Shown here: positions 1 through 64,000 of the stretch, one piece after another
Layout: each line of letters begins with the position of its first letter
How positions within the stretch are numbered: position 1 is the stretch's first letter
Assembly: GCA_041659785.1 (NCBI GenBank)
Contig: JBAZXO010000001.1
Span: 241,649-305,648, forward strand
Length of the DNA stretch: 64,000 nucleotides
Source: Minisyncoccota bacterium
GTDB taxonomy: Bacteria > Patescibacteriota > Minisyncoccia > Phycocordibacterales > UBA9973
Reading direction: 5' to 3'
Made by a program: the position numbers and the translations under genes
Notes under the pieces: model-generated
The model's input: the letters and a program-made list of their open reading frames with translations, nothing else
The model's database searches: none
Told to the model about the DNA's origin: nothing

Positions 1-53
1 TGGTCGAATCAATAATGGATAATTACTTCGAATGATTTGGTATAATTAGATAT

Positions 54-1616
54 ATGAAAAAGGTAGTAATTTATTGTCGAGTTAGTTCTGTAAAACAAAG
101 TACTGATGGTCATGGACTTGATAGTCAAGAGCATCGTTGTAGAGAATATGCAAAGCAAAAAGGCTACAGCGAACCTGTAAAAGTTTTTAGAGATAGCTTT
201 TCAGGTGGTGGAGATTTTATGAATAGACCCGCGATGTCTGCTCTTTTGGCTTACTTAGATAAAGAACCAGCAACAAATTTTATAGTTATTTTTGATGACT
301 TAAAAAGATTTGCTCGTGATACTATATTTCATCTTAAATTAAGACAAGAGTTTGATGCCAGAGGAGCAAAAGTAGAATGTCCCAATTTTACTTTTGAAGA
401 TACTCCTGAGGGAAACTTTATAGAAACTATTTTAGCTTCACATAATGAATTAGAAAGAAAACAAAATCAAAGACAAGTTATTCAAAAACATAAAGCTCGT
501 CTTGAAAATGGTTATTGGTCTTTTACTTCACCTGCGGGATACAAAATGGGGAAAAATCCTATACATGGTTATCTTCTAAACAGAGTGGAGCCAGAAGCTA
601 GTATTGTGAAAGAAGCACTTGAAGGATTTGCTAATGGAAGATTTGAAAATCAAGTCGAGGTTCAGAGTTTCCTTCAACTAAAAAAGTTTCGTAATCTTAA
701 GAAGGTTAGTCTGGATTCAGTTAAAAGACTTCTTACTCGTGTTGTATATGCTGGGTATATAGAATATAAAGAATGGGGTGTAAGCAGAAGAATAGGACAC
801 CATGAACCTATAATTAGTTTAGAAACTTTTGAGAGGATTCAAGACAAATTAAATGGAAAGATAAAAATATTCTCAAGAAAAGATAACAATAAAGAGTTTC
901 CACTTAGAGGTTTTGTTTTGTGTGCTGAGTGCATAAAACCGATGACTGCGAGTTGGACTACTGGCAGAAATAGGAAACATCCTTATTATCATTGTAAAAC
1001 AAAGACATGTCAGATAAGAGGTAAAACAGTTAAAAGAAAGGAAATTGAGGAAAAATTTGAAGCTATCCTGCGTTCTATAAAACCCAAAGAAAAGACTTTG
1101 GCACTTACAAAAGAAATATTACTTGATGTGTGGAACAAGAGGCTTGCAAGCTTAGATAGCTTAAAAAGAAATCATGAAAATGCTTTAGACGAGGTTAGGG
1201 TAAAAATTAGAAACATGATTGATAGACTTTCAAAAACTGAAAATGAGAGTCTAATAAGGACTTACGAGAAAGAATTAGAAAAACTTAGTAATGAGGAACA
1301 AATACTAGAAAATCAGGCGGAAGTCATGAGAAGTAGAAAGCAAGACTTTGGAACCGCCCTAGATGTAACTTTCGATTTTATTAAAAACCCTTATCTTTAT
1401 TGGAAAAAATACGACCTAAAATCAAAACACCTAGTGTTGAAACTGGTGTTTGAAGACAGAATTATTTATGACAGACAAAATGGATTTGGAACCACTAAAC
1501 TAGCTTTACCCTTAAGGGTATTTGAGCTAAATCAGCTAAGTGATTCTATCGATGTGGACCGTACAGGACTCGAACCTGCCACCCCCTCATTGCAAATGAG
1601 GTGCTCTACCAGATGA
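54..1616 (+). CDS. Large serine recombinase (resolvase/invertase-type N-terminal catalytic domain, recombinase domain, zinc ribbon, coiled coil)
   Basis: N-terminal VIYCRVSSVKQSTDGHGLDSQ motif (catalytic Ser). 520 aa. Cys cluster CAEC...HCKTKTC. TATAAT-like box at 41-46. Confidence 0.85.
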   Translation: MKKVVIYCRVSSVKQSTDGHGLDSQEHRCREYAKQKGYSEPVKVFRDSFSGGGDFMNRPAMSALLAYLDKEPATNFIVIFDDLKRFARDTIFHLKLRQEFDARGAKVECPNFTFEDTPEGNFIETILASHNELERKQNQRQVIQKHKARLENGYWSFTSPAGYKMGKNPIHGYLLNRVEPEASIVKEALEGFANGRFENQVEVQSFLQLKKFRNLKKVSLDSVKRLLTRVVYAGYIEYKEWGVSRRIGHHEPIISLETFERIQDKLNGKIKIFSRKDNNKEFPLRGFVLCAECIKPMTASWTTGRNRKHPYYHCKTKTCQIRGKTVKRKEIEEKFEAILRSIKPKEKTLALTKEILLDVWNKRLASLDSLKRNHENALDEVRVKIRNMIDRLSKTENESLIRTYEKELEKLSNEEQILENQAEVMRSRKQDFGTALDVTFDFIKNPYLYWKKYDLKSKHLVLKLVFEDRIIYDRQNGFGTTKLALPLRVFELNQLSDSIDVDRTGLEPATPSLQMRCSTR

Positions 1617-1627
1617 GCTAACGGCCC
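1555..1627 (-). tRNA. tRNA-Ala(UGC)
   Basis: Reverse complement folds as a 73-nt cloverleaf: GGGCCGT acceptor with G3:U70, anticodon loop TTTGCAA, T-loop TTCGAGT. CCA not encoded. Confidence 0.85.
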
Positions 1628-1684
1628 GTGCATAAACACTAAAACTTACTTTTCTCAATTCTGTGTTGCCTTTACGAGGCGCTA

Positions 1685-1704
1685 CAGATGAGCTAACGGC
1701 CCGT
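1685..1704. repeat. 20-bp direct repeat of the tRNA-Ala 5' end (copy of 1610..1629)
   Basis: cagatgagctaacggcccgt is present at 1610-1629 (within the tRNA) and again at 1685-1704. Confidence 0.7.
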
Positions 1705-1895
1705 AAACTAGTTAAAAGTTTTAAAGTTCATAAAGTATAAAGAAAATACATATTTATATTAGCTTTATAACTTTCTACTTTTCACTTTATAACTATTCGT
1801 TATTCTATCTTATTTTACCAATAATGCAAATTATATTGTTGTTTTTTCTAAAATTTCTGTTAGTATATAAGAAGTTCTTTATAAAAGAAGGAAAT

Positions 1896-2222
1896 TCTGG
1901 GGTAGCTCAGCGGTAGAGCGGTCGCCTGTAAGCGAAAGTGCTAGCAGCTTTCTATCGAAAGATAGATCGAAAATGAGGTGAATTCGGGGAAACCCAAACT
2001 TATAATGAGTGGGCAATCCCGAGCCAAGCTCTAATAAAAAATAGAGAAGGTGTAGAGACTATCTCGCAAGAGAGTAGTGTTCCAATTAATTTGGAATCCG
2101 AAGCGCCTCACTTCTAAATTCTTTGAACAATCAAAGAACACGAAGATGATATAGTCCGTACCATTAGTAATAATGGAGAAAACGTAAGCGATTGGTCGTA
2201 GGTTCGATCCCTACCCCCAGAG
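1896..2222 (+). tRNA. tRNA (most consistent with Asn, anticodon GUU) interrupted by a group I intron. Exons 1896..1929 and 2185..2222.
   Basis: 5' exon TCTGGGG-TA-GCTC-AGCGGTA-GAGC-G-GTCGC-CTGT. 3' exon TAA-GCGAT-TGGTC-GTAGG-TTCGATC-CCTAC-CCCCAGA-G. Acceptor and anticodon stems pair only when 255 nt are removed. Splice follows U35 and the intron ends in G. Confidence 0.7.
1930..2184 (+). ncRNA. Group I self-splicing intron (cyanobacterial tRNA-Leu-intron-like, IC3-type) in a tRNA anticodon loop
   Basis: Contains GGGGAAACCCAAAC...GGGCAATCCCGAGCCAAGC and AGAGAAGGTGTAGAGACT blocks that match conserved P3-P7 core sequences of tRNA group I introns. Terminal G; upstream U for a P1 G.U pair; GCAG internal guide pairs with exon CUGU. 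Confidence 0.75.
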
Positions 2223-2227
2223 CCCAA

Positions 2228-2258
2228 TAAAAAAGCCCCTTATGGGGCTTTTTTTTGT
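2228..2258. terminator. Rho-independent terminator (bidirectional)
   Basis: AAAAAGCCCCttatGGGGCTTTTTTTT hairpin between the tRNA (+) and a convergent minus-strand ORF. Confidence 0.7.
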
Positions 2259-2279
2259 TAATTATTGTATTAAATTTAT

Positions 2280-2687
2280 TTAAGCTGCTGTGCCATCTTC
2301 CCTTTCTAAATCAGAATTACTATTCTTTGTTTTATCTGGAATAGAACCGAGAAAATCGAGAGTTTCTTGCCAACTTTCTTTCTCGCCTATGTGCTCTTTT
2401 ATCTCGTGTTCTAACATACGATTAAAATTAGATATCGTTTCTTCAATCTCCTCTCCAGAACGACCTTTTTCAACCTGCGAAGAAATAATTCTCTCTTTTG
2501 CTCTATAAATAATATCTTTTTTTTCTTCCTCTGTTTTACCTTTACATTCTTTTAAACACTGCCTTGCTAATTCTCGAGCAACTGCACTTTCACCTCTCAA
2601 AATACTACTTTTGTTTTCCTCTTGTAAATCAAGAATTCCTGATTTAAAATTTTCACTATTATTTGGTTTTTTAAATTCCATTGTCAT
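2280..2687 (-). CDS. Hypothetical acidic protein
   Basis: 135-aa ORF with no recognisable domain. Confidence 0.45.
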   Translation of the reverse strand: MTMEFKKPNNSENFKSGILDLQEENKSSILRGESAVARELARQCLKECKGKTEEEKKDIIYRAKERIISSQVEKGRSGEEIEETISNFNRMLEHEIKEHIGEKESWQETLDFLGSIPDKTKNSNSDLEREDGTAA

Positions 2688-3005
2688 ATGTTGATATTAT
2701 ATCACACTACATATAAAAATGCAAGTCAAGTGAGGATTTCTTTTAAAAAAGCTGCAAAATAAGACTATTTTGACAAAACAAAACCCCACCTTGCGGCGGG
2801 GTTTTGCGGCACTTATGTTGTTTACGATAAATGTGATTTTTACCTCACACTCACAATGCGAGTATAGCATACATCTTTTAAAAAAGCAAGCCCCCACACT
2901 TATTTTTTGATTGCGCTAGTAGCGCGTTTGTAAAACTATCAAAAGATAAGTAAGTGTGGGAGCAAGTCTCTGTACTATTTTAATAAAATATGCTATAGTA
3001 TATAG

Positions 3006-3308
3006 GCAGGCATCGGATAGCTACTCTTAAAACTTCGGTTTTTGGGGAGGAAAGTCCGAACACAGTTCACCCGCCTCTGGTGGGCGAAAAACAAGTAGAG
3101 GGTAACGCCCTCCCATAGCGATATGGAGTTGCGAACAGAAACGACCCGGTTAAGTCCGGCTGAAACGGCTAAATACTTACTCCTGTGCAAGATCGTGTCC
3201 GCCGATGAGGCGGAAGAATCGCTTGAGCCTTAAAGTAATTTAGGGCCTAGATAAATTGCTATCCCCTGACTTCGGTCAGGGCACAAAATTCGGCTTATAG
3301 ATACCTGC
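3006..3308 (+). ncRNA. rnpB: RNase P RNA (bacterial type, reduced)
   Basis: GGAGGAAAGTCCGAACACAG (P4 5' strand), GGTAACGCC, ACAGAAAC and CGGCTTATAG (P4 3' strand) blocks colinear with E. coli M1 RNA. P1 pairs GCAGGCATC with GATACCTGC. Confidence 0.85.
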
Positions 3309-3320
3309 AAAAAAATGAGA

Positions 3321-3348
3321 GTCCCCTGCCAAAAGCAGGGGATTTTCT
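3321..3348 (+). terminator. Rho-independent terminator after rnpB
   Basis: TCCCCTGCcaaaaGCAGGGGATTTTCT. Confidence 0.65.
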
Positions 3349-3417
3349 ATTCCCCTCGTTGAGGGGTGGCGCTTGCACCGGGGTGGATATTCCACCTCCC
3401 CCTAAAGGGTACTCAGG
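3349..3417. repeat. GC-rich structured repeat element, copy A (second copy 22424..22510)
   Basis: CCCCTCgTTGAGGGG hairpin + GGGGTGGAtattCCACCTCCCC hairpin + GGGTACTC, colinear with copy B. Confidence 0.7.
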
Positions 3418-3904
3418 AAGAGGAGAATTCTACACTATCCCCTTCTTTTAGATTATTTTTATCTGCGAAATTAGTAGATACTTCTAAAACATATTTCGCA
3501 TTTTTCCCTGGCGAAAAACTCTCAGGATATGATTCAGGTAAGGCATTTTTTTGTATATAAACTACTTTCAAATCTTCTCCTATCCAAATAATATCTAAAG
3601 GAAAATTCATATCCTTCATCCAAAAAGCATATTGGCCAGGCTGAGGAAATACAAAAAGCATTCCTTCGTTTTCTTTTAACTCAGTTCTTCCTGAAAGTCC
3701 CTTTTCTTGTATTTCCGAAGTCAGAGCTAAATCAACTTTTATATTTTGTCCCGCTATCTTTACGTATTTTAAATCTTCCAGCCTCTCCCCAACCTCTCTC
3801 CATTTAATGTAAATGGAGAGAGGCAAAGGGGTGAGGTAAGTATAAATTCCGAAAATTACTATCAAAAAAATTACAAAGCCAAAAAAATAATTTTTATTTT
3901 TCAT
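3413..3904 (-). CDS. DUF192-family protein with N-terminal membrane anchor. ORF extends to 3964; the likely start is the internal Met at 3904.
   Basis: FWMKDMNFPLDIIWI motif typical of DUF192/COG1430. Hydrophobic N-terminus. Confidence 0.6.
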   Translation of the reverse strand: MKNKNYFFGFVIFLIVIFGIYTYLTPLPLSIYIKWREVGERLEDLKYVKIAGQNIKVDLALTSEIQEKGLSGRTELKENEGMLFVFPQPGQYAFWMKDMNFPLDIIWIGEDLKVVYIQKNALPESYPESFSPGKNAKYVLEVSTNFADKNNLKEGDSVEFSSS

Positions 3905-3945
3905 TTTTACTTTACAAACTTTATAACTTTTTACTTTATGAACTA

Positions 3946-5337
3946 CTAATGATCCCCATTCCAACCAAAAAGTTTTCCTATGGAATCTGGAGTCTCACGC
4001 TTATGAGGGACCTTAACCATTCCATCTTGAACGACGATTTTAAGTGGTGCTGCGAGGAGGCAATGATGAGAAGCTAATCCATCCTGATATGCACCAGTAT
4101 CGAAAACTGCCACCAGCTGACCATCATCATCATGAAGTTTCGGCATAAGGATATAGTTACCTCCAGCAGTGTATTTATCATCCGAGTCACAGGTGCTTCC
4201 TGCAAGCCATACTGTCTTCAGGACGCCGTGCATATTGTTAGCTGGAATAACATGCCATTTCTGGTGTATTGCCCATGTATCCTTCAAATCATTCATAAAG
4301 CTGCCATCGATAATATACCAAGCCTTTGCATTTGCTTTCGGGATAGCCTTCTTTGAAAGAACTTTATAAATTGTAATCTGGGCTGGAGCAGCAATATATT
4401 GACCCCATTCCACAGCCAAGTTTGGATGCTTTATGCCTGCTTTATCTGACAAACTTTTTAATACTTTAATGATTTTACTGGAAACACCTTTCGCTGTGTA
4501 GAACTTTTTCTTTTCATAAGGAACACCAAAGCCTCCCCCTATGTCTAAGGTGTCGAGAGATGGGTGTGTTTTTTGAAGTTGCGTATAAATACTAAAGGCA
4601 TGCTTCACCCCATCTAGAATACTCTTTTGAGTTTTTATCTGAGAGCCGAGGTGATAATGCATTATTTTTAAATTTTTTATTTTACCTAAATCAAGTACAT
4701 CACTTTCCGAGAGACCAAAGCGGTCAAACTTTTTATCCCAATGTGTATCTGCTTTAATATCTAAGTCTACTCTCACTCCTACATCACCTTTATATTTAGA
4801 AATTCTTTCTACTTCTTCTAGGCTCTCAATAATAGGGACGATATTCATTCCTTTTGCTCGTAATTCTTCCACCAAATCTAAATATTGATCTGTCTTAGGA
4901 CCATTACAAAATACGCGAATTTTACTATTAAATTTTTCTCTCTCCCAGAGATTTTTTACTATCCAGAGCTCATTAGCTGAGGTTACTTCTAAGTTTGCGC
5001 CTTCAGAAAGAATTGGTAAGATAAATTCTTTATTTTGATTTACCTTCATTGGATAGTGATAAAAGAATTTTCCTTTATAACCATAAATCTTCATATAAGC
5101 CTGGAAATAACCAATGAGGTCTTTGAGTCTATCTTCAATAATGAAAGGAAAGATAACTTGGAGCGGGGTGCCATATTTATGTGCTAAATCACTTAAGTTG
5201 TAAATATGGTGGCCTTCGGTAGCGGTGAGCTCGCCATCTTTGTTCACGCCGAAAAACTGAGTGTTGAATTCATCAGCACCCAGTTTCCAAAATTTTTTCC
5301 AATTCTTCCCCGGTTTTTTTATTTTTTTCTTTGGCAT
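3946..5337 (-). CDS. PLP-dependent decarboxylase, alanine-racemase-fold group IV (Orn/DAP/Arg decarboxylase family)
   Basis: Lys in YHYPMKVNQN, HLGSQ, DIGGGFGV glycine loop, and GSTCDSDD Cys motif. Confidence 0.65.
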   Translation of the reverse strand: MPKKKIKKPGKNWKKFWKLGADEFNTQFFGVNKDGELTATEGHHIYNLSDLAHKYGTPLQVIFPFIIEDRLKDLIGYFQAYMKIYGYKGKFFYHYPMKVNQNKEFILPILSEGANLEVTSANELWIVKNLWEREKFNSKIRVFCNGPKTDQYLDLVEELRAKGMNIVPIIESLEEVERISKYKGDVGVRVDLDIKADTHWDKKFDRFGLSESDVLDLGKIKNLKIMHYHLGSQIKTQKSILDGVKHAFSIYTQLQKTHPSLDTLDIGGGFGVPYEKKKFYTAKGVSSKIIKVLKSLSDKAGIKHPNLAVEWGQYIAAPAQITIYKVLSKKAIPKANAKAWYIIDGSFMNDLKDTWAIHQKWHVIPANNMHGVLKTVWLAGSTCDSDDKYTAGGNYILMPKLHDDDGQLVAVFDTGAYQDGLASHHCLLAAPLKIVVQDGMVKVPHKRETPDSIGKLFGWNGDH

Positions 5338-5377
5338 TTAAGTAAAAACAAGTATACCCCCACACTTATTATAAGTC

Positions 5378-5415
5378 AAAAAAAAAAGTTGCTAGGTAAG
5401 ACCTAGCAACTTTTT
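5378..5415. terminator. Bidirectional rho-independent terminator
   Basis: A10-GTTGCTAGGTaagACCTAGCAAC-T5. Confidence 0.65.
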
Positions 5416-8400
5416 ACGCAACAAAATTCTCATTAATAATTCCCTTCTTCGCATCTATTAAACCAGAAGTATAAACAGTAGTATATGATTCATCTGGATT
5501 CTTGCGGTCTATGGTAATGTGATATTCGCCTTTAGCAAGCAGACAATAATAATGACCATATTTATCAGCAACACGGTGGAAGATTTCTTGCGGGAAGCCT
5601 TTTCTAAAGACACGAATGACAGCATATGATAAAGGAGCTTTAGTTGCAGAATCGATAATAGTACCGAAGGTCTTAGGTTTGAAACCAAGTAAGTGGAGAG
5701 CCAAAAGAATACCATAGACGATAAGGATAGCTAAGTTAAGTTTGTCTGGTCGAGATATGAAAAGTCCAATGACAGAGATGAGTCCTATATAGAAGAGAGC
5801 ATTTAGAGCAGCGTTAATGATGCGTGTATTCTTAGAGTAAAACATCATAAGTTTCTTATCTCTCTTCGCAAATTCATTCCAGTCGAAAGCGAGAGGGTCC
5901 ATCGGAATGTTTTTAATGATAACTTCGTTTGTACCCAAAAGAACTTCCCCGCCAAAATATAAATTATCATAAAGTTCATCACTCATTTTACCAGCAAGTT
6001 TTGCTGAAGGAGCTCGATAGTTAGTCTTCTTTGTAGAAATTTGATATGAACCAGGAGGAACAAGGAAACCAAAACGTCCATCCAGGTCTGTAATCGCTGT
6101 TTGAACTTCTTTACCAGTATTATCATTTAAAACTACATAAACTGGATCAAGTGGTTGTTTGGTGACACTGTCGTATACAGTTCCCCATGGCGCGCGTTTC
6201 TTTCTTAGGCCAAGAGACACAAGTAGGACACTCCAGAGTCGTAATATCATAAATGGGATATCTGCAAAAGAAGCTGCTTCTCCACCTACAGAGGCAAGCG
6301 CAATAGCACTACCTCCCCCTGCTCCGAGGGCTGTGACTGTAGTCGTTGTGGCGTTACCTACCGGTGTATCAGAAAATTCAGTAATATTTTTTCTAGTTGT
6401 AGTGATAGCTTTTTTGATTTCGGGTGTAAGAATAGAATTTACTAAATTAGATATAATTGTTTGTCCTGAATCAATAGAAGAATTACCTTCACCAGAACTT
6501 GAGCCACCAACACCAGAACTTCCTGCTCCACCTCCAGTGCCAGCACCTCCGCTTGTTCCAGTTCCACTTCCGGCACCAGAGCCTGATCCACCGGTGCTAC
6601 CACCCGTACCTGATCCACCGCCTGCGCCAGAAGAACCACTTCCCCCCGTTCCTCCACTTGTTCCAGAGCCTCCAGTTCCTCCTCCTGTTCCAGAGCCTCC
6701 ACTAGTATCTTCTCCACTTGTACCACTTTCTACTGTTACAACAACGCTTCCACTTCCTGTTCTTCCAAGACCACCAGTACATGTAAGAGTATACGTATAA
6801 ATTCCAACAGGAAGAGGGTTTGTCGTATAAGTTCCTGAGCCTTCTGTTGATCCAGACCAGTTTCCAGATTTTATACAACCATTAGTTACATTTTGCGTTG
6901 AAAATGTAATGACTGATGTCCCATTGACTGGAATAGATGTTGGATTGGCAGTAACGGTGACAACTGGAGCAAGGGGTGTTTGAAAATCTGTAATATTTTT
7001 AGTTGTAAAGGATAAAATAGAACCTTCAACTTTTCCACTTGAATTCTTCGCAACAGCGCGGAAATAATATGTAGTGTTCTTTGTGAGACCAGAAATCGTA
7101 TCAGAAAAATCACTAACAGCAGATCCTTGGCTGTTATGCGTCGTTTCATTATTTAAAATAGTTTCAGATGTTCCCCACTCAAACCAGCGTGTCGTATCAG
7201 AAGTGCCATTAGGATCCACATTCCCATTGAGTGTTGCATCTGTATCTGTAATAGATGTTGCACTGTTCGTTATAACTTTTGGTGTTTGCAAAATTATTCC
7301 ACCTCCGCCCGTAGGAGAAGGCGCACCAACATTTGTATCATATGATACTGTTACAGAAGATAATGTGGGCGTAGCAGCTCCGCCAGAAGAGAGAAATGCT
7401 TTATATTGAAAATATCTATCATTATCGCTAATAGTAAGAGGATGATTTGAAACAAAGGCAATATCGTTGTTTGCATCAAGGAAATAATCAGTACCATCAC
7501 AGGCTAAAGCAGGCCCGCACCAATTTGACCAGGTGACATTGTCTGCCGAAGAACGTACTTGAAATTTTACAATTTCAGTGGAAGATGTTCCACTAGTTGC
7601 CCAGGCTAATTTTGTAACTTTGTTTGTTGCAGAACTAGAATCAAAGACCGATGAAGTGAGGTTTCCACTTGCACCATACTGCGAATAATTTATGGTGACA
7701 TCACTTAAGGCGGGAGTGACAGTAGTATCGGTAGTGGCAAGGTTAGCACGATATTGAATATAACGATTACCAGCAAGTGCGCCAATACTTCCTCCACTAA
7801 CTACATTTGTCGTCCAAGCTGTCCATGTACCATCCGGTATAGCTACATTGCCTGCTCGCACATCCACTGTAATACTGGTAAGTGCAGGTAATGTCGTTGT
7901 GTATGCAAGAGTTGTAAAATTTGCTTTTGCTCCTGTGTCTATTACCGCAGAAGTGAAGGTGCCGGAAGCTGCGTACGCAGTAGCAATATTAACTTTACTG
8001 ACAATATTGTCAAAACCACTTGAAACCCACATTGAGTCTGTAAAACTATCAAAAATAAGATTACCTGGACTAGTGCCAACAATATAAGTGTTCAAAACAG
8101 CACCGGTATTGATATCAATTTGACTAATTGTATTATCCACAACATTTGGTGTCCATATTGAACTATTCAAATCATCAAAAGCGGGATAATTGGGACCAAT
8201 GCCAACAGCATAAGTACCGACTATGGCTCCAGTACTAACATTAACTTTAATAACTGTATTATTATTTGCATCTGTGACCCACACAGAATTTGTAATACTA
8301 TCAAAAACTACGCCGCCAACACCAGATGTACCCACAGTGTACGTGCCCAGAACAGCACCAGTCGTAGCATTAAGTTTAATAAGATTATTACTAACAGTAC

Positions 8401-9262
8401 TACTTGTTACCCACACAGAGCCTGTAAAACTATCAAAAGTAATACCAATTGGACCATCAATTACATAATCATTTTTTGTACCCGTATTTATATCTACTTT
8501 GCTAACAGTGTTTGCGCCAAAACCCAAGTTTGCAACCCACACTGAGTTGGTCAAACTATCAAAAGTAATATCTTGCGGTCCTAAACCAACAGCGAAAGTG
8601 CCAACAATAGCACCAGTATTTACATTAATTTTACTAATATTGTCACTACCACTATTTGTCACCCATATGGAGTTAGTAACAGTATCAAATGAGAGACGTG
8701 AAGGTCCAATTCCAACAGTATAAGTACCAACAACAGCACCAGTCGTAGCATTAAGTTTAGTAACTGTGTTACTTCCATTGTTCGCCACCCAAATAGAATT
8801 AGTAACATTATCAAAAAGCACACCAAAAGGACTAGGGCCTACAGCATAATCAGTCTTGGCGCCAGCAGAAGAAGAAGCAGAAAGCCCTACGCTCGCTCCG
8901 ACACCTGAACCAGAAACTACTGTGCTGGAATTTGTGCCATTTGTAAATCCTCCTCCAGAAACTATAGGAGAAGCTGGAGTGATGCTTGTAGTGCCGTCGT
9001 CAGTAAATGCATAGCTAGTAGATGGCAGAGTAACAGTAGCAGATGCTGAAGTTCCTGTTTCTGTATTGTATTCTGTCCAGCCTGTTTGGTTGAGCGCATG
9101 CGTAGCAGTGTTTACTGTGGCTCCACCTAACCAAGATGACTGGAGAAAAGTCGCTGCAGCCGCTTGAGTGAGTTTACCGTAGAAAAAAAGACCGCTCATC
9201 CCTGCGAATATTATTGCAAAGGTTGCGAGAATAAATTGTATAGATGCGTGGCCTTTTTTCAT
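5414..9262 (-). CDS. Large surface protein. N-terminal signal/anchor, YVTN-type beta-propeller repeats, Gly/Ser/Thr-rich linker, C-terminal membrane segments interleaved with two CarboxypepD_reg-like domains.
   Basis: Repeats of the ~40-aa motif VGxxPxxIxFDxxTNSIWVxN. Low-complexity SGGSGTGGGTGGSG run. VYDSVTKQPLDPVYVVLNDNTGK...DGRFGF matches the carboxypeptidase-regulatory-like fold. Hydrophobic helices near the C-terminus. Confidence 0.75.
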   Translation of the reverse strand: MKKGHASIQFILATFAIIFAGMSGLFFYGKLTQAAAATFLQSSWLGGATVNTATHALNQTGWTEYNTETGTSASATVTLPSTSYAFTDDGTTSITPASPIVSGGGFTNGTNSSTVVSGSGVGASVGLSASSSAGAKTDYAVGPSPFGVLFDNVTNSIWVANNGSNTVTKLNATTGAVVGTYTVGIGPSRLSFDTVTNSIWVTNSGSDNISKINVNTGAIVGTFAVGLGPQDITFDSLTNSVWVANLGFGANTVSKVDINTGTKNDYVIDGPIGITFDSFTGSVWVTSSTVSNNLIKLNATTGAVLGTYTVGTSGVGGVVFDSITNSVWVTDANNNTVIKVNVSTGAIVGTYAVGIGPNYPAFDDLNSSIWTPNVVDNTISQIDINTGAVLNTYIVGTSPGNLIFDSFTDSMWVSSGFDNIVSKVNIATAYAASGTFTSAVIDTGAKANFTTLAYTTTLPALTSITVDVRAGNVAIPDGTWTAWTTNVVSGGSIGALAGNRYIQYRANLATTDTTVTPALSDVTINYSQYGASGNLTSSVFDSSSATNKVTKLAWATSGTSSTEIVKFQVRSSADNVTWSNWCGPALACDGTDYFLDANNDIAFVSNHPLTISDNDRYFQYKAFLSSGGAATPTLSSVTVSYDTNVGAPSPTGGGGIILQTPKVITNSATSITDTDATLNGNVDPNGTSDTTRWFEWGTSETILNNETTHNSQGSAVSDFSDTISGLTKNTTYYFRAVAKNSSGKVEGSILSFTTKNITDFQTPLAPVVTVTANPTSIPVNGTSVITFSTQNVTNGCIKSGNWSGSTEGSGTYTTNPLPVGIYTYTLTCTGGLGRTGSGSVVVTVESGTSGEDTSGGSGTGGGTGGSGTSGGTGGSGSSGAGGGSGTGGSTGGSGSGAGSGTGTSGGAGTGGGAGSSGVGGSSSGEGNSSIDSGQTIISNLVNSILTPEIKKAITTTRKNITEFSDTPVGNATTTTVTALGAGGGSAIALASVGGEAASFADIPFMILRLWSVLLVSLGLRKKRAPWGTVYDSVTKQPLDPVYVVLNDNTGKEVQTAITDLDGRFGFLVPPGSYQISTKKTNYRAPSAKLAGKMSDELYDNLYFGGEVLLGTNEVIIKNIPMDPLAFDWNEFAKRDKKLMMFYSKNTRIINAALNALFYIGLISVIGLFISRPDKLNLAILIVYGILLALHLLGFKPKTFGTIIDSATKAPLSYAVIRVFRKGFPQEIFHRVADKYGHYYCLLAKGEYHITIDRKNPDESYTTVYTSGLIDAKKGIINENFVA

Positions 9263-9367
9263 TATTTTTATTATATCATAGCAAAAAAATAAAATGCAAA
9301 TCCCCTCACCCCTTTCTTTCCCCTCTCCATAATTTTAATTATGGAGAGGGGTTGGGGAGAGGAGAAT

Positions 9368-12300
9368 CTATGGAGCAACTGGTGCAGGGTCAGGAGCAGG
9401 AGCAGGCGCTGGTGCAGGATCTGGTGTAGGCGCTGGGTCAGGGACGGGTACAGGATCTGGTGCAGGCGCTGGGTCAGGGACGGGTACAGGATCTGGTGCA
9501 GGCGCAGGATCTGTACAAACATTATTTACTAAAGTTTGTGGAGCTGTACAAGTTGGAACTACTGGTACTGGATCAGGTGTTGGAGCAGGAACAGGGTCGG
9601 GTACGGGGGCTGGAGCTGGTGAAGGATCTGGAGTAGGTGTTGGTGTAGGAGTTACACTAGCACCAGCATTAGAGATCAGAGCATCAAGTTGCGCTTTTGT
9701 AATACATGTCTTCCCTCCTACGTCATCGGTTACACACAAAGACTTCGTATTGACTTGTCCTGCAAAAATATCCCCTATCCCATTCGTAGCATCTGCTAAC
9801 CAAACAGTAACTTTTGCAAAAACATTTTTAAAGAATGCAGTAGCGAAAGATTCTGAAGGAGAACCTGGTAATGGGGTGACGGTACCTGCGACTCCTTCAA
9901 TATTTAGATTCATTTCTTGAATTGCTTTGACCGTGGTAGACAATATAGCATTCGTGTCTAATCCATAAGGCTTACCTTCTGCATCATGAGAGGCATATTC
10001 TGGAGAAATAGCAGCGACTTCTTCAGAGATGAATCCGAAATGGATTGCACTTCCCATATTCATCTCAGGCTTAAAGGTGTAAGAAACGGGACGAAGGTTC
10101 ATTAAGCTAGAGAGACCATTGTTTAAATCTGTTATGTCATTTTTAAATCTTTGAGAAGATATGGTACAGATTATATCTCCTGAAGCATTTGCAGATAGCG
10201 TTCCAGCTGTCGTACAACCTTTCTGCTGGACAACTCCTGTGTTCGTGACACTAAACTTAGACACTGATCCCACCTGTGCATCAATCAGAAGCTGAGCGCC
10301 TGAGCCGACAGCTGTTTCTGTTCGGTTTATGAGCAAGTCTGTGTTGGCGGCAGTGCTGGCGACTTGGTTATATGTTGGAATAATTGAAACAGCAGAACCT
10401 GCACCAGCTGTATTTGTAGAAGTGCTACGTCCTAGATTTATTGGAAATGTCCCATTTGTTCCACTACCCCCAACATAACGAATATCTCCATTGGTTAAGA
10501 CGTTATTTATATTCGCACCACCAACAATACTTGTGTAACCGTCTGAACCTCTTACACTAAACTTACTTACCCCTCCCACCTGCAAATCCATAAAAAGTGA
10601 AGCTCCATTGCTTGCTGTATTCGTTACATTTAATTTAATGGCAGTGGGTGTTCCTGTCGTATTCCAAGTTTGTGCAAGATTGAGAACAGACCCTGCGAGT
10701 GAGCCTGAGCCTGCGAGGGTGGTGTCAAGGATGTCGAGTTTAGAAGCAGGTGTCGTCGTTCCGATGCCGACGTTGCCAGCGAAATAATTAGTGCCACCTG
10801 CTGAATAAATAGCATAATTGCTTGTGCTACCCTTCGTTACATTACCTATATATAAACCGTAGTCATTGGTGACTGCACCAGTTCCAGTTATGTCATCAAG
10901 TTTGACACCATAAACATTTGTCAGTGTCCCCGCCCCAGTGATAGTTGGAAATGAATGAAACCCAACAAACCTATCGGTAACATTAGCACTACCATTAAAA
11001 ATATTTCTTGCTTGGTATGCAACAAAATGGTTTTCTGCCAAACCATTAGTAAGAGTCGCATGGGCATCGAAATCAGCGTAACCAAGATTAGTATCTGTTG
11101 TATTTAAAACTGACCAATCTTCGAATGCATGTCTGTCAATTGTTGTTCGAGTAGCATTTACAGAAAAATTACCATACGTGGTTGAACTACCAACAGAAAT
11201 GTCTCCACTTGAATTTATTCTAAGACGCTCGGTCGCATTTGTTCCGAAAACTAACGGGGTGGCACCAGTCGAATATATTTCTAAATCATTAGCTTGTGAT
11301 GAATTTTGAATAATTTGAACAGGAAACGTCAGCCCGCTAATACCAGCATCGGATTTATGTCTAATCACCAACGATTGATTGCTAGCAATACGCCCTGAAG
11401 CAAATGAACCACCGGTCGTCGTATTGTTCGCATTCCCACTTCCGTCAGAAACTATATCCAACTTAAATCCCGGGCTCGTCGTCCCGATGCCGACGTTGCC
11501 AGCAGTATCTATCGCCATTTTTGCACCTTCACTATCATCTATATGAAAATATAACGGTGCGTTAGTTGCACTATTAGAAGAATGAATATTTAGGTCATAT
11601 GGCGAATCAATGTTTTTTCTGATTTTAGCGTTTAACCCAGAACCTGAAGAAACTCCATTACCTCCTAGATAAAACGAGTTACTTCCAGCAGCAGAATAAG
11701 AAAAAATTTCACCAAGAACTTGCAATTTAGTTAGTGGTGCGGTGGTCCCTATTCCGACGTTGCCACTTTTTAAATATATAGCGGGGGAATCAACAGCACT
11801 ACCTCTTGTTCCTATAACTCCAATGGTTGGGGTAACTCCGTTATCAACATTTATTGACCCAACGTAAGTTGAATAATCGGGGTTATTATTAAATCCTATA
11901 TCTATTCTTCCTTGTGGAACAGTCGGAGATGTCCCTGTAGTACCAGTTATCCATAATTTTGAATTTGTGGGAATAGTAGTACTCCCTCCTGAATTTGAAC
12001 CAATACTTAACAAAGCCCCTGGCGCCGTCGTCCCGATGCCCACATTCCCCGTACTCCCTACTTGAAGTCCAGTATAAGCAATATTGTAAGCTTGGGAGGC
12101 GACAGTTTGAGAAGTTGAAACAGTGAGGCTTGTGGTTGAGCCAAATGCAGTAATTGTTCCTGCACTTGTTCCGTTTGCAAATACGAACTGTGAACCCACC
12201 ATTGCTGAAGTCCACACTGTACCCACGCCTGTGACAGTGGTGAGAGATTGTGATGCTGTACCTGTACTGTATTGGGTTGGGGTGACGGAGAGGATGCCAC

Positions 12301-15300
12301 TTGGTATGACCGTTCCAATCCCTACAGAACCCTTTAATGCAGTTGTAAGAATGCTATCATTTCCAAGAACAACACTATTGCTACCTATGCCTATTGCACT
12401 TGCTCCGATAACTATCTGATTCGTCTGTCCATCTGCATTTGCTTTTGAATCATTGCCTAAAAATAATGAACTTGAACCTATGGAATTTGAAGAGAAACCA
12501 TCAGCAATAAATCTTCCAGCATTGTAGCCTACCGCTGAATTATTAGAGCCTGTGGTGTTGGCCCTAAGAGCAAAGGTGCCTATAGCATTGTTATTAATAC
12601 CAGTTGTATTGAATCGGAGGGATTGATAGCCCATAGCATTATTACTACTACCAGAAGAGTTGGCAGCAAGAGATTCGGCCCCCAGAGCACTATTATTTCC
12701 TCCACTGCTTGCTGAAGCAAGAGCACTAGCACCAACAGCAGTATTATAGCTGGTACCGTTAGAATAAAGCGCTTGATAACCAATAGCTGTGTTGTTACCT
12801 CCGGCGACATTAGAGAATCCACTTTGATAACCTACGTAGGAATTATAATAATTCGCAGTTCCCGCTTGATAACCTAAAGAAGTTAAAAATGATGCATTAT
12901 CAAAATCAATTAATCCTGCCACTTGTAGAAGGTTGTTCGGTGTTATCGTACCGATACCAAGATTTCCATTAACCGTCAACTGTTGCCCTGTGAGTGATCC
13001 AGCTACACCAGAGAATTTACCATACAAAAGCGAGAATGCTTTATCGTTAGCTAAAGAAGATTGTTGTACATTGTTTATATAAAAAGCATTTGAACCTGTT
13101 TCGTATTTACCAGCTCCGTATCCTAATGCAACATTACCACTTCCAGTACTGTTAAGGAGAAGCGAATTGGCTCCGTTAGCTGTATTATTATTACCAGTAG
13201 TATTGTTACCCAAGGCACTTATACCATTAGCCACATTCTGGACTCCAGTGGTATTTAAAAAAAGAGTCTGATAACCAACAGCTACATTTGAATATCCGGT
13301 AGTATTAGAAAAAAAAGATTGAAAACCAATTGCAGTGTTATAACCTGCTATACTGGTACTTCCTACCGCAGAAGATAACCCTGTTTGGTAACCAATAAAA
13401 GTATTATTAATTGCACCTGCAACTATGTTCTTCCCAGCTTGATAACCAAGCTTGGTATCAAAATCTGTATTATTAAAATCAATTAAGTTTGCTACCTGGA
13501 TTAAATTGTTCGGCGTCGTCGTCCCTATCCCCACATTTCCGGTACTCCCCACCTGAAGTCCCGTATACCCAATATTGTAAGCTTGTGATGCGACAGTTTG
13601 AGAAGTTGAAACAGTGAGGCTTGTGGTTGAGCCAAATGCAGTGATTGTTCCTGCACTTGTTCCGTTTGCAAATACGAACTGCGAACCTATCATAGCGGAA
13701 GTGAATGTCGTACCTACACCAGTGATTGTAGTCAAAGATTGTGACGCTGTGCCTGTACTGTATTGGGTAGGGGTGACGGAGAGGATGCCAGCAGGAACAA
13801 GAGTTCCAATACCCAAGTTTCCATTTATTGTTAACTGTTGTCCTGTGAGAGATCCAGCTACACCAGAGAATTTACCGTAGAGGAGAGAATAATTTCGATC
13901 ATTAGCTAAAGAAGGTTGATATATATTGTTTACATAAAAAGTATTGGAACCGGTTTCGTTGTAGCCAGCTGCAAGTCCCAAGGCAACATTGCTATTCCCT
14001 GTGGAGTTATTGTTGAGGGCTTGCATTCCACTAGCGGTATTATAGGAGCCTGTGGTGTTGGATGTAAGAGCATACATTCCACTCGCGGTGTTTTGAGTAC
14101 CTGTGGAGTTATTGTAGAGGGCTTGCATTCCACTCGCAGTATTGTAGGAGCCTGTAGTGTTGGAGAAAAGAGCATACGTTCCACTAGCGGTGTTGAAATT
14201 GCCGTTGGTGTTGGAGTATAGGGCCTGCACTCCACTGGCAGTATTATAAGAGCCTCCAGTGTTAGAAAAAAAAGATTGATAACCAAATGCACTGTTAAAA
14301 TCTGCAGCACTAGTACTTAATGTTGCGCTAGATGTTCCTGCTTGATAACCAATAAAGGTATTATTTTGAGCATTAGCTACTATATTTTTTCCTGCTTGAT
14401 ATCCAAGCTTGGTATTAAAATCTGTATTATTAAAATCAATTAAGTTTGCTACCTGAATAGCGTTGTTGGGTGTTATTGTCCCTATCCCTACTCTGTGGTT
14501 CAGACTATCCACAAAAAGAGAGCTAGTATCTACGGTAAAATTATGAACTCCCAAATCTACATTGGATGTTCCGCCGGTGTAAGGAATATATCCTGAAAGA
14601 TCTAGCACTAAATTCCCGCTACCTAAAATAGAACCGCCATTGATAGTTTTGATATTTGTACCTGAAACTAGAGTGGCTTGTTTGTTATTAAAAGTATTCC
14701 AGTCAGTGGTTGTTAAATATCCATCTACCAATGTCGTAGCAGCGCCTAATTTTGTTTTAATAGTAGCTTGTGTTTCATCACCAGTGTTCGTGCCTGAAGA
14801 AGTACCTGAGAAAGTTCCTGATTGAGTAGCCAGAGTCCCAAGCACGGTAGTATCTAAAGCGAATGTACCAGCAGCAGTCATTTTTACAAAAGATGGTGAT
14901 ACATATGACAGGCCAGATACAGAAGTTAAATTTGCAGAAGAATCTTGTTTCCCATTAAAAGTATTCCAATCCGTATTTGAAAGTGCGCCTGTGGTAGAAG
15001 TGGAAGCTAAGGCTAAGGAGAGTACTTGTGTAGCAAGCGAAAGACCATTTGCTGTACCAAGTGTTACGGGATTATGGTTACTAGCTACTAAGGTTTCTAT
15101 CTGATTATATACAGCATTCTTAGACGGTGCATGAGTCGTGTCAGCATTCCAGCTCACGCCGTAAGCTACATCGCTAATACTCGTAGAAGTAAGTGGTGAA
15201 CGAACATCACAGTTTACATCTGTCGGTAAACATTCTGGGTTTAAAGTATCACCCGGATTATAGAAAGTGCCATTCCATACTGCGAAAACTGTTTTAGAAA

Positions 15301-15385
15301 AAAGAGAAATGACAATAATAGCCATAGCTAAAATAATCCTTTTTCTCATTGATGTATTTTTTATTTTTGAAAATATATTTTTCAT
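9368..15385 (-). CDS. Giant (2005 aa) secreted tail-fibre-like repeat protein with a C-terminal peptidase S74 / intramolecular chaperone auto-processing domain and a Pro/Asp/Ala-rich tail
   Basis: Signal peptide. Dozens of NTAxGxxALxxNTTG and GNVGIGTTTP repeats. SSQRFKNDI...LRPVSYTFK...HFGFISEEVAAISPE...LDTNAILSTTVKAIQE matches the endosialidase/tail-spike chaperone domain. C-terminal PTPTPDPSPAPAPVPDP repeats. Confidence 0.8.
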   Translation of the reverse strand: MKNIFSKIKNTSMRKRIILAMAIIVISLFSKTVFAVWNGTFYNPGDTLNPECLPTDVNCDVRSPLTSTSISDVAYGVSWNADTTHAPSKNAVYNQIETLVASNHNPVTLGTANGLSLATQVLSLALASTSTTGALSNTDWNTFNGKQDSSANLTSVSGLSYVSPSFVKMTAAGTFALDTTVLGTLATQSGTFSGTSSGTNTGDETQATIKTKLGAATTLVDGYLTTTDWNTFNNKQATLVSGTNIKTINGGSILGSGNLVLDLSGYIPYTGGTSNVDLGVHNFTVDTSSLFVDSLNHRVGIGTITPNNAIQVANLIDFNNTDFNTKLGYQAGKNIVANAQNNTFIGYQAGTSSATLSTSAADFNSAFGYQSFFSNTGGSYNTASGVQALYSNTNGNFNTASGTYALFSNTTGSYNTASGMQALYNNSTGTQNTASGMYALTSNTTGSYNTASGMQALNNNSTGNSNVALGLAAGYNETGSNTFYVNNIYQPSLANDRNYSLLYGKFSGVAGSLTGQQLTINGNLGIGTLVPAGILSVTPTQYSTGTASQSLTTITGVGTTFTSAMIGSQFVFANGTSAGTITAFGSTTSLTVSTSQTVASQAYNIGYTGLQVGSTGNVGIGTTTPNNLIQVANLIDFNNTDFDTKLGYQAGKNIVAGAINNTFIGYQTGLSSAVGSTSIAGYNTAIGFQSFFSNTTGYSNVAVGYQTLFLNTTGVQNVANGISALGNNTTGNNNTANGANSLLLNSTGSGNVALGYGAGKYETGSNAFYINNVQQSSLANDKAFSLLYGKFSGVAGSLTGQQLTVNGNLGIGTITPNNLLQVAGLIDFDNASFLTSLGYQAGTANYYNSYVGYQSGFSNVAGGNNTAIGYQALYSNGTSYNTAVGASALASASSGGNNSALGAESLAANSSGSSNNAMGYQSLRFNTTGINNNAIGTFALRANTTGSNNSAVGYNAGRFIADGFSSNSIGSSSLFLGNDSKANADGQTNQIVIGASAIGIGSNSVVLGNDSILTTALKGSVGIGTVIPSGILSVTPTQYSTGTASQSLTTVTGVGTVWTSAMVGSQFVFANGTSAGTITAFGSTTSLTVSTSQTVASQAYNIAYTGLQVGSTGNVGIGTTAPGALLSIGSNSGGSTTIPTNSKLWITGTTGTSPTVPQGRIDIGFNNNPDYSTYVGSINVDNGVTPTIGVIGTRGSAVDSPAIYLKSGNVGIGTTAPLTKLQVLGEIFSYSAAGSNSFYLGGNGVSSGSGLNAKIRKNIDSPYDLNIHSSNSATNAPLYFHIDDSEGAKMAIDTAGNVGIGTTSPGFKLDIVSDGSGNANNTTTGGSFASGRIASNQSLVIRHKSDAGISGLTFPVQIIQNSSQANDLEIYSTGATPLVFGTNATERLRINSSGDISVGSSTTYGNFSVNATRTTIDRHAFEDWSVLNTTDTNLGYADFDAHATLTNGLAENHFVAYQARNIFNGSANVTDRFVGFHSFPTITGAGTLTNVYGVKLDDITGTGAVTNDYGLYIGNVTKGSTSNYAIYSAGGTNYFAGNVGIGTTTPASKLDILDTTLAGSGSLAGSVLNLAQTWNTTGTPTAIKLNVTNTASNGASLFMDLQVGGVSKFSVRGSDGYTSIVGGANINNVLTNGDIRYVGGSGTNGTFPINLGRSTSTNTAGAGSAVSIIPTYNQVASTAANTDLLINRTETAVGSGAQLLIDAQVGSVSKFSVTNTGVVQQKGCTTAGTLSANASGDIICTISSQRFKNDITDLNNGLSSLMNLRPVSYTFKPEMNMGSAIHFGFISEEVAAISPEYASHDAEGKPYGLDTNAILSTTVKAIQEMNLNIEGVAGTVTPLPGSPSESFATAFFKNVFAKVTVWLADATNGIGDIFAGQVNTKSLCVTDDVGGKTCITKAQLDALISNAGASVTPTPTPTPDPSPAPAPVPDPVPAPTPDPVPVVPTCTAPQTLVNNVCTDPAPAPDPVPVPDPAPAPDPVPVPDPAPTPDPAPAPAPAPDPAPVAP
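9400..9520. repeat. ~30-bp tandem repeats encoding the Pro/Asp/Ala-rich C-terminal tail
   Basis: ggtgcaggcgctgggtcagggacgggtacaggatct is repeated head-to-tail. Confidence 0.7.
12021..12300. repeat. Intragenic ~280-bp direct repeat (second copy 13513..13792, ~90% identical)
   Basis: Long near-identical stretch, e.g. cagtttgagaagttgaaacagtgaggcttgtggttgagccaaatgcagt. The antisense ORFs 12123..12419 and 13614..13880 in the track translate almost identically. Confidence 0.8.
13990..14260. repeat. Tandem ~60-bp repeats encoding NTASG-type 20-aa repeats
   Basis: gcttgcattccactagcggtattataggagcctgtggtgttgga units recur four times. Confidence 0.7.
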
Positions 15386-15425
15386 AGTTTAAAAGTTCCA
15401 TACTCAGGAGAACTTTTATTACAAT

Positions 15426-15794
15426 TTACTTCTGAATTTTACTTATCAAAATACCCAAAAGTGTTTTCACGCTATTTTGCGCCTCTGCCTCAGTCTTGCT
15501 AGCGGTAAAATTCTGCCATTCTTTCATTATCTGTTCATCTTTCAAATCTCGAACTGCGTTTTCTAAAGAAAGCCTCGTCTCGAAATCAACTTCTGTATTT
15601 GCTTGTAATACTTTCTTGATAAACAAGGAAGTGAAGTTCAATACTTTATCATTTAATTCAAGCTTACTTTGAGTGGATTTTATTGTTTGTAATTCTTGGT
15701 TGGCAAAATAATAATTAAGCCCGAAAAAAGCGTTACCTATAACAAGTGCCCCAATGATTATAATAATTGAAATGCGATTTTTATTTTCTATCAT
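15426..15794 (-). CDS. Small membrane-anchored hypothetical protein
   Basis: 122 aa with an N-terminal TM helix. Confidence 0.5.
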   Translation of the reverse strand: MIENKNRISIIIIIGALVIGNAFFGLNYYFANQELQTIKSTQSKLELNDKVLNFTSLFIKKVLQANTEVDFETRLSLENAVRDLKDEQIMKEWQNFTASKTEAEAQNSVKTLLGILISKIQK

Positions 15795-15833
15795 ACTCGT
15801 TTAAAAATTCTTGATAATCTCTCTCTATATAAA

Positions 15834-17852
15834 TTATACCCGGTAGTAGAGCTTTTTGCAAAGTCTCACTACCGGGTTATACACTAATAATAATAAGACA
15901 ACAAACAAAAGAACCGTCTTCCAGTCAAGACTAGACAGGAAACTTCGACCAGATTTCATCTCGATATTTTGGTGTACACCACTACCTTCCTCCACTAAAA
16001 AAACTTTACCTTGATAAGTGTCATATCCAGGAGCTACTACTTCGAAATAATACGAACCCCCAGGGACCAAGAATGAATAAGTACCTCTGATGTCAGTAAC
16101 TTGTGGGTTTTCTTGTTGGTAATCTTTTGCGGGCCATAATTCATATTTTTTTGTAGAATTATTTAGATAATATAAAGAAACAATGGCTGAAGGGATACGT
16201 GTTTCCTTTCCATCTGTCTTTTCAAAGACATATCCTTCTGGGTCAACGACAGTTATCATTCTCATTTGGCGAGTACCAAGTACAGGGTCCACATAATTTA
16301 TAACAGTGATCACTTCATACTCACCTGGTACGACAGGAGTCGCCACATCCGCTGTGTATATGCCGTCACCATCAGGGTCCGTATATTCAAAAGAAGAAAG
16401 TACTAATTTATTTTCTACCACCTCACCCGGCCTTTGGCCACCCTCTCCTGTCAGGAGAGGGGCTGGGGGTGAGGTTTTTTCTACCAAATCATTCGTAGAA
16501 AATAGAGCTGAAGCGGTGAGCAAAGAACGAGAAATTATATTTTGAGTAATTTTAGGTGTAGCGGATTTAAAAACAAAATACCCAGTTACACTTTTTGCTT
16601 TACTTATTGGTTTTACCACCAGCTTGAGTGTCTGCCCAGGTAATGAAGATATCTGCTGAGTTACATCTCCTTTTTTCCCTACTGACAAAGCGACATTTAA
16701 ATCAACCAACTCTCCGGACGTTCTGGCGAAAACGAATTCAGATGGTAAATTTTTCTTTTCAGAAAGAGAAAACTTTGCTAAAGGTAAACCTTGAACGAGA
16801 GCAATCTTCCCTGTGCCCACACTTTTCTTCAATTGCCCATTTATATCAGAGAGACCAGGAATATTTAAGCCTACACCATTTAATTTATTTATGTCAGATA
16901 ACCTCTCTACTCCAGTGCCTTTGAGAGTATTAGTGAGCGCGGTGAGTCCGGGAAGGTTTAAGGTTACGCCATTTAATTTACTTATATCAGTCAATCTTTC
17001 TATGCCTACGCTCTTCAATGTATTAGCAAGTTCTGGAAATTTACTAGCAAGAACACGTACCTCATACGGCAATGGAGCAAAGACGAATTGATTAATAGCT
17101 TTTACGGGTAAGATATACCACTTTGTTTTAAATGAAGGTGGTGCAATTTTAGGAATTTCTATAGCTACTGCTTGTGGAAGTGTTTTTGGTCTAAAGAAAT
17201 TTAAAAAGAAATCCAAGGCAGAAACGGATGTAGATTTTATAGTTTTACCAATCTCATTTGTTACCGTCACAACTGGATTCTCGACTGGTGGAGTTACTGG
17301 TGTCGGCGTAGGTGTTGGATTGGATGTCCAGGGTGGATGTCCTCCGCCTCCTCCGCCGCCCCCACTAGTAGATCTAAGGCTTGCTTTTTTCCAATCTGTT
17401 TTTACTTTAAAGTTTGCCGCATTGCAAGAATCTATGGTTGTACAACTAAAATTAATTCTACTATTGTCAGACTTTACAGATGCATAACCTGAAAAGTATC
17501 CTTGCTCATCTATAGTAACTCCAGTAAAGTTAATCCAGCCAAGATTTGAGCTCCATGCATATCCAGAAAGCACTCCCTCTCCATTGTTTTTAACTCCCGA
17601 AGTAGATGGGTTTAATTTTATCCAACCAAATTGCCTGTTCCAAGCAAAGCCTGAAATATCAGTATCCGTAACACTTACGTTGCAGTTATTACAACCAAAG
17701 TTTAACCAGCCAATATTTTCTCCCCAAGCATATTTGTATGTTCCGTCAATCGTCCCATTCGTCTCCGAGGCAAAAGCATGAGGCACAAAAAAAATCATAG
17801 AAACTAAAATTCCCAAAAGAAATACCTTTCCTTTAATTAAATTAACTGCCAT
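15834..17852 (-). CDS. Secreted repeat protein. N-terminal GW-x-NF repeats, poly-Gly/Pro-Thr linker, leucine-rich-like ~40-aa tandem repeats, a CarboxypepD_reg-like domain and a C-terminal TM anchor.
   Basis: Signal peptide. GGGGGGGGHPPWTSNPTPTPTP. Two copies of VERLxDIxKLNGVxLNxPGL. IRGTYSFLVPGGSYYFEVVAPGY. Hydrophobic C-terminus. Confidence 0.7.
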   Translation of the reverse strand: MAVNLIKGKVFLLGILVSMIFFVPHAFASETNGTIDGTYKYAWGENIGWLNFGCNNCNVSVTDTDISGFAWNRQFGWIKLNPSTSGVKNNGEGVLSGYAWSSNLGWINFTGVTIDEQGYFSGYASVKSDNSRINFSCTTIDSCNAANFKVKTDWKKASLRSTSGGGGGGGGHPPWTSNPTPTPTPVTPPVENPVVTVTNEIGKTIKSTSVSALDFFLNFFRPKTLPQAVAIEIPKIAPPSFKTKWYILPVKAINQFVFAPLPYEVRVLASKFPELANTLKSVGIERLTDISKLNGVTLNLPGLTALTNTLKGTGVERLSDINKLNGVGLNIPGLSDINGQLKKSVGTGKIALVQGLPLAKFSLSEKKNLPSEFVFARTSGELVDLNVALSVGKKGDVTQQISSLPGQTLKLVVKPISKAKSVTGYFVFKSATPKITQNIISRSLLTASALFSTNDLVEKTSPPAPLLTGEGGQRPGEVVENKLVLSSFEYTDPDGDGIYTADVATPVVPGEYEVITVINYVDPVLGTRQMRMITVVDPEGYVFEKTDGKETRIPSAIVSLYYLNNSTKKYELWPAKDYQQENPQVTDIRGTYSFLVPGGSYYFEVVAPGYDTYQGKVFLVEEGSGVHQNIEMKSGRSFLSSLDWKTVLLFVVLLLLVYNPVVRLCKKLYYRV

Positions 17853-17888
17853 AAATTAGTACCCTTATATTATACCAACAGAGCAAAA

Positions 17889-19286
17889 TTACCTCAAGTA
17901 TCCTTTTAAAAATTCCTCTTTAAACTCAAAGAATTTATCATCTAAAATTGATTGTCTGATTTTTTTAACTAAATTTACAATAAAATATAAATTATGAATT
18001 GATGCCAGTGTCCCCGCGAGCATTTCTTTGCCATGGAAAAGGTGCGCGATATAGGCGCGAGAGTATCGTGGAGTACCAGAAGTTTCTTTGCGGGGTGTCT
18101 CGCAGGCTGACGAGCCGAGAGGCAGCGCTGTGTCAGCAGACACAGACAGCGACCCCGAAAAGAAATCTTCTGGCGCGGAGCAAACATAACATCCACAATC
18201 ATCTTCGATAGGACCAAGGTCATTTCTGAATTTTGCATTGGTAATTATTATTTTCCCCTTTTTAGTATAAATAGTTCCATTTCTCCCGAGCCGAGTCGGC
18301 AAAACGCAATCAAATAAATCCACACCATTTTCTATGCCCATAAATAAATCTTCTGGCTCACCGATGCCGAGCAAGTGCCTAGGTTTGTCTTCTGGAAGAA
18401 TTTCATTTACCCATTTTACAGCGGTAGACATATCTTCTTTCGCAAAGCTCCCCCCAATACCGAAACCATCGAAATATTTTCCTTCCACATTTATTTCCGA
18501 AATAATTTTCGCAGATTGTTTACGTAAAGATTCTTCTCGCCCACCCTGCACGATACCAAAAAGAGCCGGATCAGAAACAGAAGCGGACGAACGGTCGACG
18601 TTGCGAAGCAGGAGATCCTGAGAATGCTTCTGTTTCTGAGTTAATAATTTTTGATGCTCTCTTAAACTCCTCTCTGCCCAACGATGTGTACGCTCGAGCG
18701 CCTCGCCTTGATATTTCGAATCCTCTGTCGGAGAAGTACATTCATCAAAAGCAAAAATTATATCTGCGCCTAAGTTGTGTTGAATTTGAATTGATTTCTC
18801 GGGAGTGATGTAATGGATAGAGCCGTCCAAGTGAGATTTAAAAGATACACCATCTTGACCAATTTTCGCCAGGCGTGGCGCATCACTGTCGTCAAAACGT
18901 TCAGGGATCAAAAGTGATGGGTCAGTTATTTTCGTAATTTTTGAAATATCTTTCCCGTAGGCAGCACCAAGTGAAAAAACTTGAAACCCTCCACTATCCG
19001 TCATAGTGGGCGCAATACCGCCATCATTTCGCCGCCAATTCATAAAATTACCAATACCTCCTGCGTCACGTACTATCTCGTCGCCTGGCTGTAAATATAA
19101 ATGATAAGTATTACCGAGCACTACTTGCGTGCCAGCATCCCTCACCTGCTCGGGATTTAAAGATTTCACTGTAGCCTTAGTGCCCACAGCGACAAAAGCT
19201 GGAGTTAAAATATCTCCATGCGGAGTAGTTATAATTCCCACCCTTCCCAGACCATCTTTTAATTTTTTTTCTATTTTGAAAATCAC
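17889..19286 (-). CDS. tgt: Queuine tRNA-ribosyltransferase
   Basis: GRVGIITTPHGDILTPAFVAVGT, VVLGNTYHLYL, CGCYVCS zinc site, LPTRLGRNG. Confidence 0.85.
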   Translation of the reverse strand: MIFKIEKKLKDGLGRVGIITTPHGDILTPAFVAVGTKATVKSLNPEQVRDAGTQVVLGNTYHLYLQPGDEIVRDAGGIGNFMNWRRNDGGIAPTMTDSGGFQVFSLGAAYGKDISKITKITDPSLLIPERFDDSDAPRLAKIGQDGVSFKSHLDGSIHYITPEKSIQIQHNLGADIIFAFDECTSPTEDSKYQGEALERTHRWAERSLREHQKLLTQKQKHSQDLLLRNVDRSSASVSDPALFGIVQGGREESLRKQSAKIISEINVEGKYFDGFGIGGSFAKEDMSTAVKWVNEILPEDKPRHLLGIGEPEDLFMGIENGVDLFDCVLPTRLGRNGTIYTKKGKIIITNAKFRNDLGPIEDDCGCYVCSAPEDFFSGSLSVSADTALPLGSSACETPRKETSGTPRYSRAYIAHLFHGKEMLAGTLASIHNLYFIVNLVKKIRQSILDDKFFEFKEEFLKGYLR

Positions 19287-19288
19287 TT

Positions 19289-20080
19289 TTATATTTCTAC
19301 TTGCACAAACTTTAGCTCTTGTATATTTACTGGACTTCTTAATAAAAATTTAATAAATGGATCACGTGGATCAGAAATTATTGTCTCGGCAATAGCCAAA
19401 ACATAAGGACTAATACCGGGCAAGACTACTTGATCCCCTTTTTGTAAAATAAAATCCCTAGGTAAAATTATTTCAAAATTTCCCCCACCTCGTCCAACAA
19501 CTTCCATATAAACATCTTTACCTCCTACAATAGCTTGTGTTTTTTCGCCCGAATTTGAGAACAAAACTACTTTGGAAGAATTTTTATAAACTAAGTCTAC
19601 TCGCCCGACAGGTATATCACCCAAAGCAAAAACAATGTCCCCTATTTTTATTCCTTCCTCTGTGCCCGCATCGATGAGTAAACTATCGTAGACACTTCGG
19701 TTTGGTTTAGCTAAAATAGTAGCCAATACCATAGAAACCTTTTCATTTTTTCTACCTAAAATTTCTTTCAAGGAAACATTTTCGTTGGCGATTGAATCAT
19801 AATTTGCCATTCGCAACTCTTCAGCATTTAATTGAGATTTTAAGTTTTGGTTTTCTGTATAGAGAGAACTTTTAGAAATAAAATATGAAATGGTATCTTT
19901 AAATTTTCCTCCGATACTCGTTTCTAAAACTAAAACTGGATGAAAAATTGTTTGACTCACAGCTGAAAATCCATCAAAAACACCGGATCGAAAATAAAAC
20001 AAAACAGCTAAAAACACAACACCGAGTGCAACGTTAAATAACTTTTTTCTTTTTATTTTTTTATCTAGGAGGTAACTCAT
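19289..20080 (-). CDS. mreC: Rod shape-determining protein MreC
   Basis: N-terminal TM, coiled coil, conserved C-terminal beta domain. Directly follows mreB. Confidence 0.75.
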   Translation of the reverse strand: MSYLLDKKIKRKKLFNVALGVVFLAVLFYFRSGVFDGFSAVSQTIFHPVLVLETSIGGKFKDTISYFISKSSLYTENQNLKSQLNAEELRMANYDSIANENVSLKEILGRKNEKVSMVLATILAKPNRSVYDSLLIDAGTEEGIKIGDIVFALGDIPVGRVDLVYKNSSKVVLFSNSGEKTQAIVGGKDVYMEVVGRGGGNFEIILPRDFILQKGDQVVLPGISPYVLAIAETIISDPRDPFIKFLLRSPVNIQELKFVQVEI

Positions 20081-21107
20081 CTTGATTCCCTATCAAAACA
20101 TCTTTATAAAGAGGAATATCATCTAATATTACTCCCGTACCTCGAGCGACAGCTGAGAGAGGATCTTCTACGACATAGACTGGGATTTTAAGGACTCTTT
20201 GCAAGAGTTGATCGAGCCCCGGAAGTAAAGCTCCTCCACCAGATAAAGTAATTCCACGATGCATTATGTCGGACAAAATTTCAGGTGGAGTCGTTTCTAG
20301 CATATCTTTTATACCCTCCACTAAACCTTTGATTGATAACGACAATGCTTCACGAATATCAGAATCAGTAACTACCACTTCGCGAGGAAGACCAGTGAGT
20401 AAATCTCGCCCATGGACTTCTGTTTCCATATACTCCCCTGGAGATACTGAACCGATAGCAATCTTTACCATCTCGGCAGTCCGCTCTCCAATTAATATTT
20501 TAAATTCATCACGCATATAAGTGATGATGTCATTATTTAATCTATCGCCAGCTATTTTTAAATTTTTTGATTTTACAATTCCACCGAGAGATATCACCGC
20601 AATGTCCGTCGTGCCACCACCGATATCTATAATCATCGAGCCAACGGGATCTTTGATTGGAAGCCTCACTCCAATAGCAGCAGACATTGGTTCTTCTACT
20701 AAGAAAACTTCTCTTGCCCCTGCACTGCGTGCAGCATCATACACAGCTCGTGATTCAACATTGGTCGTACCTGAAGGTACACCGATGAGGACTCTCGGCC
20801 GTGCTAACTTTTTAGATATTTTATCTGCTTTGTTTATCAAATATGAAAGCATCTCTTCGGTCACTTCGAAATCAGATATGACACCGTCGACGAGAGGACG
20901 AATAGCTCTGATGTGTCCTGGAGTTCGGCCAAGCATTTCTTTTGCTTGTGCGCCGACAGCCAAGATTTGATTAGTCTTAATATTTACTGCAACGACAGAA
21001 GGTTCATTGATCACGATACCGTGACCTTTTAAATACACCAAAGTATTACTTGTACCCAAGTCTATACCAATGTCATTAGAAATTAATTTGTAAAATTTTT
21101 CAAACAT
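20061..21107 (-). CDS. mreB: Rod shape-determining actin homologue MreB
   Basis: DIGIDLGTSNTLVY phosphate-1 motif. Full actin/Hsp70 fold length. Confidence 0.9.
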   Translation of the reverse strand: MFEKFYKLISNDIGIDLGTSNTLVYLKGHGIVINEPSVVAVNIKTNQILAVGAQAKEMLGRTPGHIRAIRPLVDGVISDFEVTEEMLSYLINKADKISKKLARPRVLIGVPSGTTNVESRAVYDAARSAGAREVFLVEEPMSAAIGVRLPIKDPVGSMIIDIGGGTTDIAVISLGGIVKSKNLKIAGDRLNNDIITYMRDEFKILIGERTAEMVKIAIGSVSPGEYMETEVHGRDLLTGLPREVVVTDSDIREALSLSIKGLVEGIKDMLETTPPEILSDIMHRGITLSGGGALLPGLDQLLQRVLKIPVYVVEDPLSAVARGTGVILDDIPLYKDVLIGNQDELPPR

Positions 21108-21109
21108 AT

Positions 21110-22381
21110 TTATGCGTTCTTCTCTTTAAGTATTTTTAATAATTCATCGAGCAATACAATCTTCCCTTTCTCTTCTGTGCGCTTTTTTAATTCTATGCCC
21201 CCTACTGATGAGTCCTTCATACTTCTTGCGGAGACAACAGCACGAAAAGGAATACCGAGTAAATCTGCATCAGAAAACTTTTCTCCAGCAGACAAATCTT
21301 TTCTATCATCAAATAAAACTTCCACACCTGCCTTGAGCAAGCTCTCGTAAACTTTTTCTGCTTCTTTCAAGACTGCCTTATCTTCTCCTAGAGAAAGTAA
21401 ATGAACAGTAAATGGTGCGATGGATTCTGGCCAAACCATACCTTTATCATCAGATAAGACTTCCACCACTGTACCCATCAATCTTCCTAAGCCAATACCA
21501 TAAGATCCCATCACCACTAATTTTTCTTCACCATTTTCATTTTTGTATTTTAGGTCAAAAGGTTCTGAAAACTTTGTTCCAAGTGAAAAGATATTGCCTA
21601 CTTCGACTGCTCTTTTTTCAACTAAATTTTCTTTGTTTAATTTAAGCTCTGCAATAACTTCGTCGTTATAAACCTCTTTGTTTATAGCGATACCTGAATT
21701 TTCATCTAAGTAAACAGTATCCTCTCCAACAGAAGTTATCGTTTGAAATTCGTGAGAAAATTTTGAAAAAGTTCCCCCAGAAGCAAAAGTCACATAAGTT
21801 AAGTGCCCAATGCCAACTCTTTTAAAAATATTTTGATAAGCTATTTTCGCTTTTTCATAAAAAACATTGTGCTCTTCCTCGTCCTTCGTAAAAGAATAAA
21901 GAGCTTTCCAATAGAACTCTCTGCCTCTCATTATTCCAGATTTACTCCTTGTTTCATTTCGAAAAATATTTTTAAAGTCGTATGGGAAAATTGGTAAATC
22001 TTTATAAGAGCTCACATATTGTTTTAAAATATTTGAATAAGCTTCTTCGTTAGTAAACGACAAACCAACTTCTCCACCATTTTTTAATTTTGTTTTAAAC
22101 CAAGTATCGACAACTTCATCACTCCATCTGTTCGATTTTTCCCAAACTTCTTTATTTTGAAGCACAGAAGTTCTCATTTCGGTTCCACCAATTTTATCCA
22201 TCTCATCTCTAATTATATTTTCTACCTTATTCAAGACACGTAAACCAAGAGGCAAAAATGAGTATACGCCAGCCATCTCTTTATGAATAAAGCCACCCCT
22301 TATTAAGAGTTCCGCGTTTTTAGAGGTTTCGTCTGCTGGGGCCTCTTTCCTGGTTTTAGTAAAAAGTTTAGATTGTCTCAT
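21110..22381 (-). CDS. proS: Proline--tRNA ligase (bacterial type lacking the INS editing domain)
   Basis: N-terminal LLIRGGFIHK...GVYSFLPLGLRVLNKVENIIR matches ProRS. Only 423 aa. Confidence 0.85.
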   Translation of the reverse strand: MRQSKLFTKTRKEAPADETSKNAELLIRGGFIHKEMAGVYSFLPLGLRVLNKVENIIRDEMDKIGGTEMRTSVLQNKEVWEKSNRWSDEVVDTWFKTKLKNGGEVGLSFTNEEAYSNILKQYVSSYKDLPIFPYDFKNIFRNETRSKSGIMRGREFYWKALYSFTKDEEEHNVFYEKAKIAYQNIFKRVGIGHLTYVTFASGGTFSKFSHEFQTITSVGEDTVYLDENSGIAINKEVYNDEVIAELKLNKENLVEKRAVEVGNIFSLGTKFSEPFDLKYKNENGEEKLVVMGSYGIGLGRLMGTVVEVLSDDKGMVWPESIAPFTVHLLSLGEDKAVLKEAEKVYESLLKAGVEVLFDDRKDLSAGEKFSDADLLGIPFRAVVSARSMKDSSVGGIELKKRTEEKGKIVLLDELLKILKEKNA

Positions 22382-22423
22382 GCGTTCATACTACCCGAAA
22401 AAACTCCTTTTGGCAAAGTTAAA

Positions 22424-22510
22424 ATTCCCCTCTTGAGGGGTGGCTCGTTTACGAGACGGGGTGGAATTATTGTCCACCTCCCCCTGAGGCAAAGCCTCAG
22501 GGTACTCCTC
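22424..22510. repeat. GC-rich structured repeat element, copy B (copy A at 3349..3417)
   Basis: Same two hairpins plus an extra GAGGCaaaGCCTC hairpin. Lies in the rpsB leader/promoter region. Confidence 0.7.
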
Positions 22511-22561
22511 AAGAGAAGAATTTATTTGCAAAATAACGAGCTTTCTGTTATATTAATTCAT

Positions 22562-23287
22562 ATGCAAAAAGTAGAAAAGAAGATTGAGGCAGATACAATA
22601 ATAGAAAAAATGTTCAAGGCCGGAGCACATTATGGCTACAGCAAAACCAGAAGACACCCTTCTGTTTCTAAATACATATATGCCACAAAGAATAAGGGCG
22701 ACATCATCAACCTCGAAAAAACAAACGAGATGTTGGATGAAGCTACCCTTTTTATAAAAAACCTAGGAGCTCAAAACAAAACAGTCCTTTTCGTGGGCAC
22801 AAAACCTGAGGCTAAGGTTGCAATAAAAAATGTAGCAGAATCTTTAAACATGCCTTACGTTATAGAGAGATGGATAGGAGGCACACTTTCAAACTTCACA
22901 GAAATAAAAAAGAGAATTACAGAACTTGAAAATTATCAAAAGGATAGTATTGGTGGAGGACTTGATAAATATACCAAGAAAGAACGCGTAGTTATGGCCA
23001 AGAAAATGGAAAAGTTGGCAAGGTACTACACTGGTTTACTCGGCCTCAAGAAAGCCCCAGATGCACTATTTATCATAGATGCAAAGGCTGAACATATAGC
23101 AGCTACTGAAGCTCGAAAGTCTCATATCCCTGTTATTTCCTTGATTAATTCTGATTCAAATATAAAAGGACTTGATTACCCTATCGTCGCCAATGACTCA
23201 GGTATTCCATCTATCAAATTTTTTGCTAATGCTGTTTTGGAGGCTTATAGAGAAGGTCAAAACTCCACACCAGAAAAGAAATCATAA
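22562..23287 (+). CDS. rpsB: 30S ribosomal protein S2
   Basis: MFKAGAHYGY...INLEKT S2 signature. The long ORF-track N-terminus is leader. Confidence 0.85.
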   Translation: MQKVEKKIEADTIIEKMFKAGAHYGYSKTRRHPSVSKYIYATKNKGDIINLEKTNEMLDEATLFIKNLGAQNKTVLFVGTKPEAKVAIKNVAESLNMPYVIERWIGGTLSNFTEIKKRITELENYQKDSIGGGLDKYTKKERVVMAKKMEKLARYYTGLLGLKKAPDALFIIDAKAEHIAATEARKSHIPVISLINSDSNIKGLDYPIVANDSGIPSIKFFANAVLEAYREGQNSTPEKKS

Positions 23288-23292
23288 ATCTT

Positions 23293-24069
23293 ATGTCTAT
23301 TCAAATCACTACAGAGCAAGTAAAAGAGCTCAGGGATGCAACGGGTATTTCCGTAATGCAATGCAAACGTGCCCTAGAAGAAGCTGAGGGTAATATGGAG
23401 AAAGCTTTAGCTATCTTAAAAAAGACAAGCTCTGACATCGCACTCAAAAAAGCTGACCGATCTTTAAACAGTGGATCAGTCATGATAAAAGGTGAAAATA
23501 ATAAAGCTGTATTAGTGGGGCTACTCTGCGAGACTGATTTCGTTGCTAAAAACGAAGATTTTATAAATCTTTTATTTAAACTTACCGAGAAAGCTTTCAC
23601 TGATGGTGTAGAAAAGATGAAGGCAGAAGCAAAAGAAATGATCGATGCTATCATCCAAAAGACAGGAGAAAATATTCAACTTGGTGATGTATATGAAGTA
23701 TCTGGAGATGTTCTAGGAAATTATGTTCATAATAACAAGGTAGGTATCATCGTTTCATTAGAGGGGGGCAATAAAGAACTTGCTAAAGATATAGCTATGC
23801 ACATCACAGCTATGAAGCCAGAATATATTACAGAAATAGAAATAACTCCTGAAACTAAAAAAACAATGCAGGAAATTTTTGAAAAAGAAGTTGCATCCAT
23901 AGATAAGCCTGCAGAGATAAAAGCAAAGATGCTTGCTGGAAAAATGGCTACATATTTCAAAGAGAAGACCTTGCTTGACCAAATATTCATTAAGGGAGAA
24001 GAGACAGTAGGTAAACTTTTGGAAAAGAATAAGGCAAAAATCAAAGAAGTAAAACGTTATTCGATATAA
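23293..24069 (+). CDS. tsf: Elongation factor Ts
   Basis: N-terminal UBA-like QVKELRDATGISVMQCKRAL. rpsB-tsf synteny. Confidence 0.85.
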   Translation: MSIQITTEQVKELRDATGISVMQCKRALEEAEGNMEKALAILKKTSSDIALKKADRSLNSGSVMIKGENNKAVLVGLLCETDFVAKNEDFINLLFKLTEKAFTDGVEKMKAEAKEMIDAIIQKTGENIQLGDVYEVSGDVLGNYVHNNKVGIIVSLEGGNKELAKDIAMHITAMKPEYITEIEITPETKKTMQEIFEKEVASIDKPAEIKAKMLAGKMATYFKEKTLLDQIFIKGEETVGKLLEKNKAKIKEVKRYSI

Positions 24070-24082
24070 GTAAAAAAAAATT

Positions 24083-24502
24083 ATGTATTTCCTTTTAATT
24101 TTGTTTTTTGGATCACTTCTTGGAATCACTTTTATGATTGGAAGAAAATTACTGCTACTCCAAAACGGAGAGATGACATACAAGGATAGTGCCGAAACTT
24201 TCTTGAAGGTTCAGTATTTAGAAGAATTGAAACATGAAGCCTTAAAAAATATAAAAAAACATAGCTATATAGGGTTAGTAACTGCTATCAGATTGTACGT
24301 TCGATCTTCTAACCTTTTAAAAAATAAATATCAAGAAGCAAAAGTTAAAGTAAACGAAAAATTAAGTAAATACGGGAGTCGCAAGAATGGCGACCTGCAG
24401 GAGAGACAGGAAGTAAATAAGTTTCTGAAGATGATTTCGGATTATAAATACAAGATCAGAGCAATAAAGCATAAGATAAAAGAGGAAGAAGAGAATTTGT
24501 AA
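24083..24502 (+). CDS. Hypothetical membrane-anchored coiled-coil protein
   Basis: 139 aa with an N-terminal TM. Confidence 0.45.
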   Translation: MYFLLILFFGSLLGITFMIGRKLLLLQNGEMTYKDSAETFLKVQYLEELKHEALKNIKKHSYIGLVTAIRLYVRSSNLLKNKYQEAKVKVNEKLSKYGSRKNGDLQERQEVNKFLKMISDYKYKIRAIKHKIKEEEENL

Positions 24503-24522
24503 GTGTGTTAGAATAGTTTATC

Positions 24523-24595
24523 GCCGGCATAGCTCAGTTGGTAGAGCACTTCTTTTGTAAAGAAGATGTCCGGGGTTCGATCCCTCGTGCCGGCT
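24523..24595 (+). tRNA. tRNA-Thr(UGU)
   Basis: GCCGGCA acceptor, anticodon loop TTTGTAA, T-loop TTCGATC. 73 nt. Confidence 0.9.
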
Positions 24596-24621
24596 CCCTT
24601 AAAAAACTAAAATTTAAAAGA

Positions 24622-25320
24622 CTATTTTGTCTTTATTTTATCTGTTGGGATTGTTTGAAGTTTAAAAGAATCTTTAATACGAGCTTCTAAGTCCTCTATG
24701 GTATGGAAACCGGTAAGAACACTGTCATCAATAACTAATGCCGGAAGCACCGTATCTTTTATTTTATATATTTGAAGCATTGAAGTGATTGCAGAAAGAT
24801 CAGTACTATAATCAAAAGAATACACTCGAAGTTCTGGATATTCTGTACGCAATGTTGATAGCACGAGACTCTCCTTCTCACACTCACTACAATTGTCTGC
24901 TGTCGTATAGAAATAAAGAATAAATGCTGTTTTTACTCCACAACGAGCAGAAATCTTTTTTGCTAATAAATAATCTTTAATCTGCAACAATGCATAGTAT
25001 TTTTTCAAATATGATACCTCGGCTGTAGAGCCTAAGTTGTTTTGGCTCCATTCAAGCTTTGTGCCCAGCTCTCCGAGCTCGCTAGAAAAAACAGAGTCCG
25101 AAATATTTTTACAAGAAAGCTCAGACAATAATGAAAATTGGGTTTCTGAAGAAAGAATATCGATGGCTATCTTATCTTGAATATTTTTTAATTGGTCAAT
25201 TTTTTGATTACCAAAAAAATTACTCAAATAAATAGCAGTAAAAAAAAGACCTACTGTAATCAAAAAGACAATAAAATATTTTTTCCAATCAAAATTGTTA
25301 TTCATATCTTTTATCTCCAA
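24622..25320 (-). CDS. Membrane-anchored thioredoxin-fold protein (CxxC)
   Basis: N-terminal TM. CSEC motif in a thioredoxin-like context. Confidence 0.55.
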   Translation of the reverse strand: MEIKDMNNNFDWKKYFIVFLITVGLFFTAIYLSNFFGNQKIDQLKNIQDKIAIDILSSETQFSLLSELSCKNISDSVFSSELGELGTKLEWSQNNLGSTAEVSYLKKYYALLQIKDYLLAKKISARCGVKTAFILYFYTTADNCSECEKESLVLSTLRTEYPELRVYSFDYSTDLSAITSMLQIYKIKDTVLPALVIDDSVLTGFHTIEDLEARIKDSFKLQTIPTDKIKTK

Positions 25321-26555
25321 GATGGCTTTCTAGATATAATCGTATTATAAATCCCATTCAAAAGTCCAAATGGAGCAATTATTCCGAAAACTGGAAAGAA
25401 ATAAAGTACTTTAAAAGAAAAAGAACTTTTTTCTTTACTCATCCTTCTTCCGAAAATGATTGCGAAAATCACCAATAAATATATAACAAAAGCGATAAAT
25501 GTAAAAGATTGTGTATTTATAAAGAATGGATCAAAAATAAAACTCTTCATTTTAAAATTAAAACCAATTGCGTTAAATTGTAAAACTTTTAAATATAAAA
25601 AGTGAGCAAAATGATAGACCATTTGTCCAAAAAGATAGCTAACGGAAAGAGCTGACACTATAGCAAGAGGCAATGTAAACGTAGCAAAATTACCATATTT
25701 TTTTCGTAACAACACTCCTCTATAGTCTATGGCATTATTAATAAAACCATAGATCCAACGTAACCTTTGTTTATAAAGTTTTTTTACTGTATTGGGTGTA
25801 TTGGTATAAACAAAAGCGTCATTACAATGATCTATTTTATAGTTATTTTTCTGCATACGAAAAGCAATCTCCATGTCTTCAGTATTGTGACCATGTCGAT
25901 AAGGACCTAGATTATCAAATACTTTTCTACGGAAAACAGTAAGTGGTCCCGGGGTTACGTTTATGGCTCCTAAAAATCCAAGCATTTTCTTCAAATAAAC
26001 ACCCATATTGTATTCAGCTTTCTGTGCATTTTGAACAATGTTTCTTGGGTTGTCCACAACCACAGAAGGAGCGACGGCCATAGTCTCTCCATCCTTTTCG
26101 AAATAACTCATAATACGTACGAGAGATTCCCTATCCGCAAAAGAGTCAGCGTCTAAGCATCCGAAAAAGTCAGTCTCTAAATTTTCTAATGCTAAGTTTA
26201 GGGCAGTGTGTTTCCCTCCGTTTTCTTTATGAAAAACTTTTATATTAGTATATTCAGTAAATTTATTTATTACATTCCACGTATCATCAGTAGAACCATC
26301 GTCAATAAGAAATATTTTTAATTTATCTTTTGGGTAATTTAAATCTAAAAGAGAGTGAACACTTTTCTCAACTGTATTTTCTTCGTTCCAACAAGGCATA
26401 GCAATAGTGACAGCTGGATAGTTATCTAATTTTATTTCTCCGTTTCTGGTGACTATCTTTTTTCTATTTTCAAGAAAAGTCACAAAATAAAACACCTGCC
26501 CGTAGACAGACAAAAATACTAGTATGTAGAATATAATATTTAAAATCAAAGCCAT
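25311..26555 (-). CDS. Family 2 glycosyltransferase, membrane-integral (processive synthase-like, QRLRW motif)
   Basis: DDGSTDDT, DADSF, QRLRW. Multiple C-terminal TM helices. Confidence 0.75.
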   Translation of the reverse strand: MALILNIIFYILVFLSVYGQVFYFVTFLENRKKIVTRNGEIKLDNYPAVTIAMPCWNEENTVEKSVHSLLDLNYPKDKLKIFLIDDGSTDDTWNVINKFTEYTNIKVFHKENGGKHTALNLALENLETDFFGCLDADSFADRESLVRIMSYFEKDGETMAVAPSVVVDNPRNIVQNAQKAEYNMGVYLKKMLGFLGAINVTPGPLTVFRRKVFDNLGPYRHGHNTEDMEIAFRMQKNNYKIDHCNDAFVYTNTPNTVKKLYKQRLRWIYGFINNAIDYRGVLLRKKYGNFATFTLPLAIVSALSVSYLFGQMVYHFAHFLYLKVLQFNAIGFNFKMKSFIFDPFFINTQSFTFIAFVIYLLVIFAIIFGRRMSKEKSSFSFKVLYFFPVFGIIAPFGLLNGIYNTIISRKPSWR

Positions 26556-26676
26556 ATAACCCCTCTAGTATAACATTTTATGAGCAAAAAGTAAATCCGC
26601 ACACTTAAATTAAGTGTGCGGATAAATTAAAAAACCTCCCTTTTAGAGAGAAGTTTTTTAAGAAAATAAAAGAAAA

Positions 26677-27003
26677 TTACATCTTTCCTTCCATTTTTGA
26701 ATCAGAAGCTCCTGCTGCACAAGCTGCACAAGCCTCCATACACTTTTTGCATTTACAACCAAAAATTTTCAACACAGCTGCAATACCTACAAGTACATAG
26801 ACAATAGCTTCTACCTTAGGCCAAGAACCTAATAACATATTGACGACATTAAGATTACTACCTATCAACATTCCGACACCTACCAAGCCCCAATTCAAAC
26901 CTCCTATCCACAATAAAACTTTAGAAGTTTTATGTACTGCGCAACCACCTCCACATTTTCCACCATTACACATATGACACATATATTTTTTATTTCGTCC
27001 CAT
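26677..27003 (-). CDS. DUF378-family small membrane protein with Cys-rich N- and C-terminal extensions
   Basis: GGLNWGLVG core. CHMCNGGKCGGGC and CKCKKCMEACAACAA clusters. Confidence 0.55.
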   Translation of the reverse strand: MGRNKKYMCHMCNGGKCGGGCAVHKTSKVLLWIGGLNWGLVGVGMLIGSNLNVVNMLLGSWPKVEAIVYVLVGIAAVLKIFGCKCKKCMEACAACAAGASDSKMEGKM

Positions 27004-27141
27004 CTTTTAAACAGGACAATTAACTAATAATAAAGACCTTTGTATTAATACTGGTATTATACCATAATCAAAAAATATGCTACAATAGCGTATTACAAAT
27101 TATAAATTACGAAGGACGGACTTTCGTAAAACAACGAAAAT

Positions 27142-27831
27142 ATGCAAAATAATGACCAAAAACAAATAGCTGGGGCAATCCTCATAGTAGGAGTCCTAAT
27201 TGCCGGAGCAATTTTATTAAAAGACAGCAAATCCCCTACCGTAAATGCACCAGTAGGCCCCGCAGTACCAACGACGACCTTAGCACCAGTCGGAACGATA
27301 GATGGAAATAGAATAATCGGAAATCCACAAGCAAAGGTTACTTTAGTTTTGTATGAGGACTTTCAATGTCCTTTCTGTGGAAAGTTCTTTAAAGAATCAG
27401 AACAAAATATTAGAGAAATTTATGTAAAAAATGGAAATGTGAGATTGGTTTATCGTGACTTCGCTTTCCTGGGCCCAGAATCAATAAAAGCATCTGAAGC
27501 TGCAAGGTGTGCCGATGACCAAGGAAAATTCTGGAACTATTATGATTATCTCTTTACTCATCAAAATGGCGAAAATCAAGGAGCTTTTTCTGACCCAAAC
27601 TTAAAATCTTTTGCTAAAGTACTTGGCTTAGATACAAATAGCTTTAATAAATGTTTAGACGACGGTAAATATACACAAGCAATTGCAAATTCTAAAACTG
27701 AAGCCGGCACTGCTGGAGTAACAGGTACACCAAAAGGTTTTATTCTAAAAAATGGAAAAGTAGTAGACACGATTGATGGAGCTATTCCATTTGAAATAGT
27801 AAAACAAAAACTTGATGCTGCGTTAAAATAA
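27142..27831 (+). CDS. DsbA-family thiol:disulfide oxidoreductase (secreted/anchored)
   Basis: CPFCGKF CxxC within a thioredoxin fold. N-terminal hydrophobic segment. Confidence 0.75.
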   Translation: MQNNDQKQIAGAILIVGVLIAGAILLKDSKSPTVNAPVGPAVPTTTLAPVGTIDGNRIIGNPQAKVTLVLYEDFQCPFCGKFFKESEQNIREIYVKNGNVRLVYRDFAFLGPESIKASEAARCADDQGKFWNYYDYLFTHQNGENQGAFSDPNLKSFAKVLGLDTNSFNKCLDDGKYTQAIANSKTEAGTAGVTGTPKGFILKNGKVVDTIDGAIPFEIVKQKLDAALK

Positions 27832-27843
27832 TCTAAACATTAA

Positions 27844-27871
27844 AAAATCCCGCTCATTGCGGGATTTTTAG
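27844..27871. terminator. Bidirectional rho-independent terminator
   Basis: AAATCCCGCtcattGCGGGATTTTT between convergent dsbA-like and rpoD. Confidence 0.7.
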
Positions 27872-27872
27872 T

Positions 27873-29084
27873 TTAGTCAAAGTAGTTCTTCAGTCTTGCT
27901 ATCTTTTCATGCTGGCGAAGTTTTTCATGAACCTTTGCTTCAATCTGACGAATACGTTCACGAGTTACACCAAACTCTTCCCCTACTCTCTCAAGAGTGT
28001 GTTGAATACCATCAAGCAAACCATAACGCATTTCTAATATTCTACGTTCTTTAGAATTAAGCTCGTCTAGAACTTCGCGGATCTGATCAGAAAGAATTCT
28101 ACGAGAAGATTCTTGATCTGGACGCAAAATCTTATCATCAGGAATAAAGTTTTCTAAGGTGGACTTATCGTCATCATCACCTACTGGCTGTTCTAGTGAC
28201 ACAGTTTCCTGACTAATGTTCTCAATGACGTGTATTTTCTCAACTGGAATACCCATTTCGGTTGCAATTTCTTCCGCTAGGGGCTCTCGGCCTAAATCCT
28301 GACTGAGTCTGCGGTGAGTTTGTTTATACTTAGAAATTGTCTCCACCATATGCACTGGAATACGAATGGTTCTAGACTGATCAGCGAGCGCACGAGTGAT
28401 GGATTGACGAATCCACCAGGTAGCATAAGTAGAAAATTTATAGCCCTTAGTCCAATCAAATTTTTCTACCGCTTTAAATAGTCCTAAATTTCCTTCTTGA
28501 ATCAAATCAAGCAATGTTAAGTTGGCACTTCTACCCACGTATTTTTTTGCGATAGAAACGACTAGACGAAGGTTCGCGCGGGCAAGTAAATTCTTCGCTT
28601 CTAGATCTCCATGCTCTATACGTTTCGCTAGATCTTTCTCGTCACTCGCATGGATAAGCGGATATTGCCCTATTTCTTTTAAATACATTTGAATAGAGTC
28701 ATGCATAGACCCTTTATTCAAATCTTTATCATTCAAATCAATATCTAAGTTGAGTAAATTTCCACCCTCGAGTACATCGATACCAGCTACTGCGAATTTT
28801 TCATAAAGCTCGTCCAAAAAGAGAATGTTGTTTTCTATGTCAGGAAAAGTCTTCAATATCTCATCATAAGTAATGAAACCACGTTTTCTGCCTTTTTCAA
28901 TGATAGTATTCGCAAGGATATCAAGTTTTTCTGTCTTTTTCTGTGCAAAAGATAACTTCTTGACCTTTACTTTTTTTATTTTCTTTACTGCCTTTTTAAC
29001 CTTTTTAACCTTTATTTTTTTTGTTTTCTTAACTTTTTTTACTACTTTCTTAATTACCTTTTTGTTTTTTGTTTTTTTCTTCAT
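27873..29084 (-). CDS. rpoD: RNA polymerase sigma-70 (RpoD) with a Lys-rich N-terminal extension
   Basis: Regions 1.2-4 present ([20 protein letters not shown]). N-terminal ~50 aa are K/V repeats. Confidence 0.9.
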
Positions 29085-29090
29085 ATAATT

Positions 29091-30818
29091 CTATTTTTTA
29101 AAACGACCATTTTTAATATCTTCTTTCCTTTTATTTATCTCATTTATCTTTTTAAAAATTTCTATTTCTTCTTCTTTACCCTTTAAATTGTGTAATTCCA
29201 TCATTTGTTTTGCCAATTCTTCATTTAAATATTCTTCTTCTATGGAAAGTAACATTTCATTCACATCTTTTTCTAAGTTTTCATCGTTTGAATAAAATTC
29301 TTCTACTTCATAGATTAAGTCTTCTTTAATATTTTCATATTTTTCTCTGACTTTTTCTTTTGCTTGTTCTAATTTTTTAAAAATCAATTCTGGGTCTATT
29401 TTTCTATCAGCTAAACCCTCTTGCCAGAAAGCTATTCCCAAGAGCCTGCGCTCAATAGGATCTTTCCTTATTTTCTTCTCTATGTTTAGAATTGCAGTTT
29501 TTGTCTCTTCTTTTTCGTGTTTTAATTCAAATTCCACTTTCTTTAAATCTTCCATTAAGGCACCTTCGGCTATCCCCGACTTATTACTAATTAAAGTAAT
29601 AAAATGTGATTTTTCTATGGAGCTTTCTATATCATTTACGAAGGGAAGAAGGCGTTCTTTTATCTCTCTGCCTGCTTTTCTTGTGTCGTTATGGGTATCT
29701 TTTAAAATCCTCATCAACATAAACTCAATAAAATGTTTCGAATTTCTTATCGCTTCACGCCAAGCATCCACTCCGACTTTTGAAATCAAATCTGCTGGAT
29801 CCATGCCTTCTGGAATATCTGCAACCTTCACATCCATGCCTAGGGATAATGCAATCTTCGCGAAACGATTCGTTGCATTTACTCCCGCGCGGTCTGCATC
29901 ATAAGCAAGAACAATATTTTTAGACAATCTGGTAATAAGTCCAAGGTTATTTATAATATTTTCTTTTGAAACTACAGAATCAGTCATTGCTGTACCAGAT
30001 GAAGCTATTGTATTTTTGAATCCTGCTTGATGAGCTAAAATCAAATCCATCTGACCCTCAACAAGAATAGAAAAACCATTTTTTCTAATTGTGTCTTTCG
30101 CTTTATCTATACCAAAAAGTACAGATGATTTATTGAATATCGGAGTCTCTGGACTATTCAAATATTTAGCAGACTTTCCATCATCCACAAAAATTCTCCC
30201 AGAGAAAGCAACGATGCGTCCACTCGAATCTGAGATAGGAAACATTATGCGCCCACGAAATCTATCATAGAAACCCTTATCAGTCTTTTTTACTAATCCG
30301 ACTTTTTCTAATTCACTATCACTAAAACCTTTTTTTGTAAGATGAGAATACAAATCCCGCCAATCGTTTTTAATAAAACCAACACGGAAATTCTTTATAC
30401 TTTCATCATTTAATCCCCTATTCTTAAGATAAGACAAAACTTCCATATTTTCTCCTAAATTTTTTTCAAAGAAAAGAGAAGCCTCATCCATAATACGATA
30501 CAATTTTTCTTTTTCACTCTCTTCTTTAGGATTGTAAGATTCTAAAACAATTCCTGCTCTACTAGCGAGCAACTTAAGGGCTCCCCTGAAATCAAGACCC
30601 TCGAATTCTTCTACGAAAGAAAAAATGTCTCCCTTAGCCCCGCAGCCGAAACAATAGTAAGTGCCTCTATCAGGAGAAATAAAGAATGAAGGAGTTTTCT
30701 CATTATGAAAGGGGCATCTTGCTTTTAGATTTGTGCCTACGTGGTCTAACTTTATATAAGAAGAGACTACTTCTTCAATTGATAGCCTCTCCTTAATTTT
30801 TTGAACTGGAGAGTTCAT
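29091..30818 (-). CDS. dnaG: DNA primase
   Basis: CPFHNEKTPSF...CFGCG zinc finger. TOPRIM EGQMD. Confidence 0.9.
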   Translation of the reverse strand: MNSPVQKIKERLSIEEVVSSYIKLDHVGTNLKARCPFHNEKTPSFFISPDRGTYYCFGCGAKGDIFSFVEEFEGLDFRGALKLLASRAGIVLESYNPKEESEKEKLYRIMDEASLFFEKNLGENMEVLSYLKNRGLNDESIKNFRVGFIKNDWRDLYSHLTKKGFSDSELEKVGLVKKTDKGFYDRFRGRIMFPISDSSGRIVAFSGRIFVDDGKSAKYLNSPETPIFNKSSVLFGIDKAKDTIRKNGFSILVEGQMDLILAHQAGFKNTIASSGTAMTDSVVSKENIINNLGLITRLSKNIVLAYDADRAGVNATNRFAKIALSLGMDVKVADIPEGMDPADLISKVGVDAWREAIRNSKHFIEFMLMRILKDTHNDTRKAGREIKERLLPFVNDIESSIEKSHFITLISNKSGIAEGALMEDLKKVEFELKHEKEETKTAILNIEKKIRKDPIERRLLGIAFWQEGLADRKIDPELIFKKLEQAKEKVREKYENIKEDLIYEVEEFYSNDENLEKDVNEMLLSIEEEYLNEELAKQMMELHNLKGKEEEIEIFKKINEINKRKEDIKNGRFKK

Positions 30819-30824
30819 ATTTTT

Positions 30825-33800
30825 TTATTCTTCCGTTGATGTTTTAACAAACTTATTCTTAAAACCAGTTCCAGCTGGAATTAATCGTCCAATGATGACA
30901 TTTTCCTTTAACCCTCGGAGTGAGTCTACTCCGCCTTTAATTGCATTCTCAATAAGAACACGGTTTGTATTTTGGAATGATGCAGCTGATAGCCAGCTCT
31001 TTGTACGTAGAGAAACTTCAGTAATACCGAGCACCACTATCTCTGCTTTTGCTTCTTTACCTTCTATTTCTTTTACCCTCATATTTTCTTCTATGAATGC
31101 TGTGTTTTCAACGATATCGCCTGTAGAGAAGTTTGTCTCACCGGCATCTTTGATTTTTCGGCGAGAAAACATTTGACGAATTATTATTTCTGTGTGTTTT
31201 CTAGAAATCGAAGCACTTTGAAGTTCGTAGACCTTGTTTATTTCTTCAATAATATATTCTTCAACTAATTCTTTATTTCCCAATCTAAACATTTCGGCAA
31301 TATCAGCAGATCCATCTGTTAAGAGCTGTCCTTTCTTGACAGAATCTCCAACCTTAACGATAGGTGTTCTTCTGAACGCGACAGTATACTCCATTTCGTT
31401 TGCTTTGCCGTCAGCTTTACTGTCAGACAACACTTTAATTATTTTTTCCTTCTGATTCTCTTTGTCTTTAGCTGTGATAGATATGACTTCACCATCAGTT
31501 TCAGAAATAATTGCAGGATTTTTAGGAATTCTTCTTTCGAAAATTTCTTCAACACGTGGAAGACCAGTAGTGATGTCTGTTCCCGCGACACCTCCAGCGT
31601 GGAACGTACGAAGTGTAAGCTGAGTACCTGGTTCACCGATAGCTTGAGCTGCAATGATTCCGACAGCTTCACCTTCTTCTACTAAATGATTTCTTCCTAG
31701 ATCAAGACCGTAACACATGACGCAAAGACCGTGTACTGTCTTACAAGTAAGAGGTGAACGAACAAATACTTCAGAAAAACCTGCACCCTCAATGTTGTGA
31801 GCCTCTTCTTTAGTAATTAAGAATCCTCTCTTGTAAACTACATTTCCGTCTTTATCTTTCAAGTCACCTGCAAGGACACGTCCACGAATGTTTTTAGAAA
31901 GTGGAATTTCAATACCAGAAATATTTTCTCTCGTGACTATTTTACCTTCCTTTGTACCGCAATCCTCTTCAGTAATAACCACATCCTGAGCCACGTCAAC
32001 GAGTCTTCGGGTCAAATATCCAGCTTTTGCAGTGTTGAGCGCTGTGTCGGATGCACCTTTACGAGCACCGTGCGTAATAACGAAATATTCAATTGGAGAA
32101 AGTCCCTCTTGATAACAAGGAATAATTGGGAATTCTAGAATTTTACCCTGGTTGTTTTGAATAAGACCGATCATACCAGTCATTTGCATAAGAGATGACA
32201 TGGTACCTCTAGCTTTAGAAGTAAATAAATCATAAGTAGAACCTTTTTTATCAAGCGTCTGAGGCAATACTTTTTCTAGATTTTTCTTTACCTGTGTCCA
32301 GATTTCAATAATTTTTTGATATCTTTCATCCAAAGAAAGAAGACCTTCGCTCCATTGTGTAATGATATCTTCTTCTAATTTTTTTCCTTCTTCAATAATT
32401 TTTTTCTTTTCTTCTGGAACTTTAACATTATCGAGTCCCCAAGTAGTACCAGAAACTGTAGAATACTTAAATCCGAATGCTTTAATCTTATCTAGGATGG
32501 CAGGAGTATTGTCTACACCAGAATGAACGATAAGCTCGTCTAAGAGTGCTGAGAGTCTGTCTTGGGTCATTTCATCATTTACATAAGAGAAATCGTTTGG
32601 CAAAATACTGTTGAAAAGAAGTTTTCCAACAGAAGTCTCGAATAATTCCCCGCCAAATTTTTTATATTTATGTGTGTCTGTTGCTAGGACTTTTATTTTT
32701 GCGCGTAGACTCACTATTCCATAATCATGAGCAGTAATTGCAGTATTGGGACTTGAGAAATATTTACCTTCACCAACTTCCCCATCAACTAATTTAGTCA
32801 TCCAGTAACTTCCAAGCACCATATCCATACGAGGGTGCACTATTGGATCTCCGTTTTGTGGTTTAAGTAAGTTTTTATTTGACGCCATTAATTCTTTCGC
32901 TTCCCATTGAGCTTCTTCGAGAAGAGGAACGTATACAGCCATTTGGTCTCCATCGAAGTCAGCGTTGAAGGCCTGACAGACGAGAGGATGAACTTGAATA
33001 GCATTTCCTTCGATCAAAATAGGATTAAAAGCTTGAATACCTAAACGGTGCAAAGTAGGTGCACGGTTTAGAAGAACATATTTACCTTGAATAACTTCTT
33101 CTAATATCGCCCAAACCTCAGGAGAACGTTCTTCTATCAGTTTGTTGGCTCCACGAATGTTGAATGCAAGCTCAGCTAATAAAATCTTTGAAATTACGAA
33201 TGGACGGAAAAGTTCAAGAGCCATATGTTTTGGCAATCCACATTGGTTTAGTTTAAGCTCCGGACCAACGACAATAACGCTACGGCCTGAATAGTCTACT
33301 CGTTTTCCGAGTAAATTCTGACGGAAGAGACCTTGCTTAGATTTTAGGTTATCAGAAAGTGATTTAAGGGGGCGCTTCTGGGACTGACTCATTGCCGCAG
33401 AATCATTTTGTTTAGCTATTGAGTTATCGATAAGAGCATCGACTGCTTCCTGAATAATTCTTTTCTCGTTTCTTAGGATAACATCCGGCGCATTGATTTC
33501 TTTCAATTTCTTCAAACGATTATTCCTGTTTATCACACGACGATAAAGGTCGTTCAGGTCAGAGGTTGCATGACGCCCACCATCGAGCGCTACCATCGGA
33601 CGCAAAACTGGTGGAATAACTGGTATAACAGTCAAGAACATCCATTCTGGACGAATGCCTGCATAAGTCATGGCACGAATTAAGGAAAGTCTTTTTTGTA
33701 ACTTTTCTTTTTCAGCGACACTTGCTTTTTCCAGCATCTTTTCTGTAAGATGTTTAAGTTTATTTAAATCAAGATTCTTAAAAATAGAGTAGATGGCCTC

Positions 33801-34445
33801 AGCTCCGATGTTTGCTTCAAAGCAAGTACCATATTTAAGAGAATAGTGATGAAAAGAAATTTCATTTAGAACTTTCCCTTCATAGATTTCTCCAATTTCT
33901 TTTTTGGTGATAGAAAGTAAATTTTTTAATTTCTCACGAGTGTCGTCATCGGCTGAATTCTTTAATTTAGTTTTAAATTCTTTATCCAAACCAGACAAGA
34001 TTGACTCTCTTTCTTCTTCGTGAACCTTGGTGATTATATATCCTGCAAAGTAGATTACTTTTTCGAGATCAGAGACGGATATATTTAAGAGAATGCTCAT
34101 TCTAGAAGGTACTCCACGCAAAAACCAAATATGAGAAACAGGAGTAGAGAGCTCAATGTGCCCCATACGTTCACGTCTTACTATAGAGCGAGTAACTTCA
34201 ACTCCACATTTTTCACAAATAATATCCTTATAACGAATTCTACGATATTTTCCGCAATAACATTCGTAATCTTTTTCTGGTCCGAAAATTTTCTCATCGA
34301 AAAGTCCTCCTCGTTCAGATCTACCTGTACGATAGTTTATCGTTTCTGGTTTTGTGACTTCTCCGAAAGACCATTCTTTTATTTGGTCCGGAGATGCAAG
34401 CCTAAGCGCTATTTGATCAAATTCAGTTGTATTTAATGTTTTCAT
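30825..34445 (-). CDS. rpoC: DNA-directed RNA polymerase subunit beta'
   Basis: NADFDGDQM catalytic motif, Zn-binding Cys clusters, 1206 aa. Confidence 0.95.
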   Translation of the reverse strand: MKTLNTTEFDQIALRLASPDQIKEWSFGEVTKPETINYRTGRSERGGLFDEKIFGPEKDYECYCGKYRRIRYKDIICEKCGVEVTRSIVRRERMGHIELSTPVSHIWFLRGVPSRMSILLNISVSDLEKVIYFAGYIITKVHEEERESILSGLDKEFKTKLKNSADDDTREKLKNLLSITKKEIGEIYEGKVLNEISFHHYSLKYGTCFEANIGAEAIYSIFKNLDLNKLKHLTEKMLEKASVAEKEKLQKRLSLIRAMTYAGIRPEWMFLTVIPVIPPVLRPMVALDGGRHATSDLNDLYRRVINRNNRLKKLKEINAPDVILRNEKRIIQEAVDALIDNSIAKQNDSAAMSQSQKRPLKSLSDNLKSKQGLFRQNLLGKRVDYSGRSVIVVGPELKLNQCGLPKHMALELFRPFVISKILLAELAFNIRGANKLIEERSPEVWAILEEVIQGKYVLLNRAPTLHRLGIQAFNPILIEGNAIQVHPLVCQAFNADFDGDQMAVYVPLLEEAQWEAKELMASNKNLLKPQNGDPIVHPRMDMVLGSYWMTKLVDGEVGEGKYFSSPNTAITAHDYGIVSLRAKIKVLATDTHKYKKFGGELFETSVGKLLFNSILPNDFSYVNDEMTQDRLSALLDELIVHSGVDNTPAILDKIKAFGFKYSTVSGTTWGLDNVKVPEEKKKIIEEGKKLEEDIITQWSEGLLSLDERYQKIIEIWTQVKKNLEKVLPQTLDKKGSTYDLFTSKARGTMSSLMQMTGMIGLIQNNQGKILEFPIIPCYQEGLSPIEYFVITHGARKGASDTALNTAKAGYLTRRLVDVAQDVVITEEDCGTKEGKIVTRENISGIEIPLSKNIRGRVLAGDLKDKDGNVVYKRGFLITKEEAHNIEGAGFSEVFVRSPLTCKTVHGLCVMCYGLDLGRNHLVEEGEAVGIIAAQAIGEPGTQLTLRTFHAGGVAGTDITTGLPRVEEIFERRIPKNPAIISETDGEVISITAKDKENQKEKIIKVLSDSKADGKANEMEYTVAFRRTPIVKVGDSVKKGQLLTDGSADIAEMFRLGNKELVEEYIIEEINKVYELQSASISRKHTEIIIRQMFSRRKIKDAGETNFSTGDIVENTAFIEENMRVKEIEGKEAKAEIVVLGITEVSLRTKSWLSAASFQNTNRVLIENAIKGGVDSLRGLKENVIIGRLIPAGTGFKNKFVKTSTEE

Positions 34446-34468
34446 ATTTTTGATTTATATTTAGCTTA

Positions 34469-37400
34469 TTAAGCATTATCTTCGGACTTCCGTAGGTCGA
34501 CATCCATGGCAAGGCCTCGTAAATAATTTAGTAAAACATTAAACGATGCTGGAGAATTTGGTGGTCTAATTGTTTCATTTTTGATAATAGAATCGAATGA
34601 CGCTGATCTACCGAGTATATCGTCAGATTTAATTGTAAGCATTTCACGAAGTGTGTAAGCAGCTCCATAACCTTCGAGTGCCCAGACTTCCATTTCTCCG
34701 AATCTCTGTCCTCCACCTTGAGCTTTTCCGCCCAAAGGTTGCTGAGTGATAAGAGAGTAAGGACCCACTGAACGCATATGAATCTTGTCTTCCACCATGT
34801 GGTGAAGTTTGAGCATATACATATAACCAACAGCTACATCTTGCTGAAAGGCTTCTCCTGTTCTTCCGTCGAAAAGTTTTAATTTACCATTTTCTGGTAA
34901 TCCCGCTTTTACCAACTCCTCTTTTATTTCATCATGTTTTGCTCCAAGGAATGGTGGAACGATTGCTTGATAACCGAGACTATTTGCAGCCATACCTAAG
35001 TGTATTTCTAAAATTTGTCCCAAGTTCATACGAGAAGGAACACCGAGTGGTGAGAGAATAACATCTACAGGTGTACCGTCAGCTGTATATGGCATATCTT
35101 CTTCTGGAAGAATCATCGAGATGACTCCTTTGTTTCCATGTCTTCCTGAAAGCTTGTCTCCAACAGAAATATTTCTGATTTGAGCAACTTCAATAACAAT
35201 CTTTTTAATAATTCCCGCTTCTAGTGTGTGCCCTAAATCACGAGAAAATATTTTTACACCAATAATACGTCCACGTTTACCGTGTTCCATACGAAGTGAT
35301 GTATCTTTCACGTCGCGTGCTTTCTCAGCGAAGATTGAGCGCAAGAGTCTCTCTTCTGGCGTAAGTTCAGTTTCCCCTTTTGGAGTAATTTTACCAACTA
35401 AAATATCATTCTCTCTTACTTCAGCACCGATGCGGACAATTCCATCCTCATCCAAATCTTTTAGTTTGAGTTCTCCGACGTTTGGAATATCGCGAGTTGT
35501 GATTTCGGGCCCAAGCTTGGTGTCACGAACAGCGCAAGTGAATTCTTCAACATAGACTGATGTAAATTTGCTCTTTTTTACAAGACGTTCAGAAATAACA
35601 ATAGCATCTTCGTAAGTTGATCCAGACCAAGATAAAAATGCTACGAAAATATTCTGACCGATTGAAATCTGTCCATTTACGGTACTACTCGTATCTGCAA
35701 GTACATCACCCTTTTTGATTTTATCACCGACATTTACGAGTGGACGTTGATGAAAAACAGCGAAGTTGTTATTCCTCAAGAAATTAACTAAGTTATAGGT
35801 TTTCTCATGCTTCTCATCGTGTTTTCCTTTTATCACTATTTTTTTAGCATCTAAATAAGAGACGACACCATCTTCTTCTGCTATGACCAATCTACCTGAG
35901 TCACGTGCAGCTAATTCTTCGACTCCTGTTGCTACGAGTGGCATCTCTGGCAACACGCAAGGTACAGCTTGCTTTTGCATGTTACTTCCCATGAGCGCGC
36001 GGTTTGCATTGTTATGTTCTAGAAATGGAACCATCGAAGTTGCAATGGAGAAAGCTTGGTTGGGAGCGACGTCGATAAAATCAACTTCATCTCTGGAGAC
36101 GATACCTGGTTCTGTTTTGATTCTGGCTTCTACTTTATCTTTTGTTATTTTGCCATCTTCGTCATAAGGAATACCGGCATGCGCAATGTTGTATTTTTCT
36201 TCTTCAAGAGCATTTAAATAAACAATTTCGCCGGTAATTTTTCCATGTTTGACTTTTACATAAGGAGTTTCAATGATTCCAAAATCGTTTATTTTTGCAT
36301 AAGTTGAAAGGTGCAAGATAAGTCCAATGTTTGGACCTTCTGGGGTATGAATAGGACACACTCTTCCGTAGTGAGAAGGGTGCACGTCACGAACTTCAAG
36401 ACCAGCACGTTCACGAGTCAAACCTCCGGGCCCAAGTGCGGACAAGAGACGAATATGCTCTATTTCAGCGAGCACATTTTCTTGCGCCATAAATTGTGAA
36501 AGCTGGTTGGTGGTGAAAAACTCTTTAATACGAGCTTGAAGTGGTCGTTGGTTAATAATAGCAATAGGCATTGCAGTATCAACATCAATAATAGACATTC
36601 TGTCTTGAATGTTTCTCTTAATCTGCATCATTCCTGTGCGAACTTTTTGTTGAAGAATTTCTCCAACAAAACGAACACGCCTCTGACCCAGGTGATCTAT
36701 GTCGTCTGCTTTTGCAAGTGGTGTATTGTTTAGAGTAATAATATGGGAAATTACAGTAGCTAAATCTTCTTTAGATATTACTCGGCGAGCCATTTCGTCC
36801 TCTTCCATAGACTTATCAAATCGTTGATTAAATCTAAATCGTCCTACTGGAGAAAGGTCATAACGTTCTGCTGTAAACAGAGAGTTAATAAATTCTTTAG
36901 CATTATCTGCAGTCGCCATGTCGCCATCTCGAAGACGTTTATAAATCTCAATATATGAATCGTTTAAGCTTTTTACTCCATCTTTAGCAAAAGTTGCCTT
37001 TATGGTTTCTTCCGCCACAGAGTTACCTGAAAATGCTTTTAAAATAGCTTCATTGGTTTCGTAACCCATCGCACGCAAGAGCGCTGTCGCAGGGAACTTT
37101 CTTTTTTTATCTATTCTTATATAAATTCCTCCATCGGCTTCGGACTCTATCTCAATCCAGACTCCGCGAGCTGGAATAATCTTTGCACCGAAATATCTCG
37201 TTCCTTTAGTTTCAGACTCGGTAAAGAAAACTCCGAAGCTTCGTGCAAGCTGGGGCACGATGACACGCTCTACTCCGTTGATGATGAAAGTACCATGCGC
37301 GGTCATAAGAGGAATCTCAGACATGAAAATCTCCTGTTCTTTAACAGTTCCTAGAATTTTATTAGTCAATTTTACTCGCGCTTTCAGAAGCCCTTGGTAA

Positions 37401-37651
37401 GAGAGTTTGTTTATTTTAGAATTATTTTCATCTACCTTAGATTCACTTAGAGAAAAAGAAGTGAATTCTAATTGAAACTTTTTCCCAGAGTAATCGATGA
37501 TTGGAGAGAATTCCTTGAAGACTTCTCCGATGCCCGTCTCGACGAGCCATTTGAAACTCTTTACTTGAGCTTCGATTAGATTTGGAAATTCCGCAAGAGG
37601 TTTCTTGTATCTTGAGAAATACTTCTTTGGGCGAGTTTTTTGTATTGACAT
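34469..37651 (-). CDS. rpoB: DNA-directed RNA polymerase subunit beta
   Basis: Conserved rpoB blocks throughout. 1060 aa, directly upstream of rpoC. Confidence 0.95.
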   Translation of the reverse strand: MSIQKTRPKKYFSRYKKPLAEFPNLIEAQVKSFKWLVETGIGEVFKEFSPIIDYSGKKFQLEFTSFSLSESKVDENNSKINKLSYQGLLKARVKLTNKILGTVKEQEIFMSEIPLMTAHGTFIINGVERVIVPQLARSFGVFFTESETKGTRYFGAKIIPARGVWIEIESEADGGIYIRIDKKRKFPATALLRAMGYETNEAILKAFSGNSVAEETIKATFAKDGVKSLNDSYIEIYKRLRDGDMATADNAKEFINSLFTAERYDLSPVGRFRFNQRFDKSMEEDEMARRVISKEDLATVISHIITLNNTPLAKADDIDHLGQRRVRFVGEILQQKVRTGMMQIKRNIQDRMSIIDVDTAMPIAIINQRPLQARIKEFFTTNQLSQFMAQENVLAEIEHIRLLSALGPGGLTRERAGLEVRDVHPSHYGRVCPIHTPEGPNIGLILHLSTYAKINDFGIIETPYVKVKHGKITGEIVYLNALEEEKYNIAHAGIPYDEDGKITKDKVEARIKTEPGIVSRDEVDFIDVAPNQAFSIATSMVPFLEHNNANRALMGSNMQKQAVPCVLPEMPLVATGVEELAARDSGRLVIAEEDGVVSYLDAKKIVIKGKHDEKHEKTYNLVNFLRNNNFAVFHQRPLVNVGDKIKKGDVLADTSSTVNGQISIGQNIFVAFLSWSGSTYEDAIVISERLVKKSKFTSVYVEEFTCAVRDTKLGPEITTRDIPNVGELKLKDLDEDGIVRIGAEVRENDILVGKITPKGETELTPEERLLRSIFAEKARDVKDTSLRMEHGKRGRIIGVKIFSRDLGHTLEAGIIKKIVIEVAQIRNISVGDKLSGRHGNKGVISMILPEEDMPYTADGTPVDVILSPLGVPSRMNLGQILEIHLGMAANSLGYQAIVPPFLGAKHDEIKEELVKAGLPENGKLKLFDGRTGEAFQQDVAVGYMYMLKLHHMVEDKIHMRSVGPYSLITQQPLGGKAQGGGQRFGEMEVWALEGYGAAYTLREMLTIKSDDILGRSASFDSIIKNETIRPPNSPASFNVLLNYLRGLAMDVDLRKSEDNA

Positions 37652-37740
37652 ATTGAATGCAAAAAATTAATGCTTTTTACAGCTTTATTAATAAAGAGAT
37701 TGCATCCGATACTCAATCAATGAATCTCAAATAGCCTACT

Positions 37741-38490
37741 CTATTTTGACTTTTTTGTCAAATTTTTCCACTCATCAATCTTTGCCCTGTGGCCTGAAAG
37801 CAACACTTTAGGAACTCTATAGCTTTTAGACTTCTTGCCCCGCCCTGGCGGTGGATATTTCAAAATTTCAGGACGAGTGTATACTTCACTTGTTGAGACT
37901 CGTTCTTCTTCAAGTGAATCATACCTTCCTAAAACTCCTGTAACTTGTCTGGCGATAGAATCTATCAATACCATCGCTGGAAGTTCTCCGCCCGTCAAAA
38001 CATAATCCCCTATTGAGATCTCCTCAGCCCCGCCATTAGGACGGGGTAAACCTTTCAAAATTTTAAATACTCGTGCATCAATGCCTTCATAGCGCCCTGA
38101 GATTAAAATAATGTCTGTATATTTTTGCGCAGACTTTTTCGCATAATTTGTATCAAACTTTTTTCCTGATGGAGAAAAAATTATTATTTTAACTTTAGAG
38201 CTTTGGCGCAGTGTTTTTGCGAATGGTTGACGTTGTGAAGCAGGAGATCCCGAGTGAGAACACTGCGCCAAAGCTTTGCTAATTGCTTTCAAAAAAAATT
38301 CTGGGCGTAAAACCATGCCTGGTCCTCCTCCATATGGTCTGCCATCTACCCTTTCCTTAGGCTTACAAAAGCTCATTGGATTATAAAATTTTATTGAAAT
38401 TTTTTTATCTTTTATCGCACGCCCAATTATCGATTCTTTTAAATAAGAATCAAACATATCTGGGAAAATTGTAATTATATGAAAACGCAT
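37741..38490 (-). CDS. trmD: tRNA (guanine37-N1)-methyltransferase
   Basis: MRFHIITIFPDMF...RPYGGGPGMV SPOUT knot motifs. Confidence 0.85.
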   Translation of the reverse strand: MRFHIITIFPDMFDSYLKESIIGRAIKDKKISIKFYNPMSFCKPKERVDGRPYGGGPGMVLRPEFFLKAISKALAQCSHSGSPASQRQPFAKTLRQSSKVKIIIFSPSGKKFDTNYAKKSAQKYTDIILISGRYEGIDARVFKILKGLPRPNGGAEEISIGDYVLTGGELPAMVLIDSIARQVTGVLGRYDSLEEERVSTSEVYTRPEILKYPPPGRGKKSKSYRVPKVLLSGHRAKIDEWKNLTKKSK

Positions 38491-38586
38491 TTATTTTGTA
38501 TTTATAGCACAAATATTGGTTATTAAAAAATGAAATGGCCAGAAGACTTAGGGTCGACTGGCCATGGTGAAGAAATTTTGCAGGTT

Positions 38587-38787
38587 CTATTGAAAGAACT
38601 TATATGCGGCGATGAAGGCCACCACCAGCACGAATAGGATTCTCTTTGCTGTGGGAGTGAGGTGGTTTTTGACCTCTGGGCCAGAATTGTGATGTTCATA
38701 GCACCCCTTTTTTTTCCCAGGACACACTTCATTACCAACGCCGATTTCATGACTTTTATGATTCCATAAAATGATTTCTAAGTTCAT
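38587..38787 (-). CDS. Small (66 aa) Cys/His-containing protein with a C-terminal TM helix
   Basis: AGGAG 7 nt upstream of ATG. Sits where rimM is found in other genomes. Confidence 0.4.
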   Translation of the reverse strand: MNLEIILWNHKSHEIGVGNEVCPGKKKGCYEHHNSGPEVKNHLTPTAKRILFVLVVAFIAAYKFFQ

Positions 38788-38901
38788 TTTTTCTCCTCGT
38801 ACATGAGAGATATTCCTTCGGCTCGAAGCGAGCAACCACGATTGGCAAGGAACTATCTTCTAGGCTAGTAATATAATAAAATAACCTTTTTGTCAACAAA
38901 T

Positions 38902-38935
38902 AAAAACACCCTAAACTTTCGTTTAAGGTGTTTTT
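38902..38935. terminator. Rho-independent terminator after the KH-domain gene
   Basis: A-run, CACCCTAAAC/GTTTAAGGTG hairpin, T-run. Confidence 0.6.
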
Positions 38936-38950
38936 AAAAGCTAAATTTTA

Positions 38951-39298
38951 TTATATTCCTTTCAATTCATCCATGGCCTCATCAACGGTTTTCATTGTTG
39001 GGGCAGTGCTCATAGCTCCCCGTTCTGCTCTCTCAGGTCTGACACTTCCTTCTGGTTCATTAATTTTTAGATTTACGCGAGCGTTATTCTTCATACCAAT
39101 GATGCGGAGTAACGTACGGATAGCCTTTGCTGTATTACCCATTCTTCCGATAATCTTACCCATGTCGAGAGGATTTACAGTTAGTGTTATGAGAACTCCC
39201 ATTTCATCTAATGTTCGATCAATCTTCACATCGTTTGGATTATCGACTAATGCTTTTACCACATACTCTAGAAATACCTTGTCAGCTTCTTCCATCAT
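38951..39298 (-). CDS. KH-domain RNA-binding protein (YlqC/UPF0109 family)
   Basis: VVKALVDNPNDVKI...GKIIGRMGNTAKAIRTLL KH fold. Follows rpsP. Confidence 0.8.
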   Translation of the reverse strand: MMEEADKVFLEYVVKALVDNPNDVKIDRTLDEMGVLITLTVNPLDMGKIIGRMGNTAKAIRTLLRIIGMKNNARVNLKINEPEGSVRPERAERGAMSTAPTMKTVDEAMDELKGI

Positions 39299-39418
39299 AA
39301 TGTTTTCTGAATTTAAATTTTTAATTTTATCTTTCTTTGCAGTATCCGACCGAATGACTGCTCCTATAATTATACTTCACCCTGCCATAGCGGGGCAAGC
39401 TTACACGCCTCTGGTGTG

Positions 39419-39727
39419 TTATTTCTTAGCTTTCAACTCTTTGCGTTTAACTGTTGGCTTTTTCTTGGGTAATACATTTACTTTCTTACCAGCTATAACT
39501 TTATCGTGCACTAAGAAGTTGTGCATAGTATCCGAAGTTTTTGCCCCCTTAGAAATCCAATACTTTATTCTATCAACAAGAAGATTCTTTTCTCCTGCCT
39601 TTGGATTATAAGTACCAAGTATTTCTAAAAACTTTCCACTTTTGGTGCTATTCTTGGAATCAGTTAAAACAGCCCGAAACGATGGATCATTTTTCCTCCC
39701 TATTCTCTGAAGTCTTATTTTTAACAT
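39419..39727 (-). CDS. rpsP: 30S ribosomal protein S16
   Basis: MLKIRLQRIGRKNDPSFR. Confidence 0.9.
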   Translation of the reverse strand: MLKIRLQRIGRKNDPSFRAVLTDSKNSTKSGKFLEILGTYNPKAGEKNLLVDRIKYWISKGAKTSDTMHNFLVHDKVIAGKKVNVLPKKKPTVKRKELKAKK

Positions 39728-39802
39728 AAGAATAGCTTAACATAATTTGCAAAAAAGGCAAATATTGTAAATTTTACATAAAACTTTTATTATTCCAACA
39801 CT

Positions 39803-39833
39803 AAAAAATCCAGAGGTAACCTCTGGATTTTTT
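39803..39833. terminator. Bidirectional rho-independent terminator
   Basis: AAAAAATCCAGAGGtaaCCTCTGGATTTTTT. Confidence 0.7.
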
Positions 39834-39856
39834 AAATTATCTAACTTATTTAATTA

Positions 39857-40105
39857 TTATTGTGTCGAAATACCACAAACTAAATGCGCAGAACATTTGG
39901 GATACACATTGGGACCTTGCCAAAAACAACCTTCTGGAGGAATAGGATGTTCACAAACTGGAAGAGAATGTTTCTTAACGTCTCCTCCGGGTAGAGTTAA
40001 CATTTGAGAGGAAAAGGCAACTTGCGCAAAAACATAACTTCCACTAAACAAAATAACTAATAATAAAAAAGAAATTTTTACACCATTTAATACTTTTGTG
40101 GACAT
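39857..40105 (-). CDS. Small secreted Cys-rich protein, founding member of the downstream paralog array
   Basis: Signal peptide resembles the A-type paralogs. PPEGCFWQGPNVYPKC motif shared with the gene at 45295..46458. Confidence 0.55.
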   Translation of the reverse strand: MSTKVLNGVKISFLLLVILFSGSYVFAQVAFSSQMLTLPGGDVKKHSLPVCEHPIPPEGCFWQGPNVYPKCSAHLVCGISTQ

Positions 40106-40159
40106 ATTTTTAACTAATACTAATTTACTAATAATAATATCTATTATACTGCTATTTAC

Positions 40160-40189
40160 AAAAAACCACTAATTTAAGGTGGTTTTTTG
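40160..40189. terminator. Rho-independent terminator after paralog A1
   Basis: AAAAAACCACtaatttaaGGTGGTTTTTTG. Confidence 0.65.
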
Positions 40190-40201
40190 TAAATGTATAA
40201 A

Positions 40202-40612
40202 TTTTAAAATTTATTCAATTGCTTTCTTTGGGATTCTCTTCATCATCTCTATTTTAGTCTGAGGACCAACTTTACCGTCAGCAGTTAATCCATTGTCACT
40301 TTGCCATTTCACAATTACTGCAATTGTCTTAGGTCCTAACTTACCGTCTAATACTAAACCAAGACCTAGATCATCATTAAGGAATCTCTGTAGTTCTTTA
40401 ACTGCATCTCCTTTACTTCCAACCTTAAGAGTAGAGGTACCGAAGTCGTAAGTTAAGGCTCCTGAACCTTGTGAAGGAGTTTGATTTGAGTTGTTTACAC
40501 AGAGTTGACCTGTTTGAGTGTTGTAGATGTTTCCTCCAGAGCAACCGAGTGCTGGTGGTGTTGGAAACTTTGTACAAGATTCTCCTGTTTGGGTATTGAA
40601 GAGGTTACCATC
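40202..40612. repeat. ~410-bp perfect duplication (3' coding end plus downstream flank of A1, equals 43328..43738 of A2)
   Basis: Identical sequence starting ttaaaatttattcaattgctttctttggg through ...ttgaagaggttacc. Confidence 0.85.
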
Positions 40613-41377
40613 AGAGCAGCCTTGTGGTGATGGAGGTGGATTTTGAGATTGAGTTTGATTTGGAGTTGTGCAAACATTATTAATTAACACTTGTGGTGGT
40701 GTACAGGTAGGTGGTGGGGTGCTGACAGTTCCAGAAGCTCCAATGTTTAAAACTACACTGCCTGTTTCACCTACTGTTTCACCTAAGGTATTTAATACAC
40801 CAGATGCGCTAGAATCTATAATGTTTCCAGTCCAATATGGCTGATAACTGCCAGTTACGGTGGGTAAAAGATCAGAACGAATAGCATGGAAATAGAGATT
40901 TATCATATATGATCCTGTAGGTATCGTTGTTGCTTTAGTGTAACAATTCCATCCTGTATCCAAGGAAGGAATACGGCATGGACTTGAAAAAGATTGATCA
41001 CGGTTTGGATCAAGAATGTATGCAGTACCTACATTCCATAAATAACTTCCAGTGTTAGGTACATTGTCTGCCACAAGGTAATAAGTTGTAGGTATTTGTG
41101 ATATTTGTTGACTGCTAGGACTAGATGTAGTACTAGGTTTTGTCAGAATTATTTGACCTTTTACGCTATCTTTAAGACCAGTTGTTCTCCAGTTAATTGT
41201 TTGACTACTTCCAGATGCCCATGTGCTATTGGTCGTTGGTGAAGTAATAGTTGCAGTTAATTCTGACGCAGTTGGATTAGGAACAGTCTGTGCTTTTATA
41301 ACAGATGTAGAATATCCTACCCCAAACAAAACAACTAAAACGAGAAGCGATATTTTTATATTTTTAAATATTTTCAT
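40211..41377 (-). CDS. Secreted cell-wall-binding protein, paralog A1 (signal peptide, Kre9/KNH-like Ig domain, CxxGxxxNTQTGxxC repeats, C-terminal PG_binding_1)
   Basis: ITSPTTNSTWASGSSQTINW...NVPNTGSYLWNV. LKVGSKGDAVKELQRFLN...DGKLGPKT...DGKVGPQT. Confidence 0.8.
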   Translation of the reverse strand: MKIFKNIKISLLVLVVLFGVGYSTSVIKAQTVPNPTASELTATITSPTTNSTWASGSSQTINWRTTGLKDSVKGQIILTKPSTTSSPSSQQISQIPTTYYLVADNVPNTGSYLWNVGTAYILDPNRDQSFSSPCRIPSLDTGWNCYTKATTIPTGSYMINLYFHAIRSDLLPTVTGSYQPYWTGNIIDSSASGVLNTLGETVGETGSVVLNIGASGTVSTPPPTCTPPQVLINNVCTTPNQTQSQNPPPSPQGCSDGNLFNTQTGESCTKFPTPPALGCSGGNIYNTQTGQLCVNNSNQTPSQGSGALTYDFGTSTLKVGSKGDAVKELQRFLNDDLGLGLVLDGKLGPKTIAVIVKWQSDNGLTADGKVGPQTKIEMMKRIPKKAIE

Positions 41378-41455
41378 AATCTTGTCCGCCTCTGGCGGAT
41401 TTATTAACTTACTAATAATTTATTAACTAATAATAATATTGACCTTTTATAAAAT
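41326..41455. repeat. ~130-bp near-perfect duplication (5' coding end plus upstream region of A1, equals 45168..45294 of A2)
   Basis: Identical aacaaaacaactaaaacgagaagcgatatttttatatttttaaatattttcataatcttgtccgcctctggcggatttattaac... Confidence 0.85.
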
Positions 41456-43249
41456 TTAATTCTCATTTGCTTTCTTTCTACTTTTAACACCAAACAATCC
41501 GTCAGCAGTTAATCCATTATCATTTTGCCATTGCATGACTACTTTAATTGTCTTTTTTCCTAATTTACCATCTACTACTAAATCAATGTTTAATTTATCA
41601 TTTAGAAATCTTTGCAATTCCTTTACTGCATCCCCTGTACTTCCAATTTTTAATGTTTTATCACCGAAGTTATAAAAGGAAGATACTTCTGATGTTTGAT
41701 TGTTGTTTGTGTTATCTGTTGTGTTGTTATTACACAATTGACCCGTTTGAGTGTTGTAGATGTTTCCTTCGGAACAACCTTCATGAGTGATAACTGGAGG
41801 GCAATTATTGGTAGCTCCAGGCCCACCCAAGCATTCTACAGGTAAGGGTGTAGGAAGAGGAACACACCCAAGTTGTTTTTCAGAGGTCATACCATTCGTA
41901 TTGGGTACACAATAAGCTATCGGAATGGTATTTGGAATCGTACCATCACTATTCGCTAATGTTATTAAGCGAAACCCAAGCGGAAAATTTGTTACTATTC
42001 CAGAAGGTCCATTCATAAATACATTAATACTGTACGCTGAACTACTTGCGGGTATAATTGAACCATCTGCGACAGTACCGACAGACTTCCATAAATAATT
42101 TCCCGTGTTTAGAATATTATCTACAACCGTCCAATTTTTTCCACCAATATTTGTTCCACTTAAAACAATTTTACCTTTTGCAGTACTTGGGATTCTCTCT
42201 GTTTCCCATTTAATTGTCTGTGTGCTTCCGATCTTCCAAGTGACATAACCTTGAGGATAAAGAAGGTTGAGTTTTGTATTATCAAACAATGAAACGATAT
42301 TAAAAGATATTGAATTACTCAAAAGAGTACCATTCTGAACTTGAAGTGAGTAAGGACCTGGAATAAATTCATAACCATTTACATCTTTTAATGGAACAAA
42401 ACTAAGAGACGTTGATGAAATAATAATTGGCTTAATTGTTGTTTTAGTAGGAACCAGCGCCTTTCCACTATTATCAGTCAGCACAACAGTTGTATTTGTA
42501 TTAAAATTTGTACCAGAAATAGTAACTGTATCCCCTGGGGATGGTGTCGTGTCAGAAGTGATACGAGATATTGTTGGAGTTGAAGATGTAGGAGTTATTA
42601 CTAAGGCTGAAATTATAGTTTCTATTCTCCCTTTTGTATTCTCACATCGTAATCCTACGGTAACAGGAGAGGAAGAAATATCGAGTGGACCAATTGTTTG
42701 TGTTCCTGAATTTGGAATCTGGCCATTATATTGCCATCTTCCTACAGTAGAACAGGAACTAGAACTTGTGCTTGTTACATTCCATCTAAGAACAGTCGAA
42801 GCACCATCAGAAACAACAGGTGGGGTAAGCGACATTGTGACAACGGGAAAAGTACCTTCCGAGGTTGAAGTAACTCCATACGGAAACCCTACACCCACAA
42901 CTGCTGTAGCTTCCACTACTCCTTCATTCCAACCAGAAGCGGAACACCTAAGGTTGTAAGATCTATATTCATAAGCTTCAGTTCCACGTTTAGCAAGGGA
43001 GCCAGTTGAAAATGAACCGGACTTTTGTTGTTCTCCTGTCCATGTACCACTATCATTATCTCCACTGGCAAAACAACTTCCTGTAACGTTTTTTGCTAAC
43101 CATGTAATTGTCGCTGAACCTCCTGGTGCAACATACGCTGGAGTTGCTGTCATTGTAATTTCTATTGGTGCGACTGTTTGCGCGTGAGTAAAATTAAAAC
43201 CCCCAAACAAAACAACTAATATAAGAATAAATATTTTGAATTTTTTCAT
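41456..43249 (-). CDS. Secreted cell-wall-binding protein, paralog B1 (signal peptide, Ig-like/Kre9-KNH-like domains, C-terminal PG_binding_1)
   Basis: MKKFKIFILILVVLFGGFNFTHAQ. C-terminal LKIGSTGDAVKELQRFLNDKL...DGKLGKKT...DGLFG. Confidence 0.8.
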   Translation of the reverse strand: MKKFKIFILILVVLFGGFNFTHAQTVAPIEITMTATPAYVAPGGSATITWLAKNVTGSCFASGDNDSGTWTGEQQKSGSFSTGSLAKRGTEAYEYRSYNLRCSASGWNEGVVEATAVVGVGFPYGVTSTSEGTFPVVTMSLTPPVVSDGASTVLRWNVTSTSSSSCSTVGRWQYNGQIPNSGTQTIGPLDISSSPVTVGLRCENTKGRIETIISALVITPTSSTPTISRITSDTTPSPGDTVTISGTNFNTNTTVVLTDNSGKALVPTKTTIKPIIISSTSLSFVPLKDVNGYEFIPGPYSLQVQNGTLLSNSISFNIVSLFDNTKLNLLYPQGYVTWKIGSTQTIKWETERIPSTAKGKIVLSGTNIGGKNWTVVDNILNTGNYLWKSVGTVADGSIIPASSSAYSINVFMNGPSGIVTNFPLGFRLITLANSDGTIPNTIPIAYCVPNTNGMTSEKQLGCVPLPTPLPVECLGGPGATNNCPPVITHEGCSEGNIYNTQTGQLCNNNTTDNTNNNQTSEVSSFYNFGDKTLKIGSTGDAVKELQRFLNDKLNIDLVVDGKLGKKTIKVVMQWQNDNGLTADGLFGVKSRKKANEN

Positions 43250-43293
43250 AAGATCTAATATTAACTACTAATACAAATATTATATCACACATA

Positions 43294-43323
43294 GAAAAAA
43301 CCACTCTTAAAAGTGGTTTTTTC
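43294..43323. terminator. Rho-independent terminator after paralog A2
   Basis: AAAAAACCACTcttaaAAGTGGTTTTTT. Confidence 0.65.
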
Positions 43324-43336
43324 TAAATTTTAAAAT

Positions 43337-45220
43337 TTATTCAATTGCTTTCTTTGGGATTCTCTTCATCATCTCTATTTTAGTCTGAGGACCAACTTTA
43401 CCGTCAGCAGTTAATCCATTGTCACTTTGCCATTTCACAATTACTGCAATTGTCTTAGGTCCTAACTTACCGTCTAATACTAAACCAAGACCTAGATCAT
43501 CATTAAGGAATCTCTGTAGTTCTTTAACTGCATCTCCTTTACTTCCAACCTTAAGAGTAGAGGTACCGAAGTCGTAAGTTAAGGCTCCTGAACCTTGTGA
43601 AGGAGTTTGATTTGAGTTGTTTACACAGAGTTGACCTGTTTGAGTGTTGTAGATGTTTCCTCCAGAGCAACCGAGTGCTGGTGGTGTTGGAAACTTTGTA
43701 CAAGATTCTCCTGTTTGGGTATTGAAGAGGTTACCTCCGGAACAACCTAGAGCTGGTGGTGGAGTGGTAGTAGAAGGACAGTTGTTTGTAGCGCTAGGTC
43801 CACCGAGACATTCAGCTGATGGAAGTGTGGAAGATGGAATTACGGGTGGAGTACTGATACTTCCAACAGCTCCGATGTTAAATGCTACTCCAGGACTAAT
43901 AATACCCATCATTCCAACGATATTAGATGGCTCACCATTTACAATAAATTGACCAAGGGAATTAGTCTGGAAAACATCTTTTGGATCAACAGAAAATTCA
44001 ACACCCATACTATATGGACCTGCTGGTACTGATGTTGATATAGTGTAACAACTCCAAGGAGGATTTGTAGAATTACATGGATTTGCAACCTCTCCAACAC
44101 CATTCAAATCTAGACCGTATGCGGTGCCGACTGAACTCCAAGAATATGTTCCTGTATTAGAAACATTGTTTGCAATAAGATATCTAGTGGGAATACGAGT
44201 TCGCACATATTGAGGATCACTAATCCTAAGGACTGCATCAGAATCATTTCTCGTAACAAATACTTGACCTTTCACACTAGCTGGAAGTCTTGTATTTGAC
44301 CAACGAATTGTTTGTGAACTTCCTATTGCCCATGTGCTATTTACTACCGGTGAAGTTATGGTAATTGTTGGCATTGCACTTGATCCGCCACTAGTGCTAG
44401 AACTAGAATCAGAAAGATTGAAAGAAACATAACCTGGCCAAACCGTACCTGTATGTGTTCCACTTACTCCAATAGACATTTTATATGGTGAACCATTTGC
44501 TGGTAAGGTTGTAGGTACCCAACTCATTGATGTTGTTGCCGATCCAGAAGATACTAACACATCACCTACTTTCCAAGAAAAACTCCCTGTATTAGAAACA
44601 CCATTTATTGGAACAATCAAATATGTTTTTCCATTTTTATCTACAACACTGATTTTAGCTACACTTGTAGCGTCGGTAGAAAAAGCATCTGGAAATGTCC
44701 AGCTGATTGTTTGTGTACTACCAATTTGCCATGAATCTCCGGCATTTGGTGAAGTTATAACAATTGGATTTGAAAGAGGGGTATATCTCACTATTACGCT
44801 CGGATGAGCACTTGCACCAGTAGAATACGAATAACAATTCATATTAAATGGCATCTCAGCTGGTGCTGTTGAATTTGCAAATAAAAATAATGATGAGCCA
44901 GAATTAGGACCGGCCGATTCAGACCAATTAGTACCACTATGATCTCCTAGTGTTTGATCTCCTAAAGGGAAAAGATGAATAGTTCCAGCACCGTTTGGAA
45001 CTGTTCCCCCGGTACAATACCAATCATTCGCACCTGTAGATGTCCACGAGAGGGTAATATTTGTTGACAAACCTTGATAACCAGAGAAATTCTGAGGAGT
45101 CGCTGTAAGAGTTACCGTTGGGGCAACTTGTGCATTCGCAATTGTTTTAAACATTAAACCTGCACCAAATAAAACAACTAAAACGAGAAGCGATATTTTT
45201 ATATTTTTAAATATTTTCAT
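43337..45220 (-). CDS. Secreted cell-wall-binding protein, paralog A2 (same termini as A1, different central Ig-like region)
   Basis: N-terminal 19 aa and C-terminal ~135 aa identical to A1. Central 450 aa unrelated. Confidence 0.8.
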   Translation of the reverse strand: MKIFKNIKISLLVLVVLFGAGLMFKTIANAQVAPTVTLTATPQNFSGYQGLSTNITLSWTSTGANDWYCTGGTVPNGAGTIHLFPLGDQTLGDHSGTNWSESAGPNSGSSLFLFANSTAPAEMPFNMNCYSYSTGASAHPSVIVRYTPLSNPIVITSPNAGDSWQIGSTQTISWTFPDAFSTDATSVAKISVVDKNGKTYLIVPINGVSNTGSFSWKVGDVLVSSGSATTSMSWVPTTLPANGSPYKMSIGVSGTHTGTVWPGYVSFNLSDSSSSTSGGSSAMPTITITSPVVNSTWAIGSSQTIRWSNTRLPASVKGQVFVTRNDSDAVLRISDPQYVRTRIPTRYLIANNVSNTGTYSWSSVGTAYGLDLNGVGEVANPCNSTNPPWSCYTISTSVPAGPYSMGVEFSVDPKDVFQTNSLGQFIVNGEPSNIVGMMGIISPGVAFNIGAVGSISTPPVIPSSTLPSAECLGGPSATNNCPSTTTPPPALGCSGGNLFNTQTGESCTKFPTPPALGCSGGNIYNTQTGQLCVNNSNQTPSQGSGALTYDFGTSTLKVGSKGDAVKELQRFLNDDLGLGLVLDGKLGPKTIAVIVKWQSDNGLTADGKVGPQTKIEMMKRIPKKAIE

Positions 45221-45294
45221 AATCTTGTCCGCCTCTGGCGGATTTATTAACTTACTAATAATTTATTAACTAATAATATTGACCTTTTATAATT

Positions 45295-46458
45295 TTAATT
45301 AACTTCTAAATTCATTTGTGCTTTAGTCTTTGCACCAACTAATCCATCAGCGACAAGACCATGGTCAGCTTGCCACTTCTTAATTACGGCAATTGTTTTG
45401 GGACCGAGTTTACCGTCTAAAACTAGACCAAGACTTAATTTATCATTTAGAAATCTTTGCAATTCCTTGACTGCATCTCCTTTACTACCCTTTTTTAGTG
45501 TTGCAGTACCGAAGTCATATGATCCTACTGAGGGGTTTTGGTTTGTATTTCCTACATTGTTTACGCAAAGTAAACCCGTTTGAGTATTGTAGATGTTACC
45601 ACCTGAACAACCTTGAACTTCTGAATTAGCGGAACATTTCAAAACCATTCCACAGCTTGTAGTAGAGTTATAGTTCGGACCTTGAACATAATTACAGCCC
45701 TCAGGTGGACGAGCATAATCGCAAACAGGCGAAGCCGTAGAAGATGTTCCTGTTGATGTACTAATACATGAACCACCAGTTACATAAGTGTATCCAGAAG
45801 AACAAAAAGATGCTGGTGGTGTTGATGAAACAATAACACATTTACCATCCACCATGTGATATTTAGAACCACCATTCTGACAAAAACTTTGCTGTTCCAA
45901 AAGAGATTTTTCTGACGCTGACAAAAGTGGATATGTTGGAATTGATGCTCCAGCAGAAGAAACAATATTTAATGGATATACAGAATATATATTCTGATTT
46001 ACATAAATTTTCAATGCATAAACACCCGGAATGACTACAGAACCATCAACTGCTGGACTCGCTGCTCCTACATTCCATGTATAACTTCCTGTATTCGATG
46101 TTATGGTTCCTTTATCGTCAGCACCTAATGCAATGATGTGCTTTATAATACCTCGACTGTTCCAACCACTGTAATCTTGAATAATACAATCACTGCTACC
46201 TGAAATAGCAGCAATATCTGATGGATTTGTTAACTCTGGACCACGCACTGGCCCACAAAGCCATAAGGTTGCACTTGCAGTTGTTATTCCACCTGCTTCT
46301 GCTGACTGCTTCCAATTTATGGTTTGGCTACTTCCCATCACCCAAGTAGTCCCGTTTGTTGGTAAAGAAAAACCAGGGAGAACAGTCTGCGCATTCGCAA
46401 AACTAAAACCTCCAAACAAAACAATTAATATAAGAATAAATATTTTGAATTTTTTCAT
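45295..46458 (-). CDS. Secreted cell-wall-binding protein, paralog B2
   Basis: B-type signal peptide. C-terminal PG_binding_1. PPEGCNYVQGPNYN Cys motif. Confidence 0.8.
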   Translation of the reverse strand: MKKFKIFILILIVLFGGFSFANAQTVLPGFSLPTNGTTWVMGSSQTINWKQSAEAGGITTASATLWLCGPVRGPELTNPSDIAAISGSSDCIIQDYSGWNSRGIIKHIIALGADDKGTITSNTGSYTWNVGAASPAVDGSVVIPGVYALKIYVNQNIYSVYPLNIVSSAGASIPTYPLLSASEKSLLEQQSFCQNGGSKYHMVDGKCVIVSSTPPASFCSSGYTYVTGGSCISTSTGTSSTASPVCDYARPPEGCNYVQGPNYNSTTSCGMVLKCSANSEVQGCSGGNIYNTQTGLLCVNNVGNTNQNPSVGSYDFGTATLKKGSKGDAVKELQRFLNDKLSLGLVLDGKLGPKTIAVIKKWQADHGLVADGLVGAKTKAQMNLEVN

Positions 46459-46526
46459 AATATATATTATACCTCAATTATTTTTAAATACCTATATCTC
46501 ATTTATATGCTATATTATATAGAATA

Positions 46527-48536
46527 ATGAACAAAAATAACCATAAAATAAAAGAGCAAAAGAACAAATTGCAAGGCATCATATCTGTCTCCTCTAAGGG
46601 TACAGGATATGTCAAAGTTCTGGGACATGAAGAAGACATTGAAATTGATTTCAAGCACCTAAACACTGCACTACATGGAGACGTTGTAGAAATAATTACT
46701 CACAAAAAGGAAAGGGATAGGATCACTGGTGAAGTAACGAAAATAATATCCCGCGCAAAAACTCGTTTCACGGGAATTCTAGAAGAAGAAAACAAGCTAT
46801 TTTTTTTGAAACCAGATGATACGAAAATGTACACCGATATCTTAATTCCGAAAGAAAATTTAAATAATGCTAAAAATGGACAAAAGGTTTTCGTAGAAAT
46901 AACTTCATGGATTGATGCAAAGAAGGCCCCAATCGGAAAAGTGATAAAAGTTCTAGGACATCCAGGAGACAACAACACTGAGATGTATGCGATAGCGATA
47001 GAAAAAGGTTTCGACTCAGACCTTCCTGATAAAGTAGAAATTGAAGCAAAAAAAATAAAACAAAATGGTATAAAAGAAACTGACTATAAAGGGCGTCGCG
47101 ATTTTAGAAATACCTTAACTTTCACAATCGATCCCTCAGATGCGAAAGATTTCGATGATGCAATATCTTTCAAGGAAATTGCAAACGGAGAATATGAGAT
47201 AGGTATACACATTGCTGACGTTTCGTATTATGTAAAAAATGGTACTGCTTTAGATGAAGAGGCACGCGAGAGAGGAACTTCTGTTTATTTAGTAGACAGG
47301 ACAATACCAATGCTTCCGGAAATTCTTTCGAATGATTTGTGTTCCCTAGTTCCCAACAAAGATCGCCTCACCATGAGTGCCGTTTTCGTTGTTGATAAAA
47401 ATGCAAAAGTTAAGGGTGAATGGTTCGGCCGTACGATAATACATTCACAAAAAAGATTTACTTATGAGAGTGCTGAAGATGTAATAAAAATCGCCTCTTT
47501 GGCGATCCGCCGTGGAGGCGGAGTACTCAATGATCCATACCAACAAGCATTATTTACGCTTAATAACTTAGCAAAAAAATTAACCAAAGAAAGATTTGAA
47601 AAAGGAGCAATTTCGCTAGACCAAGAAGAGGTGAAATTTGTACTCGACGCAAATGGAGTGCCAATAAAAGTAATTAAAAAGGAACGCGGTGATTCAAATA
47701 GATTGATTGAGGAATTTATGCTTCTCGCAAATAAAAAAGTCGCAGAAGTTTTGTCACCCAGAAATATCAAGGGAATAAAAAGCTCGAAGATAACAGAAAA
47801 GGATGAAAGCGTATCTATATACAGAGTACACGACCTGCCAAGCAAAGAAAAAATGGCTGATTTAGCATTTTTCTTAAGAAGTTTAGGGCATAAAGTTTCT
47901 TTACAAAATGGCGTTATCCCTACCCATGAAATAAATAAACTTCTTTTAAGTTTAGCTGGGAAAAATGAAGCTGATACGGTAAATCGCGCAGTAATACGCT
48001 CCATGGCTAAAGCAATTTATTCTACGAAAAACATAGGGCATTACGGTCTCGCTTTTGAATATTATACTCACTTCACTTCCCCGATCAGACGCTATCCAGA
48101 CATCATTGTTCACAGACTCCTCACAAAATATCTTTCTGGTAATAAAACCAAAAAAGAAAATTTATTAAATGAATTGAAAGAGTATGAAAAGATTGCATTA
48201 GTTTCCTCAGACCAAGAAAAACGTGCTTCAGATGCCGAGCGAGCTTCTATAAAATATAAACAAGTGGAATATATGTCTAAACGTTTGGGTAAAAGTTTCG
48301 AAGGAGTCATCAGTGGTATGACCGAGTGGGGCATGTATGTAGAAGAAGTAGAGACAAAATGCGAGGGCCTAGTGCGAGTGCGAGACATGACTGACGATTT
48401 TTATATTTACAATGAAAAGAAATTAGAATTAGTTGGGCAAAAAAAGAAAAAGAGATACCGTCTAGGTGATAAGGTAAAGATAAGAGTAAAAGCAGTTGAC
48501 TTAGAAAGAAAAACTATTGATTACGCTTTAGTGTAA
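46527..48536 (+). CDS. rnr: Ribonuclease R / RNase II-family 3'-5' exoribonuclease
   Basis: RNB catalytic motif DAKDFDDAISF. N-terminal cold-shock-like and C-terminal S1 domains. Confidence 0.85.
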   Translation: MNKNNHKIKEQKNKLQGIISVSSKGTGYVKVLGHEEDIEIDFKHLNTALHGDVVEIITHKKERDRITGEVTKIISRAKTRFTGILEEENKLFFLKPDDTKMYTDILIPKENLNNAKNGQKVFVEITSWIDAKKAPIGKVIKVLGHPGDNNTEMYAIAIEKGFDSDLPDKVEIEAKKIKQNGIKETDYKGRRDFRNTLTFTIDPSDAKDFDDAISFKEIANGEYEIGIHIADVSYYVKNGTALDEEARERGTSVYLVDRTIPMLPEILSNDLCSLVPNKDRLTMSAVFVVDKNAKVKGEWFGRTIIHSQKRFTYESAEDVIKIASLAIRRGGGVLNDPYQQALFTLNNLAKKLTKERFEKGAISLDQEEVKFVLDANGVPIKVIKKERGDSNRLIEEFMLLANKKVAEVLSPRNIKGIKSSKITEKDESVSIYRVHDLPSKEKMADLAFFLRSLGHKVSLQNGVIPTHEINKLLLSLAGKNEADTVNRAVIRSMAKAIYSTKNIGHYGLAFEYYTHFTSPIRRYPDIIVHRLLTKYLSGNKTKKENLLNELKEYEKIALVSSDQEKRASDAERASIKYKQVEYMSKRLGKSFEGVISGMTEWGMYVEEVETKCEGLVRVRDMTDDFYIYNEKKLELVGQKKKKRYRLGDKVKIRVKAVDLERKTIDYALV

Positions 48537-48539
48537 ACA

Positions 48540-48565
48540 CTATCAAACACCCAATGTTTAACAAG
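48540..48565. repeat. Degenerate REP hairpin copy
   Basis: CTATCAAACACCCAATGTTTAACA versus consensus CTGTCAAACACCCGATGTTTGACA. Confidence 0.5.
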
Positions 48566-48574
48566 CCGTAATAT

Positions 48575-49090
48575 CTAATAACTATTCCCTATTGTTTTTA
48601 TAAAAGTGTTTGCTCCAGTTCCACCATATTGATAAAACAAACCACCACAATAGTTAGCACCCGGGTCAGGACCCTTTGCTTCTTCTGTCCGATATACAAA
48701 CATATAAAATGGCCCACAATTAACATAGGAATATGCACCACCATTAATACCCCAAATATTTGGATCTGTGCTCTGGTTTGGATCTTTTGCAAGACTACCA
48801 AGAAAAGGAGCTAATTGTGTAGCCAAACTTGTCCAAGAATTATCGCTACTATTTGACCAACCAGCATTAGGTGCTGTTGCTCCCCCAGAAATTGGATAAG
48901 TACCATTTGTGTTAAAATATAATTCTATCGCTAGAATAATTTGATGAACATCAGATTTTCTTTTTGCATCACGTCCTCTTAATCTAGCTGGACTTAATGC
49001 AGCAAAAATTACTGTCGCTAAAAGACCGACAATTGCCACAACAACTAAAAGTTCGATAAGAGTAAAACCTTTTCTTTCATTTTTAAACAT
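48575..49090 (-). CDS. Type IV pilin / pseudopilin with prepilin-type N-terminal cleavage-methylation motif
   Basis: KG|FTLIELLVVVAIVGLLA. Likely start is the internal Met at 49090. Confidence 0.8.
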   Translation of the reverse strand: MFKNERKGFTLIELLVVVAIVGLLATVIFAALSPARLRGRDAKRKSDVHQIILAIELYFNTNGTYPISGGATAPNAGWSNSSDNSWTSLATQLAPFLGSLAKDPNQSTDPNIWGINGGAYSYVNCGPFYMFVYRTEEAKGPDPGANYCGGLFYQYGGTGANTFIKTIGNSY

Positions 49091-49144
49091 ACAGTTCATA
49101 TTATACAACTTAAATCTACGACAAGACAATTAAAAAAAAATTAT

Positions 49145-49179
49145 TTAGCAATCTGGGTCGCTTCGTCGAATTTTAACTG
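49145..49179. repeat. 35-bp imperfect direct repeat (DR1), duplicate of the smc 3' end at 50503..50535
   Basis: ttagcaatctgggtcgcttcgtcgaattttaactg versus ttggcaatctgtgttgcttcgtcgaattttactg. The DR1 reverse complement encodes KFDEATQIAK*. Confidence 0.75.
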
Positions 49180-49201
49180 TCAAACACCCGATGTTTGACA
49201 G
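49177..49201. repeat. REP hairpin copy 1
   Basis: CTGTCAAACAcccgatgTGTTTGACAG palindrome. Confidence 0.8.
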
Positions 49202-49206
49202 TTTAG

Positions 49207-49869
49207 TCAGTCTAAATTAAACTCTTCCCTCTTTTCTTTTACTCCACTAGTTTTAATAAAATAATTGTATTCATTTTTGTTTTTAAATTGTTCAAGGATA
49301 ATTTCATTTTTTAAAATCTCACCAAAACGATTTTCTTTAATATAATCCTGATAACTTGACCAAGGAAAAATATTTTCTTTTCCCTTCCACTCATTTAATT
49401 CTTTTGGATTCAAATGCACATAAGCAGAAAGATGCAGAAGCTGTTCATTGTCTTCAACATGAACTGCTTTATACGGTCCTTCAAAAAGATGCCCAGAAAC
49501 ACCATATCGAGTGTTAAAATATTTTGTATAAGAATTTAAAACACGTTGCATGTATTTACCTATTCCTCTTTCTTTAGTTTCTTTTATGATAAGGTGGAAA
49601 TGGTTGGGCATCAAAGCAAAACCGGTCAATTCCACAAATCTCTTTGAGATTAAGTTACTTTTTACATCATTATCAATGTCAAACACCCGATGTTTGACAT
49701 AGGAAGAAACAATTCTAGAAATTTGAGGAAAATTATTCTCTGCTTGAAAATATAAAATTAGAAAAAGAAAACGAATTCGATCTCTATCGTCTTTAAAAAT
49801 TATTTTCTTTCCTACTCCCCTATTATAAATATGATAATATTCATTTACTGCAATATTGTCTCGGTTCAT
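49207..49869 (-). CDS. REP-associated tyrosine transposase (IS200/IS605 TnpA-like Y1 transposase, RAYT)
   Basis: HuH motif MPNHFHLII and catalytic Tyr region AYVHLNP. Flanking REP hairpins. Confidence 0.8.
   Translation of the reverse strand: MNRDNIAVNEYYHIYNRGVGKKIIFKDDRDRIRFLFLILYFQAENNFPQISRIVSSYVKHRVFDIDNDVKSNLISKRFVELTGFALMPNHFHLIIKETKERGIGKYMQRVLNSYTKYFNTRYGVSGHLFEGPYKAVHVEDNEQLLHLSAYVHLNPKELNEWKGKENIFPWSSYQDYIKENRFGEILKNEIILEQFKNKNEYNYFIKTSGVKEKREEFNLD
49676..49700. repeat. REP hairpin copy 2 (inside the RAYT coding sequence)
   Basis: ATGTCAAACACCCGATGTTTGACAT encodes VKHRVFDI. Confidence 0.75.
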
Positions 49870-49898
49870 TATTTTATTTTACTACCAACGAAGAAAAA

Positions 49899-49923
49899 CT
49901 GTCAAACATCGGGTGTTTGACAG
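49899..49923. repeat. REP hairpin copy 3 (inverted relative to copy 1)
   Basis: CTGTCAAACAtcgggtgTGTTTGACAG is the exact reverse complement of copy 1. Confidence 0.8.
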
Positions 49924-49924
49924 T

Positions 49925-50473
49925 TTAATTAATCAATTTAAAAGTTTTCATTATGTCTGGAATTTGTAAAAGTAATTTAATTTCACTATCATTAAGCCCA
50001 TAAATTTTGACTAAGGAGCGCACATCATAATCATTAGAAACAAAAACATTATTTTGGTTCTCTGCCAAAAACTTATAGCCACTCGCATAAAGTGGATATT
50101 TATAATAAAAATCCTTAGAAATTATTATTATTTGTATATCACCAGTTCCCCTAGTAGAGTTTTTATCTATTATTTTAAAATTAACACTGTGTCTATACTC
50201 TGAGTTTAATTCATCCCCAAAAGAAACAATATACCCTCTCCAATCATAAGGGAAAGTTAATTCAAATCCATAATCTTTATTAGCGTACGTATTCGAGCCA
50301 ATCAGCCAACTAACTGGGGTAATTTTATTATTTATATTTTTTGTATTTCCATTCTTTTCTGTAATTATATTTGAGCTTTGAGACCCTGCATAATAATACC
50401 CAATCGCACATAAAAGTGTCAGAACAATTATAACTGCAATGAATTTCAAGGGATTTTTTTCTAATTTTTCCAT
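49925..50473 (-). CDS. Hypothetical membrane-anchored/secreted protein
   Basis: N-terminal TM after MEKLEKN. No known domain. Confidence 0.5.
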   Translation of the reverse strand: MEKLEKNPLKFIAVIIVLTLLCAIGYYYAGSQSSNIITEKNGNTKNINNKITPVSWLIGSNTYANKDYGFELTFPYDWRGYIVSFGDELNSEYRHSVNFKIIDKNSTRGTGDIQIIIISKDFYYKYPLYASGYKFLAENQNNVFVSNDYDVRSLVKIYGLNDSEIKLLLQIPDIMKTFKLIN

Positions 50474-50498
50474 ATATCGAAAGCTTACTACTTTAATC

Positions 50499-52634
50499 TT
50501 ACTTGGCAATCTGTGTTGCTTCGTCGAATTTTACTGAGAGGAGTTTGGATGCGCCGTCGGAGCCTATAGTGACGCCGTAGAGTATGCCAGCGCGAGACAT
50601 CGTCTCGCGATTGTGAGTGACGACGATGAGCTGAGATTTATGAGAAAGTTTCTCCAACATATCTCCGTATTTTCTAGAATTTGCTTCATCGAGGGCTGCA
50701 TCCGTTTCATCGAGCACGAGGAATGGTGGCGGATTCACTTGTGACATAGCGAAGAGAAGTGCGATAGAGGTTAGGGATCTTTCCCCTCCTGAAAAGGCAT
50801 TGAGTTCTTTTACTTTCTTGTGTGGAAGAGAAACATTTATTTCTATTCCGTGCTCAATTACGACTTCTTCGTCATCTTCTTCTTCAAAATCCAATTCCTC
50901 TTCCGACTCCTCGTCGGATCGCCGTCGAGGCGATTTCTTAATTTCAACAATAGAAAGCGATCCATGTCCCCCGCCGAACATCAGAGAGAAGAACTCCTGA
51001 AATTCCACATTTATTTTCTTTATACCCTCTTTAAATTCTATATCAATTTTTTCTTTCAAGTCGGCAATGAGCTTCTGTAAAGATTCAATACTTTTTTCTA
51101 AATCCTCCATCTCTTTTAACAAGAATTGGTCACGCTCAGAAACTTCCTTATATTCTTTCATTAATTCTGCCCCGTTTCCAAGTCCTGCGTCTTCTAATTT
51201 TATTTTTATACGCTCAATTTTTCTCTTTAAATCTTCCTGACTAATTCCCTCACCCTCTATTTGGAAATTCTTGTAAGATAAAATCTCTGCACCTATTAAA
51301 GCTGAGCCTTCTTTTATCTCATTTTCGAATGCCTCATTTCTACTCGTTAGATTTCTCTCTCTTATAGACACAAGTTCCAAGGCAGAAGATAATTCTTGAT
51401 GCTTAACCTTAAAGGCAAATTTCTCCCTTTCCAAGTCACGCAAGGCTTCCATTTCTTTATTTATCTCTTGTTTTAATGTTTCTATAGAATGAGCCAGCTT
51501 TTCCTCTTCCTCTTGTAATTTTTGTATTTCAGTAACAACATTAATCTGTGAATTTTTTAATTCTTCCAATTCTTTTTCTTCATTATGTTTTTTTTCTATT
51601 TGTTCCTCTCCATTATCTTTAATCTCATTTCCACACAATGGACATCTGCCAGAAATTTTTACCTTATTTTCCCTTATTTCTAAAATTCCTTCTATGCGTC
51701 CAAGCTTGCGTTCAAGTTCATTCTTTAATCCATGAGTAATGTTTATTTTTTGCTCAATAGTTTTCAATTCCTCCAATTTTTTATTTCCGCCGGCGGTGTT
51801 ACTGTCTTCAGTGATGGAAATTTTACTATTAACACTCTTGATCTCCGCCTCGAGGTGGCTTCTCTCCTCTTTTAAATTATCTTTTTCTTTTTCTAAATAA
51901 ACACTCTCATTTTTTAAATATTCTCTATAAAGAGAGGTTAACTCCCCTTGCATTTCTTTTGTTTTTTCAAATTTTTCTACTTGTTTCTTTAAGAAATTAA
52001 TATGTGGAGCATTTTCTCTGCGCAAGAGAACAATTTCTTTCATATTTTCATTTGTTCTTTCTAGTTTTCTCTCACTTTCTTTTATTTTGTATTGATATAT
52101 TTTGAGCCCGAGCGCGTCTTCTACCATTTCCTTTCTGTCTCTAGAATTCGCATTCAGAATTCTGTCAGCCTCACCTTGAGAAATGATGTGGTGCCCAGAA
52201 GAACCGATGTTCACCGAAGCGAGCAAGTTATGAATATCTTTCAATCTAACTTCTGTCCCATTTAAAATATATTTATTTAACCCATCAGAAAAAACCTCCC
52301 GAGAAATCGAGATAACGTCGTAATTCAAATTTATATCTTCTCCCCCATCGTTCGTTAGTTTAAAAACTTTATCAGTATTATTAAAAAATATAGTAACCGC
52401 CGCACGAGAACCTTTTGCTAAATTTTTCGAACCCTTAAAGACAAGGTCTGATCCTCCCTTTCCACGCATTGATTTCATTGATTGTTCACCCAGAACAAAG
52501 CGAATAGATTCTACGACGTTAGACTTTCCAGATCCATTCGGACCCACGATAGAAACGATAGGACTTTCAAACTCCAAAACAGTTTTTTGGGCAAAGGATT
52601 TAAAACCATTTAATTGAAGTGTTTTGAGTCGCAT
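50499..52634 (-). CDS. smc: SMC/Rad50-family ATPase, unusually short (711 aa) with a central CxxC zinc-hook-like motif
   Basis: Walker A GPNGSGKSN, signature LSGGERSL, Walker B LVLDETDAALD, central CPLCGNE. Immediately downstream of rnc. Confidence 0.7.
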   Translation of the reverse strand: MRLKTLQLNGFKSFAQKTVLEFESPIVSIVGPNGSGKSNVVESIRFVLGEQSMKSMRGKGGSDLVFKGSKNLAKGSRAAVTIFFNNTDKVFKLTNDGGEDINLNYDVISISREVFSDGLNKYILNGTEVRLKDIHNLLASVNIGSSGHHIISQGEADRILNANSRDRKEMVEDALGLKIYQYKIKESERKLERTNENMKEIVLLRRENAPHINFLKKQVEKFEKTKEMQGELTSLYREYLKNESVYLEKEKDNLKEERSHLEAEIKSVNSKISITEDSNTAGGNKKLEELKTIEQKINITHGLKNELERKLGRIEGILEIRENKVKISGRCPLCGNEIKDNGEEQIEKKHNEEKELEELKNSQINVVTEIQKLQEEEEKLAHSIETLKQEINKEMEALRDLEREKFAFKVKHQELSSALELVSIRERNLTSRNEAFENEIKEGSALIGAEILSYKNFQIEGEGISQEDLKRKIERIKIKLEDAGLGNGAELMKEYKEVSERDQFLLKEMEDLEKSIESLQKLIADLKEKIDIEFKEGIKKINVEFQEFFSLMFGGGHGSLSIVEIKKSPRRRSDEESEEELDFEEEDDEEVVIEHGIEINVSLPHKKVKELNAFSGGERSLTSIALLFAMSQVNPPPFLVLDETDAALDEANSRKYGDMLEKLSHKSQLIVVTHNRETMSRAGILYGVTIGSDGASKLLSVKFDEATQIAK

Positions 52635-52649
52635 ATTATAATCGTTTTT

Positions 52650-53345
52650 CTAGTCTAACCAATTTTTTACTTTTAATGCATTTTCGGCTGCTTTCTGTTC
52701 AGCTTCCTGTTTACTTTTACCCTTACCTTCAGCGATTAAATCTGTACCGAAATAAACACCTACAGTAAAATGTTTGTCGTGGTCTGGACCTGACTCGTGC
52801 AGAACTTTATACAAAGGAGTAACTGATACAAATTCTTGCGCACGCTCTTGTATCAAACTTTTTGCATCACGCCAAAGCTTTTTATTTACTATTTCCTCTG
52901 TTTCTGGTAAAAGAGTTTTCGCTATAAACTTTTCTACCACATCATAACCTTGGTCTAAATACATCGCACCGACAAGTGCTTCATAAGTATTTGCTAAAAT
53001 ATATTGTCTAGCTTTGCCGAAATCTTTTGCTTCACCTTTAGACAAAAGTAAATAATCATTCATTCCTATCTTCGAAGCAATCTCAGAAATAATAATAGCA
53101 TTCACGAGCGCTGAACGAAGAGCCGTCAATTGTCCTTCTGCATAATTTGGATATTTCTTGTAAAGAAAATCTGTGACAATGAGCTCGAGCACTGCATCAC
53201 CTAAAAACTCCAAACGTTCATTGTGAGAAATATCCGTTTTGGGATTCTCATTTATATAAGAACGATGTGTAAAAGACTGCTTGAGTAATTCTTTGTTTTT
53301 AAAAACTACTTTTATTTTTTTTTCAAAATCTGAAAATTGTATCAT
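52650..53345 (-). CDS. rnc: Ribonuclease III
   Basis: ERLEFLGDAVL signature. C-terminal dsRBD. Confidence 0.9.
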   Translation of the reverse strand: MIQFSDFEKKIKVVFKNKELLKQSFTHRSYINENPKTDISHNERLEFLGDAVLELIVTDFLYKKYPNYAEGQLTALRSALVNAIIISEIASKIGMNDYLLLSKGEAKDFGKARQYILANTYEALVGAMYLDQGYDVVEKFIAKTLLPETEEIVNKKLWRDAKSLIQERAQEFVSVTPLYKVLHESGPDHDKHFTVGVYFGTDLIAEGKGKSKQEAEQKAAENALKVKNWLD

Positions 53346-53354
53346 TTGTTTTTC

Positions 53355-54317
53355 TTATTTTTTGCTTATAATTTCAATTGCTTTGGTAATCAAAGGAATT
53401 ATGTCGTTATAAATACGTAATTCTGGAATAGCTGAAAGCTGAAACCATCTTGCTCCATCGAGTCCACCGGACTTTTCAAGCTCGAGCTCTTTGTGTTCAC
53501 TTTTAGCTAAAAAATACACTACCTTTTTTAAACTTTTTCCTTTTTCTGGGTGAGATGCGACGTATTCATTCTCCCCTAATTTCTCTTCTATATGTATATC
53601 GAGCCCAATTTCTTTCTTGATTGCTTTAATCGTGCCATTTTTAACATCATCTCCTGCCTCTATTTTTCCTTTAGATAAAGTCCAATAACCAAAAACATCA
53701 TGAACAAAAGCAAACAAAACATCTCCATCATCCTTGTTGTCTCTCTTCGTATAAACCAATGCTCCGCCCAAATTCTCGACTGGTAACTTCGTAATATCTA
53801 CCGGCTCTTCTAATTTTTTCTTTTTACTAATTTGTTCTTTGCCTGGTTCACCTATTTCTTTATAAACAGCGCCGAGTACGCCGTTTACAAATTTGCTAGA
53901 ATTTTCTCCGCCAAATGTTTTTGCTAGTTCTATCGCTTCATTTATAGCCACCTTCGGAGGTACTTCATTTCTATCACCAAAAATAAGCTCAGCTAAGCCG
54001 ATTCTTAAAATATTCCTATCAATTATAGAAATTTTATCAATAGGCCAGTCTGGTGCAGCTTTTTCTATAATCTCATCTATGACTGCACGCTTTTTTAATA
54101 CTTGATCTATGAGAGAAAACACAAAAGCCTCGTCCTCGTGACCAGGAGCGAATTCTTTCAAATTTCTTTTTAATACGTCTCTAATTTCCTCACTTGTAGG
54201 ATTATTGCTTTTTTCCCGCCCGACCGAACGGTCGTTCGGGCGGGTATCGCCCGACTGGAAATCCCACTCAAAAAGCGTCTGGAGCACTATTGATCTTGAA
54301 AGGTGCCTATTTGCCAT
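53355..54317 (-). CDS. nusB: NusB-like antitermination domain fused to a C-terminal Nudix-fold domain with a degenerate Nudix box
   Basis: N-terminal SIVLQTLFEWDF...AINEAIELAKTFGGENSSKFVNGVLG matches NusB. C-terminal GKIEAGDDVKNGTIKAIKKEIG resembles GX5EX7REUXEEXGU with substitutions. Confidence 0.65.
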   Translation of the reverse strand: MANRHLSRSIVLQTLFEWDFQSGDTRPNDRSVGREKSNNPTSEEIRDVLKRNLKEFAPGHEDEAFVFSLIDQVLKKRAVIDEIIEKAAPDWPIDKISIIDRNILRIGLAELIFGDRNEVPPKVAINEAIELAKTFGGENSSKFVNGVLGAVYKEIGEPGKEQISKKKKLEEPVDITKLPVENLGGALVYTKRDNKDDGDVLFAFVHDVFGYWTLSKGKIEAGDDVKNGTIKAIKKEIGLDIHIEEKLGENEYVASHPEKGKSLKKVVYFLAKSEHKELELEKSGGLDGARWFQLSAIPELRIYNDIIPLITKAIEIISKK

Positions 54318-54395
54318 ATACTAGTTATAAAGTTATCAAGTTCTTAAAGTCCATAAAGTGAACACTTTTAACTTTCCACTTTACAACTTTATGAA

Positions 54396-54620
54396 CTAGC
54401 TCTTTGCAAGAGCTGCTTTAGCTTTCTTTTGCTTCTTTTCAGTCTTTTTTATTAAATCTAAAACTTTTTTACCGCGGTAAAAACCACAAGATGAGCAAAC
54501 TGTGTGTCTTCTCTTCAAAGCTTTGCAATTTTCACACTTAGAAAAGCTCGTACTCAGAAGCGCGTGGTGAGAGCGTCTGTTCTTCGTATGCGATTTTGTA
54601 TGTCTCATTCGTACTACCAT
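54396..54620 (-). CDS. rpmF: 50S ribosomal protein L32 (zinc-ribbon form)
   Basis: RRSHHAL...CENC...CSSCGFYRGKKV. Confidence 0.8.
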   Translation of the reverse strand: MVVRMRHTKSHTKNRRSHHALLSTSFSKCENCKALKRRHTVCSSCGFYRGKKVLDLIKKTEKKQKKAKAALAKS

Positions 54621-54766
54621 AATAAATACATCCTAACATATTATAGATGAAATGCAAAATTTAATTTCATCTACCCCTACCCAGCCTCCCCCTACAGTAG
54701 GGGGAGGAGAAAGGAGGGGGTACACTGAGATTTTTAAAAAAAGCAAAGTATGATAATATAAATACT

Positions 54767-56521
54767 ATGACAAACACTGAAAAACTACATAATTTAAGGC
54801 ATACTTTAGCCCACTTAACGGCAGCAGCTGTCGGAGAAATATATAAATTTGATAATATCAAACTCACTCTTGGGCCTGATATAGACAATGGATTCTATTA
54901 TGATATTGATTTTCTTGGGGCAAAAGTAGCCGATACTGATTTGAAAAAAATTGAAGATAGAATGCGTAAGATTTTACCTAAATGGACAGAATGGGAACAC
55001 AAAGAACTAACTAAAGAAGAAGCTCTTAAATTCTTTGGTAAGAATGAATATAAAACAGAATTGATAAATGAGATTGCCGAACGTGGAGAAAAAATCACCA
55101 CATATACTTGTGGAGGTTTTACAGACTTGTGCCGTGGTGGACACTTGGAACATCCAGTAAAAGAAATAGACCCCGACTCTTTCAAGCTCGACCGTGTGGC
55201 TGGAGCATATTGGCGCGGAGATGAAAAAAATAAAATGCTTACGAGAATTTACGGACTCGCTTTTGAAACCAAGGAAGAATTGAATGCTTACATAATACAA
55301 AGAACAGAAGCAGAAAAAAGAGATCATAAAAAATTGGGAAAAGAATTGGACCTTTTCACTTTCTCTGAGCTCGTTGGGGCAGGTCTTCCCCTATTTACTC
55401 CCAAGGGAACACTTATCAGGGATTTGTTAGATGGCTTCGTGTGGGAACTTCGTAAAAAAGTCGGCTATGAGAGAGTTGATATCCCACACATTACAAAAAA
55501 GGAATTATATGAGACTTCCGGTCATTGGGAAAAATTCAAAGATGATTTGTTTAAAATAAATACTCGTGAGGAGCACGTCTTTGCTATGAAGCCAATGAAT
55601 TGCCCCCACCACACACAGATATACAACCGCAAGCAGTGGAGCTATAAAGAATTACCTCAGAGATATGCTTCTACAACGAAAGTTTATCGAGACGAACAGA
55701 CGGGTGAACTCGGAGGACTTTCTCGTGTACGTTCTATCACTCAAGACGATGCTCATGTATTCTCTCGATTAAAAGATGCAAGTGCTGAGATGGAAAAAAT
55801 TTACAATATCGTTAAAACTTTCTATGGGACTTTCGGCTTTACCTTAAAACCTCGCCTTTCTTTGCATGATCCTAAAAATATGAAGGCTTATTTGGGTACC
55901 GAAGAAGTTTGGGTAAATTCCGAAAAGGCACTCAGAGAGATAATCGTAAAAAATGGAGAGACGCCAATAGAGGCTGCGGGAGAAGCTGCTTTCTACGGAC
56001 CTAAAATAGACTTCATGGCGAAAGACGCCATCGGCCGAGAACACCAAGTGGCTACCATCCAGCTCGATATGAATATGCCAGAGCGCTTTGACTTATATTG
56101 TATTAATGAAAAAGGAGAACAAGAACGCATCGTGATGATTCATGCAGCCATCATGGGCTCAATAGAGAGGTTTCTTTCTGTGCTCATCGAACACACCGGA
56201 GGAAACTTCCCTCTCTGGCTCGCACCTATACAAGTAAAAGTGATTCCGGTGCGAGAAAATCATAACGAATATGCAAAAGAAATTTTCAATCTATTAAAAG
56301 AGAACAACATCCGCGCAGAATTGGATGACAGTGATGGCAACCTTGGCGGAAAAGTTCGTGATGCAAAAAATAACAAAATGCCTTATTGGGTAGTCATCGG
56401 TGATAAAGAAATAGAAGCTAAAAAAGTCACTCTCGAATCCCGCGACGCTGGTCAGCTTGGTCAAATCTCAAAAGAAGAACTTCTCTCAAAGTTCTTGGAA
56501 GAAATAAAAAATAAAAGTTAA
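54767..56521 (+). CDS. thrS: Threonine--tRNA ligase (lacks the N-terminal TGS domain)
   Basis: Begins at the editing-domain HxxxH region (HTLAHL...GPDIDNGFYYDIDF). RDHKKLGKELDLF. Class II motifs. C-terminal anticodon-binding domain. Confidence 0.9.
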   Translation: MTNTEKLHNLRHTLAHLTAAAVGEIYKFDNIKLTLGPDIDNGFYYDIDFLGAKVADTDLKKIEDRMRKILPKWTEWEHKELTKEEALKFFGKNEYKTELINEIAERGEKITTYTCGGFTDLCRGGHLEHPVKEIDPDSFKLDRVAGAYWRGDEKNKMLTRIYGLAFETKEELNAYIIQRTEAEKRDHKKLGKELDLFTFSELVGAGLPLFTPKGTLIRDLLDGFVWELRKKVGYERVDIPHITKKELYETSGHWEKFKDDLFKINTREEHVFAMKPMNCPHHTQIYNRKQWSYKELPQRYASTTKVYRDEQTGELGGLSRVRSITQDDAHVFSRLKDASAEMEKIYNIVKTFYGTFGFTLKPRLSLHDPKNMKAYLGTEEVWVNSEKALREIIVKNGETPIEAAGEAAFYGPKIDFMAKDAIGREHQVATIQLDMNMPERFDLYCINEKGEQERIVMIHAAIMGSIERFLSVLIEHTGGNFPLWLAPIQVKVIPVRENHNEYAKEIFNLLKENNIRAELDDSDGNLGGKVRDAKNNKMPYWVVIGDKEIEAKKVTLESRDAGQLGQISKEELLSKFLEEIKNKS

Positions 56522-56532
56522 TAATAAATAAT

Positions 56533-56658
56533 ATGGAAAAAATAGAAAATTTAGAAAGTAGAATCAGCGAACTAGAAGAACACAACAACAAAAGATGGTG
56601 GATTGAATATGTTATTGGCGCATTAACTGGAGCTGTAATAGTTTTGTTTTTTAGATAA
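56533..56658 (+). CDS. Possible 41-aa small membrane protein (not in the ORF track)
   Basis: MEKIENLESRISELEEHNNKRWWIEYVIGALTGAVIVLFFR has a coiled-coil start and a TM end. Confidence 0.3.
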   Translation: MEKIENLESRISELEEHNNKRWWIEYVIGALTGAVIVLFFR

Positions 56659-56696
56659 TTTAGATATTAATTTCAGTTAATTTTATATTTATTAAC

Positions 56697-56714
56697 CTAT
56701 CATATATGATATAC
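56697..56714. promoter_or_regulatory. 16-bp perfect palindrome TATCATATATGATA overlapping the -10/RBS of the TrpR-like gene. Putative operator. Identical copy at 57152..57169.
   Basis: ctatcatatatgatatacTAAGGAatgcc ATG. Second copy 33 bp past the stop codon. Confidence 0.5.
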
Positions 56715-56720
56715 TAAGGA

Positions 56721-57119
56721 ATGCCACATATTTCATCTAAAAAACTTAAAAAGGAGCACTTGCAAAAACTTTATAGTGAATTTGGTACTGCTCTTGAAAA
56801 ATCAGCTAAAAAATCTTGGGTAAAATTTTTCTTAAATGACTTTTTAACCCGTACAGAAAAAATAATGCTGGCTAAAAGATTCGCTGTTATTTACCTTCTA
56901 TCAAAAGATGTCCCAGCTTCATATATTGCTGACGCACTTTGTATGAGCCCAGCAACTATTTTTAGAATGTCACTTAAATATGATATTGGTAAATACTCTT
57001 CCCTATTAAAGACTATTCAAGCCGACAACAAAGATCTTTGGGGGATTTTAGAGAAAATTTTAAAAGCTGGATTACCTCCTCGTGCTGGACGAGGAAGATG
57101 GAAATTCTTATACAAATAG
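56721..57119 (+). CDS. TrpR/YerC-YecD-like helix-turn-helix regulator
   Basis: LTRTEKIMLAKRFAVIYLL...SYIADALCMSPATIFRMS resembles the Trp-repressor-like fold. Confidence 0.55.
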   Translation: MPHISSKKLKKEHLQKLYSEFGTALEKSAKKSWVKFFLNDFLTRTEKIMLAKRFAVIYLLSKDVPASYIADALCMSPATIFRMSLKYDIGKYSSLLKTIQADNKDLWGILEKILKAGLPPRAGRGRWKFLYK

Positions 57120-57191
57120 ATATTAAAAAAATTCTTAATCTCTTAGACTATCATATATGATATATTAAGAAATAATGCAAAATCTATTAAA

Positions 57192-57647
57192 TTAAAGATA
57201 AATTATTTCTATTCCAAGCTCTTTAGCTTTTTCATGTTCCCATTTTGAGCCAAGAGATGTTTGCCAACTAGACATAAAATAAAAAGTTGAAACCATGCCA
57301 GATTCGAATATAGGCAAATAAAAATCATTTAATATTTCCTTACCTATTTTTTCAACAGAAAATTTCTTTTTTAAAACCTGCATCGGTGTTTCGAAGGGCA
57401 TTTGATCAAACACGTTCAATCCTTGTCCTTGCAGTTTTATAATCGCTTCATTGAATGCATCTAAATTTTTTTCAACAGACCCAAATCCCCCAGTAGCAAC
57501 AGGCCCGCACACCTGCACAAATGGCTTATCCATGCGGTTAATTATCCTAAGTGCTATAGTGCGTAAATCATTAACACTTTCAACTTTTTCGAGATCTTGC
57601 CAATCTTTTTCTTCCCAATATTTTTTTGTTACATCACTGAATTCCAT
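57192..57647 (-). CDS. Hypothetical Rossmann-like protein (possible nucleoside 2-deoxyribosyltransferase-like fold)
   Basis: VQVCGPVATGGFGS glycine-rich loop. Confidence 0.4.
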   Translation of the reverse strand: MEFSDVTKKYWEEKDWQDLEKVESVNDLRTIALRIINRMDKPFVQVCGPVATGGFGSVEKNLDAFNEAIIKLQGQGLNVFDQMPFETPMQVLKKKFSVEKIGKEILNDFYLPIFESGMVSTFYFMSSWQTSLGSKWEHEKAKELGIEIIYL

Positions 57648-57649
57648 TT

Positions 57650-59710
57650 TTAGATATCTATCTCAGCTAATTTTGCATTTGATTGGATGAAAGATTTACG
57701 AGGAGGGACTTCGGAGCCCATGAGAATGTCGAAGATTTTATTGGCTTCTTCGGCATCAGAAATATCTACGCGTTTCAAAATACGATGTTGTGGATCCATG
57801 GTAGTTTCCCAGAGCTCTTCTGGGTTCATTTCTCCTAGACCCTTAAAGCGTTGAATGTGAATCTTGTTTGATTTCTTTGTAACTTCTTCTGGAGTTTCTT
57901 CTTCAGCTATTTCCTCCCCTTCTACTACTTCTTCAATATCGCTCACATCTGCGCCTTTGCCGACAATTTTCAATTTATCTTCATCAGAATAAGCATAAGA
58001 AATTTCTTTGCCTTTTTTTATTTTATAAAGTGGTGGCTGTGCAATATAAATATATCCAGCATCTACGACTGGTCTAAAATATCTATAGAAAAGAGTGAGG
58101 AGCAGTGTACGAATGTGTGAACCGTCCACGTCGGCATCTGTCGCAATGATTATTTTATGATAACGCATTTTATCTAAATCAAAAGTATCTCCAATAGAAG
58201 TACCCATAGCGATGACAAGAGACTTCACTTCTTTAGAAGCGAGCATTTTATCAATACGTGCGCGTTCTACGTTTAGGATTTTTCCACGAAGTGGCAAGAT
58301 AGCCTGAGTACGTCTATCTCTTCCTTGTTTTGCTGAACCTCCTGCCGAATCTCCCTCTACGAGGAAGAGTTCTGATTCAGAAGCATTCTTACTCTGACAG
58401 TCGGCAAGCTTTCCTGGGAGAGTCATACCTTCGAGTGCACCTTTACGAAGCACGGAATCTTTCGCAGCCTTGGCGGCTTTACGAGCCTTTAATGCAAGGA
58501 TTGATTTATTTATTATAGATTTAGCTTCATCAGGATTTTCTTCCAAGAAAGCAGCGAAGGCTTCTCCGAAAACTGTCGCCACAGCACCCTGAGCCTCCAT
58601 ACTTCCTAACTTTGCTTTCGTTTGTCCTTCAAATTGTATTTCACGAAGCTTCACTGAGATAACAGCGGTCAAACCTTCCAAGACATCGTCTCCAGTAAAT
58701 CCGCCTTCGGATTCTTTCATCATTTCATTCTTTTTGCAGTAGGTGTTGAGGGTTCGAGTGAGAGCTGTTTTAAAACCAGTCACATGTGTACCACCTTCTC
58801 CAGTATAAATATTGTTTGCAAAAGGAAAGATTCTATCTGAGATATCATCTACGTATTGTAGAGCTACTTCTACGCCGACATTGTCTAATTCCTTTTCAAC
58901 ATAAAAAATATTGTTCTGAATTGGTTTCTGTAATTTGTTGTAATACTTTACAAGAGACACCAATCCTCCCTCAAAGTAGAAAGACACTGAAGGTAGCTCT
59001 ACTCCAAGCTCTCTGAAATAAAAAACATCTGATGCGTCTTTCTTGCTCTCCATTTCACGCGCATCAATTATTGAAATTTTTAATTCCTTTACTAGGTATG
59101 CTTGCTGACGAATATGGTTCACCACTGTGTTCCAATCAAATAAAATTTTGCCGAATATTAATTCATCCGGCTCAAAAGTAATGATCGTACCATGGAGCTT
59201 CGAGGCACCGACTTTTTTCACTGCAGACTTTTTCTTTCCTTGAGAATATTCCTGAACATATTTAGCGCCATCTTTGTGTACTTCTGCAAGACAGAAAATA
59301 GAAAGTGCATTCACGACAGATGCTCCCACTCCATGAAGACCTCCAGAAACTTTGTATCCTTCCCCACCGAATTTTCCTCCGGCGTGAAGTGTAGTCATGA
59401 CTGTCTCAAGGGCAGAAACTTTTGTTTTTTTGTGTATATCGACAGGAATACCTCGGCCATTGTCTGCCACACGGATACGGTTGTTTGGAAGGAGCACTAT
59501 TTCAATATCATTACAAAATCCACCCATCGCTTCGTCGCGTGAATTGTCGAAAATCTCCCATATTAAGTGGTGTAATCCCTCAGGGCCAGTTGTACCGATA
59601 TACATACCTGGACGGCGCCTGACGGGTTCTAGGCCCTCTAGGACAGAAATGTCAGAGGCATCATAATGATGCCCTTTTGATACCTCATCTTTTGCCTTTT
59701 CTTTTGCCAT
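57650..59710 (-). CDS. gyrB: Type IIA topoisomerase subunit B (DNA gyrase B)
   Basis: GHKL ATPase N-terminus (LEGLEPVRRRPGMYIGT), TOPRIM, C-terminal GLGEMNPEELWETTMDP. Confidence 0.85.
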   Translation of the reverse strand: MAKEKAKDEVSKGHHYDASDISVLEGLEPVRRRPGMYIGTTGPEGLHHLIWEIFDNSRDEAMGGFCNDIEIVLLPNNRIRVADNGRGIPVDIHKKTKVSALETVMTTLHAGGKFGGEGYKVSGGLHGVGASVVNALSIFCLAEVHKDGAKYVQEYSQGKKKSAVKKVGASKLHGTIITFEPDELIFGKILFDWNTVVNHIRQQAYLVKELKISIIDAREMESKKDASDVFYFRELGVELPSVSFYFEGGLVSLVKYYNKLQKPIQNNIFYVEKELDNVGVEVALQYVDDISDRIFPFANNIYTGEGGTHVTGFKTALTRTLNTYCKKNEMMKESEGGFTGDDVLEGLTAVISVKLREIQFEGQTKAKLGSMEAQGAVATVFGEAFAAFLEENPDEAKSIINKSILALKARKAAKAAKDSVLRKGALEGMTLPGKLADCQSKNASESELFLVEGDSAGGSAKQGRDRRTQAILPLRGKILNVERARIDKMLASKEVKSLVIAMGTSIGDTFDLDKMRYHKIIIATDADVDGSHIRTLLLTLFYRYFRPVVDAGYIYIAQPPLYKIKKGKEISYAYSDEDKLKIVGKGADVSDIEEVVEGEEIAEEETPEEVTKKSNKIHIQRFKGLGEMNPEELWETTMDPQHRILKRVDISDAEEANKIFDILMGSEVPPRKSFIQSNAKLAEIDI

Positions 59711-59807
59711 ATATTAAATACATTATAGCAAAAAATAATATTAAATACCAGCCTATTTTTCATTAAAAAACCTTTACTTTTGAGCTATTTTTCTTTATAT
59801 TTAACCA

Positions 59808-60950
59808 ATGAACAATAATTATGATATTAAATTACCAGAAGAGAAAGCCTTACTCCAAAAGCTAGAAAACAGGACAGATACTGAATCACTTCGGATGAAG
59901 CGCTATCTATCTATGCCGGACCTGTCTCGCGATCCAACCTCCCCTATTTATGAAATAGTACACAGAATTTTATCTCAACCTGATTTTAAAGATTTCGATA
60001 TTGTAAAAAGTCCTGAAATCGTTCCTATCGATGTCACTTTTGATCTTTATAATTTTGCACCCGATCATCCTGCCCGTTCACACTCAGATACTTATTTTAT
60101 TGATGATACAAATATTTTACGCCCACATACAACAGTAATGTGGTATTACTATTTAAATCAACCTGAAATAAAAGAAAAGATAGCTCGGGGTGAAACTGTT
60201 GGATTTTTTTCTTTTGGAAAAGTTTATAGAAAAGATGAGATAGATCGCAATCATATGAATGTCTTCCATCAAATGGATGGTGGTTTTTTAATTCCTAAAA
60301 GTAAAAAAACTATTGGCATAGAAGATTTACAAATAGTTTTAGCTGACATTGCAAAGGCTGTGTTCGGACCTGATATAAAATACAGATTCAATAAAGATAC
60401 TTTCCCATATACCGATCCATCGCTCGAGATGGAAGTTGAAATTGCTGGCAGATGGATAGAAGTACTAGGTTGCGGAATTATGACTGATACAATTATAAAA
60501 AATCTTGGACTCGACCCAGATAAATGGAGTAACTGGGCTTTCGGCTTTGGACTAGAACGTTTAGCTATAATAAGTATGGATTTACCAGACATTCGTCTAC
60601 TCTGGTCTGAAGATGAACGCGTAGTTAAACAATTAAAACTAGGACAAAAATTCGTAGAAGTCAGTAAATACCCGCCCATCGTACGCGATATTTCTTTTAT
60701 TGTTCCCAATACTTTTATACCAAATGATTATTTCGATTTCGTACGAGAATCTATTCCAGACATCGTAGAACAAGTAGAACTTTTAGATAAATACGAAAAT
60801 GAAGCCAAGTTTGGTAAAAATAAAATAAGTTATGCTTATCGTATCACCTATCGCTCCTTAAACAGAACTCTCACTGCCGTAGAAATTGACCAAGTCCACA
60901 AAAAACTAGAAACAGAAACGACCAAAAATTTCGAAGCAGTCATTCGTTAA
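59808..60950 (+). CDS. pheS: Single-chain phenylalanine--tRNA ligase (PheS catalytic core fused to a C-terminal FDX-ACB anticodon-binding domain)
   Basis: DHPARSHSDTYF (motif 1), FHQMDG (motif 2), GFGLERLAII (motif 3). Then PPIVRDISFIV...YRSLNRTLTAVEID matching the FDX-ACB fold. Confidence 0.75.
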   Translation: MNNNYDIKLPEEKALLQKLENRTDTESLRMKRYLSMPDLSRDPTSPIYEIVHRILSQPDFKDFDIVKSPEIVPIDVTFDLYNFAPDHPARSHSDTYFIDDTNILRPHTTVMWYYYLNQPEIKEKIARGETVGFFSFGKVYRKDEIDRNHMNVFHQMDGGFLIPKSKKTIGIEDLQIVLADIAKAVFGPDIKYRFNKDTFPYTDPSLEMEVEIAGRWIEVLGCGIMTDTIIKNLGLDPDKWSNWAFGFGLERLAIISMDLPDIRLLWSEDERVVKQLKLGQKFVEVSKYPPIVRDISFIVPNTFIPNDYFDFVRESIPDIVEQVELLDKYENEAKFGKNKISYAYRITYRSLNRTLTAVEIDQVHKKLETETTKNFEAVIR

Positions 60951-61072
60951 AATATTTGTTATAATTTAACAATAATGAAAAAATACTTCTGGATTTTAAT
61001 CATTCTAATGACTATTTTTACAGCCCTAGGCTTGTATTTAGGCTGGTTAGACAATGGGCCTAGGTTTTTCTT

Positions 61073-64000
61073 TTAAATTTTGTAAATCTCTGCCATTTTG
61101 CAATATTCACATTCGGTATTTTTACCATAAGAATTATAATGACATTCGAGGTTTATCCATTCACCATTTTTTATTAATTCATCATAATCTTTTATATCTT
61201 TCATAAGCAGATCTATTTCCTCTTGGTTAATATGAGTAGAATAAAGTGAGTTTTTGTTTTTAAAATCTTCTTCTAAAAATAGAAGCCTGGATTCAGAGAC
61301 CACCTTGTTTTTATCATCGCCAGAAATTAAATAAGAATACATAGCAAGCTGACGAAGATATGGACTCATTCTATTATTCTCTATTTTCTCAATTGCATTT
61401 TTTGTCCTAGAGGAGCCAGTTTTAAAATCTGTTACTCTTACAAAGTTCTCTGGTAGATATTCTACAAGGTCAATTTTCCCATAGATATTTAAATGTGGGA
61501 ATCTTTTATCCTTATAAGAAATAGACTGCTCAGATCTAAAGTCGGTAGCCATATTCTTATAATAATTAGCAGTCCAGTCATTTATCGCTTCATATGCATC
61601 CTTGCCAAGCTTTTTTAATTCTTCCCCTTCCCCTATTCCTTCTTTAATAAGTTTATTTTTGATTATTTCTTTTATCTCCTTTTCATTAGGTAATTTATTT
61701 TCTTTTAAAATATGTTCGATGGTGCTATGCACGACACTACCAAAAGCAAGACTAGCTCCTTTTACCTCTGGTAATTGTAAGAAATTACGAAAATACCAAC
61801 GCCAAGGACATTCAAAAAAGTTATTAAGTAAAGTAACAGAAACCTTTCTCTCTGTATAATTTTCTCTAACTAATTTTTTTAAATCTTCTTTTATATCAAC
61901 TTTATTTTTATCTAAAGATATTGTCTGAGAAATATAAACATTAGGCCCATGTGATAAAATCTCTTTTTCTGTATCTTCTCTATTCTTTTTTATAAAATGT
62001 ATATCTGGCAATTCTCGGATAATGTGCGCGATTTCCATCCCTACTCCTTTGTAGTTCTCTGTGGCATAAGAAATAGAACAGTACTTTTTAGCTCTGGTGA
62101 GGGCCACGTATAATTCTTTTTTTGCAACTTCTACACCACGTTTCTCCATGTGTTCCTTTATTTTTTCAGGCAAAGTAAATCCACCTCTTTTTTCAGACAT
62201 CAATATCTCTTCATTCATATGGGCCACCCAGACAGTTTTATATTCAAGACCTTTTGACCTATGTAAGGTCATTACCTTTACCCCATTGTCACTACCAAAT
62301 TTTACAAGTTCAATATGTGTATTATAAGACTCTAGTCTGTCTATATACTCTAAAAAGTCTTTAAGTTTTGGATTTTTGTGTCGTTCTTCAAACAAAGTCG
62401 CCAAATGAATAAAACTTCTAATGATTTCTATATTTTGGAGTAGTTCATTATTATCTTTTATATTATTTACCAAGAGATCATTCCCTACAGTACTTATAAT
62501 TACAGAAAGTTTTTCATTTGATAAAGTATTAATATAATTTTTTAATTTATTACCCCATTTTACTATGTCGTCCTTTGAAGCTTTTTCTAATTCATCAATC
62601 GTTAATTTTTCTGGCTTAGTATTCTTCAGAAAAGTGTGAGCTTCTAACGTTTTTATATTACTTGTTTTATCAAGCATAGACTCAGAGATAAGAACTGCAT
62701 TAAATGGTGAAACGATAATACCTAAAATTCGTCTAAAAATTTCTGTCTCTCCCATGGAAAAAAGCGACAAACTTTTCCCGCTTGAAACTGGCAAACCTAA
62801 ATCATTTAATATTTCTAATGCAGAACGAACTTGATAATTTCTAGGCACCAATAGAGCACATTCATTTGGATCAATCCCTTCAGCAATTTTTTGTTTAAAA
62901 TAAAGTCCAGCACCGATAATCTCATCCCGTGGATAAGAATACTCATTTAACATTATTCTATCCATGCCTTTTGTATTAGTTTTTAATTTTTCATCACTTA
63001 AGGAACTTTTCAATAAATCATCCGCCAGGGCAAGTATCGGACCGGTAGAACGATAATTTTCTATTAAGTTAATTAATTTAGCTTTTCCAAAAAAGTGAGC
63101 AAATTCTTCAAAGTATGAAAGTGAGGCGCCAGAGAAACCATAGATAAGCTGTCTATCATCACCCACAACGAAAATATTAGGTTTTTCTACTCCTCCCCAC
63201 ACTCCTTTCAGAAAACTATTTTGTACCCCACTAGAATCCTGGTGTTCATCTACTAAAACATATAAATAATTTTCACGTATATCGGAACGTACATCTTCAA
63301 ATTTTTCCACTAATTCTGTGGCATATTCTAAAACATCATCATAATCCATGAAGGAAAGTTCCTTTTTCTTCTCTTCGTAAATACGATAAAATTCTACCAC
63401 CTCACGTGTGCGCGAAAGAGATTCGATTTTTTTCTCAACTTCCTTTTTTAATTTACCCTTACTCTCTCCTCTGGTAGAGATACTGTCCTCATTATTTTTT
63501 AAATTTTCTATATCACTTTCTATATATGATAAGAATTGAGAGGCACTAATACGTTCACGTTTTAAAATTGAAATTAATTGTTTTAAATCACCGAAATACA
63601 TTGATGGATTAGCTCGTGGACGAAGATATTCCCACGTATTGGAATGCAATATCTCATCGACTAAAAATACCGCCCTATCATCACTAAGTAATTCTGGAAT
63701 TTGAGGAAAATCGAGAAGGTCATAATGTTTTTCAATAAGATTAATAGCGAAACTATGGAAAGTAGATACCGTCACGTCGTCTGCTTGTTTACCTATATAA
63801 TTGTGCAAACGTTCACGCATAGCAGAGACGCCCGCATTAGTAAATGTTAGACATAAAATTCCATCACCTTTTGTGTCAGTTTTTTCTAGAATTTTAGCAA
63901 TACGAAGTGCTAATACTTGTGTCTTCCCTGTTCCTGGACCCGCCACCACCATCACTGGACCATCTATGGTATCTACGGCTTCTCTTTGAGCTTTGTTTAA
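61073..64000 (-). CDS. UvrD/PcrA-like superfamily-1 helicase with a C-terminal PD-(D/E)xK Cas4/AddB-type nuclease domain bearing four Cys. 5' end lies beyond the window.
   Basis: Walker A GPGTGKT near the window edge. C-terminal CPWRW...DLVEY...DFKTG...QLAMYSYL...CHYNSYGKNTECEYC. Confidence 0.75.
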   Translation of the reverse strand, partial: LNKAQREAVDTIDGPVMVVAGPGTGKTQVLALRIAKILEKTDTKGDGILCLTFTNAGVSAMRERLHNYIGKQADDVTVSTFHSFAINLIEKHYDLLDFPQIPELLSDDRAVFLVDEILHSNTWEYLRPRANPSMYFGDLKQLISILKRERISASQFLSYIESDIENLKNNEDSISTRGESKGKLKKEVEKKIESLSRTREVVEFYRIYEEKKKELSFMDYDDVLEYATELVEKFEDVRSDIRENYLYVLVDEHQDSSGVQNSFLKGVWGGVEKPNIFVVGDDRQLIYGFSGASLSYFEEFAHFFGKAKLINLIENYRSTGPILALADDLLKSSLSDEKLKTNTKGMDRIMLNEYSYPRDEIIGAGLYFKQKIAEGIDPNECALLVPRNYQVRSALEILNDLGLPVSSGKSLSLFSMGETEIFRRILGIIVSPFNAVLISESMLDKTSNIKTLEAHTFLKNTKPEKLTIDELEKASKDDIVKWGNKLKNYINTLSNEKLSVIISTVGNDLLVNNIKDNNELLQNIEIIRSFIHLATLFEERHKNPKLKDFLEYIDRLESYNTHIELVKFGSDNGVKVMTLHRSKGLEYKTVWVAHMNEEILMSEKRGGFTLPEKIKEHMEKRGVEVAKKELYVALTRAKKYCSISYATENYKGVGMEIAHIIRELPDIHFIKKNREDTEKEILSHGPNVYISQTISLDKNKVDIKEDLKKLVRENYTERKVSVTLLNNFFECPWRWYFRNFLQLPEVKGASLAFGSVVHSTIEHILKENKLPNEKEIKEIIKNKLIKEGIGEGEELKKLGKDAYEAINDWTANYYKNMATDFRSEQSISYKDKRFPHLNIYGKIDLVEYLPENFVRVTDFKTGSSRTKNAIEKIENNRMSPYLRQLAMYSYLISGDDKNKVVSESRLLFLEEDFKNKNSLYSTHINQEEIDLLMKDIKDYDELIKNGEWINLECHYNSYGKNTECEYCKMAEIYKI

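Follow-up and report, generated by a model that had tools for sequence, protein, structure and literature searches.

The group I introns of CAU and CCU tRNAs are inserted between positions 36 and 37 of the anticodon loop, and those of tRNA-Leu(UAA) between positions 34 and 35. The Azoarcus intron is inserted at 36/37, after CAU, and has GUG as its guide; CAU is likewise the 5′ exon mimic of the Azoarcus ribozyme. In introns of subgroup IA, P7.1/P7.2 occupy the position between P7 and the 3′ strand of P3 (P3′). The tRNA hosts named for bacterial group I introns are Leu, fMet, Ile2 and Arg (PMC3984707, PMC8450103), and a bacterial tRNA-Asn group I intron is not named in the literature open to full-text reading. 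Owing to group I introns, tRNAs were missed by the standard finders in complete CPR genomes (PMC8172020), and tRNAscan-SE is not designed for such introns (PMC8450103).

The window (i.e. the whole stretch of 64,000 nucleotides analysed in this work) belongs to a bacterial chromosome of about 37% G+C and contains a tRNA-Asn(GUU) gene, the anticodon of which is split by a group I intron. Rfam cmscan of the whole window placed RF00028 (Intron_gpI) at 1930-2177 of the + strand with 75.9 bits (E 1.7e-17), above the gathering score of 50 and with an alignment that spans the model from end to end (1-253 of 253), while Rfam treats group I introns as one single family without subgroup models. A chance match is rejected because of this E value, the z-score of the minimum free energy (MFE) fold (−5.65) and the strong covariation across 125 homologues (see below). 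The Rfam alignment ends 7 nt before G2184 and draws P1 wrongly, inside the intron.

By default, ARAGORN called no tRNA at this locus. Its intron mode, applied to the unspliced segment 1850-2270, gave tRNA-Asn(gtt) with i(36,255), and the joined segments 1896-1929 and 2185-2222 gave a canonical cloverleaf of tRNA-Asn(GUU). A preliminary description, made from the letters of the DNA, had proposed a group I intron that leaves a canonical tRNA-Asn(GUU) after removal of 255 nt (1930-2184) and that is inserted between anticodon positions 35 and 36, a site different from the classical 34/35 site of tRNA-Leu(UAA). The intron type was confirmed by the full-length covariance-model match and by the homologues, the rebuilt tRNA by both ARAGORN procedures, and the insertion site by ARAGORN and by uninterrupted orthologues; the spliced length of 73 nt given there has to be corrected to 72 nt (34 + 38). 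The core blocks quoted in that description are located at 1987-1994 (GGGAAACC), 2012-2029 (GGCAATCCCGAGCCAAGC) and 2043-2060 (AGAGAAGGTGTAGAGACT), and the intron does end in G (G2184), follows a U (U1929) and carries a GCAG guide (1944-1947), as had been stated. The parts of the gene are as follows.

1896-1929, + strand: 5′ exon of tRNA-Asn(GUU) (ARAGORN join and intron mode; uninterrupted orthologues L307/L303), comprising the acceptor 5′ strand, the D arm, the anticodon stem strand GUCGC and C32, U33, G34 and U35
1930-2184, + strand: group I intron of 255 nt without an ORF (RF00028; covariation in 125 homologues; empty site in L307/L303)
2184, + strand: terminal guanosine (omega-G) and 3′ splice site (7-nt loop; P9.0 adjacency; empty-site boundary)
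2185-2222, + strand: 3′ exon, comprising U36, A37 and A38, the anticodon stem strand GCGAU, the variable loop, the T arm, the acceptor 3′ strand and the discriminator G2222
2229-2262, + strand: intrinsic terminator directly after the tRNA, an 11-bp stem (2229-2254, with 5 G-C pairs) followed by a T-run

The intron thus lies between U35 and U36 of the anticodon. Its boundaries are set by four lines of evidence, namely the U1929·G1944 pair in P1, the position of G2184 at P9.0, the helix pairing in the homologues and the intron-free relatives. G2184 is the sole G whose use yields an anticodon loop of 7 nt (ARAGORN finds a defective 6-nt loop when 256 nt are deleted instead), and it is taken to be the terminal guanosine because P9.0 pairs the 2 nt after P7 with the 2 nt before the last G. 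G34, U35, U36 and the discriminator G73 are identity elements of tRNA-Asn in E. coli, and all of them are present here, the discriminator being G2222. The CCA end is not encoded by the gene, which reads G73-CCCA (GCCCA). ORFs of at least 50 amino acids are absent from 1617-2279, as they are from 1930-2184 on either strand; no homing-endonuclease gene is contained in the intron, the G+C content of which is 39%. A simple scan upstream of the tRNA found no sigma-70-type promoter, and a BLAST search of the locus against a phage database gave no match; for the neighbouring decarboxylase, a look-up of the exact protein gave no record.

Besides the intron, Rfam detected tRNA-Ala(TGC) at 1554-1627 (− strand) and tRNA-Thr(TGT) at 24523-24597, three RNAs in all. 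The protein-coding genes of the window include rpoB, rpoC, dnaG, rpoD, gyrB, thrS, proS (423 aa), tgt, nusB and those for RNase R and a PheS-related ligase of 380 aa; the unusually small size of several of the proteins points to a reduced genome. Short or atypical housekeeping proteins are encoded at 21110-22381, 50499-52634 and 59808-60950; ProRS has 423 aa and an SMC-like protein 711 aa, and neither the SrmL nor the mitochondrial-type PheRS model gives the 380-aa PheS-related ligase a score that reaches its cut-off. Tgt (17889-19286, − strand, 465 aa) aligns with its 368-position model in three stretches apart from one another and may therefore carry insertions; it acts on G34 of GUN tRNAs, and G34 of tRNA-Asn is among its substrates. 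Four consecutive paralogous ORFs (388, 597, 627 and 387 aa) occupy 40211-46458 (− strand) and have as their sole common part a C-terminal SleB-like/peptidoglycan-hydrolase-like segment. For two very large ORFs, 5414-9262 (− strand, 1282 aa) and 9368-15385 (− strand, 2005 aa), family matches are practically lacking, the sole one being a sub-threshold CarboxypepD_reg-like match in the 1282-aa ORF. The ORF of a large serine recombinase (54-1616, + strand, 520 aa) runs into tRNA-Ala(TGC), and homologues of this recombinase adjoin tRNA-Asn genes with and without an intron at many related loci (L197, L186, L228, L161, L238, L246, L301, L278, L320, L364 and L310); the region around these tRNAs resembles a hot spot of integration.

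The secondary structure of the intron was set on the window sequence and then mapped to a MAFFT alignment of 125 tRNA-Asn introns. The defined helices are P1 and its extension, P2 to P6, P6a, P7 (which forms the pseudoknot), two extra hairpins, P8, P8a, P9.0 and P9; apart from the P1 extension, they are located as follows (percentages are those of paired cells in the alignment).

1944-1947, + strand: internal guide sequence GCAG, pairing with exon C32-U35 (1926-1929) as P1, with the wobble U1929·G1944 at the 5′ splice site
1951-1956/1961-1966, + strand: P2 hairpin with a GAAA tetraloop (1957-1960); 97.1% paired, 6/6 pairs changed on both sides
1974-1980, + strand: 5′ strand of P3, pairing with 2104-2110; 98.8% paired, 5/7 pairs compensatory
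1984-2051, + strand: P4-P5-P6 domain (homologue alignment)
1984-1989/2017-2022, + strand: P4; 99.5% paired
1993-1996/2010-2013, + strand: P5, a simple hairpin; 76.9% paired
2023-2024/2050-2051, + strand: P6; 100% paired
2029-2033/2042-2046, + strand: P6a; 93.7% paired
2055-2061, + strand: 5′ strand of P7 (G2055, bulged A2056, G2057-A2061); 100% paired and essentially invariant in the 125 introns
2062-2097, + strand: two extra hairpins between P7 and P3′, 2062-2065/2070-2073 (GCAA loop) and 2079-2085/2091-2097
2104-2110, + strand: 3′ strand of P3 (homologue alignment)
2111-2114/2142-2145, + strand: P8, with the internal loop UAAA/CAC; 98.6% paired
2119-2126/2131-2138, + strand: P8a, within 2111-2145
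2152-2157, + strand: 3′ strand of P7, inside the conserved J8/7-P7 block GAUAUAGUCC
2158-2159/2182-2183, + strand: P9.0; 84.7% paired, both pairs covary, GU/AC in the window vs AC/GU as the commonest form
2161-2166/2171-2176, + strand: P9 with a GUAA tetraloop (2167-2170), enclosed by P9.0

Standard pairs occupy 88.3% of the 7636 cells of the 125 introns, compared to 34.8-43.6% when the 3′ partners were slid by 1-3 columns, and the covariation score is 0.362 compared to 0.046-0.109 in the slid controls; the observed measures of pairing and covariation were reached by none of 500 shuffles. Changes on both sides were found in 56 of the 74 pairs. Compensatory changes occur in P2, P3, P4, P6a, P8 and P9.0, while P7 is invariant; the P3-P7 pairing, including the P3/P7 pseudoknot, on which the preliminary description had staked its group I assignment, was therefore recovered. 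Together with the empty site described below, these comparisons establish the anatomy of the intron, its boundaries and its conservation in evolution. Each criterion of group I membership that can be examined in a sequence agrees with the assignment. By analogy with G264-C311 of Tetrahymena, G2057-C2156 is the predicted guanosine-binding site.

The U·G pair of P1, proposed in the preliminary description and recovered in the homologues as well as in the MFE fold, is present in 125/125 introns and the three adjacent pairs in 123-125/125, a conservation that is partly imposed since CTGT was required by the search pattern; GCAG lies inside the first 40 nt of the intron in 126 of 127 members. P10, which would form beside P1, has just 2 bp in the window and no contiguous pairs in 56/126 members, and it was dropped as evidence for the 3′ splice site because it is not conserved; P9.0 and the empty site were used instead. 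GNRA tetraloops close P2 in 116/125 introns and P9 in 95/125 (GAAA and GUAA, respectively, in the window). The window P8 reads CUUC/GAAG vs CACC/GGUG in the consensus, which is a double compensation. About a third of the introns have a receptor-like motif, CCUAA(A/G)...(U/C)AUGG, in P8 (canonical CCUAAG...UAUGG in 13/125, the relaxed form in 42/125); the window has the variant UCUAAA...CACGA, and its internal loop UAAA/CAC deviates from the canonical 11-nt receptor. The segment between P7 and P3′, of about 40-42 nt, is an insertion relative to the Rfam consensus: its two hairpins have all of their 11 pairs changed on both sides and about 75% of the cells paired. It is at least 25 nt long in 87/125 introns; within the tRNA-Asn class, most members from bacteria keep it and those on viral contigs lack it.

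The MFE fold of the single sequence, in which the pseudoknot cannot form, has −80.2 kcal/mol (z = −5.65 relative to 200 shuffles) and recovers P1, P2, P3, P5, P6a, both inserted hairpins, P8/P8a and P9. The two halves of the exon anticodon stem pair directly beneath P1 in this fold. They probably align the exons as in the Anabaena pre-tRNA, in which anticodon-stem pairing is required according to the title of Zaug, McEvoy and Cech 1993 (listed in PMC3984707).

When metagenomes were scanned for the uninterrupted junction GTCGCCTGTTAAGCGAYTG, at least 120 contigs matched. The spliced tRNA of the window is near-identical to the uninterrupted tRNA-Asn of L264, L307 and others, and many uninterrupted genes differ from it by one compensated acceptor pair. 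The exons differ from L307 solely in U3-A70 (C3-G70 in L307), a single compensated pair as expected for a working tRNA; the 5′ exon equals that of L307 and L303 except for acceptor-stem differences, of which L303 has several. At the site of insertion L303 and L307 read GGTCGCCTGT immediately followed by TAAGCGATTGG (CCTGT/TAAGCG), and an intron sits at exactly that bond in the window (255 nt), L197 (236 nt) and L142 (248 nt). L303 and L307 have a tRNA-Ala(TGC)/tRNA-Asn pair (divergent or adjacent) beside genes for a DUF192 protein and a decarboxylase, and the spacer upstream of the tRNA in L307 resembles that of the window (82% over 105 nt). L142, a Saccharibacteria MAG, has the same decarboxylase and DUF192 (60% aa identity) neighbours, so the split gene is syntenic. 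The nearest intron among the matches listed is that of L197, a Candidatus Saccharibacteria MAG (79% identity over 242 nt). Together with the gene content of the window, these relatives suggest a small-genome, Saccharibacteria-like host (CPR/Patescibacteria). Judged by decarboxylase identity at the amino acid level, the intron-free L303 (89.7%) and L307 (83.4%) are closer to the window than the intron-bearing L142 (66.4%); L197 is not comparable in this respect. Such a sporadic pattern is the one expected of an element that is gained and lost, and the intron is optional in its lineage.

Since the intron has no ORF, it would move by reverse splicing, by recombination via the near-invariant exons after DNA uptake, or with help provided in trans. 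An 8-nt repeat, GTAAGCGA, is found at 1928-1935 and 2184-2191 and was considered as a target-site duplication. This reading was rejected because L197 and L142, the closest relatives, lack the repeat, which is therefore not a required feature; it probably reflects a strand of the P1 extension in the intron that resembles the 3′ exon.

The occurrence of the intron class was followed with two patterns. A host-neutral core pattern (GAGCCAAG...AAGGTGTAGAGACTA) was present in at least 120 viral contigs (L001-L120), the hosts of which are apparently mostly tRNA-Leu(UAA) with insertion at 34/35, some CAU tRNAs with insertion at 36/37, and others; the automatic host calls for these contigs are noisy (13 loci under strict and 50 under loosened settings, with some implausible anticodons) and serve qualitative use only. 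A tRNA-Asn pattern, i.e. D-arm, CUGU and the intron core at the right distance, matched 19 viral contigs and at least 119 species-representative genomes. The 5′ splice site was set after CUGU, every downstream G was tried as the intron end, and a join was accepted if ARAGORN gave a tRNA of class-I length with an anticodon starting with the exon GU; this explicit join test was used because the ARAGORN intron mode miscalled several homologues as Tyr, His, Asp or SeC. Of 140 matches 127 were resolved (window included), all 127 being tRNA-Asn(GUU) with a 3′ exon starting with UAA and with introns of 179-352 nt (median 231). Of the 13 others, most are truncated where the contig stops, and in several a final G followed by TAA can be seen.

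The same host and site are thus found in at least 126 other public sequences (genomes and phage contigs). The preliminary description was right in suggesting that the intron family has a further, distinct tRNA host but understated its extent, as these sequences make the intron a member of a widespread class that is not peculiar to the source genome. About half of them come from CPR bacteria; other phyla and large phages supply the remainder. By record title, CPR lineages account for 43 of the 80 genome matches listed, among them Saccharibacteria, Paceibacterota, Nomura-, Davies- and Adlerbacteria, and the matches outside the CPR include Omnitrophota, Burkholderiales, Betaproteobacteria, Delta- and Gammaproteobacteria, Elusimicrobia, Spirochaetia and Binatia, although some of the latter assignments may reflect binning errors.

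Several members deserve separate mention. The viral contigs L135 (142 kb) and L136 (103 kb) have a split tRNA-Asn in the tRNA array of a genuine large phage. L135, in which it lies at 2428-2639, encodes a head maturation protease and Ser, Met, Leu and Phe tRNAs. On L136 the split tRNA-Asn (6770-6994) is directly abutted by the ORF of an HNH endonuclease (7037-7600). All phage group I introns known in 2014 were in protein-coding genes, according to a review of that year (PMC3984707). L202, a Candidatus Vecturithrix MAG, has two tandem copies of the split tRNA-Asn (4777-5045 and 5130-5399, − strand). In L148, a Patescibacteria MAG, an intron of this class follows CUGU at about 5513-5661 (− strand), but UAA is not the start of the 3′ exon, and none of the joins that end in G yields a canonical loop of 7 nt; the host may be a different GUN tRNA, or the copy may have degenerated.

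We propose the following course of splicing. The precursor would be transcribed from the AT-rich spacer and end at the terminator (2229-2262). GCAG (1944-1947) would pair with exon C32-U35 and thereby form P1 with its U1929·G1944 wobble, while the halves of the exon anticodon stem would pair under P1 and draw the splice sites together. With P3-P9, including the P3/P7 pseudoknot, as the putative catalytic core, a free guanosine in the P7 pocket would attack the bond after U1929; G2184, placed by P9.0, would then take the pocket, and the 3′-OH of U1929 would attack after G2184, joining U35 to U36. End processing and CCA addition would complete the 72-nt tRNA plus CCA. Both this chemistry and splicing in vivo are deduced by analogy with known group I introns. 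If C32-U35 are locked in P1 in the precursor, enzymes that act on the anticodon loop, e.g. Tgt on G34, would therefore act only after splicing. Taken jointly, it is very probable that the locus holds an ORF-less group I intron in tRNA-Asn(GUU), that it is spliced by these steps and that it is optional in its lineage.

Could the splice sites or the host have been misassigned, the 5′ site being after U1939 or the host another GUN isoacceptor? Rfam draws P1 as GAAAGU.../...GCUUUC inside the intron, the repeat GTAAGCGA creates a superficial ambiguity at the junctions, and the ARAGORN intron mode called several homologues Tyr, His or Asp; nevertheless, a 7-nt loop together with U at −1 and a terminal G results solely from removing 1930-2184, the uninterrupted orthologues show the same junction, the covariation of P9.0 brackets G2184, all 127 resolved members (window included) are Asn(GUU) at class-I length, and G73, which belongs to the Asn identity elements of E. 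coli, is the discriminator. We regard such a misassignment as extremely improbable. Somewhat less remote, albeit still very unlikely, is that the intron is a decayed relic that has lost splicing and that this tRNA-Asn copy is a pseudogene. Splicing is deduced from sequence, P10 is weak, the receptor-like loop of P8 is non-canonical in the window, and uninterrupted alleles are abundant in related organisms, so that the loss of this copy would be tolerable if another one exists. Against decay, none of the core helices is disrupted in the window, which keeps all positions that are invariant in the 125 homologues, the exons are unchanged relative to working orthologues except for one compensated pair, the terminator is retained, and the split gene is kept at the syntenic locus of the more distant L142.

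Splicing might also require a protein cofactor or chaperone instead of being autonomous, which is compatible with the splicing course proposed above and which we consider unlikely. The A+T-richness of the intron (39% G+C) and its extra peripheral insert between P7 and P3′ would be in line with such a need, and many organellar group I introns do need proteins; however, small bacterial tRNA introns such as those of Azoarcus and Anabaena self-splice efficiently, the GNRA tetraloops for tertiary docking are present in the window, and neither the intron nor its vicinity has a maturase-like ORF. Guanosine-dependent splicing of an intact intron from tRNA-Asn(GUU) is thus the reading that we retain.

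Both the mechanism and the kind of element are familiar, and public data contain the class in abundance; the split tRNA-Asn is a common, little-described variant and not a one-off, and it does not overturn current understanding. Through it, a tRNA with a GUN anticodon joins the hosts of small bacterial tRNA introns, and a third position of the anticodon loop joins their insertion sites. The element is optional among close relatives, and its class is a single one that connects CPR bacteria with other phyla and with large phages. Since the standard finders miss the split tRNA-Asn, genomes of this kind will be scored as devoid of tRNA-Asn, and this false absence distorts inferences on completeness and codon usage in CPR bacteria and phages. 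RNA structural biologists may take an interest in these compact ribozymes, which have no ORF but a conserved extra insert between P7 and P3′. A more far-reaching view, tentative and in our estimate rather unlikely to hold in all its parts jointly, is that tRNA-Asn(GUU) U35/U36 is an undescribed third anticodon-loop insertion class of IC3-type introns that passes horizontally between large-phage tRNA arrays and numerous phyla of bacteria, possibly via free-standing HNH endonucleases (e.g. that of L136), and that it may reside in the sole tRNA-Asn gene of small-genome Saccharibacteria. Were the sole tRNA-Asn gene indeed split, the decoding of Asn codons would depend on the guanosine-dependent activity of a ribozyme, and so would the queuosine exchange that Tgt, encoded in the window, performs at G34.

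Assignment of the intron to subgroup IC3 is plausible from its architecture, which it shares with the small tRNA introns of bacteria, namely those in Azoarcus tRNA-Ile, in Agrobacterium tRNA-Arg and in the tRNA-Leu and tRNA-fMet of cyanobacteria. The core is compact and has no P5abc extension, P2 is present and L2 and L9 are GNRA tetraloops. A short J7/3 without helices, which we take to be a further IC3 feature from the structures of Azoarcus and Anabaena, is not seen, as the insert of the window forms two hairpins.

Comparison with the IC3 intron in the pre-tRNA-Ile(CAU) of Azoarcus sp. BH72 shows that it is likewise small, ORF-less and located in the anticodon loop of a bacterial tRNA. The two introns have in common the P2 GAAA tetraloop, a GNRA L9 and, presumably, the core blocks AAUUCGG(G/C)GAAACC, GGCAA..CCGAGCCAAGC and GAAGGUGUAGAGACUA; P8, of the receptor type in Azoarcus, has a receptor-like variant in the window, and the P9 region of the introns on the viral contigs L128, L130 and L135 (...AGUCCAGAGAGUGAUGAAAGU...) is very like that of Azoarcus. 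The host is tRNA-Asn(GUU) in the window and tRNA-Ile2(CAU) in Azoarcus, and the window intron is inserted at 35/36, after GU, with a guide (GCAG) that pairs with CUGU. It is about 50 nt longer than its Azoarcus counterpart and has the 42-nt two-hairpin insert between P7 and P3′.

The intron of the cyanobacterial tRNA-Leu(UAA) (Anabaena PCC 7120) shares with the window intron the location in the anticodon loop and the core family, including the blocks GAGCCAAG...GGUG(C/U)AGAGACU. Both types are sporadically present or absent among relatives, and reliance on pairing of the exon anticodon stem, a feature of Anabaena, is also predicted for the window by the MFE fold. They differ in their host tRNAs and in the bond of insertion (U34/A35 in the Anabaena type, U35/U36 in the window), and while the Anabaena type is found in cyanobacteria and plastids, the tRNA-Asn class has its main distribution in CPR bacteria, in further uncultured phyla and in phages.

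Follow-up and report, generated by a model that had tools for sequence, protein, structure and literature searches.

Four minus-strand genes, in the order P3–S122–P2–P1, occupy a 12-kb stretch of the chromosome of a tiny-genome (CPR) member of Ca. Paceibacterota, and the reading that we favour, with modest confidence, is that they encode a surface-fibre apparatus of the cell itself, not of a phage, together with its membrane docking proteins, arranged as one unit in which P1 is a separate cargo. The gene structures, homologies, folds, synteny and catalytic residues of the locus are shown directly, whereas co-transcription, trimerization and cleavage of P2, its docking on P3 and adhesion to a host are inferred from them.

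Gene content and layout of the locus

The open reading frames are those given in the initial annotation, namely P1 (1282 aa, 5414..9262), P2 (2005 aa, 9368..15385), and P3 (672 aa, 15834..17852), all on the minus strand. They are not three consecutive genes, as had been stated, but part of a row of four, since a conserved 122-aa gene, S122 (15426..15794, minus strand), had been missed between P2 and P3. The proposal that the three large proteins are secreted agrees with a hydrophobic signal-like segment at the N-terminus of each (signal peptides were called by hydrophobicity and AxA-like sites only). The genome that encodes these exported or membrane proteins is patescibacterial, P3 being 100% identical to a protein from a Ca. 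Paceibacterota MAG. Within the window (the whole 64-kb stretch of DNA analysed), the module search found no other copy of any module discussed here.

The best promoter-like site, a sigma-70-like TTGAGG-17-TATAAT with TG (17869..17897, minus strand), lies just upstream of P3, and a strong intrinsic-terminator-like hairpin with a 15-bp stem and a T run (5383..5415, minus strand) comes right after the P1 stop, both being consensus matches only. As the four genes share a strand, with the promoter-like site at their start, the terminator at their end and no match of equal strength to either in between, P3–S122–P2–P1 is probably transcribed as a single operon.

A tail-fibre-like protein with predicted self-processing

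P2 combines a signal peptide with tail-fibre-like repeats and a C-terminal S74 intramolecular-chaperone domain. Its likeness to tail fibers, noted from the outset, is borne out by PHROGs matches to tail fibre, tail spike and virion structural proteins and by a match of Peptidase_S74 (PF13884) to aa 1743–1797, well above the curated threshold (41.9 bits, cut-off 22). This core (9995..10159, minus strand) begins with an intact 'SSQRFK', that is, the catalytic Ser1743 with Lys1748 five residues downstream, and the dyad is kept in most homologues whose aligned part spans the site. By the known mechanism of the S74 family, P2 would trimerize and cut itself at Ser1743, giving a predicted C-terminal fragment of aa 1743–2005 (9371..10159, minus strand) that includes a Pro/Thr/Asp-rich tail. 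Its processing may differ from that of phage fibers because P2 bears an unusual Pro-rich extension of ~200 aa past the S74 core.

Both ends of P2 are kept among homologues, and the middle varies. The alignment delimits a conserved N-terminal region, the proposed docking end (aa 36–260; 14606..15280, minus strand), and the first ~150 aa are 44–76% identical among relatives. The shaft (10286..14605, minus strand), internally repetitive with 17-aa tandem repeats and 300-nt duplications, can be aligned in few homologues. P2 thus resembles S74 phage fibers and tailspikes (K1F endosialidase, T5 pb1; in eukaryotes MYRF) in its S74 domain with Ser/Lys(+5) at the start, in its long repetitive fibrous body and in the fiber-typical pattern of a conserved attachment end with a variable shaft. 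It departs from them in its genetic setting, a conserved chromosomal operon that includes no virion genes, in having a Sec signal peptide and the post-S74 extension, and in its putative partners, which are membrane proteins and not baseplate proteins.

P3, S122 and their association with fibers

According to TM prediction, AF2 models and homologues, P3 consists of a signal peptide, a W-rich beta N-domain, a linker, an Ig-like sandwich, a transthyretin-like (TTR, CarboxypepD_reg) sandwich, and a single C-terminal TM helix (aa 644–666; 15855..15923, minus strand) followed by a basic tail, RLCKKLYYRV. The N-domain (aa 29–162; 17367..17768, minus strand) is a mobile unit with 'G[YF]AWxxNxGWI[NK]F' repeats, modelled with pLDDT above 90; it has no match in Pfam, NCBIfam, or PDB, and its fold none in PDB or BFVD. 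P3 is not LRR-like, as had first been suggested: no LRR family of Pfam matches at E ≤ 0.1; there are just two 36-aa repeats, in a linker of low-confidence helices that AF2 models poorly (pLDDT below 50). The TTR domain (aa 540–635; 15948..16235, minus strand) is extracytoplasmic, next to the membrane, and homologous to the first TTR domain (d1) of P1.

S122 is a bitopic membrane protein with an N-terminal TM helix and a conserved helical domain ('EVDFETRLxLENAVR'), found directly 3′ of P3 in 29 of 31 loci, a near-obligate pair. Full-length P3 is 45–86% identical among relatives. In 11 of the 23 loci with enough sequence, P3–S122 is followed by a P2-like gene that begins no more than 2.5 kb away, and these giant fibers share the N-terminus and S74 domain of P2 and differ in the middle; among the remoter P3–S122 loci, one in two has no detectable P2-like neighbor. 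The order P3–S122–fiber is kept across many Patescibacteria lineages.

An independent sample of 80 loci, picked by the P1 module (see below), points the same way. The P3-type N-domain is the ectodomain of the module in 47 of the 80, and a gene with the S74 domain or the N-terminal region of P2 lies next to the module gene in 25 of 48 loci that have the N-domain but in 2 of 32 that do not (Fisher p = 1.2e-5). Such adjacency is seen again in distant lineages, with varying gene orders and fusions. Gene neighborhood therefore suggests that the P3 N-domain is the fiber partner of P2, onto which P2 may dock.

P1 and its C-terminal module

P1 has a signal peptide, a putative seven-bladed propeller, beta-sandwich domains, a Gly/Ser/Thr linker, and a doubled C-terminal module. 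The YVTN-type propeller reported earlier is probably present (aa ~140–425; 7988..8845, minus strand), with about seven blades of some 42 aa; TIGR02276 scores 17.9 bits (cut-off 27.85), and there are partial matches to PQQ_ABC_repeats and YncE models. In the module (aa 942–1282; 5417..6439, minus strand) helices 967–993 and 999–1016 precede TTR domain d1 (1027–1123), and helices 1144–1170 and 1174–1191 precede d2 (1200–1281). Its two halves are homologous (HHalign 99.1%, E 4.5e-19), an internal tandem duplication, and conservation is very strong in d1, whose core 'PWGTVYDSVTKQPLDP' is invariant. This is a large unnamed family, with at least 2,249 clusters at 50% identity (E ≤ 1e-30), whose members nearly always form the very C-terminal end of proteins that range from 500 to >3000 aa and have very different ectodomains, a recurrence in keeping with the membrane-anchoring role that had been proposed. 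P1 itself is variable, genome-specific cargo, separate from the conserved P3–S122–P2 unit, and is missing from the same slot in the syntenic loci L014 and L016.

It is possible, if rather unlikely, that the C-terminal module of P1 serves mainly in transmembrane signaling and not as an anchor, the ectodomain sensing contact or a ligand and cytoplasmic TTR domains passing the signal on, for example to a sensor-less kinase. A histidine kinase of the subfamily found in P0319 (see next) lies directly 3′ of the module gene in 11 of 66 loci (start at −46 to +194 nt) and is followed by a 122-aa single-domain receiver; among these kinases are soluble 236-aa HisKA+HATPase proteins that lack a sensor domain of their own. 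One homologue, P0319, joins signal peptide, P3-type N-domain, module, HisKA, and HATPase_c in a single ORF, with no TM helix after d2. The flanks of the P1 TTR domains carry 3.7–4.5 K+R each (about 12 over three flanks) vs. about 0.3 in the hairpin loops, a positive-inside pattern which, together with the kinase adjacency and fusion, suggests that P1-type TTR domains are cytoplasmic; the strong conservation of d1 also fits a signaling role. Against it, there is no kinase in the window and therefore no two-component partner for P1, 83% of the sampled module genes have no adjacent kinase, and the P0319 fusion is one 4-kb metagenome contig. Furthermore, four helices in homologous hairpins would by parity place the TTR domains on the side of the secreted ectodomain, and domains of this fold normally lie outside the cytoplasm, the one in P3 included.

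Accessory membrane sensors of intramembrane-sensing or sensor-less histidine kinases are known from the BceAB-BceS and LiaF-LiaS systems. The related module loci are similar in that the gene immediately 5′ of the kinase encodes a membrane protein with a large ectodomain, and the linked kinases have two TM helices and PAS only, or no sensor domain, with one fusion. They differ in that there is no sequence relationship, the window has no kinase, and the regulator consists of a receiver domain alone, with no DNA-binding domain attached.

Do P1 and P3 share one sorting module?

The initial annotation described a single C-terminal module common to P1 and P3. CarboxypepD_reg/transthyretin-like sandwiches do occur in both. 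The Pfam scores stay below the gathering threshold (28.4 bits in P1, cut-off 32.2; 22.0 bits in P3, cut-off 32.3), and homologues of the P1 module exceed it (e.g., P0319, 48.7 bits). AF2 models d1 and d2 of P1 with pLDDT 86–98 (mostly above 90) and the P3 domain with 74–92, and Foldseek finds the prealbumin-like sandwich in all three, with matches to 5aq0_B (TM 0.64 and 0.78), transthyretin, and CnaB. The TTR domains of P1 and P3 are homologous by HHalign (94% probability, E 1.2e-7) over 91 columns of one domain. The fold is that of known CarboxypepD_reg/TTR domains (carboxypeptidase D 5aq0, NOMO, SdrD B/CnaB stalks), to which the weak Pfam matches consistently point; unlike those, the P1 domains take turns with membrane hairpins, have K/R clusters at their flanks, and may be cytoplasmic, which would be unusual for the fold.

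What is shared ends with this domain. The remainder cannot be aligned end to end and differs in order and TM arrangement: the predicted structure of P3 is Ig–TTR–single TM, whereas P1 has a duplicated [two-helix hairpin + TTR] unit, and the described interleaving of sandwiches with hydrophobic helices applies to P1 and not to P3, whose single TM helix follows its TTR domain. What links P1 and P3 is thus a single domain superfamily and not a common sorting module, and their TTR domains are probably on opposite sides of the membrane.

We consequently find it improbable that P1, P2, and P3 are independent adhesins, with P1 and P3 sharing a dedicated envelope-anchoring module of an unknown sorting system. 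In its favor, both proteins end in homologous TTR-type sandwiches with TM helices, the P1 module is attached to many ectodomains in the manner of a portable C-terminal tag, and known sorting models give no match. As had been recognised, no named system can be assigned, since no NCBIfam or Pfam sorting-signal model matches the P1 C-terminus; among LPXTG, PEP-CTERM, GlyGly-CTERM, and T9SS CTD signals, neither P1 nor P3 has an NCBIfam match or an LPXTG or PEP motif. The P1 module is portable, like these signals (LPXTG-sortase, PEP-CTERM/exosortase, GlyGly-CTERM, T9SS CTD), being found on thousands of otherwise unrelated exported proteins, and P3 resembles them in ending with a TM helix and a basic tail. 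However, the P1 module is far larger (~340 aa, two folded domains and four helices) and is linked to kinases. Only one domain of ~90 residues can be aligned between P1 and P3, and the P3_C profile matches P1 over merely ~30 residues. The P3 domain must be extracellular, whereas those of P1 are K+R-flanked and run into a cytoplasmic kinase in one homologue. Moreover, P3 is no free-standing adhesin but a conserved orthologue tied to one partner gene. The view of three independent surface adhesins is not supported, in that P3, S122, and P2 form a conserved unit and P1 is variable and absent from syntenic relatives. Since P3 and the P1 module are strongly conserved and only the middle of P2 varies, plain fast-evolving adhesins are also argued against.

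Genomic context and cellular origin

The locus is flanked by housekeeping genes (tgt, mreBC, aaRS, DUF192, and a decarboxylase), and the mreBC/tgt synteny holds in the closest relatives. P3 directly follows mreB-mreC(-tgt) in the window and in L004, L014, L016, and L018, which, with the high conservation of P3 and S122, could make this pair a cell-envelope or cell-shape factor tied to MreBC, its association with fibers being incidental. We regard this as very unlikely, because besides the window the mreBC adjacency is limited to these four close relatives among 34 related loci, whereas the adjacency to fibers recurs in varied arrangements and distant lineages.

Given the housekeeping flanks with their conserved synteny and the lack of any relative of P3 or the P1 module among 2.9 M viral contigs (IMG/VR), we consider the locus cellular and reject P2 as a virion component. 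A prophage or tailocin remnant in which P2 is simply a phage tail fiber, for which the S74 domain and PHROGs matches, a serine recombinase and tRNA genes 4–5 kb off, and short matches to tail fiber genes of uncultured phages might speak, is extremely unlikely in view of the absence of further phage structural genes among the syntenic neighbors, the Sec-type signal peptide, the conserved P3–S122–fiber order, the missing viral relatives of P3 and the module, and a defense-system search that gave no match.

A possible mode of action

In the surface-fiber apparatus that we favor, P2 would be exported via its signal peptide and fold outside the cell into a tail-fiber-like trimer, nucleated by the S74 chaperone, which would then cut itself off at Ser1743 via the Ser/Lys dyad. 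The conserved N-terminal ~150–260 aa would be the cell-proximal docking end and the repeat-rich, non-conserved shaft the target-binding part. P3, a predicted type I membrane protein with the small bitopic S122 as its partner, would offer its W-rich N-domain as the membrane-tethered dock for P2-like fibers. P1 would display a beta-propeller ectodomain on a widespread membrane module of two [helical hairpin + transthyretin-like domain] repeats, a module that in other genomes most often carries a P3-type N-domain, with genes for a histidine kinase and CheY-like regulator frequently coming next.

A broader and more speculative idea, to which we give a little less credence than to a signaling role for the P1 module itself, is that these loci represent an undescribed contact-sensing system of Patescibacteria. 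The Sec-exported, self-processing fiber would bind a target, and its membrane partner, the W-rich N-domain on the double module, would signal through cytoplasmic TTR domains to a sensor-less or intramembrane histidine kinase and the CheY-like regulator; the window would then be a kinase-less version in which the two halves of the module are split between P3 and P1.

Gene Organization and Genomic Context

The three large surface proteins of the locus, P1 (1282 aa, 5414..9262), P2 (2005 aa, 9368..15385), and P3 (672 aa, 15834..17852), were recovered on the minus strand at exactly the coordinates of the initial annotation, each with a signal-like hydrophobic segment at its N-terminus. The three-gene island described there had missed a fourth ORF located between P2 and P3 (15426..15794), which codes for a membrane protein of 122 aa, hereafter S122. 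All four genes are enclosed by the best promoter-like site of the locus (17897-17869) and a strong terminator (5415-5383), and they are plausibly co-transcribed. One flank is composed of housekeeping genes (tgt, mreC, mreB, aaRS, S2, and EF-Ts), as are the other (Orn/DAP decarboxylase and DUF192) and the remainder of the window. The GC content between 6 and 14 kb is raised (0.42 vs 0.37), probably reflecting the Gly/Ala/Ser/Thr-rich coding content and not a sign of transfer. P1 is not conserved in its slot; in the syntenic loci L016 and L014, the gene after the P2-like one is the decarboxylase or tgt, with P1 missing.

Elsewhere in the window, a large serine recombinase gene (54-1616, plus strand) overlaps by its 3' end a tRNA-Ala(TGC) gene (1554-1627, minus strand), a 20-nt piece of which, cagatgagctaacggcccgt (1610-1629), has a second copy at 1686-1705 and looks like an att-type duplication left by integration. 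A group I intron splits the anticodon loop of another tRNA gene (1893-2245, plus strand; Rfam Intron_gpI match at 1930-2177, 75.9 bits). ARAGORN does not detect this tRNA-Asn gene with the intron left in, while excision of 1930-2184 (5' exon end U1929, intron end G2184) gives a clean tRNA-Asn(GTT); a hairpin followed by a T-run lies 3' of the split gene at ~2230-2256. Two adjoining proteins of ~600 aa (41456-43249 and 43337-45220, minus strand) both carry a C-terminal PG_binding_1 peptidoglycan-binding domain, with nothing else matched in either by Pfam at E ≤ 1e-5, and add to this organism's candidate envelope or host-wall proteins.

A Phage-Type Fiber Next to a Conserved Pair

The tail-fiber-like character first attributed to P2 was borne out by PHROGs matches to tail fiber, tail spike, and virion structural families, and by an intramolecular chaperone domain, Peptidase_S74 (S74), above the Pfam cut-off. 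The protein has no hydrophobic helix besides the signal. P2-like proteins resemble one another at both ends, over the first ~150 aa (44-76% identity) and the last ~300 aa; the part in between is internally repetitive and alignable in just 0-18% of homologs. The S74 serine and the lysine five residues further (S1743 and K1748 in P2) are kept in the aligned homologs covering the site. At the DNA level, 12-nt periodic repeats encode a Pro/Asp/Ala/Thr tail (9378-9658), a duplication of 300 nt with 85% identity is found at 12021-12320 and 13512-13811, and at least five tandem units of 51 nt (17 aa) occupy 13998-14303; these repeats are possible substrates for length variation.

P3 had been considered LRR-like, and Pfam shows no LRR family in it. 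Its sequence is 100% identical to P0121, from a Ca. Paceibacterota MAG, the group to which the organism belongs, and the family is conserved over its full length (659 matches of about 650 aa, 45-86% identity over > 95% of the length) in Nomurabacteria, Paceibacterota, and beyond. We scanned with HMMs of the window proteins 49 genome loci fetched by P3 plus two from contig look-ups. S122, strongly conserved itself ('EVDFETRLxLENAVR…'), directly follows P3 in 29 of the 31 loci with room for it, the two exceptions being the most divergent loci, and a P2-like gene begins ≤2.5 kb away in 11 of 23 P3 loci.

Different C-Termini in P1 and P3

A common C-terminal module of P1 and P3, made of CarboxypepD_reg-type sandwiches interleaved with hydrophobic helices, had been proposed initially. 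The two proteins do share a domain superfamily, the transthyretin-like (TTR) beta-sandwich, but not the module itself. Pfam CarboxypepD_reg-type matches (P1 aa 1027-1087, P3 aa 584-632) were both under the curated cut-offs. Hydrophobic helices other than the signal lie near aa 1001-1019, 1151-1169, and 1175-1193 in P1, and P3 has a single one, at aa 647-665, after its TTR domain. AF2 models of the last 360 aa of P1, built from family alignments (mean pLDDT 84), consist of helix 45-71, helix 77-94, sandwich 105-201, helix 222-248, helix 252-269, and sandwich 278-359 (add 922 for P1 numbering), and Foldseek matched these sandwiches to transthyretin, the carboxypeptidase D TTR domain (5aq0_B), CnaB/SdrD-B, and NOMO. 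The P3 model was weaker (mean pLDDT 65), with the N-domain (aa 33-160, pLDDT > 90), sandwiches 484-536 and 540-632, and the terminal helix confidently modeled; the last sandwich gave a target-normalized TM-score of 0.78 against 5aq0_B. Structure prediction thus places a TTR sandwich in each C-terminus within different helix arrangements, TTR, transmembrane helix, and basic tail in P3 vs hairpin, TTR, hairpin, and TTR in P1.

Profile–profile comparison paired the first TTR domain of P1 with the last P3 domain only (94% probability, E 1.2e-7, 91 columns), and an HMM of the P3 C-terminus reached P1 across only about 30 residues. The two halves of the P1 C-terminus align with each other, helices included (99.1%, E 4.5e-19), and therefore the P1 module consists of a tandemly duplicated [helical hairpin + TTR] unit. 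We also rejected the idea that S122 plus the P3 C-terminus amount to this module, which has no sequence support because no part of P3 or the P1 module is related to S122. Sequence searches of the PDB with profiles of the module and of P3, and with P2 and its S74 region, gave nothing useful.

A Large Family of Membrane Modules

A word-indexed search with the P1 module found 272 relatives (42-70% identity, ≥84% of the query covered), and an exhaustive profile search reached 6,233 cluster representatives, a number that falls to 2,249 at E ≤ 1e-30. P1 represents its own cluster at 50% identity. Neither Pfam nor NCBIfam has a model naming the module, which nearly always forms the very C-terminal end of proteins of 500 to > 3000 aa. 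A stand-alone, cytoplasmic-facing module protein of 325-363 aa was rejected, as the two such homologs checked (P0084 and P0019; sites L054 7698-8001 and L055 7497-8001) were truncated gene calls; in L054 an N-gap in the scaffold precedes the short member, and in L055 a P3-type N-domain and a Pro-rich linker lie in frame upstream, omitted by the gene caller.

The N-domain of P3 (aa 29-162), with 'G[YF]AWxxNxGWI[NK]F' repeats, is mobile, and is joined to a P1-type module in P0003 and in the loci L031, L033, L046, L051, and L055. A word-indexed search with this domain alone returned short fragments only. In a second sample, 80 metagenome loci selected solely by the module, a P3-type N-domain was found on 47 modules, in proteins typically of 600-650 aa. 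A fiber gene of the S74 or conserved P2 N-terminal type was adjacent in 25/48 loci with the N-domain vs 2/32 without it (odds ratio 16, p = 1.2e-5), and S122 was absent from all 80. The recurrent partners are therefore the P3-type N-domain and the fiber, and the membrane part of the partnership is either the C-terminus of P3 itself with S122 or the double-hairpin module. TPR proteins follow the giant fiber gene in L003 and L055.

P1 has the same module with a different ectodomain. For the YVTN beta-propeller assigned to it, NCBIfam gave partial YVTN/propeller matches, and seven blades of ~42 aa are visible; P1 appears to display this propeller on the alternative membrane module.

Sidedness of the Module and Associated Kinases

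Lys and Arg are scarce in the hairpin loops of the module family (0.03 and 0.28 per sequence) and concentrated in the TTR-side flanks (3.7, 4.5, and 3.7), so that the well-established positive-inside rule puts the TTR domains in the cytoplasm, a location that on balance is somewhat more likely than not. This would require the weakly hydrophobic first helix (median KD 1.68, AF2 pLDDT 51-62) not to span the membrane. On the other hand, with four helices and hairpin 1 homologous to hairpin 2, simple parity puts the TTR domains on the ectodomain side, where the homologous TTR of P3 certainly lies. One homolog, P0319 (943 aa; L136 962-3793, a single ORF), combines a signal peptide, a P3-type N-domain, Cys-rich repeats, the module, and HisKA + HATPase_c, with no hydrophobic segment after the module, and a kinase core has to be cytoplasmic; however, this module–kinase fusion is known from one 4-kb groundwater contig only, and is either natural or an assembly artifact.

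Kinases of the P0319 subfamily (E 1e-47 to 1e-62) are present in 18 of the 80 module loci, and 11 of 66 module genes have one starting -46 to +194 nt downstream. They are of two types, 2TM-PAS-HisKA-HATPase (about 400-466 aa) and soluble HisKA-HATPase (236 aa), followed by a stand-alone receiver of 121-122 aa in 4/4 checked and, judging by size, in two more loci. The window contains no kinase. A fiber-coupled contact-sensing system is a less likely reading of the locus.

One kinase-containing operon (L110 4164-12761) consists of a large unknown protein, a TPR membrane protein of ~720 aa, a module protein, a 2TM-PAS histidine kinase, and a 122-aa stand-alone receiver, and operons of this kind recur in other Patescibacteria (L131, L093, L084, L080, and L067).

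A Putative Cell-Bound Fiber

We propose that P2 would be exported by Sec and trimerize outside the cell aided by its own chaperone domain, useful where ATP is lacking, and that it would cleave itself at Ser1743. Its conserved N-terminus may dock on the P3 N-domain, with S122 assisting, so that P2 would be held at the cell while the variable shaft touches the target cell or surface. A prophage origin was rejected on the genomic context and scans of viral contigs: the chromosomal context of the locus is conserved, P3 and the module had no relatives among 2.9 million viral contigs, and the P2 N-terminus gave short motif matches only in phage records. A defense system was likewise rejected, PADLOC giving no matches.

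In full-text searches of the literature we did not find these families or this gene cluster described in CPR, and a Minisyncoccus paper refers to generic adhesion domains only. S74 fibers, TTR sandwiches, and two-component systems are known building blocks; new are the way they are combined in a cellular setting, the P3–S122–fiber unit, and the double [hairpin + TTR] module.

CPR/Patescibacteria account for a large part of the diversity of bacteria, and an attached life on other cells is assumed for most of them. To our knowledge, almost nothing is known about host attachment or sensing in CPR outside Saccharibacteria. The locus points first to a self-chaperoning fiber of phage type whose cellular use is conserved, second to two membrane proteins that form a fixed partner pair, and third to a family of C-terminal membrane modules, very large (thousands of clusters) and unnamed, through which a variety of surface domains is tied to the membrane and, in certain genomes, also to a two-component system. 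Naming and testing these families would supply specific candidates for how Paceibacteria and Nomurabacteria attach to a host and sense it, and would improve the annotation of thousands of proteins that now bear the label "carboxypeptidase regulatory-like domain-containing".

Follow-up and report, generated by a model that had tools for sequence, protein, structure and literature searches.

Cellular trimeric fibres that end in a phage-type Peptidase S74 domain are already known. The closest described examples are the MAT (mosaic adhesive trimer) fibres of Bdellovibrio bacteriovorus (Caulton et al., Nat Microbiol 2024; PMC10769870). MAT fibres are chromosomally encoded, carry a signal peptide, and act in prey handling. 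Thirteen of the 21 end in S74, self-cleavage has been demonstrated for Bd3182 (SDxxxK motif), and a beta-rich N-terminal domain of ~130 residues after the signal peptide is common to all 21. Intramolecular chaperone (ICA) domains of the same type occur in phage fibres, including the K1F/endoNF endosialidase (3GW6), T5 pb1 (4UW8/8HQZ), and the GA-1 neck appendage (3GUD), and in the myelin regulatory factor MyRF (7DC3).

Here we describe an S74 fibre encoded in a 64-kb stretch of DNA (the window) from an ultra-small Patescibacteria (CPR) bacterium of the Paceibacteria type. The kind of system is not itself new, because the MAT fibres have been published and because NCBI holds an entry identical to the fibre protein, named 'MAG: tail fiber domain-containing protein [Candidatus Paceibacterota bacterium]'. 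Three features are new: a fibre-specific conserved N-terminal module that is unrelated to the MAT N-domain and always stands straight after the leader; linkage of the fibre to the partners p672 and p122, seen in each of the 13 examined genomes of related species that include upstream sequence; and a conserved Cys-hairpin and Pro-rich tail following the ICA domain.

Layout of the fibre gene

The fibre gene begins with ATG and is followed by a strong hairpin. The features of the gene and its product are as follows.

9301..9365, minus strand: terminator-like hairpin then U-rich tract, directly 3' of the fibre stop codon (-43.3 kcal/mol, z = -5.3)
9368..15385, minus strand: fibre gene, 2005 aa (ORF call, NCBI identity)
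15281..15385, minus strand: Sec-type signal peptide, aa 1-35 (read from sequence)
14936..15280, minus strand: conserved N-terminal module, aa 36-150 (73-82% identity among orthologues)
15200-15280, minus strand: cell-specific Cys-loop cap VWNGTFYNPGDTLNPECLPTDVNCDV, aa 36-62, part of the N-terminal module
11996..14491, minus strand: proximal shaft, aa 299-1130 (repeat analysis, PHROG virion and tail-spike families)
Within the proximal shaft: beta-roll-like NTA.G module of 17-aa period, three copies (aa 299-535, 618-822, 804-1035)
Within the proximal shaft: spacer module of ~125 aa, two copies (aa 504-633, 1001-1130; 72-91% identity)
10160..11995, minus strand: distal shaft and tip, aa 1131-1742 (PHROG tail-fibre families 9942, 1980)
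9776..10159, minus strand: ICA / Peptidase S74 domain, aa 1743 to about 1870 (Pfam, dyad alignment, AF2)
9995-10159, minus strand: Pfam PF13884 match, aa 1743-1797
10157-10159: Ser1743 codon
10142-10144: Lys1748 codon
9662..9763, minus strand: post-ICA module, aa 1875-1908, a beta-hairpin closed by Cys1884-Cys1894 plus a helix (LCVTDDVGGKTCITKAQLDALI)
9371..9661, minus strand: Pro-rich tail, aa 1909-2005, 41% Pro, with one CTAPQTLVNNVC disulfide loop

The signal peptide proposed in a first-pass annotation of this DNA is recognisable as a basic n-region, a hydrophobic core, and a predicted VFA|VW cleavage site whose -1 Ala is invariant across 13 homologues. The core (aa 15-38) is the sole hydrophobic segment of the protein. 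The leader and its cleavage site, the four Cys pairs of the fibre, and a DsbA-like protein encoded in the same window together point to secretion.

Comparison with MAT fibres and other ICA proteins

Like the MAT S74 fibres (e.g. Bd3182), the protein is chromosomal and non-phage, with a signal peptide and a family-conserved N-terminal module. Both also share an architecture of a long phage-like mosaic of beta modules with VGxGxxxP-type motifs, a C-terminal S74 domain, and an S-x4-K dyad. Both belong to bacteria that live on other cells, here a CPR bacterium and there Bdellovibrio, and one Bdellovibrio S74 fibre (L046) has local sequence similarity to this fibre that includes the S74 region. The N-terminal modules, in contrast, are unrelated. 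Residues 1-160 gave no blastp match at E<=1 to the N-termini of four Bdellovibrio-type fibre ORFs (L046, L048, L058, L044), which match one another at 1e-15 to 1e-100 and were taken as the MAT N-domain from their taxon and architecture, not as HD100 sequences. The CPR host presumably lacks an outer membrane, and the fibre is about twice the ~1000 aa typical of MAT fibres. The MAT S74 subgroup ends at S74, whereas this fibre continues for ~135 residues; the Bdellovibrio-type ORF L046 ends 138 aa past its Ser. Partner genes are strictly linked here, while the available portion of PMC10769870 mentions none for MAT fibres. Set against the traits of the MAT family, the leader, mosaic, and chromosomal context fit, and the N-domain and the S74 terminus do not.

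Phage ICA fibres have the ICA fold and Ser/Lys dyad in common with this protein, as well as homologous fibre modules and a conserved attachment end with a variable distal part. Unlike them, it has a Sec leader, disulfide loops, a housekeeping context without virion genes, and a cell-specific N-terminal cap and post-ICA tail that are not on viral contigs. MyRF is the best solved-structure match to the C-terminal model (prob 1.00, 121 aligned columns) and is likewise a cellular protein that recruited a phage ICA domain for trimerisation and self-cleavage. However, MyRF is a eukaryotic membrane-bound transcription factor whose cleavage frees a DNA-binding trimer; it forms no fibre and has no relation to this protein outside the ICA domain. 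JGI labels several homologues trimeric autotransporter adhesins, which are likewise long fibres of the cell surface, presumably trimeric and built of short-period repeats that resemble beta-rolls. Here, in contrast, the trimerisation device would be the ICA domain, in a host presumably without an outer membrane. This assignment was rejected, since a full-protein Pfam search (E<=0.1) returned only PF13884, with no YadA C-terminal beta-barrel and no Hep_Hag/YadA head or stalk.

The C-terminal ICA domain

The first-pass annotation held that the 2005-aa protein contains an S74-type chaperone, and the ORF, the Pfam match, the Ser/Lys dyad, and the AF2 model of the C-terminus agree that this domain is real. 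PF13884 (Peptidase_S74) matches aa 1743-1797 over profile positions 1-56 of 58 (E 1.2e-10), scoring 41.9 bits against a gathering cutoff of 22 bits. The C-terminal strings originally quoted are all present: SSQRFKNDI at 1743, LRPVSYTFK, HFGFISEEVAAISPE, and AIQEM. The anticipated dyad lies in the motif S1743-S-Q-R-F-K1748 aligns with the TSGIEYK cleavage motif of phage T5 pb1, and agrees with the self-cleaving SDxxxK motif of Bd3182. Its Ser and Lys are invariant in 16 divergent homologues (36-72% identity), even where the remaining domain drops to about 35% identity. In this subclade the residue after the nucleophile (P1') is Ser, not the usual Asp (SSQRFK vs SDxxxK).

The AF2 models are monomers of moderate quality (mean pLDDT 68.8 and 63.6), with a core pLDDT of 74-89 at the C-terminus. 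As modelled, this region has the ICA fold, in which long helices follow a beta core. In the PDB, the 11 highest-ranking matches of the C-terminal model are all ICA domains (7dc3, 3gw6, 3gud; E 2e-3 to 0.3), with structural alignments of about 101-173 columns, typically 115-135. BFVD gave 121 matches at E<=1e-3 (best 4.9e-9); almost every named protein at the top of that list is an S74/ICA or tail-fibre protein of a phage or giant virus. PF13884 spans no more than the initial third of the ICA fold, and the ~200 aa first assigned to the post-chaperone region is an overestimate. The extension consists of about 35 aa of Cys-hairpin and helix plus the 97-aa Pro-rich tail.

A shaft of phage-fibre modules with an exchangeable middle

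The fibre-like NTAxG and GNVGIGTTTP repeats noted at first reading occur far more often than shuffled sequence would predict. NTA.G is found nine times with a 17-aa period, against 0.29 in shuffles, and G[NS][VL]GIGT eight times, against 0.002. In the distal shaft, GNVGIGTT.P motifs mark the module borders, and the region ends in a Cys1724-Cys1740 loop directly before the putative cleavage site. The shaft matches PHROG virion, tail-spike, and tail-fibre families, and its proximal part is 31-54% identical to Pelagibacter, Roseobacter, and cyanophage fibres (tblastn). The best phage record covers <=33% of the fibre protein. Judged by these sequence matches, the shaft is of phage-fibre origin and shares its pool of modules with phage tail fibres.

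Orthologous fibres range from 996 to 2127 aa. They align only at aa 1-~200 and ~1500-2005, and the ~1400-aa middle is exchanged.

Conserved ends and partner genes

The N-terminal module is the most conserved part of the fibre and the part linked to the partner genes. It contains two blocks common to phage fibres, ..APSKNAVY.. and ..GALSNTDWNTFNGK, which sit internally within viral fibre ORFs, whereas the module in its complete form always occupies residues ~27-150 of the protein that carries it. The cap motif that follows the leader, (F/Y)xPG(D/E)TLNPxCxPxDxxCxV, was found on no viral contig searched. At the other end of the protein, the post-ICA module has four invariant residues (C1884, C1894, T1896, L1903) and was likewise not found on the viral contigs searched. 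Its conservation equals or exceeds that of the ICA core, which is hard to reconcile with simple discarding of the fragment.

Two membrane proteins are encoded upstream of the fibre.

15426..15794, minus strand: p122, 122 aa, conserved partner anchored by an N-terminal TM helix (aa 6-30), with ~90 aa outside the cytoplasm
15834..17852, minus strand: p672, 672 aa, conserved partner, a type-I membrane protein with a signal peptide and a C-terminal TM helix (aa 637-666)
17869..17897, minus strand: promoter-like TTGAGG-17-TATAAT with extended -10 TG, upstream of p672 (consensus match only)

The p122 gene lies 40 nt upstream of the fibre gene, and the intergenic gaps of the cassette are 39-40 nt with no internal terminator. 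Residues 30-160 of p672 form a confidently modelled GW(I/L)NF-repeat beta domain, which is followed by a disordered Pro/Gly linker and by Ig-like and transthyretin-like domains. The order p672, p122, fibre is identical at the related loci L001, L002, and L004-L015, where the partners are 55-80% identical; the linkage count refers to the 13 related species genomes with upstream sequence at hand. The cap motif with adjoining p672 and p122 homologues is present at these loci, in the window, and, reordered, at the distant locus L080. There, the p672-p122 pair is immediately preceded by an S74 fibre of 1118 aa, which shares both the N-terminal motif and the post-ICA module. At least eight of the cassette loci have none of the outer flank genes of our window within 10 kb. 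L016 retains only the N-terminal part of p672. The pair also occurs with no S74 fibre within 10 kb (L081) and with only a 426-aa non-S74 relative, 4.4 kb away (L079), which implies that it has a fibre-independent role. Neither partner was on any viral contig searched. The trio is a candidate host-attachment apparatus.

Chromosomal context

The fibre gene lies among housekeeping genes (TGT, MreC, MreB, aaRS, S2, EF-Ts, sigma-70, DnaG, RpoC/B, TrmD, OrnDC, DUF192), and it is therefore not regarded as part of a prophage. The 64-kb window contains no capsid, portal, terminase, tube, sheath, or baseplate genes, and a PHROGs search of the immediate neighbours gave no match. A large serine integrase (54..1616) abuts tRNA-Ala 7.7 kb from the fibre, beyond conserved backbone genes. 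The fibre loci of relatives likewise sit among housekeeping genes in non-phage neighbourhoods across species, and at four of them (L009, L013, L014, L016) the fibre also adjoins MreB/MreC/TGT. The earlier view that no phage structural or packaging genes flank the fibre thus stands. With a significant S74 match and no flanking phage genes, the testable elements of the first-pass interpretation all held, and we regard it as supported.

Proposed mechanism and alternatives

We consider it probable, at roughly 0.6, that the protein is a Sec-exported, ICA-trimerised, self-cleaved surface fibre docked by its N-terminus, probably for host attachment. We infer its trimerisation, cleavage, docking, and function as follows. 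The precursor would be exported via Sec through the N-terminal leader, with the leader cut at VFA|VW. The ICA/S74 domain, emerging last, would join three chains and nucleate folding of the long, beta-structured shaft, as is the established function of the family. The Ser1743/Lys1748 dyad would then cut the chain after Ser1743. The product would be a mature fibre of 1708 aa (aa 36-1743) with a disulfide loop at its newly formed C-terminal tip, and a 262-aa fragment comprising the ICA domain, the Cys-hairpin, and the Pro-rich tail would be freed. No covalent or membrane anchor was recognised in the mature fibre (no LPXTG, SLH domain, or second TM segment), so its retention on the cell is an assumption. 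The N-terminal module may hold it there, and gene linkage makes p672 and p122 the likeliest dock. In such a dock, p672 would act with p122 and serve as an Ig-like stalk, anchored at its C-terminus and bearing the beta domain at its far end. By analogy with phage and MAT fibres, the interchangeable middle and tip may bind the surface of another cell, in host attachment or recognition suited to an episymbiotic lifestyle.

The same biogenesis could produce a structural or protective coat, be it a fibrillar layer, a spacer, or a decoy for the organism's own phages, with no specific host receptor. Such a coat would fit a fibre protein with no recognisable lectin or receptor-binding tip domain and a composition in which T, G, S, and N predominate, as in many surface-layer fibrils. 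The p672-p122 pairs that lack a fibre suggest, in addition, that the pair serves the envelope in general and that the fibre is an accessory. We nevertheless find a coat rather unlikely. Conserved ends around a wholesale-replaced middle and tip are the pattern of receptor binding under diversifying pressure, a uniform coat is not expected to vary so between orthologous loci, and phage and MAT fibres, the nearest analogues to have been characterised, are adhesins. Release as a soluble trimer, whether a lectin-like or bacteriocin-like agent or a matrix component, is very unlikely. The mature chain indeed has no predicted anchor once the leader and S74 are removed, but a strongly conserved, always N-terminal module strictly linked to two membrane-anchored proteins argues for docking, and Pfam and PHROG searches detected no toxin or enzyme domain in the fibre.

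The S74-like domain might alternatively be a permanent, non-cleaving trimerisation module, with the Pro-rich tail threading the wall, the C-terminus as anchor, and the N-terminal module distal. An anchoring role was among the options raised in the first-pass annotation. Pro-rich segments commonly cross Gram-positive-type walls; the P1' Ser in place of Asp and the conservation of the post-ICA module and tail in the family point the same way. This arrangement is improbable, since Ser1743 and Lys1748 remain invariant while the surrounding domain diverges, and no terminal sorting signal, TM segment, or wall-binding domain follows the tail. Moreover, the conserved N-terminus is the attachment end in phage and MAT fibres, and it is the N-terminal module that is most conserved here and linked to the partner genes. 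Least plausible, to the point of being hardly credible, is the reading that the gene specifies a tail fibre for a prophage, a tailocin, or another particle of phage descent, as a remnant or still active. The homology of the shaft modules and S74 domain to phage proteins, the NCBI name, and the serine integrase beside tRNA-Ala would suit it. Against it, no phage structural, assembly, or lysis block was found in the 64 kb or in related loci, and the integrase is parted from the fibre by the tRNA and by DUF192/OrnDC, the latter being conserved chromosomal neighbours of the fibre in L013 and L014. A Sec leader is needless for virion proteins assembled in the cytoplasm, the cassette is kept at chromosomal loci in 13 species, and the partners, cap, and post-ICA module are on no viral contig.

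Implications for Paceibacteria

Cultured Paceibacteria attach to their hosts through unknown structures (PMC10936435). We tentatively suggest, as a possibility that goes beyond the docked, self-cleaved fibre favoured above, that a large clade of Paceibacteria-type CPR episymbionts uses the p672-p122-fibre cassette as its host-recognition organelle. If so, the Ig-like stalk p672 would, with p122, present interchangeable phage-derived, self-processing trimeric fibres, and swapping of the middle and tip would set host range, much like tail-fibre exchange in phages. The post-ICA Cys-hairpin/Pro-rich fragment would then have a second job, for instance as a checkpoint in assembly or a product embedded in the wall.

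The fibre gene and its protein

The existence of the fibre reading frame with an S74 domain was confirmed exactly where the first-pass annotation had placed it.

9368..15385, minus strand: fibre open reading frame, 2005 aa, ATG start

A Pfam scan of the whole protein matches only one family, PF13884 Peptidase_S74 ("chaperone of endosialidase"), at residues 1743–1797 (E value 1.2e-10; 41.9 bits against a curated cutoff of 22), and a search of the fibre against NCBIfam returned no match. The motif strings originally quoted for the S74 region are present in the protein, and the fibre-like repeats are far more frequent than in shuffled sequences: NTA.G occurs 9 times (0.29 in shuffles) and G[NS][VL]GIGT 8 times (0.002 in shuffles). 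The suggested N-terminal signal peptide also stands. The sole hydrophobic segment of the fibre spans residues 15–38, is preceded by six Lys/Arg residues, and is followed by a VFA|VW site whose -1 alanine is invariant in 13 homologues. The eight cysteines of the fibre form four close pairs (52/59, 1724/1740, 1884/1894, and 1946/1957), an arrangement that fits an exported protein, and a DsbA-like gene is encoded within the window.

A conserved N-terminal module

A full-length search recovered 1633 homologues of the fibre. Many are 1100–3350 aa long with PF13884 at the end, and come from Paceibacterota, Elusimicrobia, Limnobacter, Bdellovibrionales, and Bacteroidota. A subset shares an N-terminal module of ~115 aa located after the leader, with a mean column identity of 80%. 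When 1.84 billion representatives were searched exhaustively with a profile, the complete module always lay at residues ~27–150; the top 150 span at least 32 distinct clusters at 50% identity, with proteins as long as 3085 aa. The later blocks of the module (..APSKNAVYD.. and ..GALS..DW..FN.K) recur as internal repeats in thousands of proteins, viral fibre reading frames included. The cell-specific part of the module is its first ~27 residues, a Cys-loop cap with the consensus VWNGTFYxPGDTLNPECLPTDxDCDV. One genome per GTDB species was scanned for the full module, which was present in 13 genomes, all of them Patescibacteria.

A mosaic shaft

Tiled self-comparison resolves the proximal shaft into a beta-roll-like module with a 17-aa (51-nt) period, present in three copies (residues 299–535, 618–822, and 804–1035), and a spacer of ~125 aa present in two (504–633 and 1001–1130; 72–91% identity). 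The distal half has weaker repeats bounded by GNVGIGTT.P. At the DNA level the duplicates are 74–85% identical, and are therefore not assembly artefacts. Successive parts of the shaft match PHROG virion structural, tail-spike, and tail-fibre families. A tblastn search of 50,697 phage records gave local identities of 31–54% to the fibres of Pelagibacter, Roseobacter, and Methylophilales phages and of cyanophages, with no single record covering more than 33% of the protein. The fibre is a mosaic whose parts come from the pool of phage fibre modules.

The chaperone domain and the region beyond it

Ser1743 and Lys1748 (SSQRFK) occupy the S-x4-K positions of the autoproteolytic dyad that the first-pass annotation had proposed looking for. 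Neither residue varies across 16 aligned homologues, taken from the full-length fibre search, whose identities go down to 36%. The dyad also aligns to the cleavage motif of phage T5 pb1, a match that is weak when taken alone. An AF2 model of residues 1700–1912 has a mean pLDDT of 68.8, with a core at 74–89. Its eleven best PDB matches are all intramolecular chaperone auto-processing (ICA) domains, among them MyRF (7dc3), endosialidase (3gw6), and GA-1 (3gud); their E values are modest, as expected when a monomer models an intertwined trimer. Against predicted viral structures the same model gave 121 matches at E<=1e-3 (best 4.9e-9), and nearly all of the named top matches are S74/ICA or tail-fibre proteins of phages and giant viruses. 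These matches align over about 101–173 columns, typically 115–135, which places the ICA fold between residue 1743 and residue ~1870. The Pfam S74 profile covers just the first third of the fold.

The extension beyond the chaperone is therefore real, including its Pro-rich tail, but shorter than the ~200 aa first claimed. It consists of a beta-hairpin closed by Cys1884 and Cys1894 and a helix (LCVTDDVGGKTCITKAQLDALI), followed by a C-terminal tail of 97 aa (41% proline) with one CTAPQTLVNNVC loop. The extension recurs in many homologues, and W1862, A1864, N1868, F1874, C1884, C1894, T1896, and L1903 are invariant in the 16-homologue alignment; its conservation thus equals or exceeds that of the chaperone core. 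Scanning viral contigs with this alignment gave only five weak matches, all confined to the S74 core.

A three-gene cassette

Two genes for membrane-anchored proteins, p672 and p122, lie immediately upstream of the fibre.

15834..17852, minus strand: p672 (672 aa), with homologues upstream of the fibre in relatives
15426..15794, minus strand: p122 (122 aa), with homologues between p672 and the fibre in relatives
9301-9365, minus strand: strong stem-loop and U-rich tract immediately downstream of the fibre stop (-43.3 kcal/mol, z = -5.3)

Within the window, 39 and 40 nt separate the three genes; these gaps contain no terminator-like site on the minus strand, and a promoter-like site is found upstream of p672. 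The hairpin after the fibre was found by folding and had been missed by a consensus terminator scan. Wherever upstream sequence exists in the genomes bearing the full N-terminal module (L004–L015, with L001 and L002 in addition), the three genes directly follow one another in the order p672, p122, fibre and in the same orientation, with 55–67% identity to the window's p672 and 62–80% to its p122. The MreB/MreC/TGT flank is common only to L009, L013, L014, and L016, and at least eight cassette loci have none of the window's outer flank genes within 10 kb, so the cassette is not mere regional synteny. The orthologous fibre reading frames vary in length between 996 and 2127 aa and, under composition-corrected statistics, align only at residues 1–~200 and ~1500–2005.

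Even more distant p672 homologues (38–46% identity) have a p122 homologue (48–52%) after them, which indicates that the pair is the older unit. At one such locus (L080), a fibre of 1118 aa lies directly upstream of the pair and carries the same cap motif, DW..FN.K, NTA.G repeats, Cys loop, and S-x4-K, with a C-terminus composed of the ICA domain, ICLTGDDGETVCINKDQL, and a Pro-rich tail. At another (L079), a 426-aa non-S74 protein with the cap motif is encoded 4.4 kb upstream of the pair, and at a third (L081) nothing comparably fibre-like was found within 10 kb. A Candidatus Nomurabacteria genome (GCA_020631805.1; L003, 10001-25574) encodes two different S74 fibres of 1857 and at least 2059 aa within 10 kb, at least the first of which lacks both a cap-type N-terminal module and nearby p672 or p122 genes. 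CPR genomes thus hold several classes of S74 fibre with different N-termini.

The gene on the other side of the fibre was considered as a further cassette member and rejected.

5414-9262, minus strand: p1282, surface protein of 1282 aa (leader, YVTN-type beta-propeller repeats, long Gly/Ser-rich linker)

None of the 15 related cassette loci has this gene, so it is a genome-specific insertion between the fibre and OrnDC. Its only resemblance to p672 is a marginal transthyretin-like match (E 0.008). The C-terminal region of p1282 has transmembrane helices and a CarboxypepD_reg-like domain, and the gene has its own TATAAT-like (promoter-like) box.

The partner proteins

p672 has a leader and, near its C-terminus, a transmembrane helix with a basic tail behind it. 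In the AF2 model of p672 (mean pLDDT 63.6), an all-beta domain at residues 30–160 with GW(I/L)NF repeats is modelled confidently (pLDDT ~90) and leads into a disordered Pro/Gly linker, beyond which lie Ig-like and transthyretin-like domains. The latter resemble the stalks of bacterial adhesins and pilins such as SiiE, RrgA, and SpaD and the transthyretin-like domain of carboxypeptidase D, and Foldseek with the whole model returned only generic Ig-stalk adhesins and pilins. The GW(I/L)NF domain contains two Cys pairs, occurs alone at other Patescibacteria loci (L016, L021), and received no family or fold assignment. Among the 659 members detected for the p672 family, the sole functional name is "carboxypeptidase-like regulatory domain-containing". 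p122 has one N-terminal transmembrane helix and an outside domain of ~90 aa, and has no significant family. The NCBIfam matches of p122 to FliS (E 0.015) and of p672 to S11 (E 0.09) are insignificant and were dismissed as noise.

Chromosomal context

The window is ordinary chromosome. It encodes TGT, MreC, MreB, S2, EF-Ts, sigma-70, DnaG, RpoC, RpoB, TrmD, RNase R, SMC, RNase III, NusB, GyrB, and a UvrD/AddA-type helicase-nuclease, together with two class II (tRNA-synt_2b) and one PheS-type (tRNA-synt_2d) aminoacyl-tRNA synthetases. A PHROGs search found nothing phage-like among the immediate neighbours of the fibre. The only mobile-element gene noted around it is a serine integrase 7.7 kb away, beyond DUF192 and OrnDC.

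54..1616: large serine integrase with Resolvase, Recombinase, and Zn_ribbon_recom domains (phrog_95 integrase, E 1e-68)
1554-1627, minus strand: tRNA-Ala(tgc), overlapped by the 3' end of the integrase gene

The overlap of an integrase 3' end with tRNA-Ala is a typical signature of an integrated element. DUF192 and OrnDC adjoin the fibre in other species too (L013, L014) and are therefore its conserved chromosomal neighbours, so that any such element would lie to the left of the window. A prophage origin for the fibre gene was rejected, since the gene is set among housekeeping genes without a block of phage structural genes; the first-pass annotation had already pointed to the lack of flanking structural or packaging genes. 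A trimeric autotransporter was rejected as well, because the Pfam scan of the fibre gives PF13884 only and no YadA-type anchor. The original reading of the fibre as a self-processing surface fibre outside any prophage is supported by these results.

Two other features of the window were noted.

40211-46458, minus strand: four tandem genes (388, 597, 627, and 387 aa), each product ending in PG_binding_1
48575-49869, minus strand: pilin-like protein with an N_methyl motif (184 aa) beside an IS200-like Y1 transposase (220 aa)

High expression of secreted proteins with peptidoglycan-binding domains has been reported for parasitic Paceibacteria (PMC10936435).

A proposed mechanism and its closest precedent

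Domain identities, the dyad, the leader, chromosomal context, gene linkage, and conserved ends around a variable middle are demonstrated, and we propose the following mechanism around them. The precursor would be exported by Sec and its leader cleaved. Emerging last, the ICA domain would nucleate trimerization, and self-cleavage after Ser1743 would yield a mature chain of 1708 aa and a fragment of 262 aa. By gene linkage and analogy, the N-terminal module may retain the fibre on a p672/p122 membrane complex, and the variable distal part may bind the surface of another cell.

The closest characterized system is the mosaic adhesive trimer (MAT) fibre family of Bdellovibrio. MAT fibres are chromosomally encoded, start with a signal peptide and an N-terminal domain conserved across the family, and form a mosaic, trimeric fibre; S74 stands at the end of 13 of 21, and self-cleavage of Bd3182 has been demonstrated (PMC10769870). 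The window fibre is likewise chromosomal, with a leader, a conserved N-terminal module, a mosaic fibre, and an S74 domain, but unlike MAT fibres it does not terminate with S74. Its N-terminal module has no similarity to the N-domain of Bdellovibrio-type fibres, and membership of the MAT family was rejected on this comparison. A 4180-aa fibre-like reading frame in a Candidatus Moraniibacteriota genome (L026, 6362-18916) has an N-terminus that looks MAT-like by eye, with blastp insignificant either way; if that resemblance is real, MAT-type N-domains occur in CPR too.

Cellular S74 fibres have been published, and this exact protein is already auto-annotated in NCBI as "tail fiber domain-containing protein"; our literature search found no paper linking S74/endosialidase-chaperone domains to CPR bacteria. 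What is new is that the fibre has a distinct cap at its N-terminus, belongs to a conserved p672-p122-fibre cassette, and carries a post-ICA tail that is cell-specific.

Possible implications for attachment in CPR bacteria

What is known of how the ultra-small CPR/Patescibacteria recognize and hold their hosts comes largely from one case, the type IV pili of Saccharibacteria. In Paceibacteria, attachment structures have been seen only as undefined material in micrographs, and work on cultured members leaves the attachment structures still unidentified (PMC10936435). The locus described here is a concrete attachment candidate: a cross-species three-gene unit with putative conserved docking ends and a hypervariable, phage-derived fibre. 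If the fibre is only a surface coat, it is an unremarkable member of a class that is already annotated. If the attachment reading is true, phage tail-fibre technology would have been recruited at least twice by host-dependent bacteria of separate lineages: Bdellovibrio-type predators and CPR would each have their own N-terminal solution to attachment, and fibre variation in metagenomes could serve as a proxy for host range.

Follow-up and report, generated by a model that had tools for sequence, protein, structure and literature searches.

Evidence for recombination among tandem genes encoding putative wall-anchored Ig-like proteins at a variable locus of Candidatus Paceibacterota

Between the genes for RNase R (46527-48536, plus strand) and rpsP (39419-39727, minus strand), the 64-kb stretch of DNA that we analysed (hereafter, the window) holds five tandem ORFs on the minus strand, two of which have identical terminal segments around strongly diverged centres. 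The reading we favour, with a probability of about 0.65, is that this is a hypervariable island of recombining genes for wall-anchored Ig-like proteins in Candidatus Paceibacterota (CPR), where tandem paralogues and alleles have exchanged sequence through ordinary homologous recombination or gene conversion. The locus varies both between close relatives and between related species, which is supported by comparison with a closely related strain (L102) and with a syntenic relative (L002).

Four of the ORFs form two tandem pairs, B2-A2 and B1-A1, and the fifth is a small Cys-rich gene, C0. That there are five tandem minus-strand genes with signal peptides, as the first-pass annotation had proposed, is borne out by the ORF positions and by the N-termini, which are signal-peptide-like in 5/5 ORFs. 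However, its statement that all five end in PG_binding_1 holds for only 4/5, the exception being C0. The first gene, B2 (45295-46458, minus strand; ORF call, NCBI MFA5932042.1), encodes a putative secreted protein of 387 aa, with a signal peptide, one putative Kre9/KNH-like Ig-like domain, a Cys-rich region, one Cys-loop motif (GCSGGNIYNTQTGxxC) and a C-terminal PG_binding_1 domain. A2 (43337-45220, minus strand; ORF call, Pfam and alignment, NCBI MFA5932041.1) encodes a putative secreted protein of 627 aa, in which the signal peptide is followed by ~245 extra residues, a putative Ig-like domain that has its homologue in A1, a pair of Cys-loop motifs and PG_binding_1. B1 (41456-43249, minus strand; ORF call, Pfam and alignment with L002; 597 aa, secreted) combines a signal peptide, several putative Ig-like/TIG-like domains, a Kre9-like domain, one Cys-loop motif and PG_binding_1. 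A1 (40211-41377, minus strand; ORF call and Pfam; 388 aa, secreted), which is identical to P0001 (MFA5932039.1), has a signal peptide, a single putative Ig-like domain, two Cys-loop motifs and PG_binding_1. Finally, C0 (39857-40105, minus strand; Pfam, alignment and synteny with L002) encodes a secreted 82-aa protein with four Cys and no match to PG_binding_1 in Pfam, and its Cys module recurs within B2 (residues 244-272). GC content is 35-39% in the array and its flanks alike, and we therefore rejected horizontal transfer by composition.

The strongest evidence for recombination comes from comparing A1 and A2 at the nucleotide level. Self-comparison of the window shows that positions 40198-40609 and 43324-43735, both on the minus strand, are the same base for base over 412 bp, bearing out the perfectly identical 3' end of ~410 bp reported earlier. 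In A1, this 3' arm (100% identical to the A2 copy) covers the final 132 codons together with the stop codon and a further 13 nt beyond it. The terminator had been placed within the identical segment as well, but the tract stops 13 bp past the stop codon, and the terminators, which are similar rather than identical, lie outside it. At the other end of the genes, positions 41328-41435 and 45171-45278 match exactly over 108 bp, in a 5' arm that widens to 137 bp at 95.6% identity with one 3-bp indel, up to the stop codon of the upstream B gene. The A1 copy of this arm (41316-41455, minus strand) spans the entire B1-A1 intergenic region and ~20 first A1 codons, while the A2 copy (45159-45292, minus strand) spans the B2-A2 intergenic region and ~20 first A2 codons. 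The common 5' end of ~130 bp, with its hairpin-bearing upstream region, thus stands as first described.

These tracts of identity have sharp borders. When A1 and A2 are aligned, 396 consecutive coding bases are identical and the other 609 aligned bases are 56.7% identical; a run of 396 was reached in 0/100,000 permutations, the longest permuted run being 61. No codon differs between the two 3' arms (0/132), while the equivalent module shows only 74-75% nt identity in other paralogue pairs. Selection on protein cannot remove synonymous differences. Moreover, because perfect flanks adjoin a centre whose divergence is saturated, recent recombination or gene conversion is the only possible source. 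The tract border cuts through a Cys-loop motif instead of coinciding with the limits of a module.

As for the centres of A1 and A2, they are not unrelated, as had been claimed, but diverged homologues. Residues 41-388 of A1 and 285-627 of A2 are 61% identical overall, and the 202 non-arm codons of the centre show 42.6% aa and 56.8% nt identity, with a pS of 0.56 and a dS of ~1.0; the extra N-terminal residues of A2 come in addition. Therefore, of the gene conversion or cassette exchange put forward by the first-pass annotation, recent recombination is upheld by the contrast between arms and centre, whereas a swap of unrelated cassettes is not. Conserved ends at ~90% identity had also been reported for the B genes. 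This is true of the 5' arm, where B1 and B2 reach 95% identity in the first 60 nt and 87% across 89 nt (12 nt upstream and the first 77 nt of the CDS; 43173-43261 at B1, minus strand, matching 46382-46470 at B2), but not of the 3' modules, whose 75% nt identity is no higher than between A and B genes.

Segment similarities across the array disagree, termini and architecture telling different histories. The termini pair A1 with A2 and B1 with B2, while whole-length architecture pairs A1 with B2 (38% identity over 421 aa) and A2 with B1 (29% over 689 aa). The A2 centre is old: P0002, from another genome, has a matching three-domain N-terminal part at 49% identity, joined to a different C-terminus. 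The Ig-like centre is also found with other termini and architectures in P0002, P0032 and P0038. We found no donor of >60% identity for the centre of either A1 or A2 in genome and metagenome collections. A protein search with the four concatenated centres was dominated by multi-repeat T9SS proteins and returned nothing useful, and a search with the arm alone returned nothing but short fragments.

The duplicated spacer upstream of the A genes carries a hairpin, TCCGCCAGAGGCGGA, with a 6-bp stem and no U-tract, located 8 nt upstream of the ATG of A1 (41385-41399, minus strand) and, in its second copy, 8 nt upstream of the start codon of A2 (45228-45242, minus strand). These are its only two sites in the window. 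No Rfam family matched this hairpin, and the whole spacer folds no better than shuffled sequences (z=-0.96). Promoters and terminators were assigned by eye, a sigma-70 consensus scan being uninformative in AT-rich DNA (19 sites vs 25 expected). On the minus strand, a terminator-like hairpin follows A2 (43295-43324), and past it lies a putative extended -10 element for B1, TGATATAAT (43280-43288), within an A2-B1 spacer that is orthologous to the spacer between g1 and g2 of L002 (z=15.3 for the spacer alignment). Likewise, a terminator-like hairpin follows A1 (40160-40188, minus strand), with a candidate TATAAT for C0 past it (40143-40148, minus strand). By eye, the spacer between g3 and g4 of L002 has a hairpin at the equivalent place, with a different sequence.

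What the encoded proteins might do was assessed from their domains. PG_binding_1 (PF01471) is recognized above its gathering score of 23, with 42.0 bits in A1, 35.4 in B1, 40.9 in A2 and 43.8 in B2 (E=2.9e-11 in B2). The Kre9/KNH-like Ig character assigned to the centres is less clear-cut: a resemblance to Kre9_KNH (PF10342) exists in Pfam for B2 (23.0 bits), A2 (19.0) and A1 (14.2), with E values from 1.4e-4 to 0.078, but every score is below the gathering cut-off of 24.6. Distant homologues retrieved with the array proteins carry PF10342. An AF2 model of A1, built from a six-sequence alignment, has a mean pLDDT of 51, with a predicted β-sandwich at residues 41-165 (pLDDT ~74-84) and low confidence elsewhere. 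When this model was compared with the PDB by Foldseek, there was no match with E<0.01, the matches being generic Ig-like ones at E 0.019 or worse. On the basis of these sub-threshold Pfam matches and this low-confidence model, the centres may have an Ig-like fold. No catalytic hydrolase domain was found in the array proteins by Pfam. We also rejected their assignment as SleB-like cell-wall hydrolases, as the matches in NCBIfam are confined to the binding-domain part and score far below cut-offs. The four large proteins are thus predicted to be Sec-exported, with variable Ig-like domains, one or two Cys-loop motifs and a C-terminal PG_binding_1, which most likely holds them non-covalently on peptidoglycan. 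Judging from domain annotation alone, they would be anchored to the wall and may have a role in adhesion or host contact.

The same locus was examined in relatives. In L002, RNase R and rpsP likewise flank the array, which there comprises four different PG-binding genes and a small gene. The flanks are 77-86% identical to those of the window at the nt level, and two spacers are orthologous (z=15-16). The PG-binding genes of L002 have other sizes and centres that cannot be aligned to those of the window; B1 aligns over its full length with gene 2 (P0003), at 37% identity. A 76-aa gene adjoins rpsP, in a position equivalent to that of C0, and a single gene, g1, is found where the window has B2 and A2. 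There are no perfect arm repeats in L002. In a sister lineage (L005, L030, L031 and L033), we saw the copy number of tandem repeats change, but no replacement of alleles. A 312-bp perfect repeat in L012 was rejected as a parallel because it belongs to duplicated Y1-transposase units.

A closer comparison was provided by L102, the sole informative sister-strain contig, which measures 1.2 kb and covers the 3' 723 nt of one gene. Comparing strains for alternative alleles, as had been suggested, was productive, since, starting at the A1 terminator, this contig matches the window at 98.8% identity, and it carries a different allele at the position of A1. Identity between the two alleles is 62-84% in the PG_binding part and 90-98% in the Cys-loop part, while the centre of the L102 allele cannot be aligned to A1 and is 83% identical at the nt level (75% aa) to the P0002 gene. 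The end of the identity between A1 and A2 (40198) is within ~10 bp of the point where near-identity between A1 and L102 starts. Exact-protein searches with A1, A2, B1 and B2 led to no contigs, and C0 alone led to those of the sister strains. Among genome and metagenome contigs, the arm has no relative of >66% aa identity.

The first-pass annotation had described the array as a built-in system for varying surface domains, which our search for dedicated machinery does not support. Within the window, there are two copies of each arm only, with no further copies and no silent cassettes, and neither A1 nor A2 is truncated, each having a full ORF with its start codon and signal peptide. For the window, we consequently rejected silent-cassette antigenic variation of the pilE/pilS or vlsE type, which involves extra promoter-less cassettes bearing the arms. 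An invertase shufflon or phase-variable inversion was rejected too, with 0 inverted repeats of at least 30 nt in 37000-49500 and no recombinase near the array, the only one among the scanned ORFs being a large serine recombinase that adjoins a tRNA at a distance of 38 kb. A diversity-generating retroelement was rejected since no reverse transcriptase was found among the scanned ORFs of at least 150 aa (about 30 of 39) and the repeats are 100% identical, without adenine differences. An IS200/IS605 or REP/RayT-type unit, in which subterminal hairpins would bound the repeated segment, was rejected as well: the Y1_Tnp gene (49207-49869), 2.7 kb from the array, is in a separate insertion, the spacer hairpin is confined to the duplicated spacer and the terminator hairpins are outside the tract. 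A dedicated, programmed system of any of these types, swapping surface domains at high frequency, would fit with conserved ends around a variable middle, a surface-type product in an organism believed to be host-attached and an allele difference at strain level. However, set against the missing components and a tract border that ignores module boundaries, it is very improbable. We regard as rather unlikely, though a little less so, that the conserved ends are selected recombination arms and the RNase R-rpsP island a dedicated locus for exchanging Ig-like surface domains between tandem genes and strains, setting host or phage specificity, with the hairpin-bearing spacer in the portable unit.

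In the explanation we prefer, ectopic gene conversion between tandem paralogues would recently have copied sequence from one A gene over both ends of its counterpart while leaving the old, diverged A centres untouched, and similar recombination among paralogues and strains would yield mosaic alleles at the locus. RecA-type conversion is the presumed mechanism. What speaks against this explanation is that the presence of two separate tracts in a single gene pair calls for either a pair of conversion events or one centre-replacing event. The latter could have occurred if A1 and A2 had recently been identical throughout, by gene duplication or conversion, and one centre had then given way to a divergent allele from another strain or paralogue through crossovers in the conserved ends, which would make the arms a substrate and not only a product. 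Such a single event covers both tracts. It also accords with the wholly different allele of L102, whose centre resembles a gene from another genome and context, with the mobility of the Ig-like centre among architectures, and with the single g1 gene opposite B2 and A2 in L002, since a segment made of a spacer and an A gene may have been gained. Nevertheless, this replacement strikes us as doubtful: neither centre has a close donor in the collections searched, the PG_binding part of the L102 allele also differs, so that replacement there was not confined to the centre, and two conversion tracts yield the pattern equally well. As the source is a MAG contig (318,407 bp), and related strains coexist in public samples, with sister strains present in those of ENA analyses ERZ27237554, ERZ27237587 and ERZ27253369 and their contigs (L102-L104) breaking near the array, the perfect identity or the tandem order could also stem from strain variants that were collapsed or mis-joined during assembly. 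We consider this improbable, because the A2-B1 junction is unique, with its own terminator and promoter and an orthologous spacer in L002, which has four PG-binding genes and a small gene too. Moreover, an assembler could swap centres between identical arms but not create shared sequence, and would at most have polished 98-99% identity to 100%.

Like other CPR bacteria, Paceibacterota are believed to need physical contact with a host, and the surface proteins of these organisms are almost unknown. The locus offers a candidate set of wall-anchored, fast-evolving contact proteins in CPR and shows that strain-level mosaic recombination of the type well known from pathogens is also at work in tiny CPR genomes. 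It is useful as a strain-tracking marker and a sensible starting point for work on host specificity.

The pattern of recombining surface-protein genes is already familiar, and no new mechanism is revealed here. Neisseria pilE/pilS and Borrelia vlsE consist of one expression site and many silent promoter-less cassettes; they are like the array in having conserved segments around variable ones, with gene conversion moving the variable sequence, but differ from it in those cassettes, which the window lacks. In Streptococcus pyogenes, the tandem surface paralogues mrp, emm and enn have conserved leaders and wall-associated C-termini, variable central or N-terminal parts, and recombine with their neighbours. 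The array resembles these emm-like genes in tandem order, conserved ends and variable middle, although their products have coiled coils and covalent LPXTG/sortase anchoring instead of Ig-like domains and a non-covalent PG_binding_1. The MASP of Trypanosoma cruzi and the MSP paralogues of Plasmodium falciparum are analogies only, being large eukaryotic families with GPI anchoring; for P. falciparum, a published title points to gene conversion as one influence on how cell-surface antigens evolve (PMC10919680). We also compared the array with Helicobacter pylori babA/babB/babC, surface-protein paralogues with homologous 5' and 3' regions and a differing middle, in which chimeric genes arise by intragenomic gene conversion and strains differ as to which gene occupies a given locus (PMC4552749). 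The bab products reside in the outer membrane of a Gram-negative pathogen, and their genes are dispersed and show CT-repeat phase variation, whereas the array is tandem, encodes PG_binding_1 proteins in an uncultured CPR bacterium and is known from sequence rather than from observed switching. Two bab-type traits are nonetheless present here, namely near-identical terminal segments around a diverged middle in paralogues of one genome, and, on the one 1.2-kb contig, a replaced allele with an A-like arm and a P0002-like centre at the locus in a related strain.

The array comprises five minus-strand ORFs flanked by the genes for RNase R (46527-48536, plus strand) and ribosomal protein S16 (rpsP, 39419-39727, minus strand). 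In the direction of transcription, these are the large surface-protein genes B2 (45295-46458, 387 aa), A2 (43337-45220, 627 aa), B1 (41456-43249, 597 aa) and A1 (40211-41377, 388 aa), followed by the small Cys-rich gene C0 (39857-40105, 82 aa). Their products are NCBI entries MFA5932038-42, from a 318,407-bp contig of a "Candidatus Paceibacterota bacterium" MAG. All five N-termini run from a Lys-rich stretch through a hydrophobic stretch to an A-x-A/AQ-like motif, which by inspection we read as predicted Sec signal peptides. Perfect -10 boxes lie upstream of B2 (46466-46471), B1 (TGATATAAT, 43280-43288) and C0 (40143-40148), and terminator-like hairpins come after A2 (about 43295-43324), A1 (about 40160-40188) and C0 (about 39803-39833). 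The spacers between B and A genes, of 74 and 78 bp, contain neither signal, from which we infer two bicistronic units (B2-A2 and B1-A1) and a small gene. The C0 product is a stand-alone secreted form (76-82 aa) of a 4-Cys module, C-x6-EGC-x10-C-x5-C, which adjoins rpsP at a conserved position here and in the syntenic relative L002 (17449-17679). The module is also internal to B2 (residues 244-272) and to the C-terminal part of P0002, a homologue from another genome.

The four large proteins share a common plan. The signal peptide is followed by optional extra β-rich domains, a Kre9/KNH-like domain (W-x2-GS-x-QTI ... NTG-x-Y-x-W), a linker often containing CLGGPxATNNCP, one or two Cys-loop motifs (GCSGGNI[YF]NTQTGxxC) and a PG_binding_1 domain. 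The first-pass annotation had given all five genes a PG_binding_1 domain, which Pfam confirms for four, C0 being without it; the Kre9_KNH matches all fall under the Pfam cut-off. No catalytic domain was found in the large proteins by Pfam or NCBIfam. An AF2 model of A1, with low overall confidence (mean pLDDT of 51), has a β-sandwich at residues 41-165 (pLDDT 74-84), for which Foldseek returned only weak, generic Ig-like matches. The large proteins are probably surface proteins without enzymatic activity that attach to the cell wall non-covalently, and from their domain types one might guess at a role in adhesion. The A1 centre is rare among representative proteins: when 1.84 billion of them were searched exhaustively with HMMER (E<=1e-3), 74 matched, and most of the domain was covered only in P0002, P0032 and P0038. 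In these three, one of which comes from a gene standing alone between clpP and tig, the domain is joined to other termini and architectures. The family is modular and restricted to Patescibacteria-type genomes.

A1 and A2 share two identical terminal tracts, or arms. The 3' arm (40198-40609 = 43324-43735) spans 412 bp with 0 mismatches; it contains the final 132 codons and the stop codon but reaches only 13 nt beyond. The terminators, previously thought to be part of the identity, lie outside it and are similar but not identical. The 5' arm, hairpin included, was likewise confirmed: 108 bp match exactly (41328-41435 = 45171-45278), and at 95.6% identity, with one 3-bp indel, the match spans 137 bp between the B stop codon and roughly codon 20 of A. 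When the two genes are aligned guided by their proteins, 396 coding bases are identical in an unbroken run, while the remaining 609 are 56.7% identical. This run was reached in 0 of 100,000 permutations (longest permuted run, 61), and is not due to chance. Nor can purifying selection account for 100% identity, because synonymous differences are absent from the arms (and saturated in the centres) and the same C-terminal module shows 74-75% nt identity in every other paralogue pair. The hairpin within the 5' arm (TCCGCCAGAGGCGGA, at 41385-41399 and 45228-45242), 8 nt before the A ATG and at no other site in the window, sits directly upstream of the second gene of each bicistronic unit and is followed by GGACAAGA and the ATG. 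L002 has at the equivalent place (15160-15195) a hairpin with a different stem sequence and an 8-bp stem, as read by eye. The element has no Rfam match and may have a conserved role in RNA processing or translation.

The centres of A1 and A2, initially considered unrelated, are homologous, since A1 residues 41-388 align with A2 residues 285-627. Over the 202 codons outside the arms, identity is 42.6% (aa) and 56.8% (nt), with a pS of 0.56, a dS of about 1.0 and a dN of 0.55; following its signal peptide, A2 carries about 245 extra residues. The A2 centre is old: P0002, from a Hainich groundwater contig, carries the three-domain N-terminal part of A2 at 49% identity, followed by a different tail. 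For B1 and B2, the proposed conserved ends hold at the 5' end (95% over the first 60 nt, 87% over 89 nt), but there is no shared 3' arm, their C-terminal modules being 75% nt identical, the same level as A versus B. Segments of the array genes give conflicting relationships: the termini pair A1 with A2 and B1 with B2, whereas by whole-length architecture B2 is the partner of A1 (38% over 421 aa) and B1 that of A2 (29% over 689 aa).

A sister-strain contig, L102 (ENA ERZ27237554, 1229 bp), matches the stretch of the window that runs from the A1 terminator to the far end of C0 at 98.8% identity (6 mismatches/485 nt), yet carries a different gene at the A1 position. The Cys-loop part of this gene is 90-98% and its PG_binding part 62-84% identical to the window; its centre could be aligned to neither A1 nor A2 but matches, at 83% (nt) and 75% (aa), the P0002 gene, found in another genome in a different context (rplU-recR). 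The A1=A2 identity ends at 40198, within about 10 bp of the start of the A1-L102 near-identity, which is the hallmark of a recombination junction immediately 3' of the stop codon. In L002 (JGI 3300037810 / JBAZYS01), flanking genes are 77-86% nt identical to the window and three spacers are clearly orthologous (RNase R to first gene, z=16; g1 to g2, z=15.3; small gene to S16, z=12.6). Its four PG-binding genes (460, 640, 937 and 725 aa, the PG module being N-terminal in one) could not be aligned to those of the window outside the PG module, and a single gene, g1, takes the place of B2 and A2. The island between RNase R and rpsP therefore turns over far faster than the sequence around it. Gene content near the array differs at a second point: between its pilin and RNase R genes, L002 (4538-6484) encodes a 648-aa Peptidase_S11/PGA_cap protein that is absent from the window.

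Perfect arms are not general across the family. None occur in L002, and in a sister lineage represented by four strains (98.8-99.97% identical) the PG-binding genes show no allele replacement, only tandem-repeat copy-number change. The ~650-bp repeat concerned (L005 6435-7600; also L030, L031 and L033; 95% between copies) apparently belongs to a long ORF that lies downstream from a PG_binding module (L005 2851-3030). Locus L012 has a 312-bp perfect repeat of the PG_binding 3' end, but inside duplicated units (10140-14241) of PG_binding 3' end, Y1-transposase gene and 92-aa ORF. At least 10 independent related loci carry a Y1 homologue on the same strand as a Cys-loop and PG_binding_1 gene and 0.2-1.1 kb downstream of it. 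In the window, a Y1/IS200-like transposase gene (49207-49869, minus strand; Pfam Y1_Tnp, E=9.6e-8) and a 194-aa ORF (49925-50509, minus strand) form a ~1.3-kb low-GC (29%) insertion (49173-50500) relative to L002, between SMC and the pilin gene. Elsewhere, a large serine recombinase (54-1616, plus strand) overlaps the end of a tRNA (1555-1627, minus strand) and is followed by a group I intron (1930-2177; Rfam, 75.9 bits), for which neither an rRNA nor a host gene was found; 54-2177 may mark the border of an integrated element. Three very large minus-strand ORFs (1282, 2005 and 672 aa) occupy 5414-17852. The 2005-aa protein has the Peptidase_S74 intramolecular-chaperone domain that tail-fibre or endosialidase-like proteins typically carry, and the other two have sub-threshold CarboxypepD_reg-like matches.

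Ordinary homologous recombination is the simplest account of the array pattern. Ectopic gene conversion would have homogenised both ends of the tandem A paralogues, and recombination with other alleles and paralogues would generate L102-type mosaics. The AddA-like helicase-nuclease encoded at 61073-63955 (UvrD and PD-(D/E)XK domains) is consistent with such capacity, although as non-specific evidence. The main rival is a single event, in which the A genes were once identical over their full length and one centre was then replaced by import through the arms. That misassembly produced the pattern is unlikely, since the A2-B1 junction is unique and orthologous in L002. Nothing points to the built-in variation system originally proposed: there are no extra arms or silent cassettes in the 64-kb window, no inverted repeats were found, no reverse transcriptase is among the ORFs scanned, no recombinase is near the array, and the border of the A1/A2 tract falls within a Cys-loop motif, off any module boundary.

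Among known arrangements, a silent-cassette system, a shufflon, a DGR and an IS200/REP unit were each considered and rejected on their defining tests. We found no description of a comparable locus in CPR bacteria in the literature, and the locus is a useful starting point for work on the surface and host-contact proteins of CPR bacteria. The array resembles the streptococcal mrp-emm-enn tandem genes. Its pattern matches known recombining surface-protein families and is not mechanistically surprising. It is like that of the Helicobacter bab paralogues, in which the 5' and 3' regions are homologous and the middle varies, gene conversion gives rise to chimeras, and locus occupancy is strain-variable (PMC4552749).
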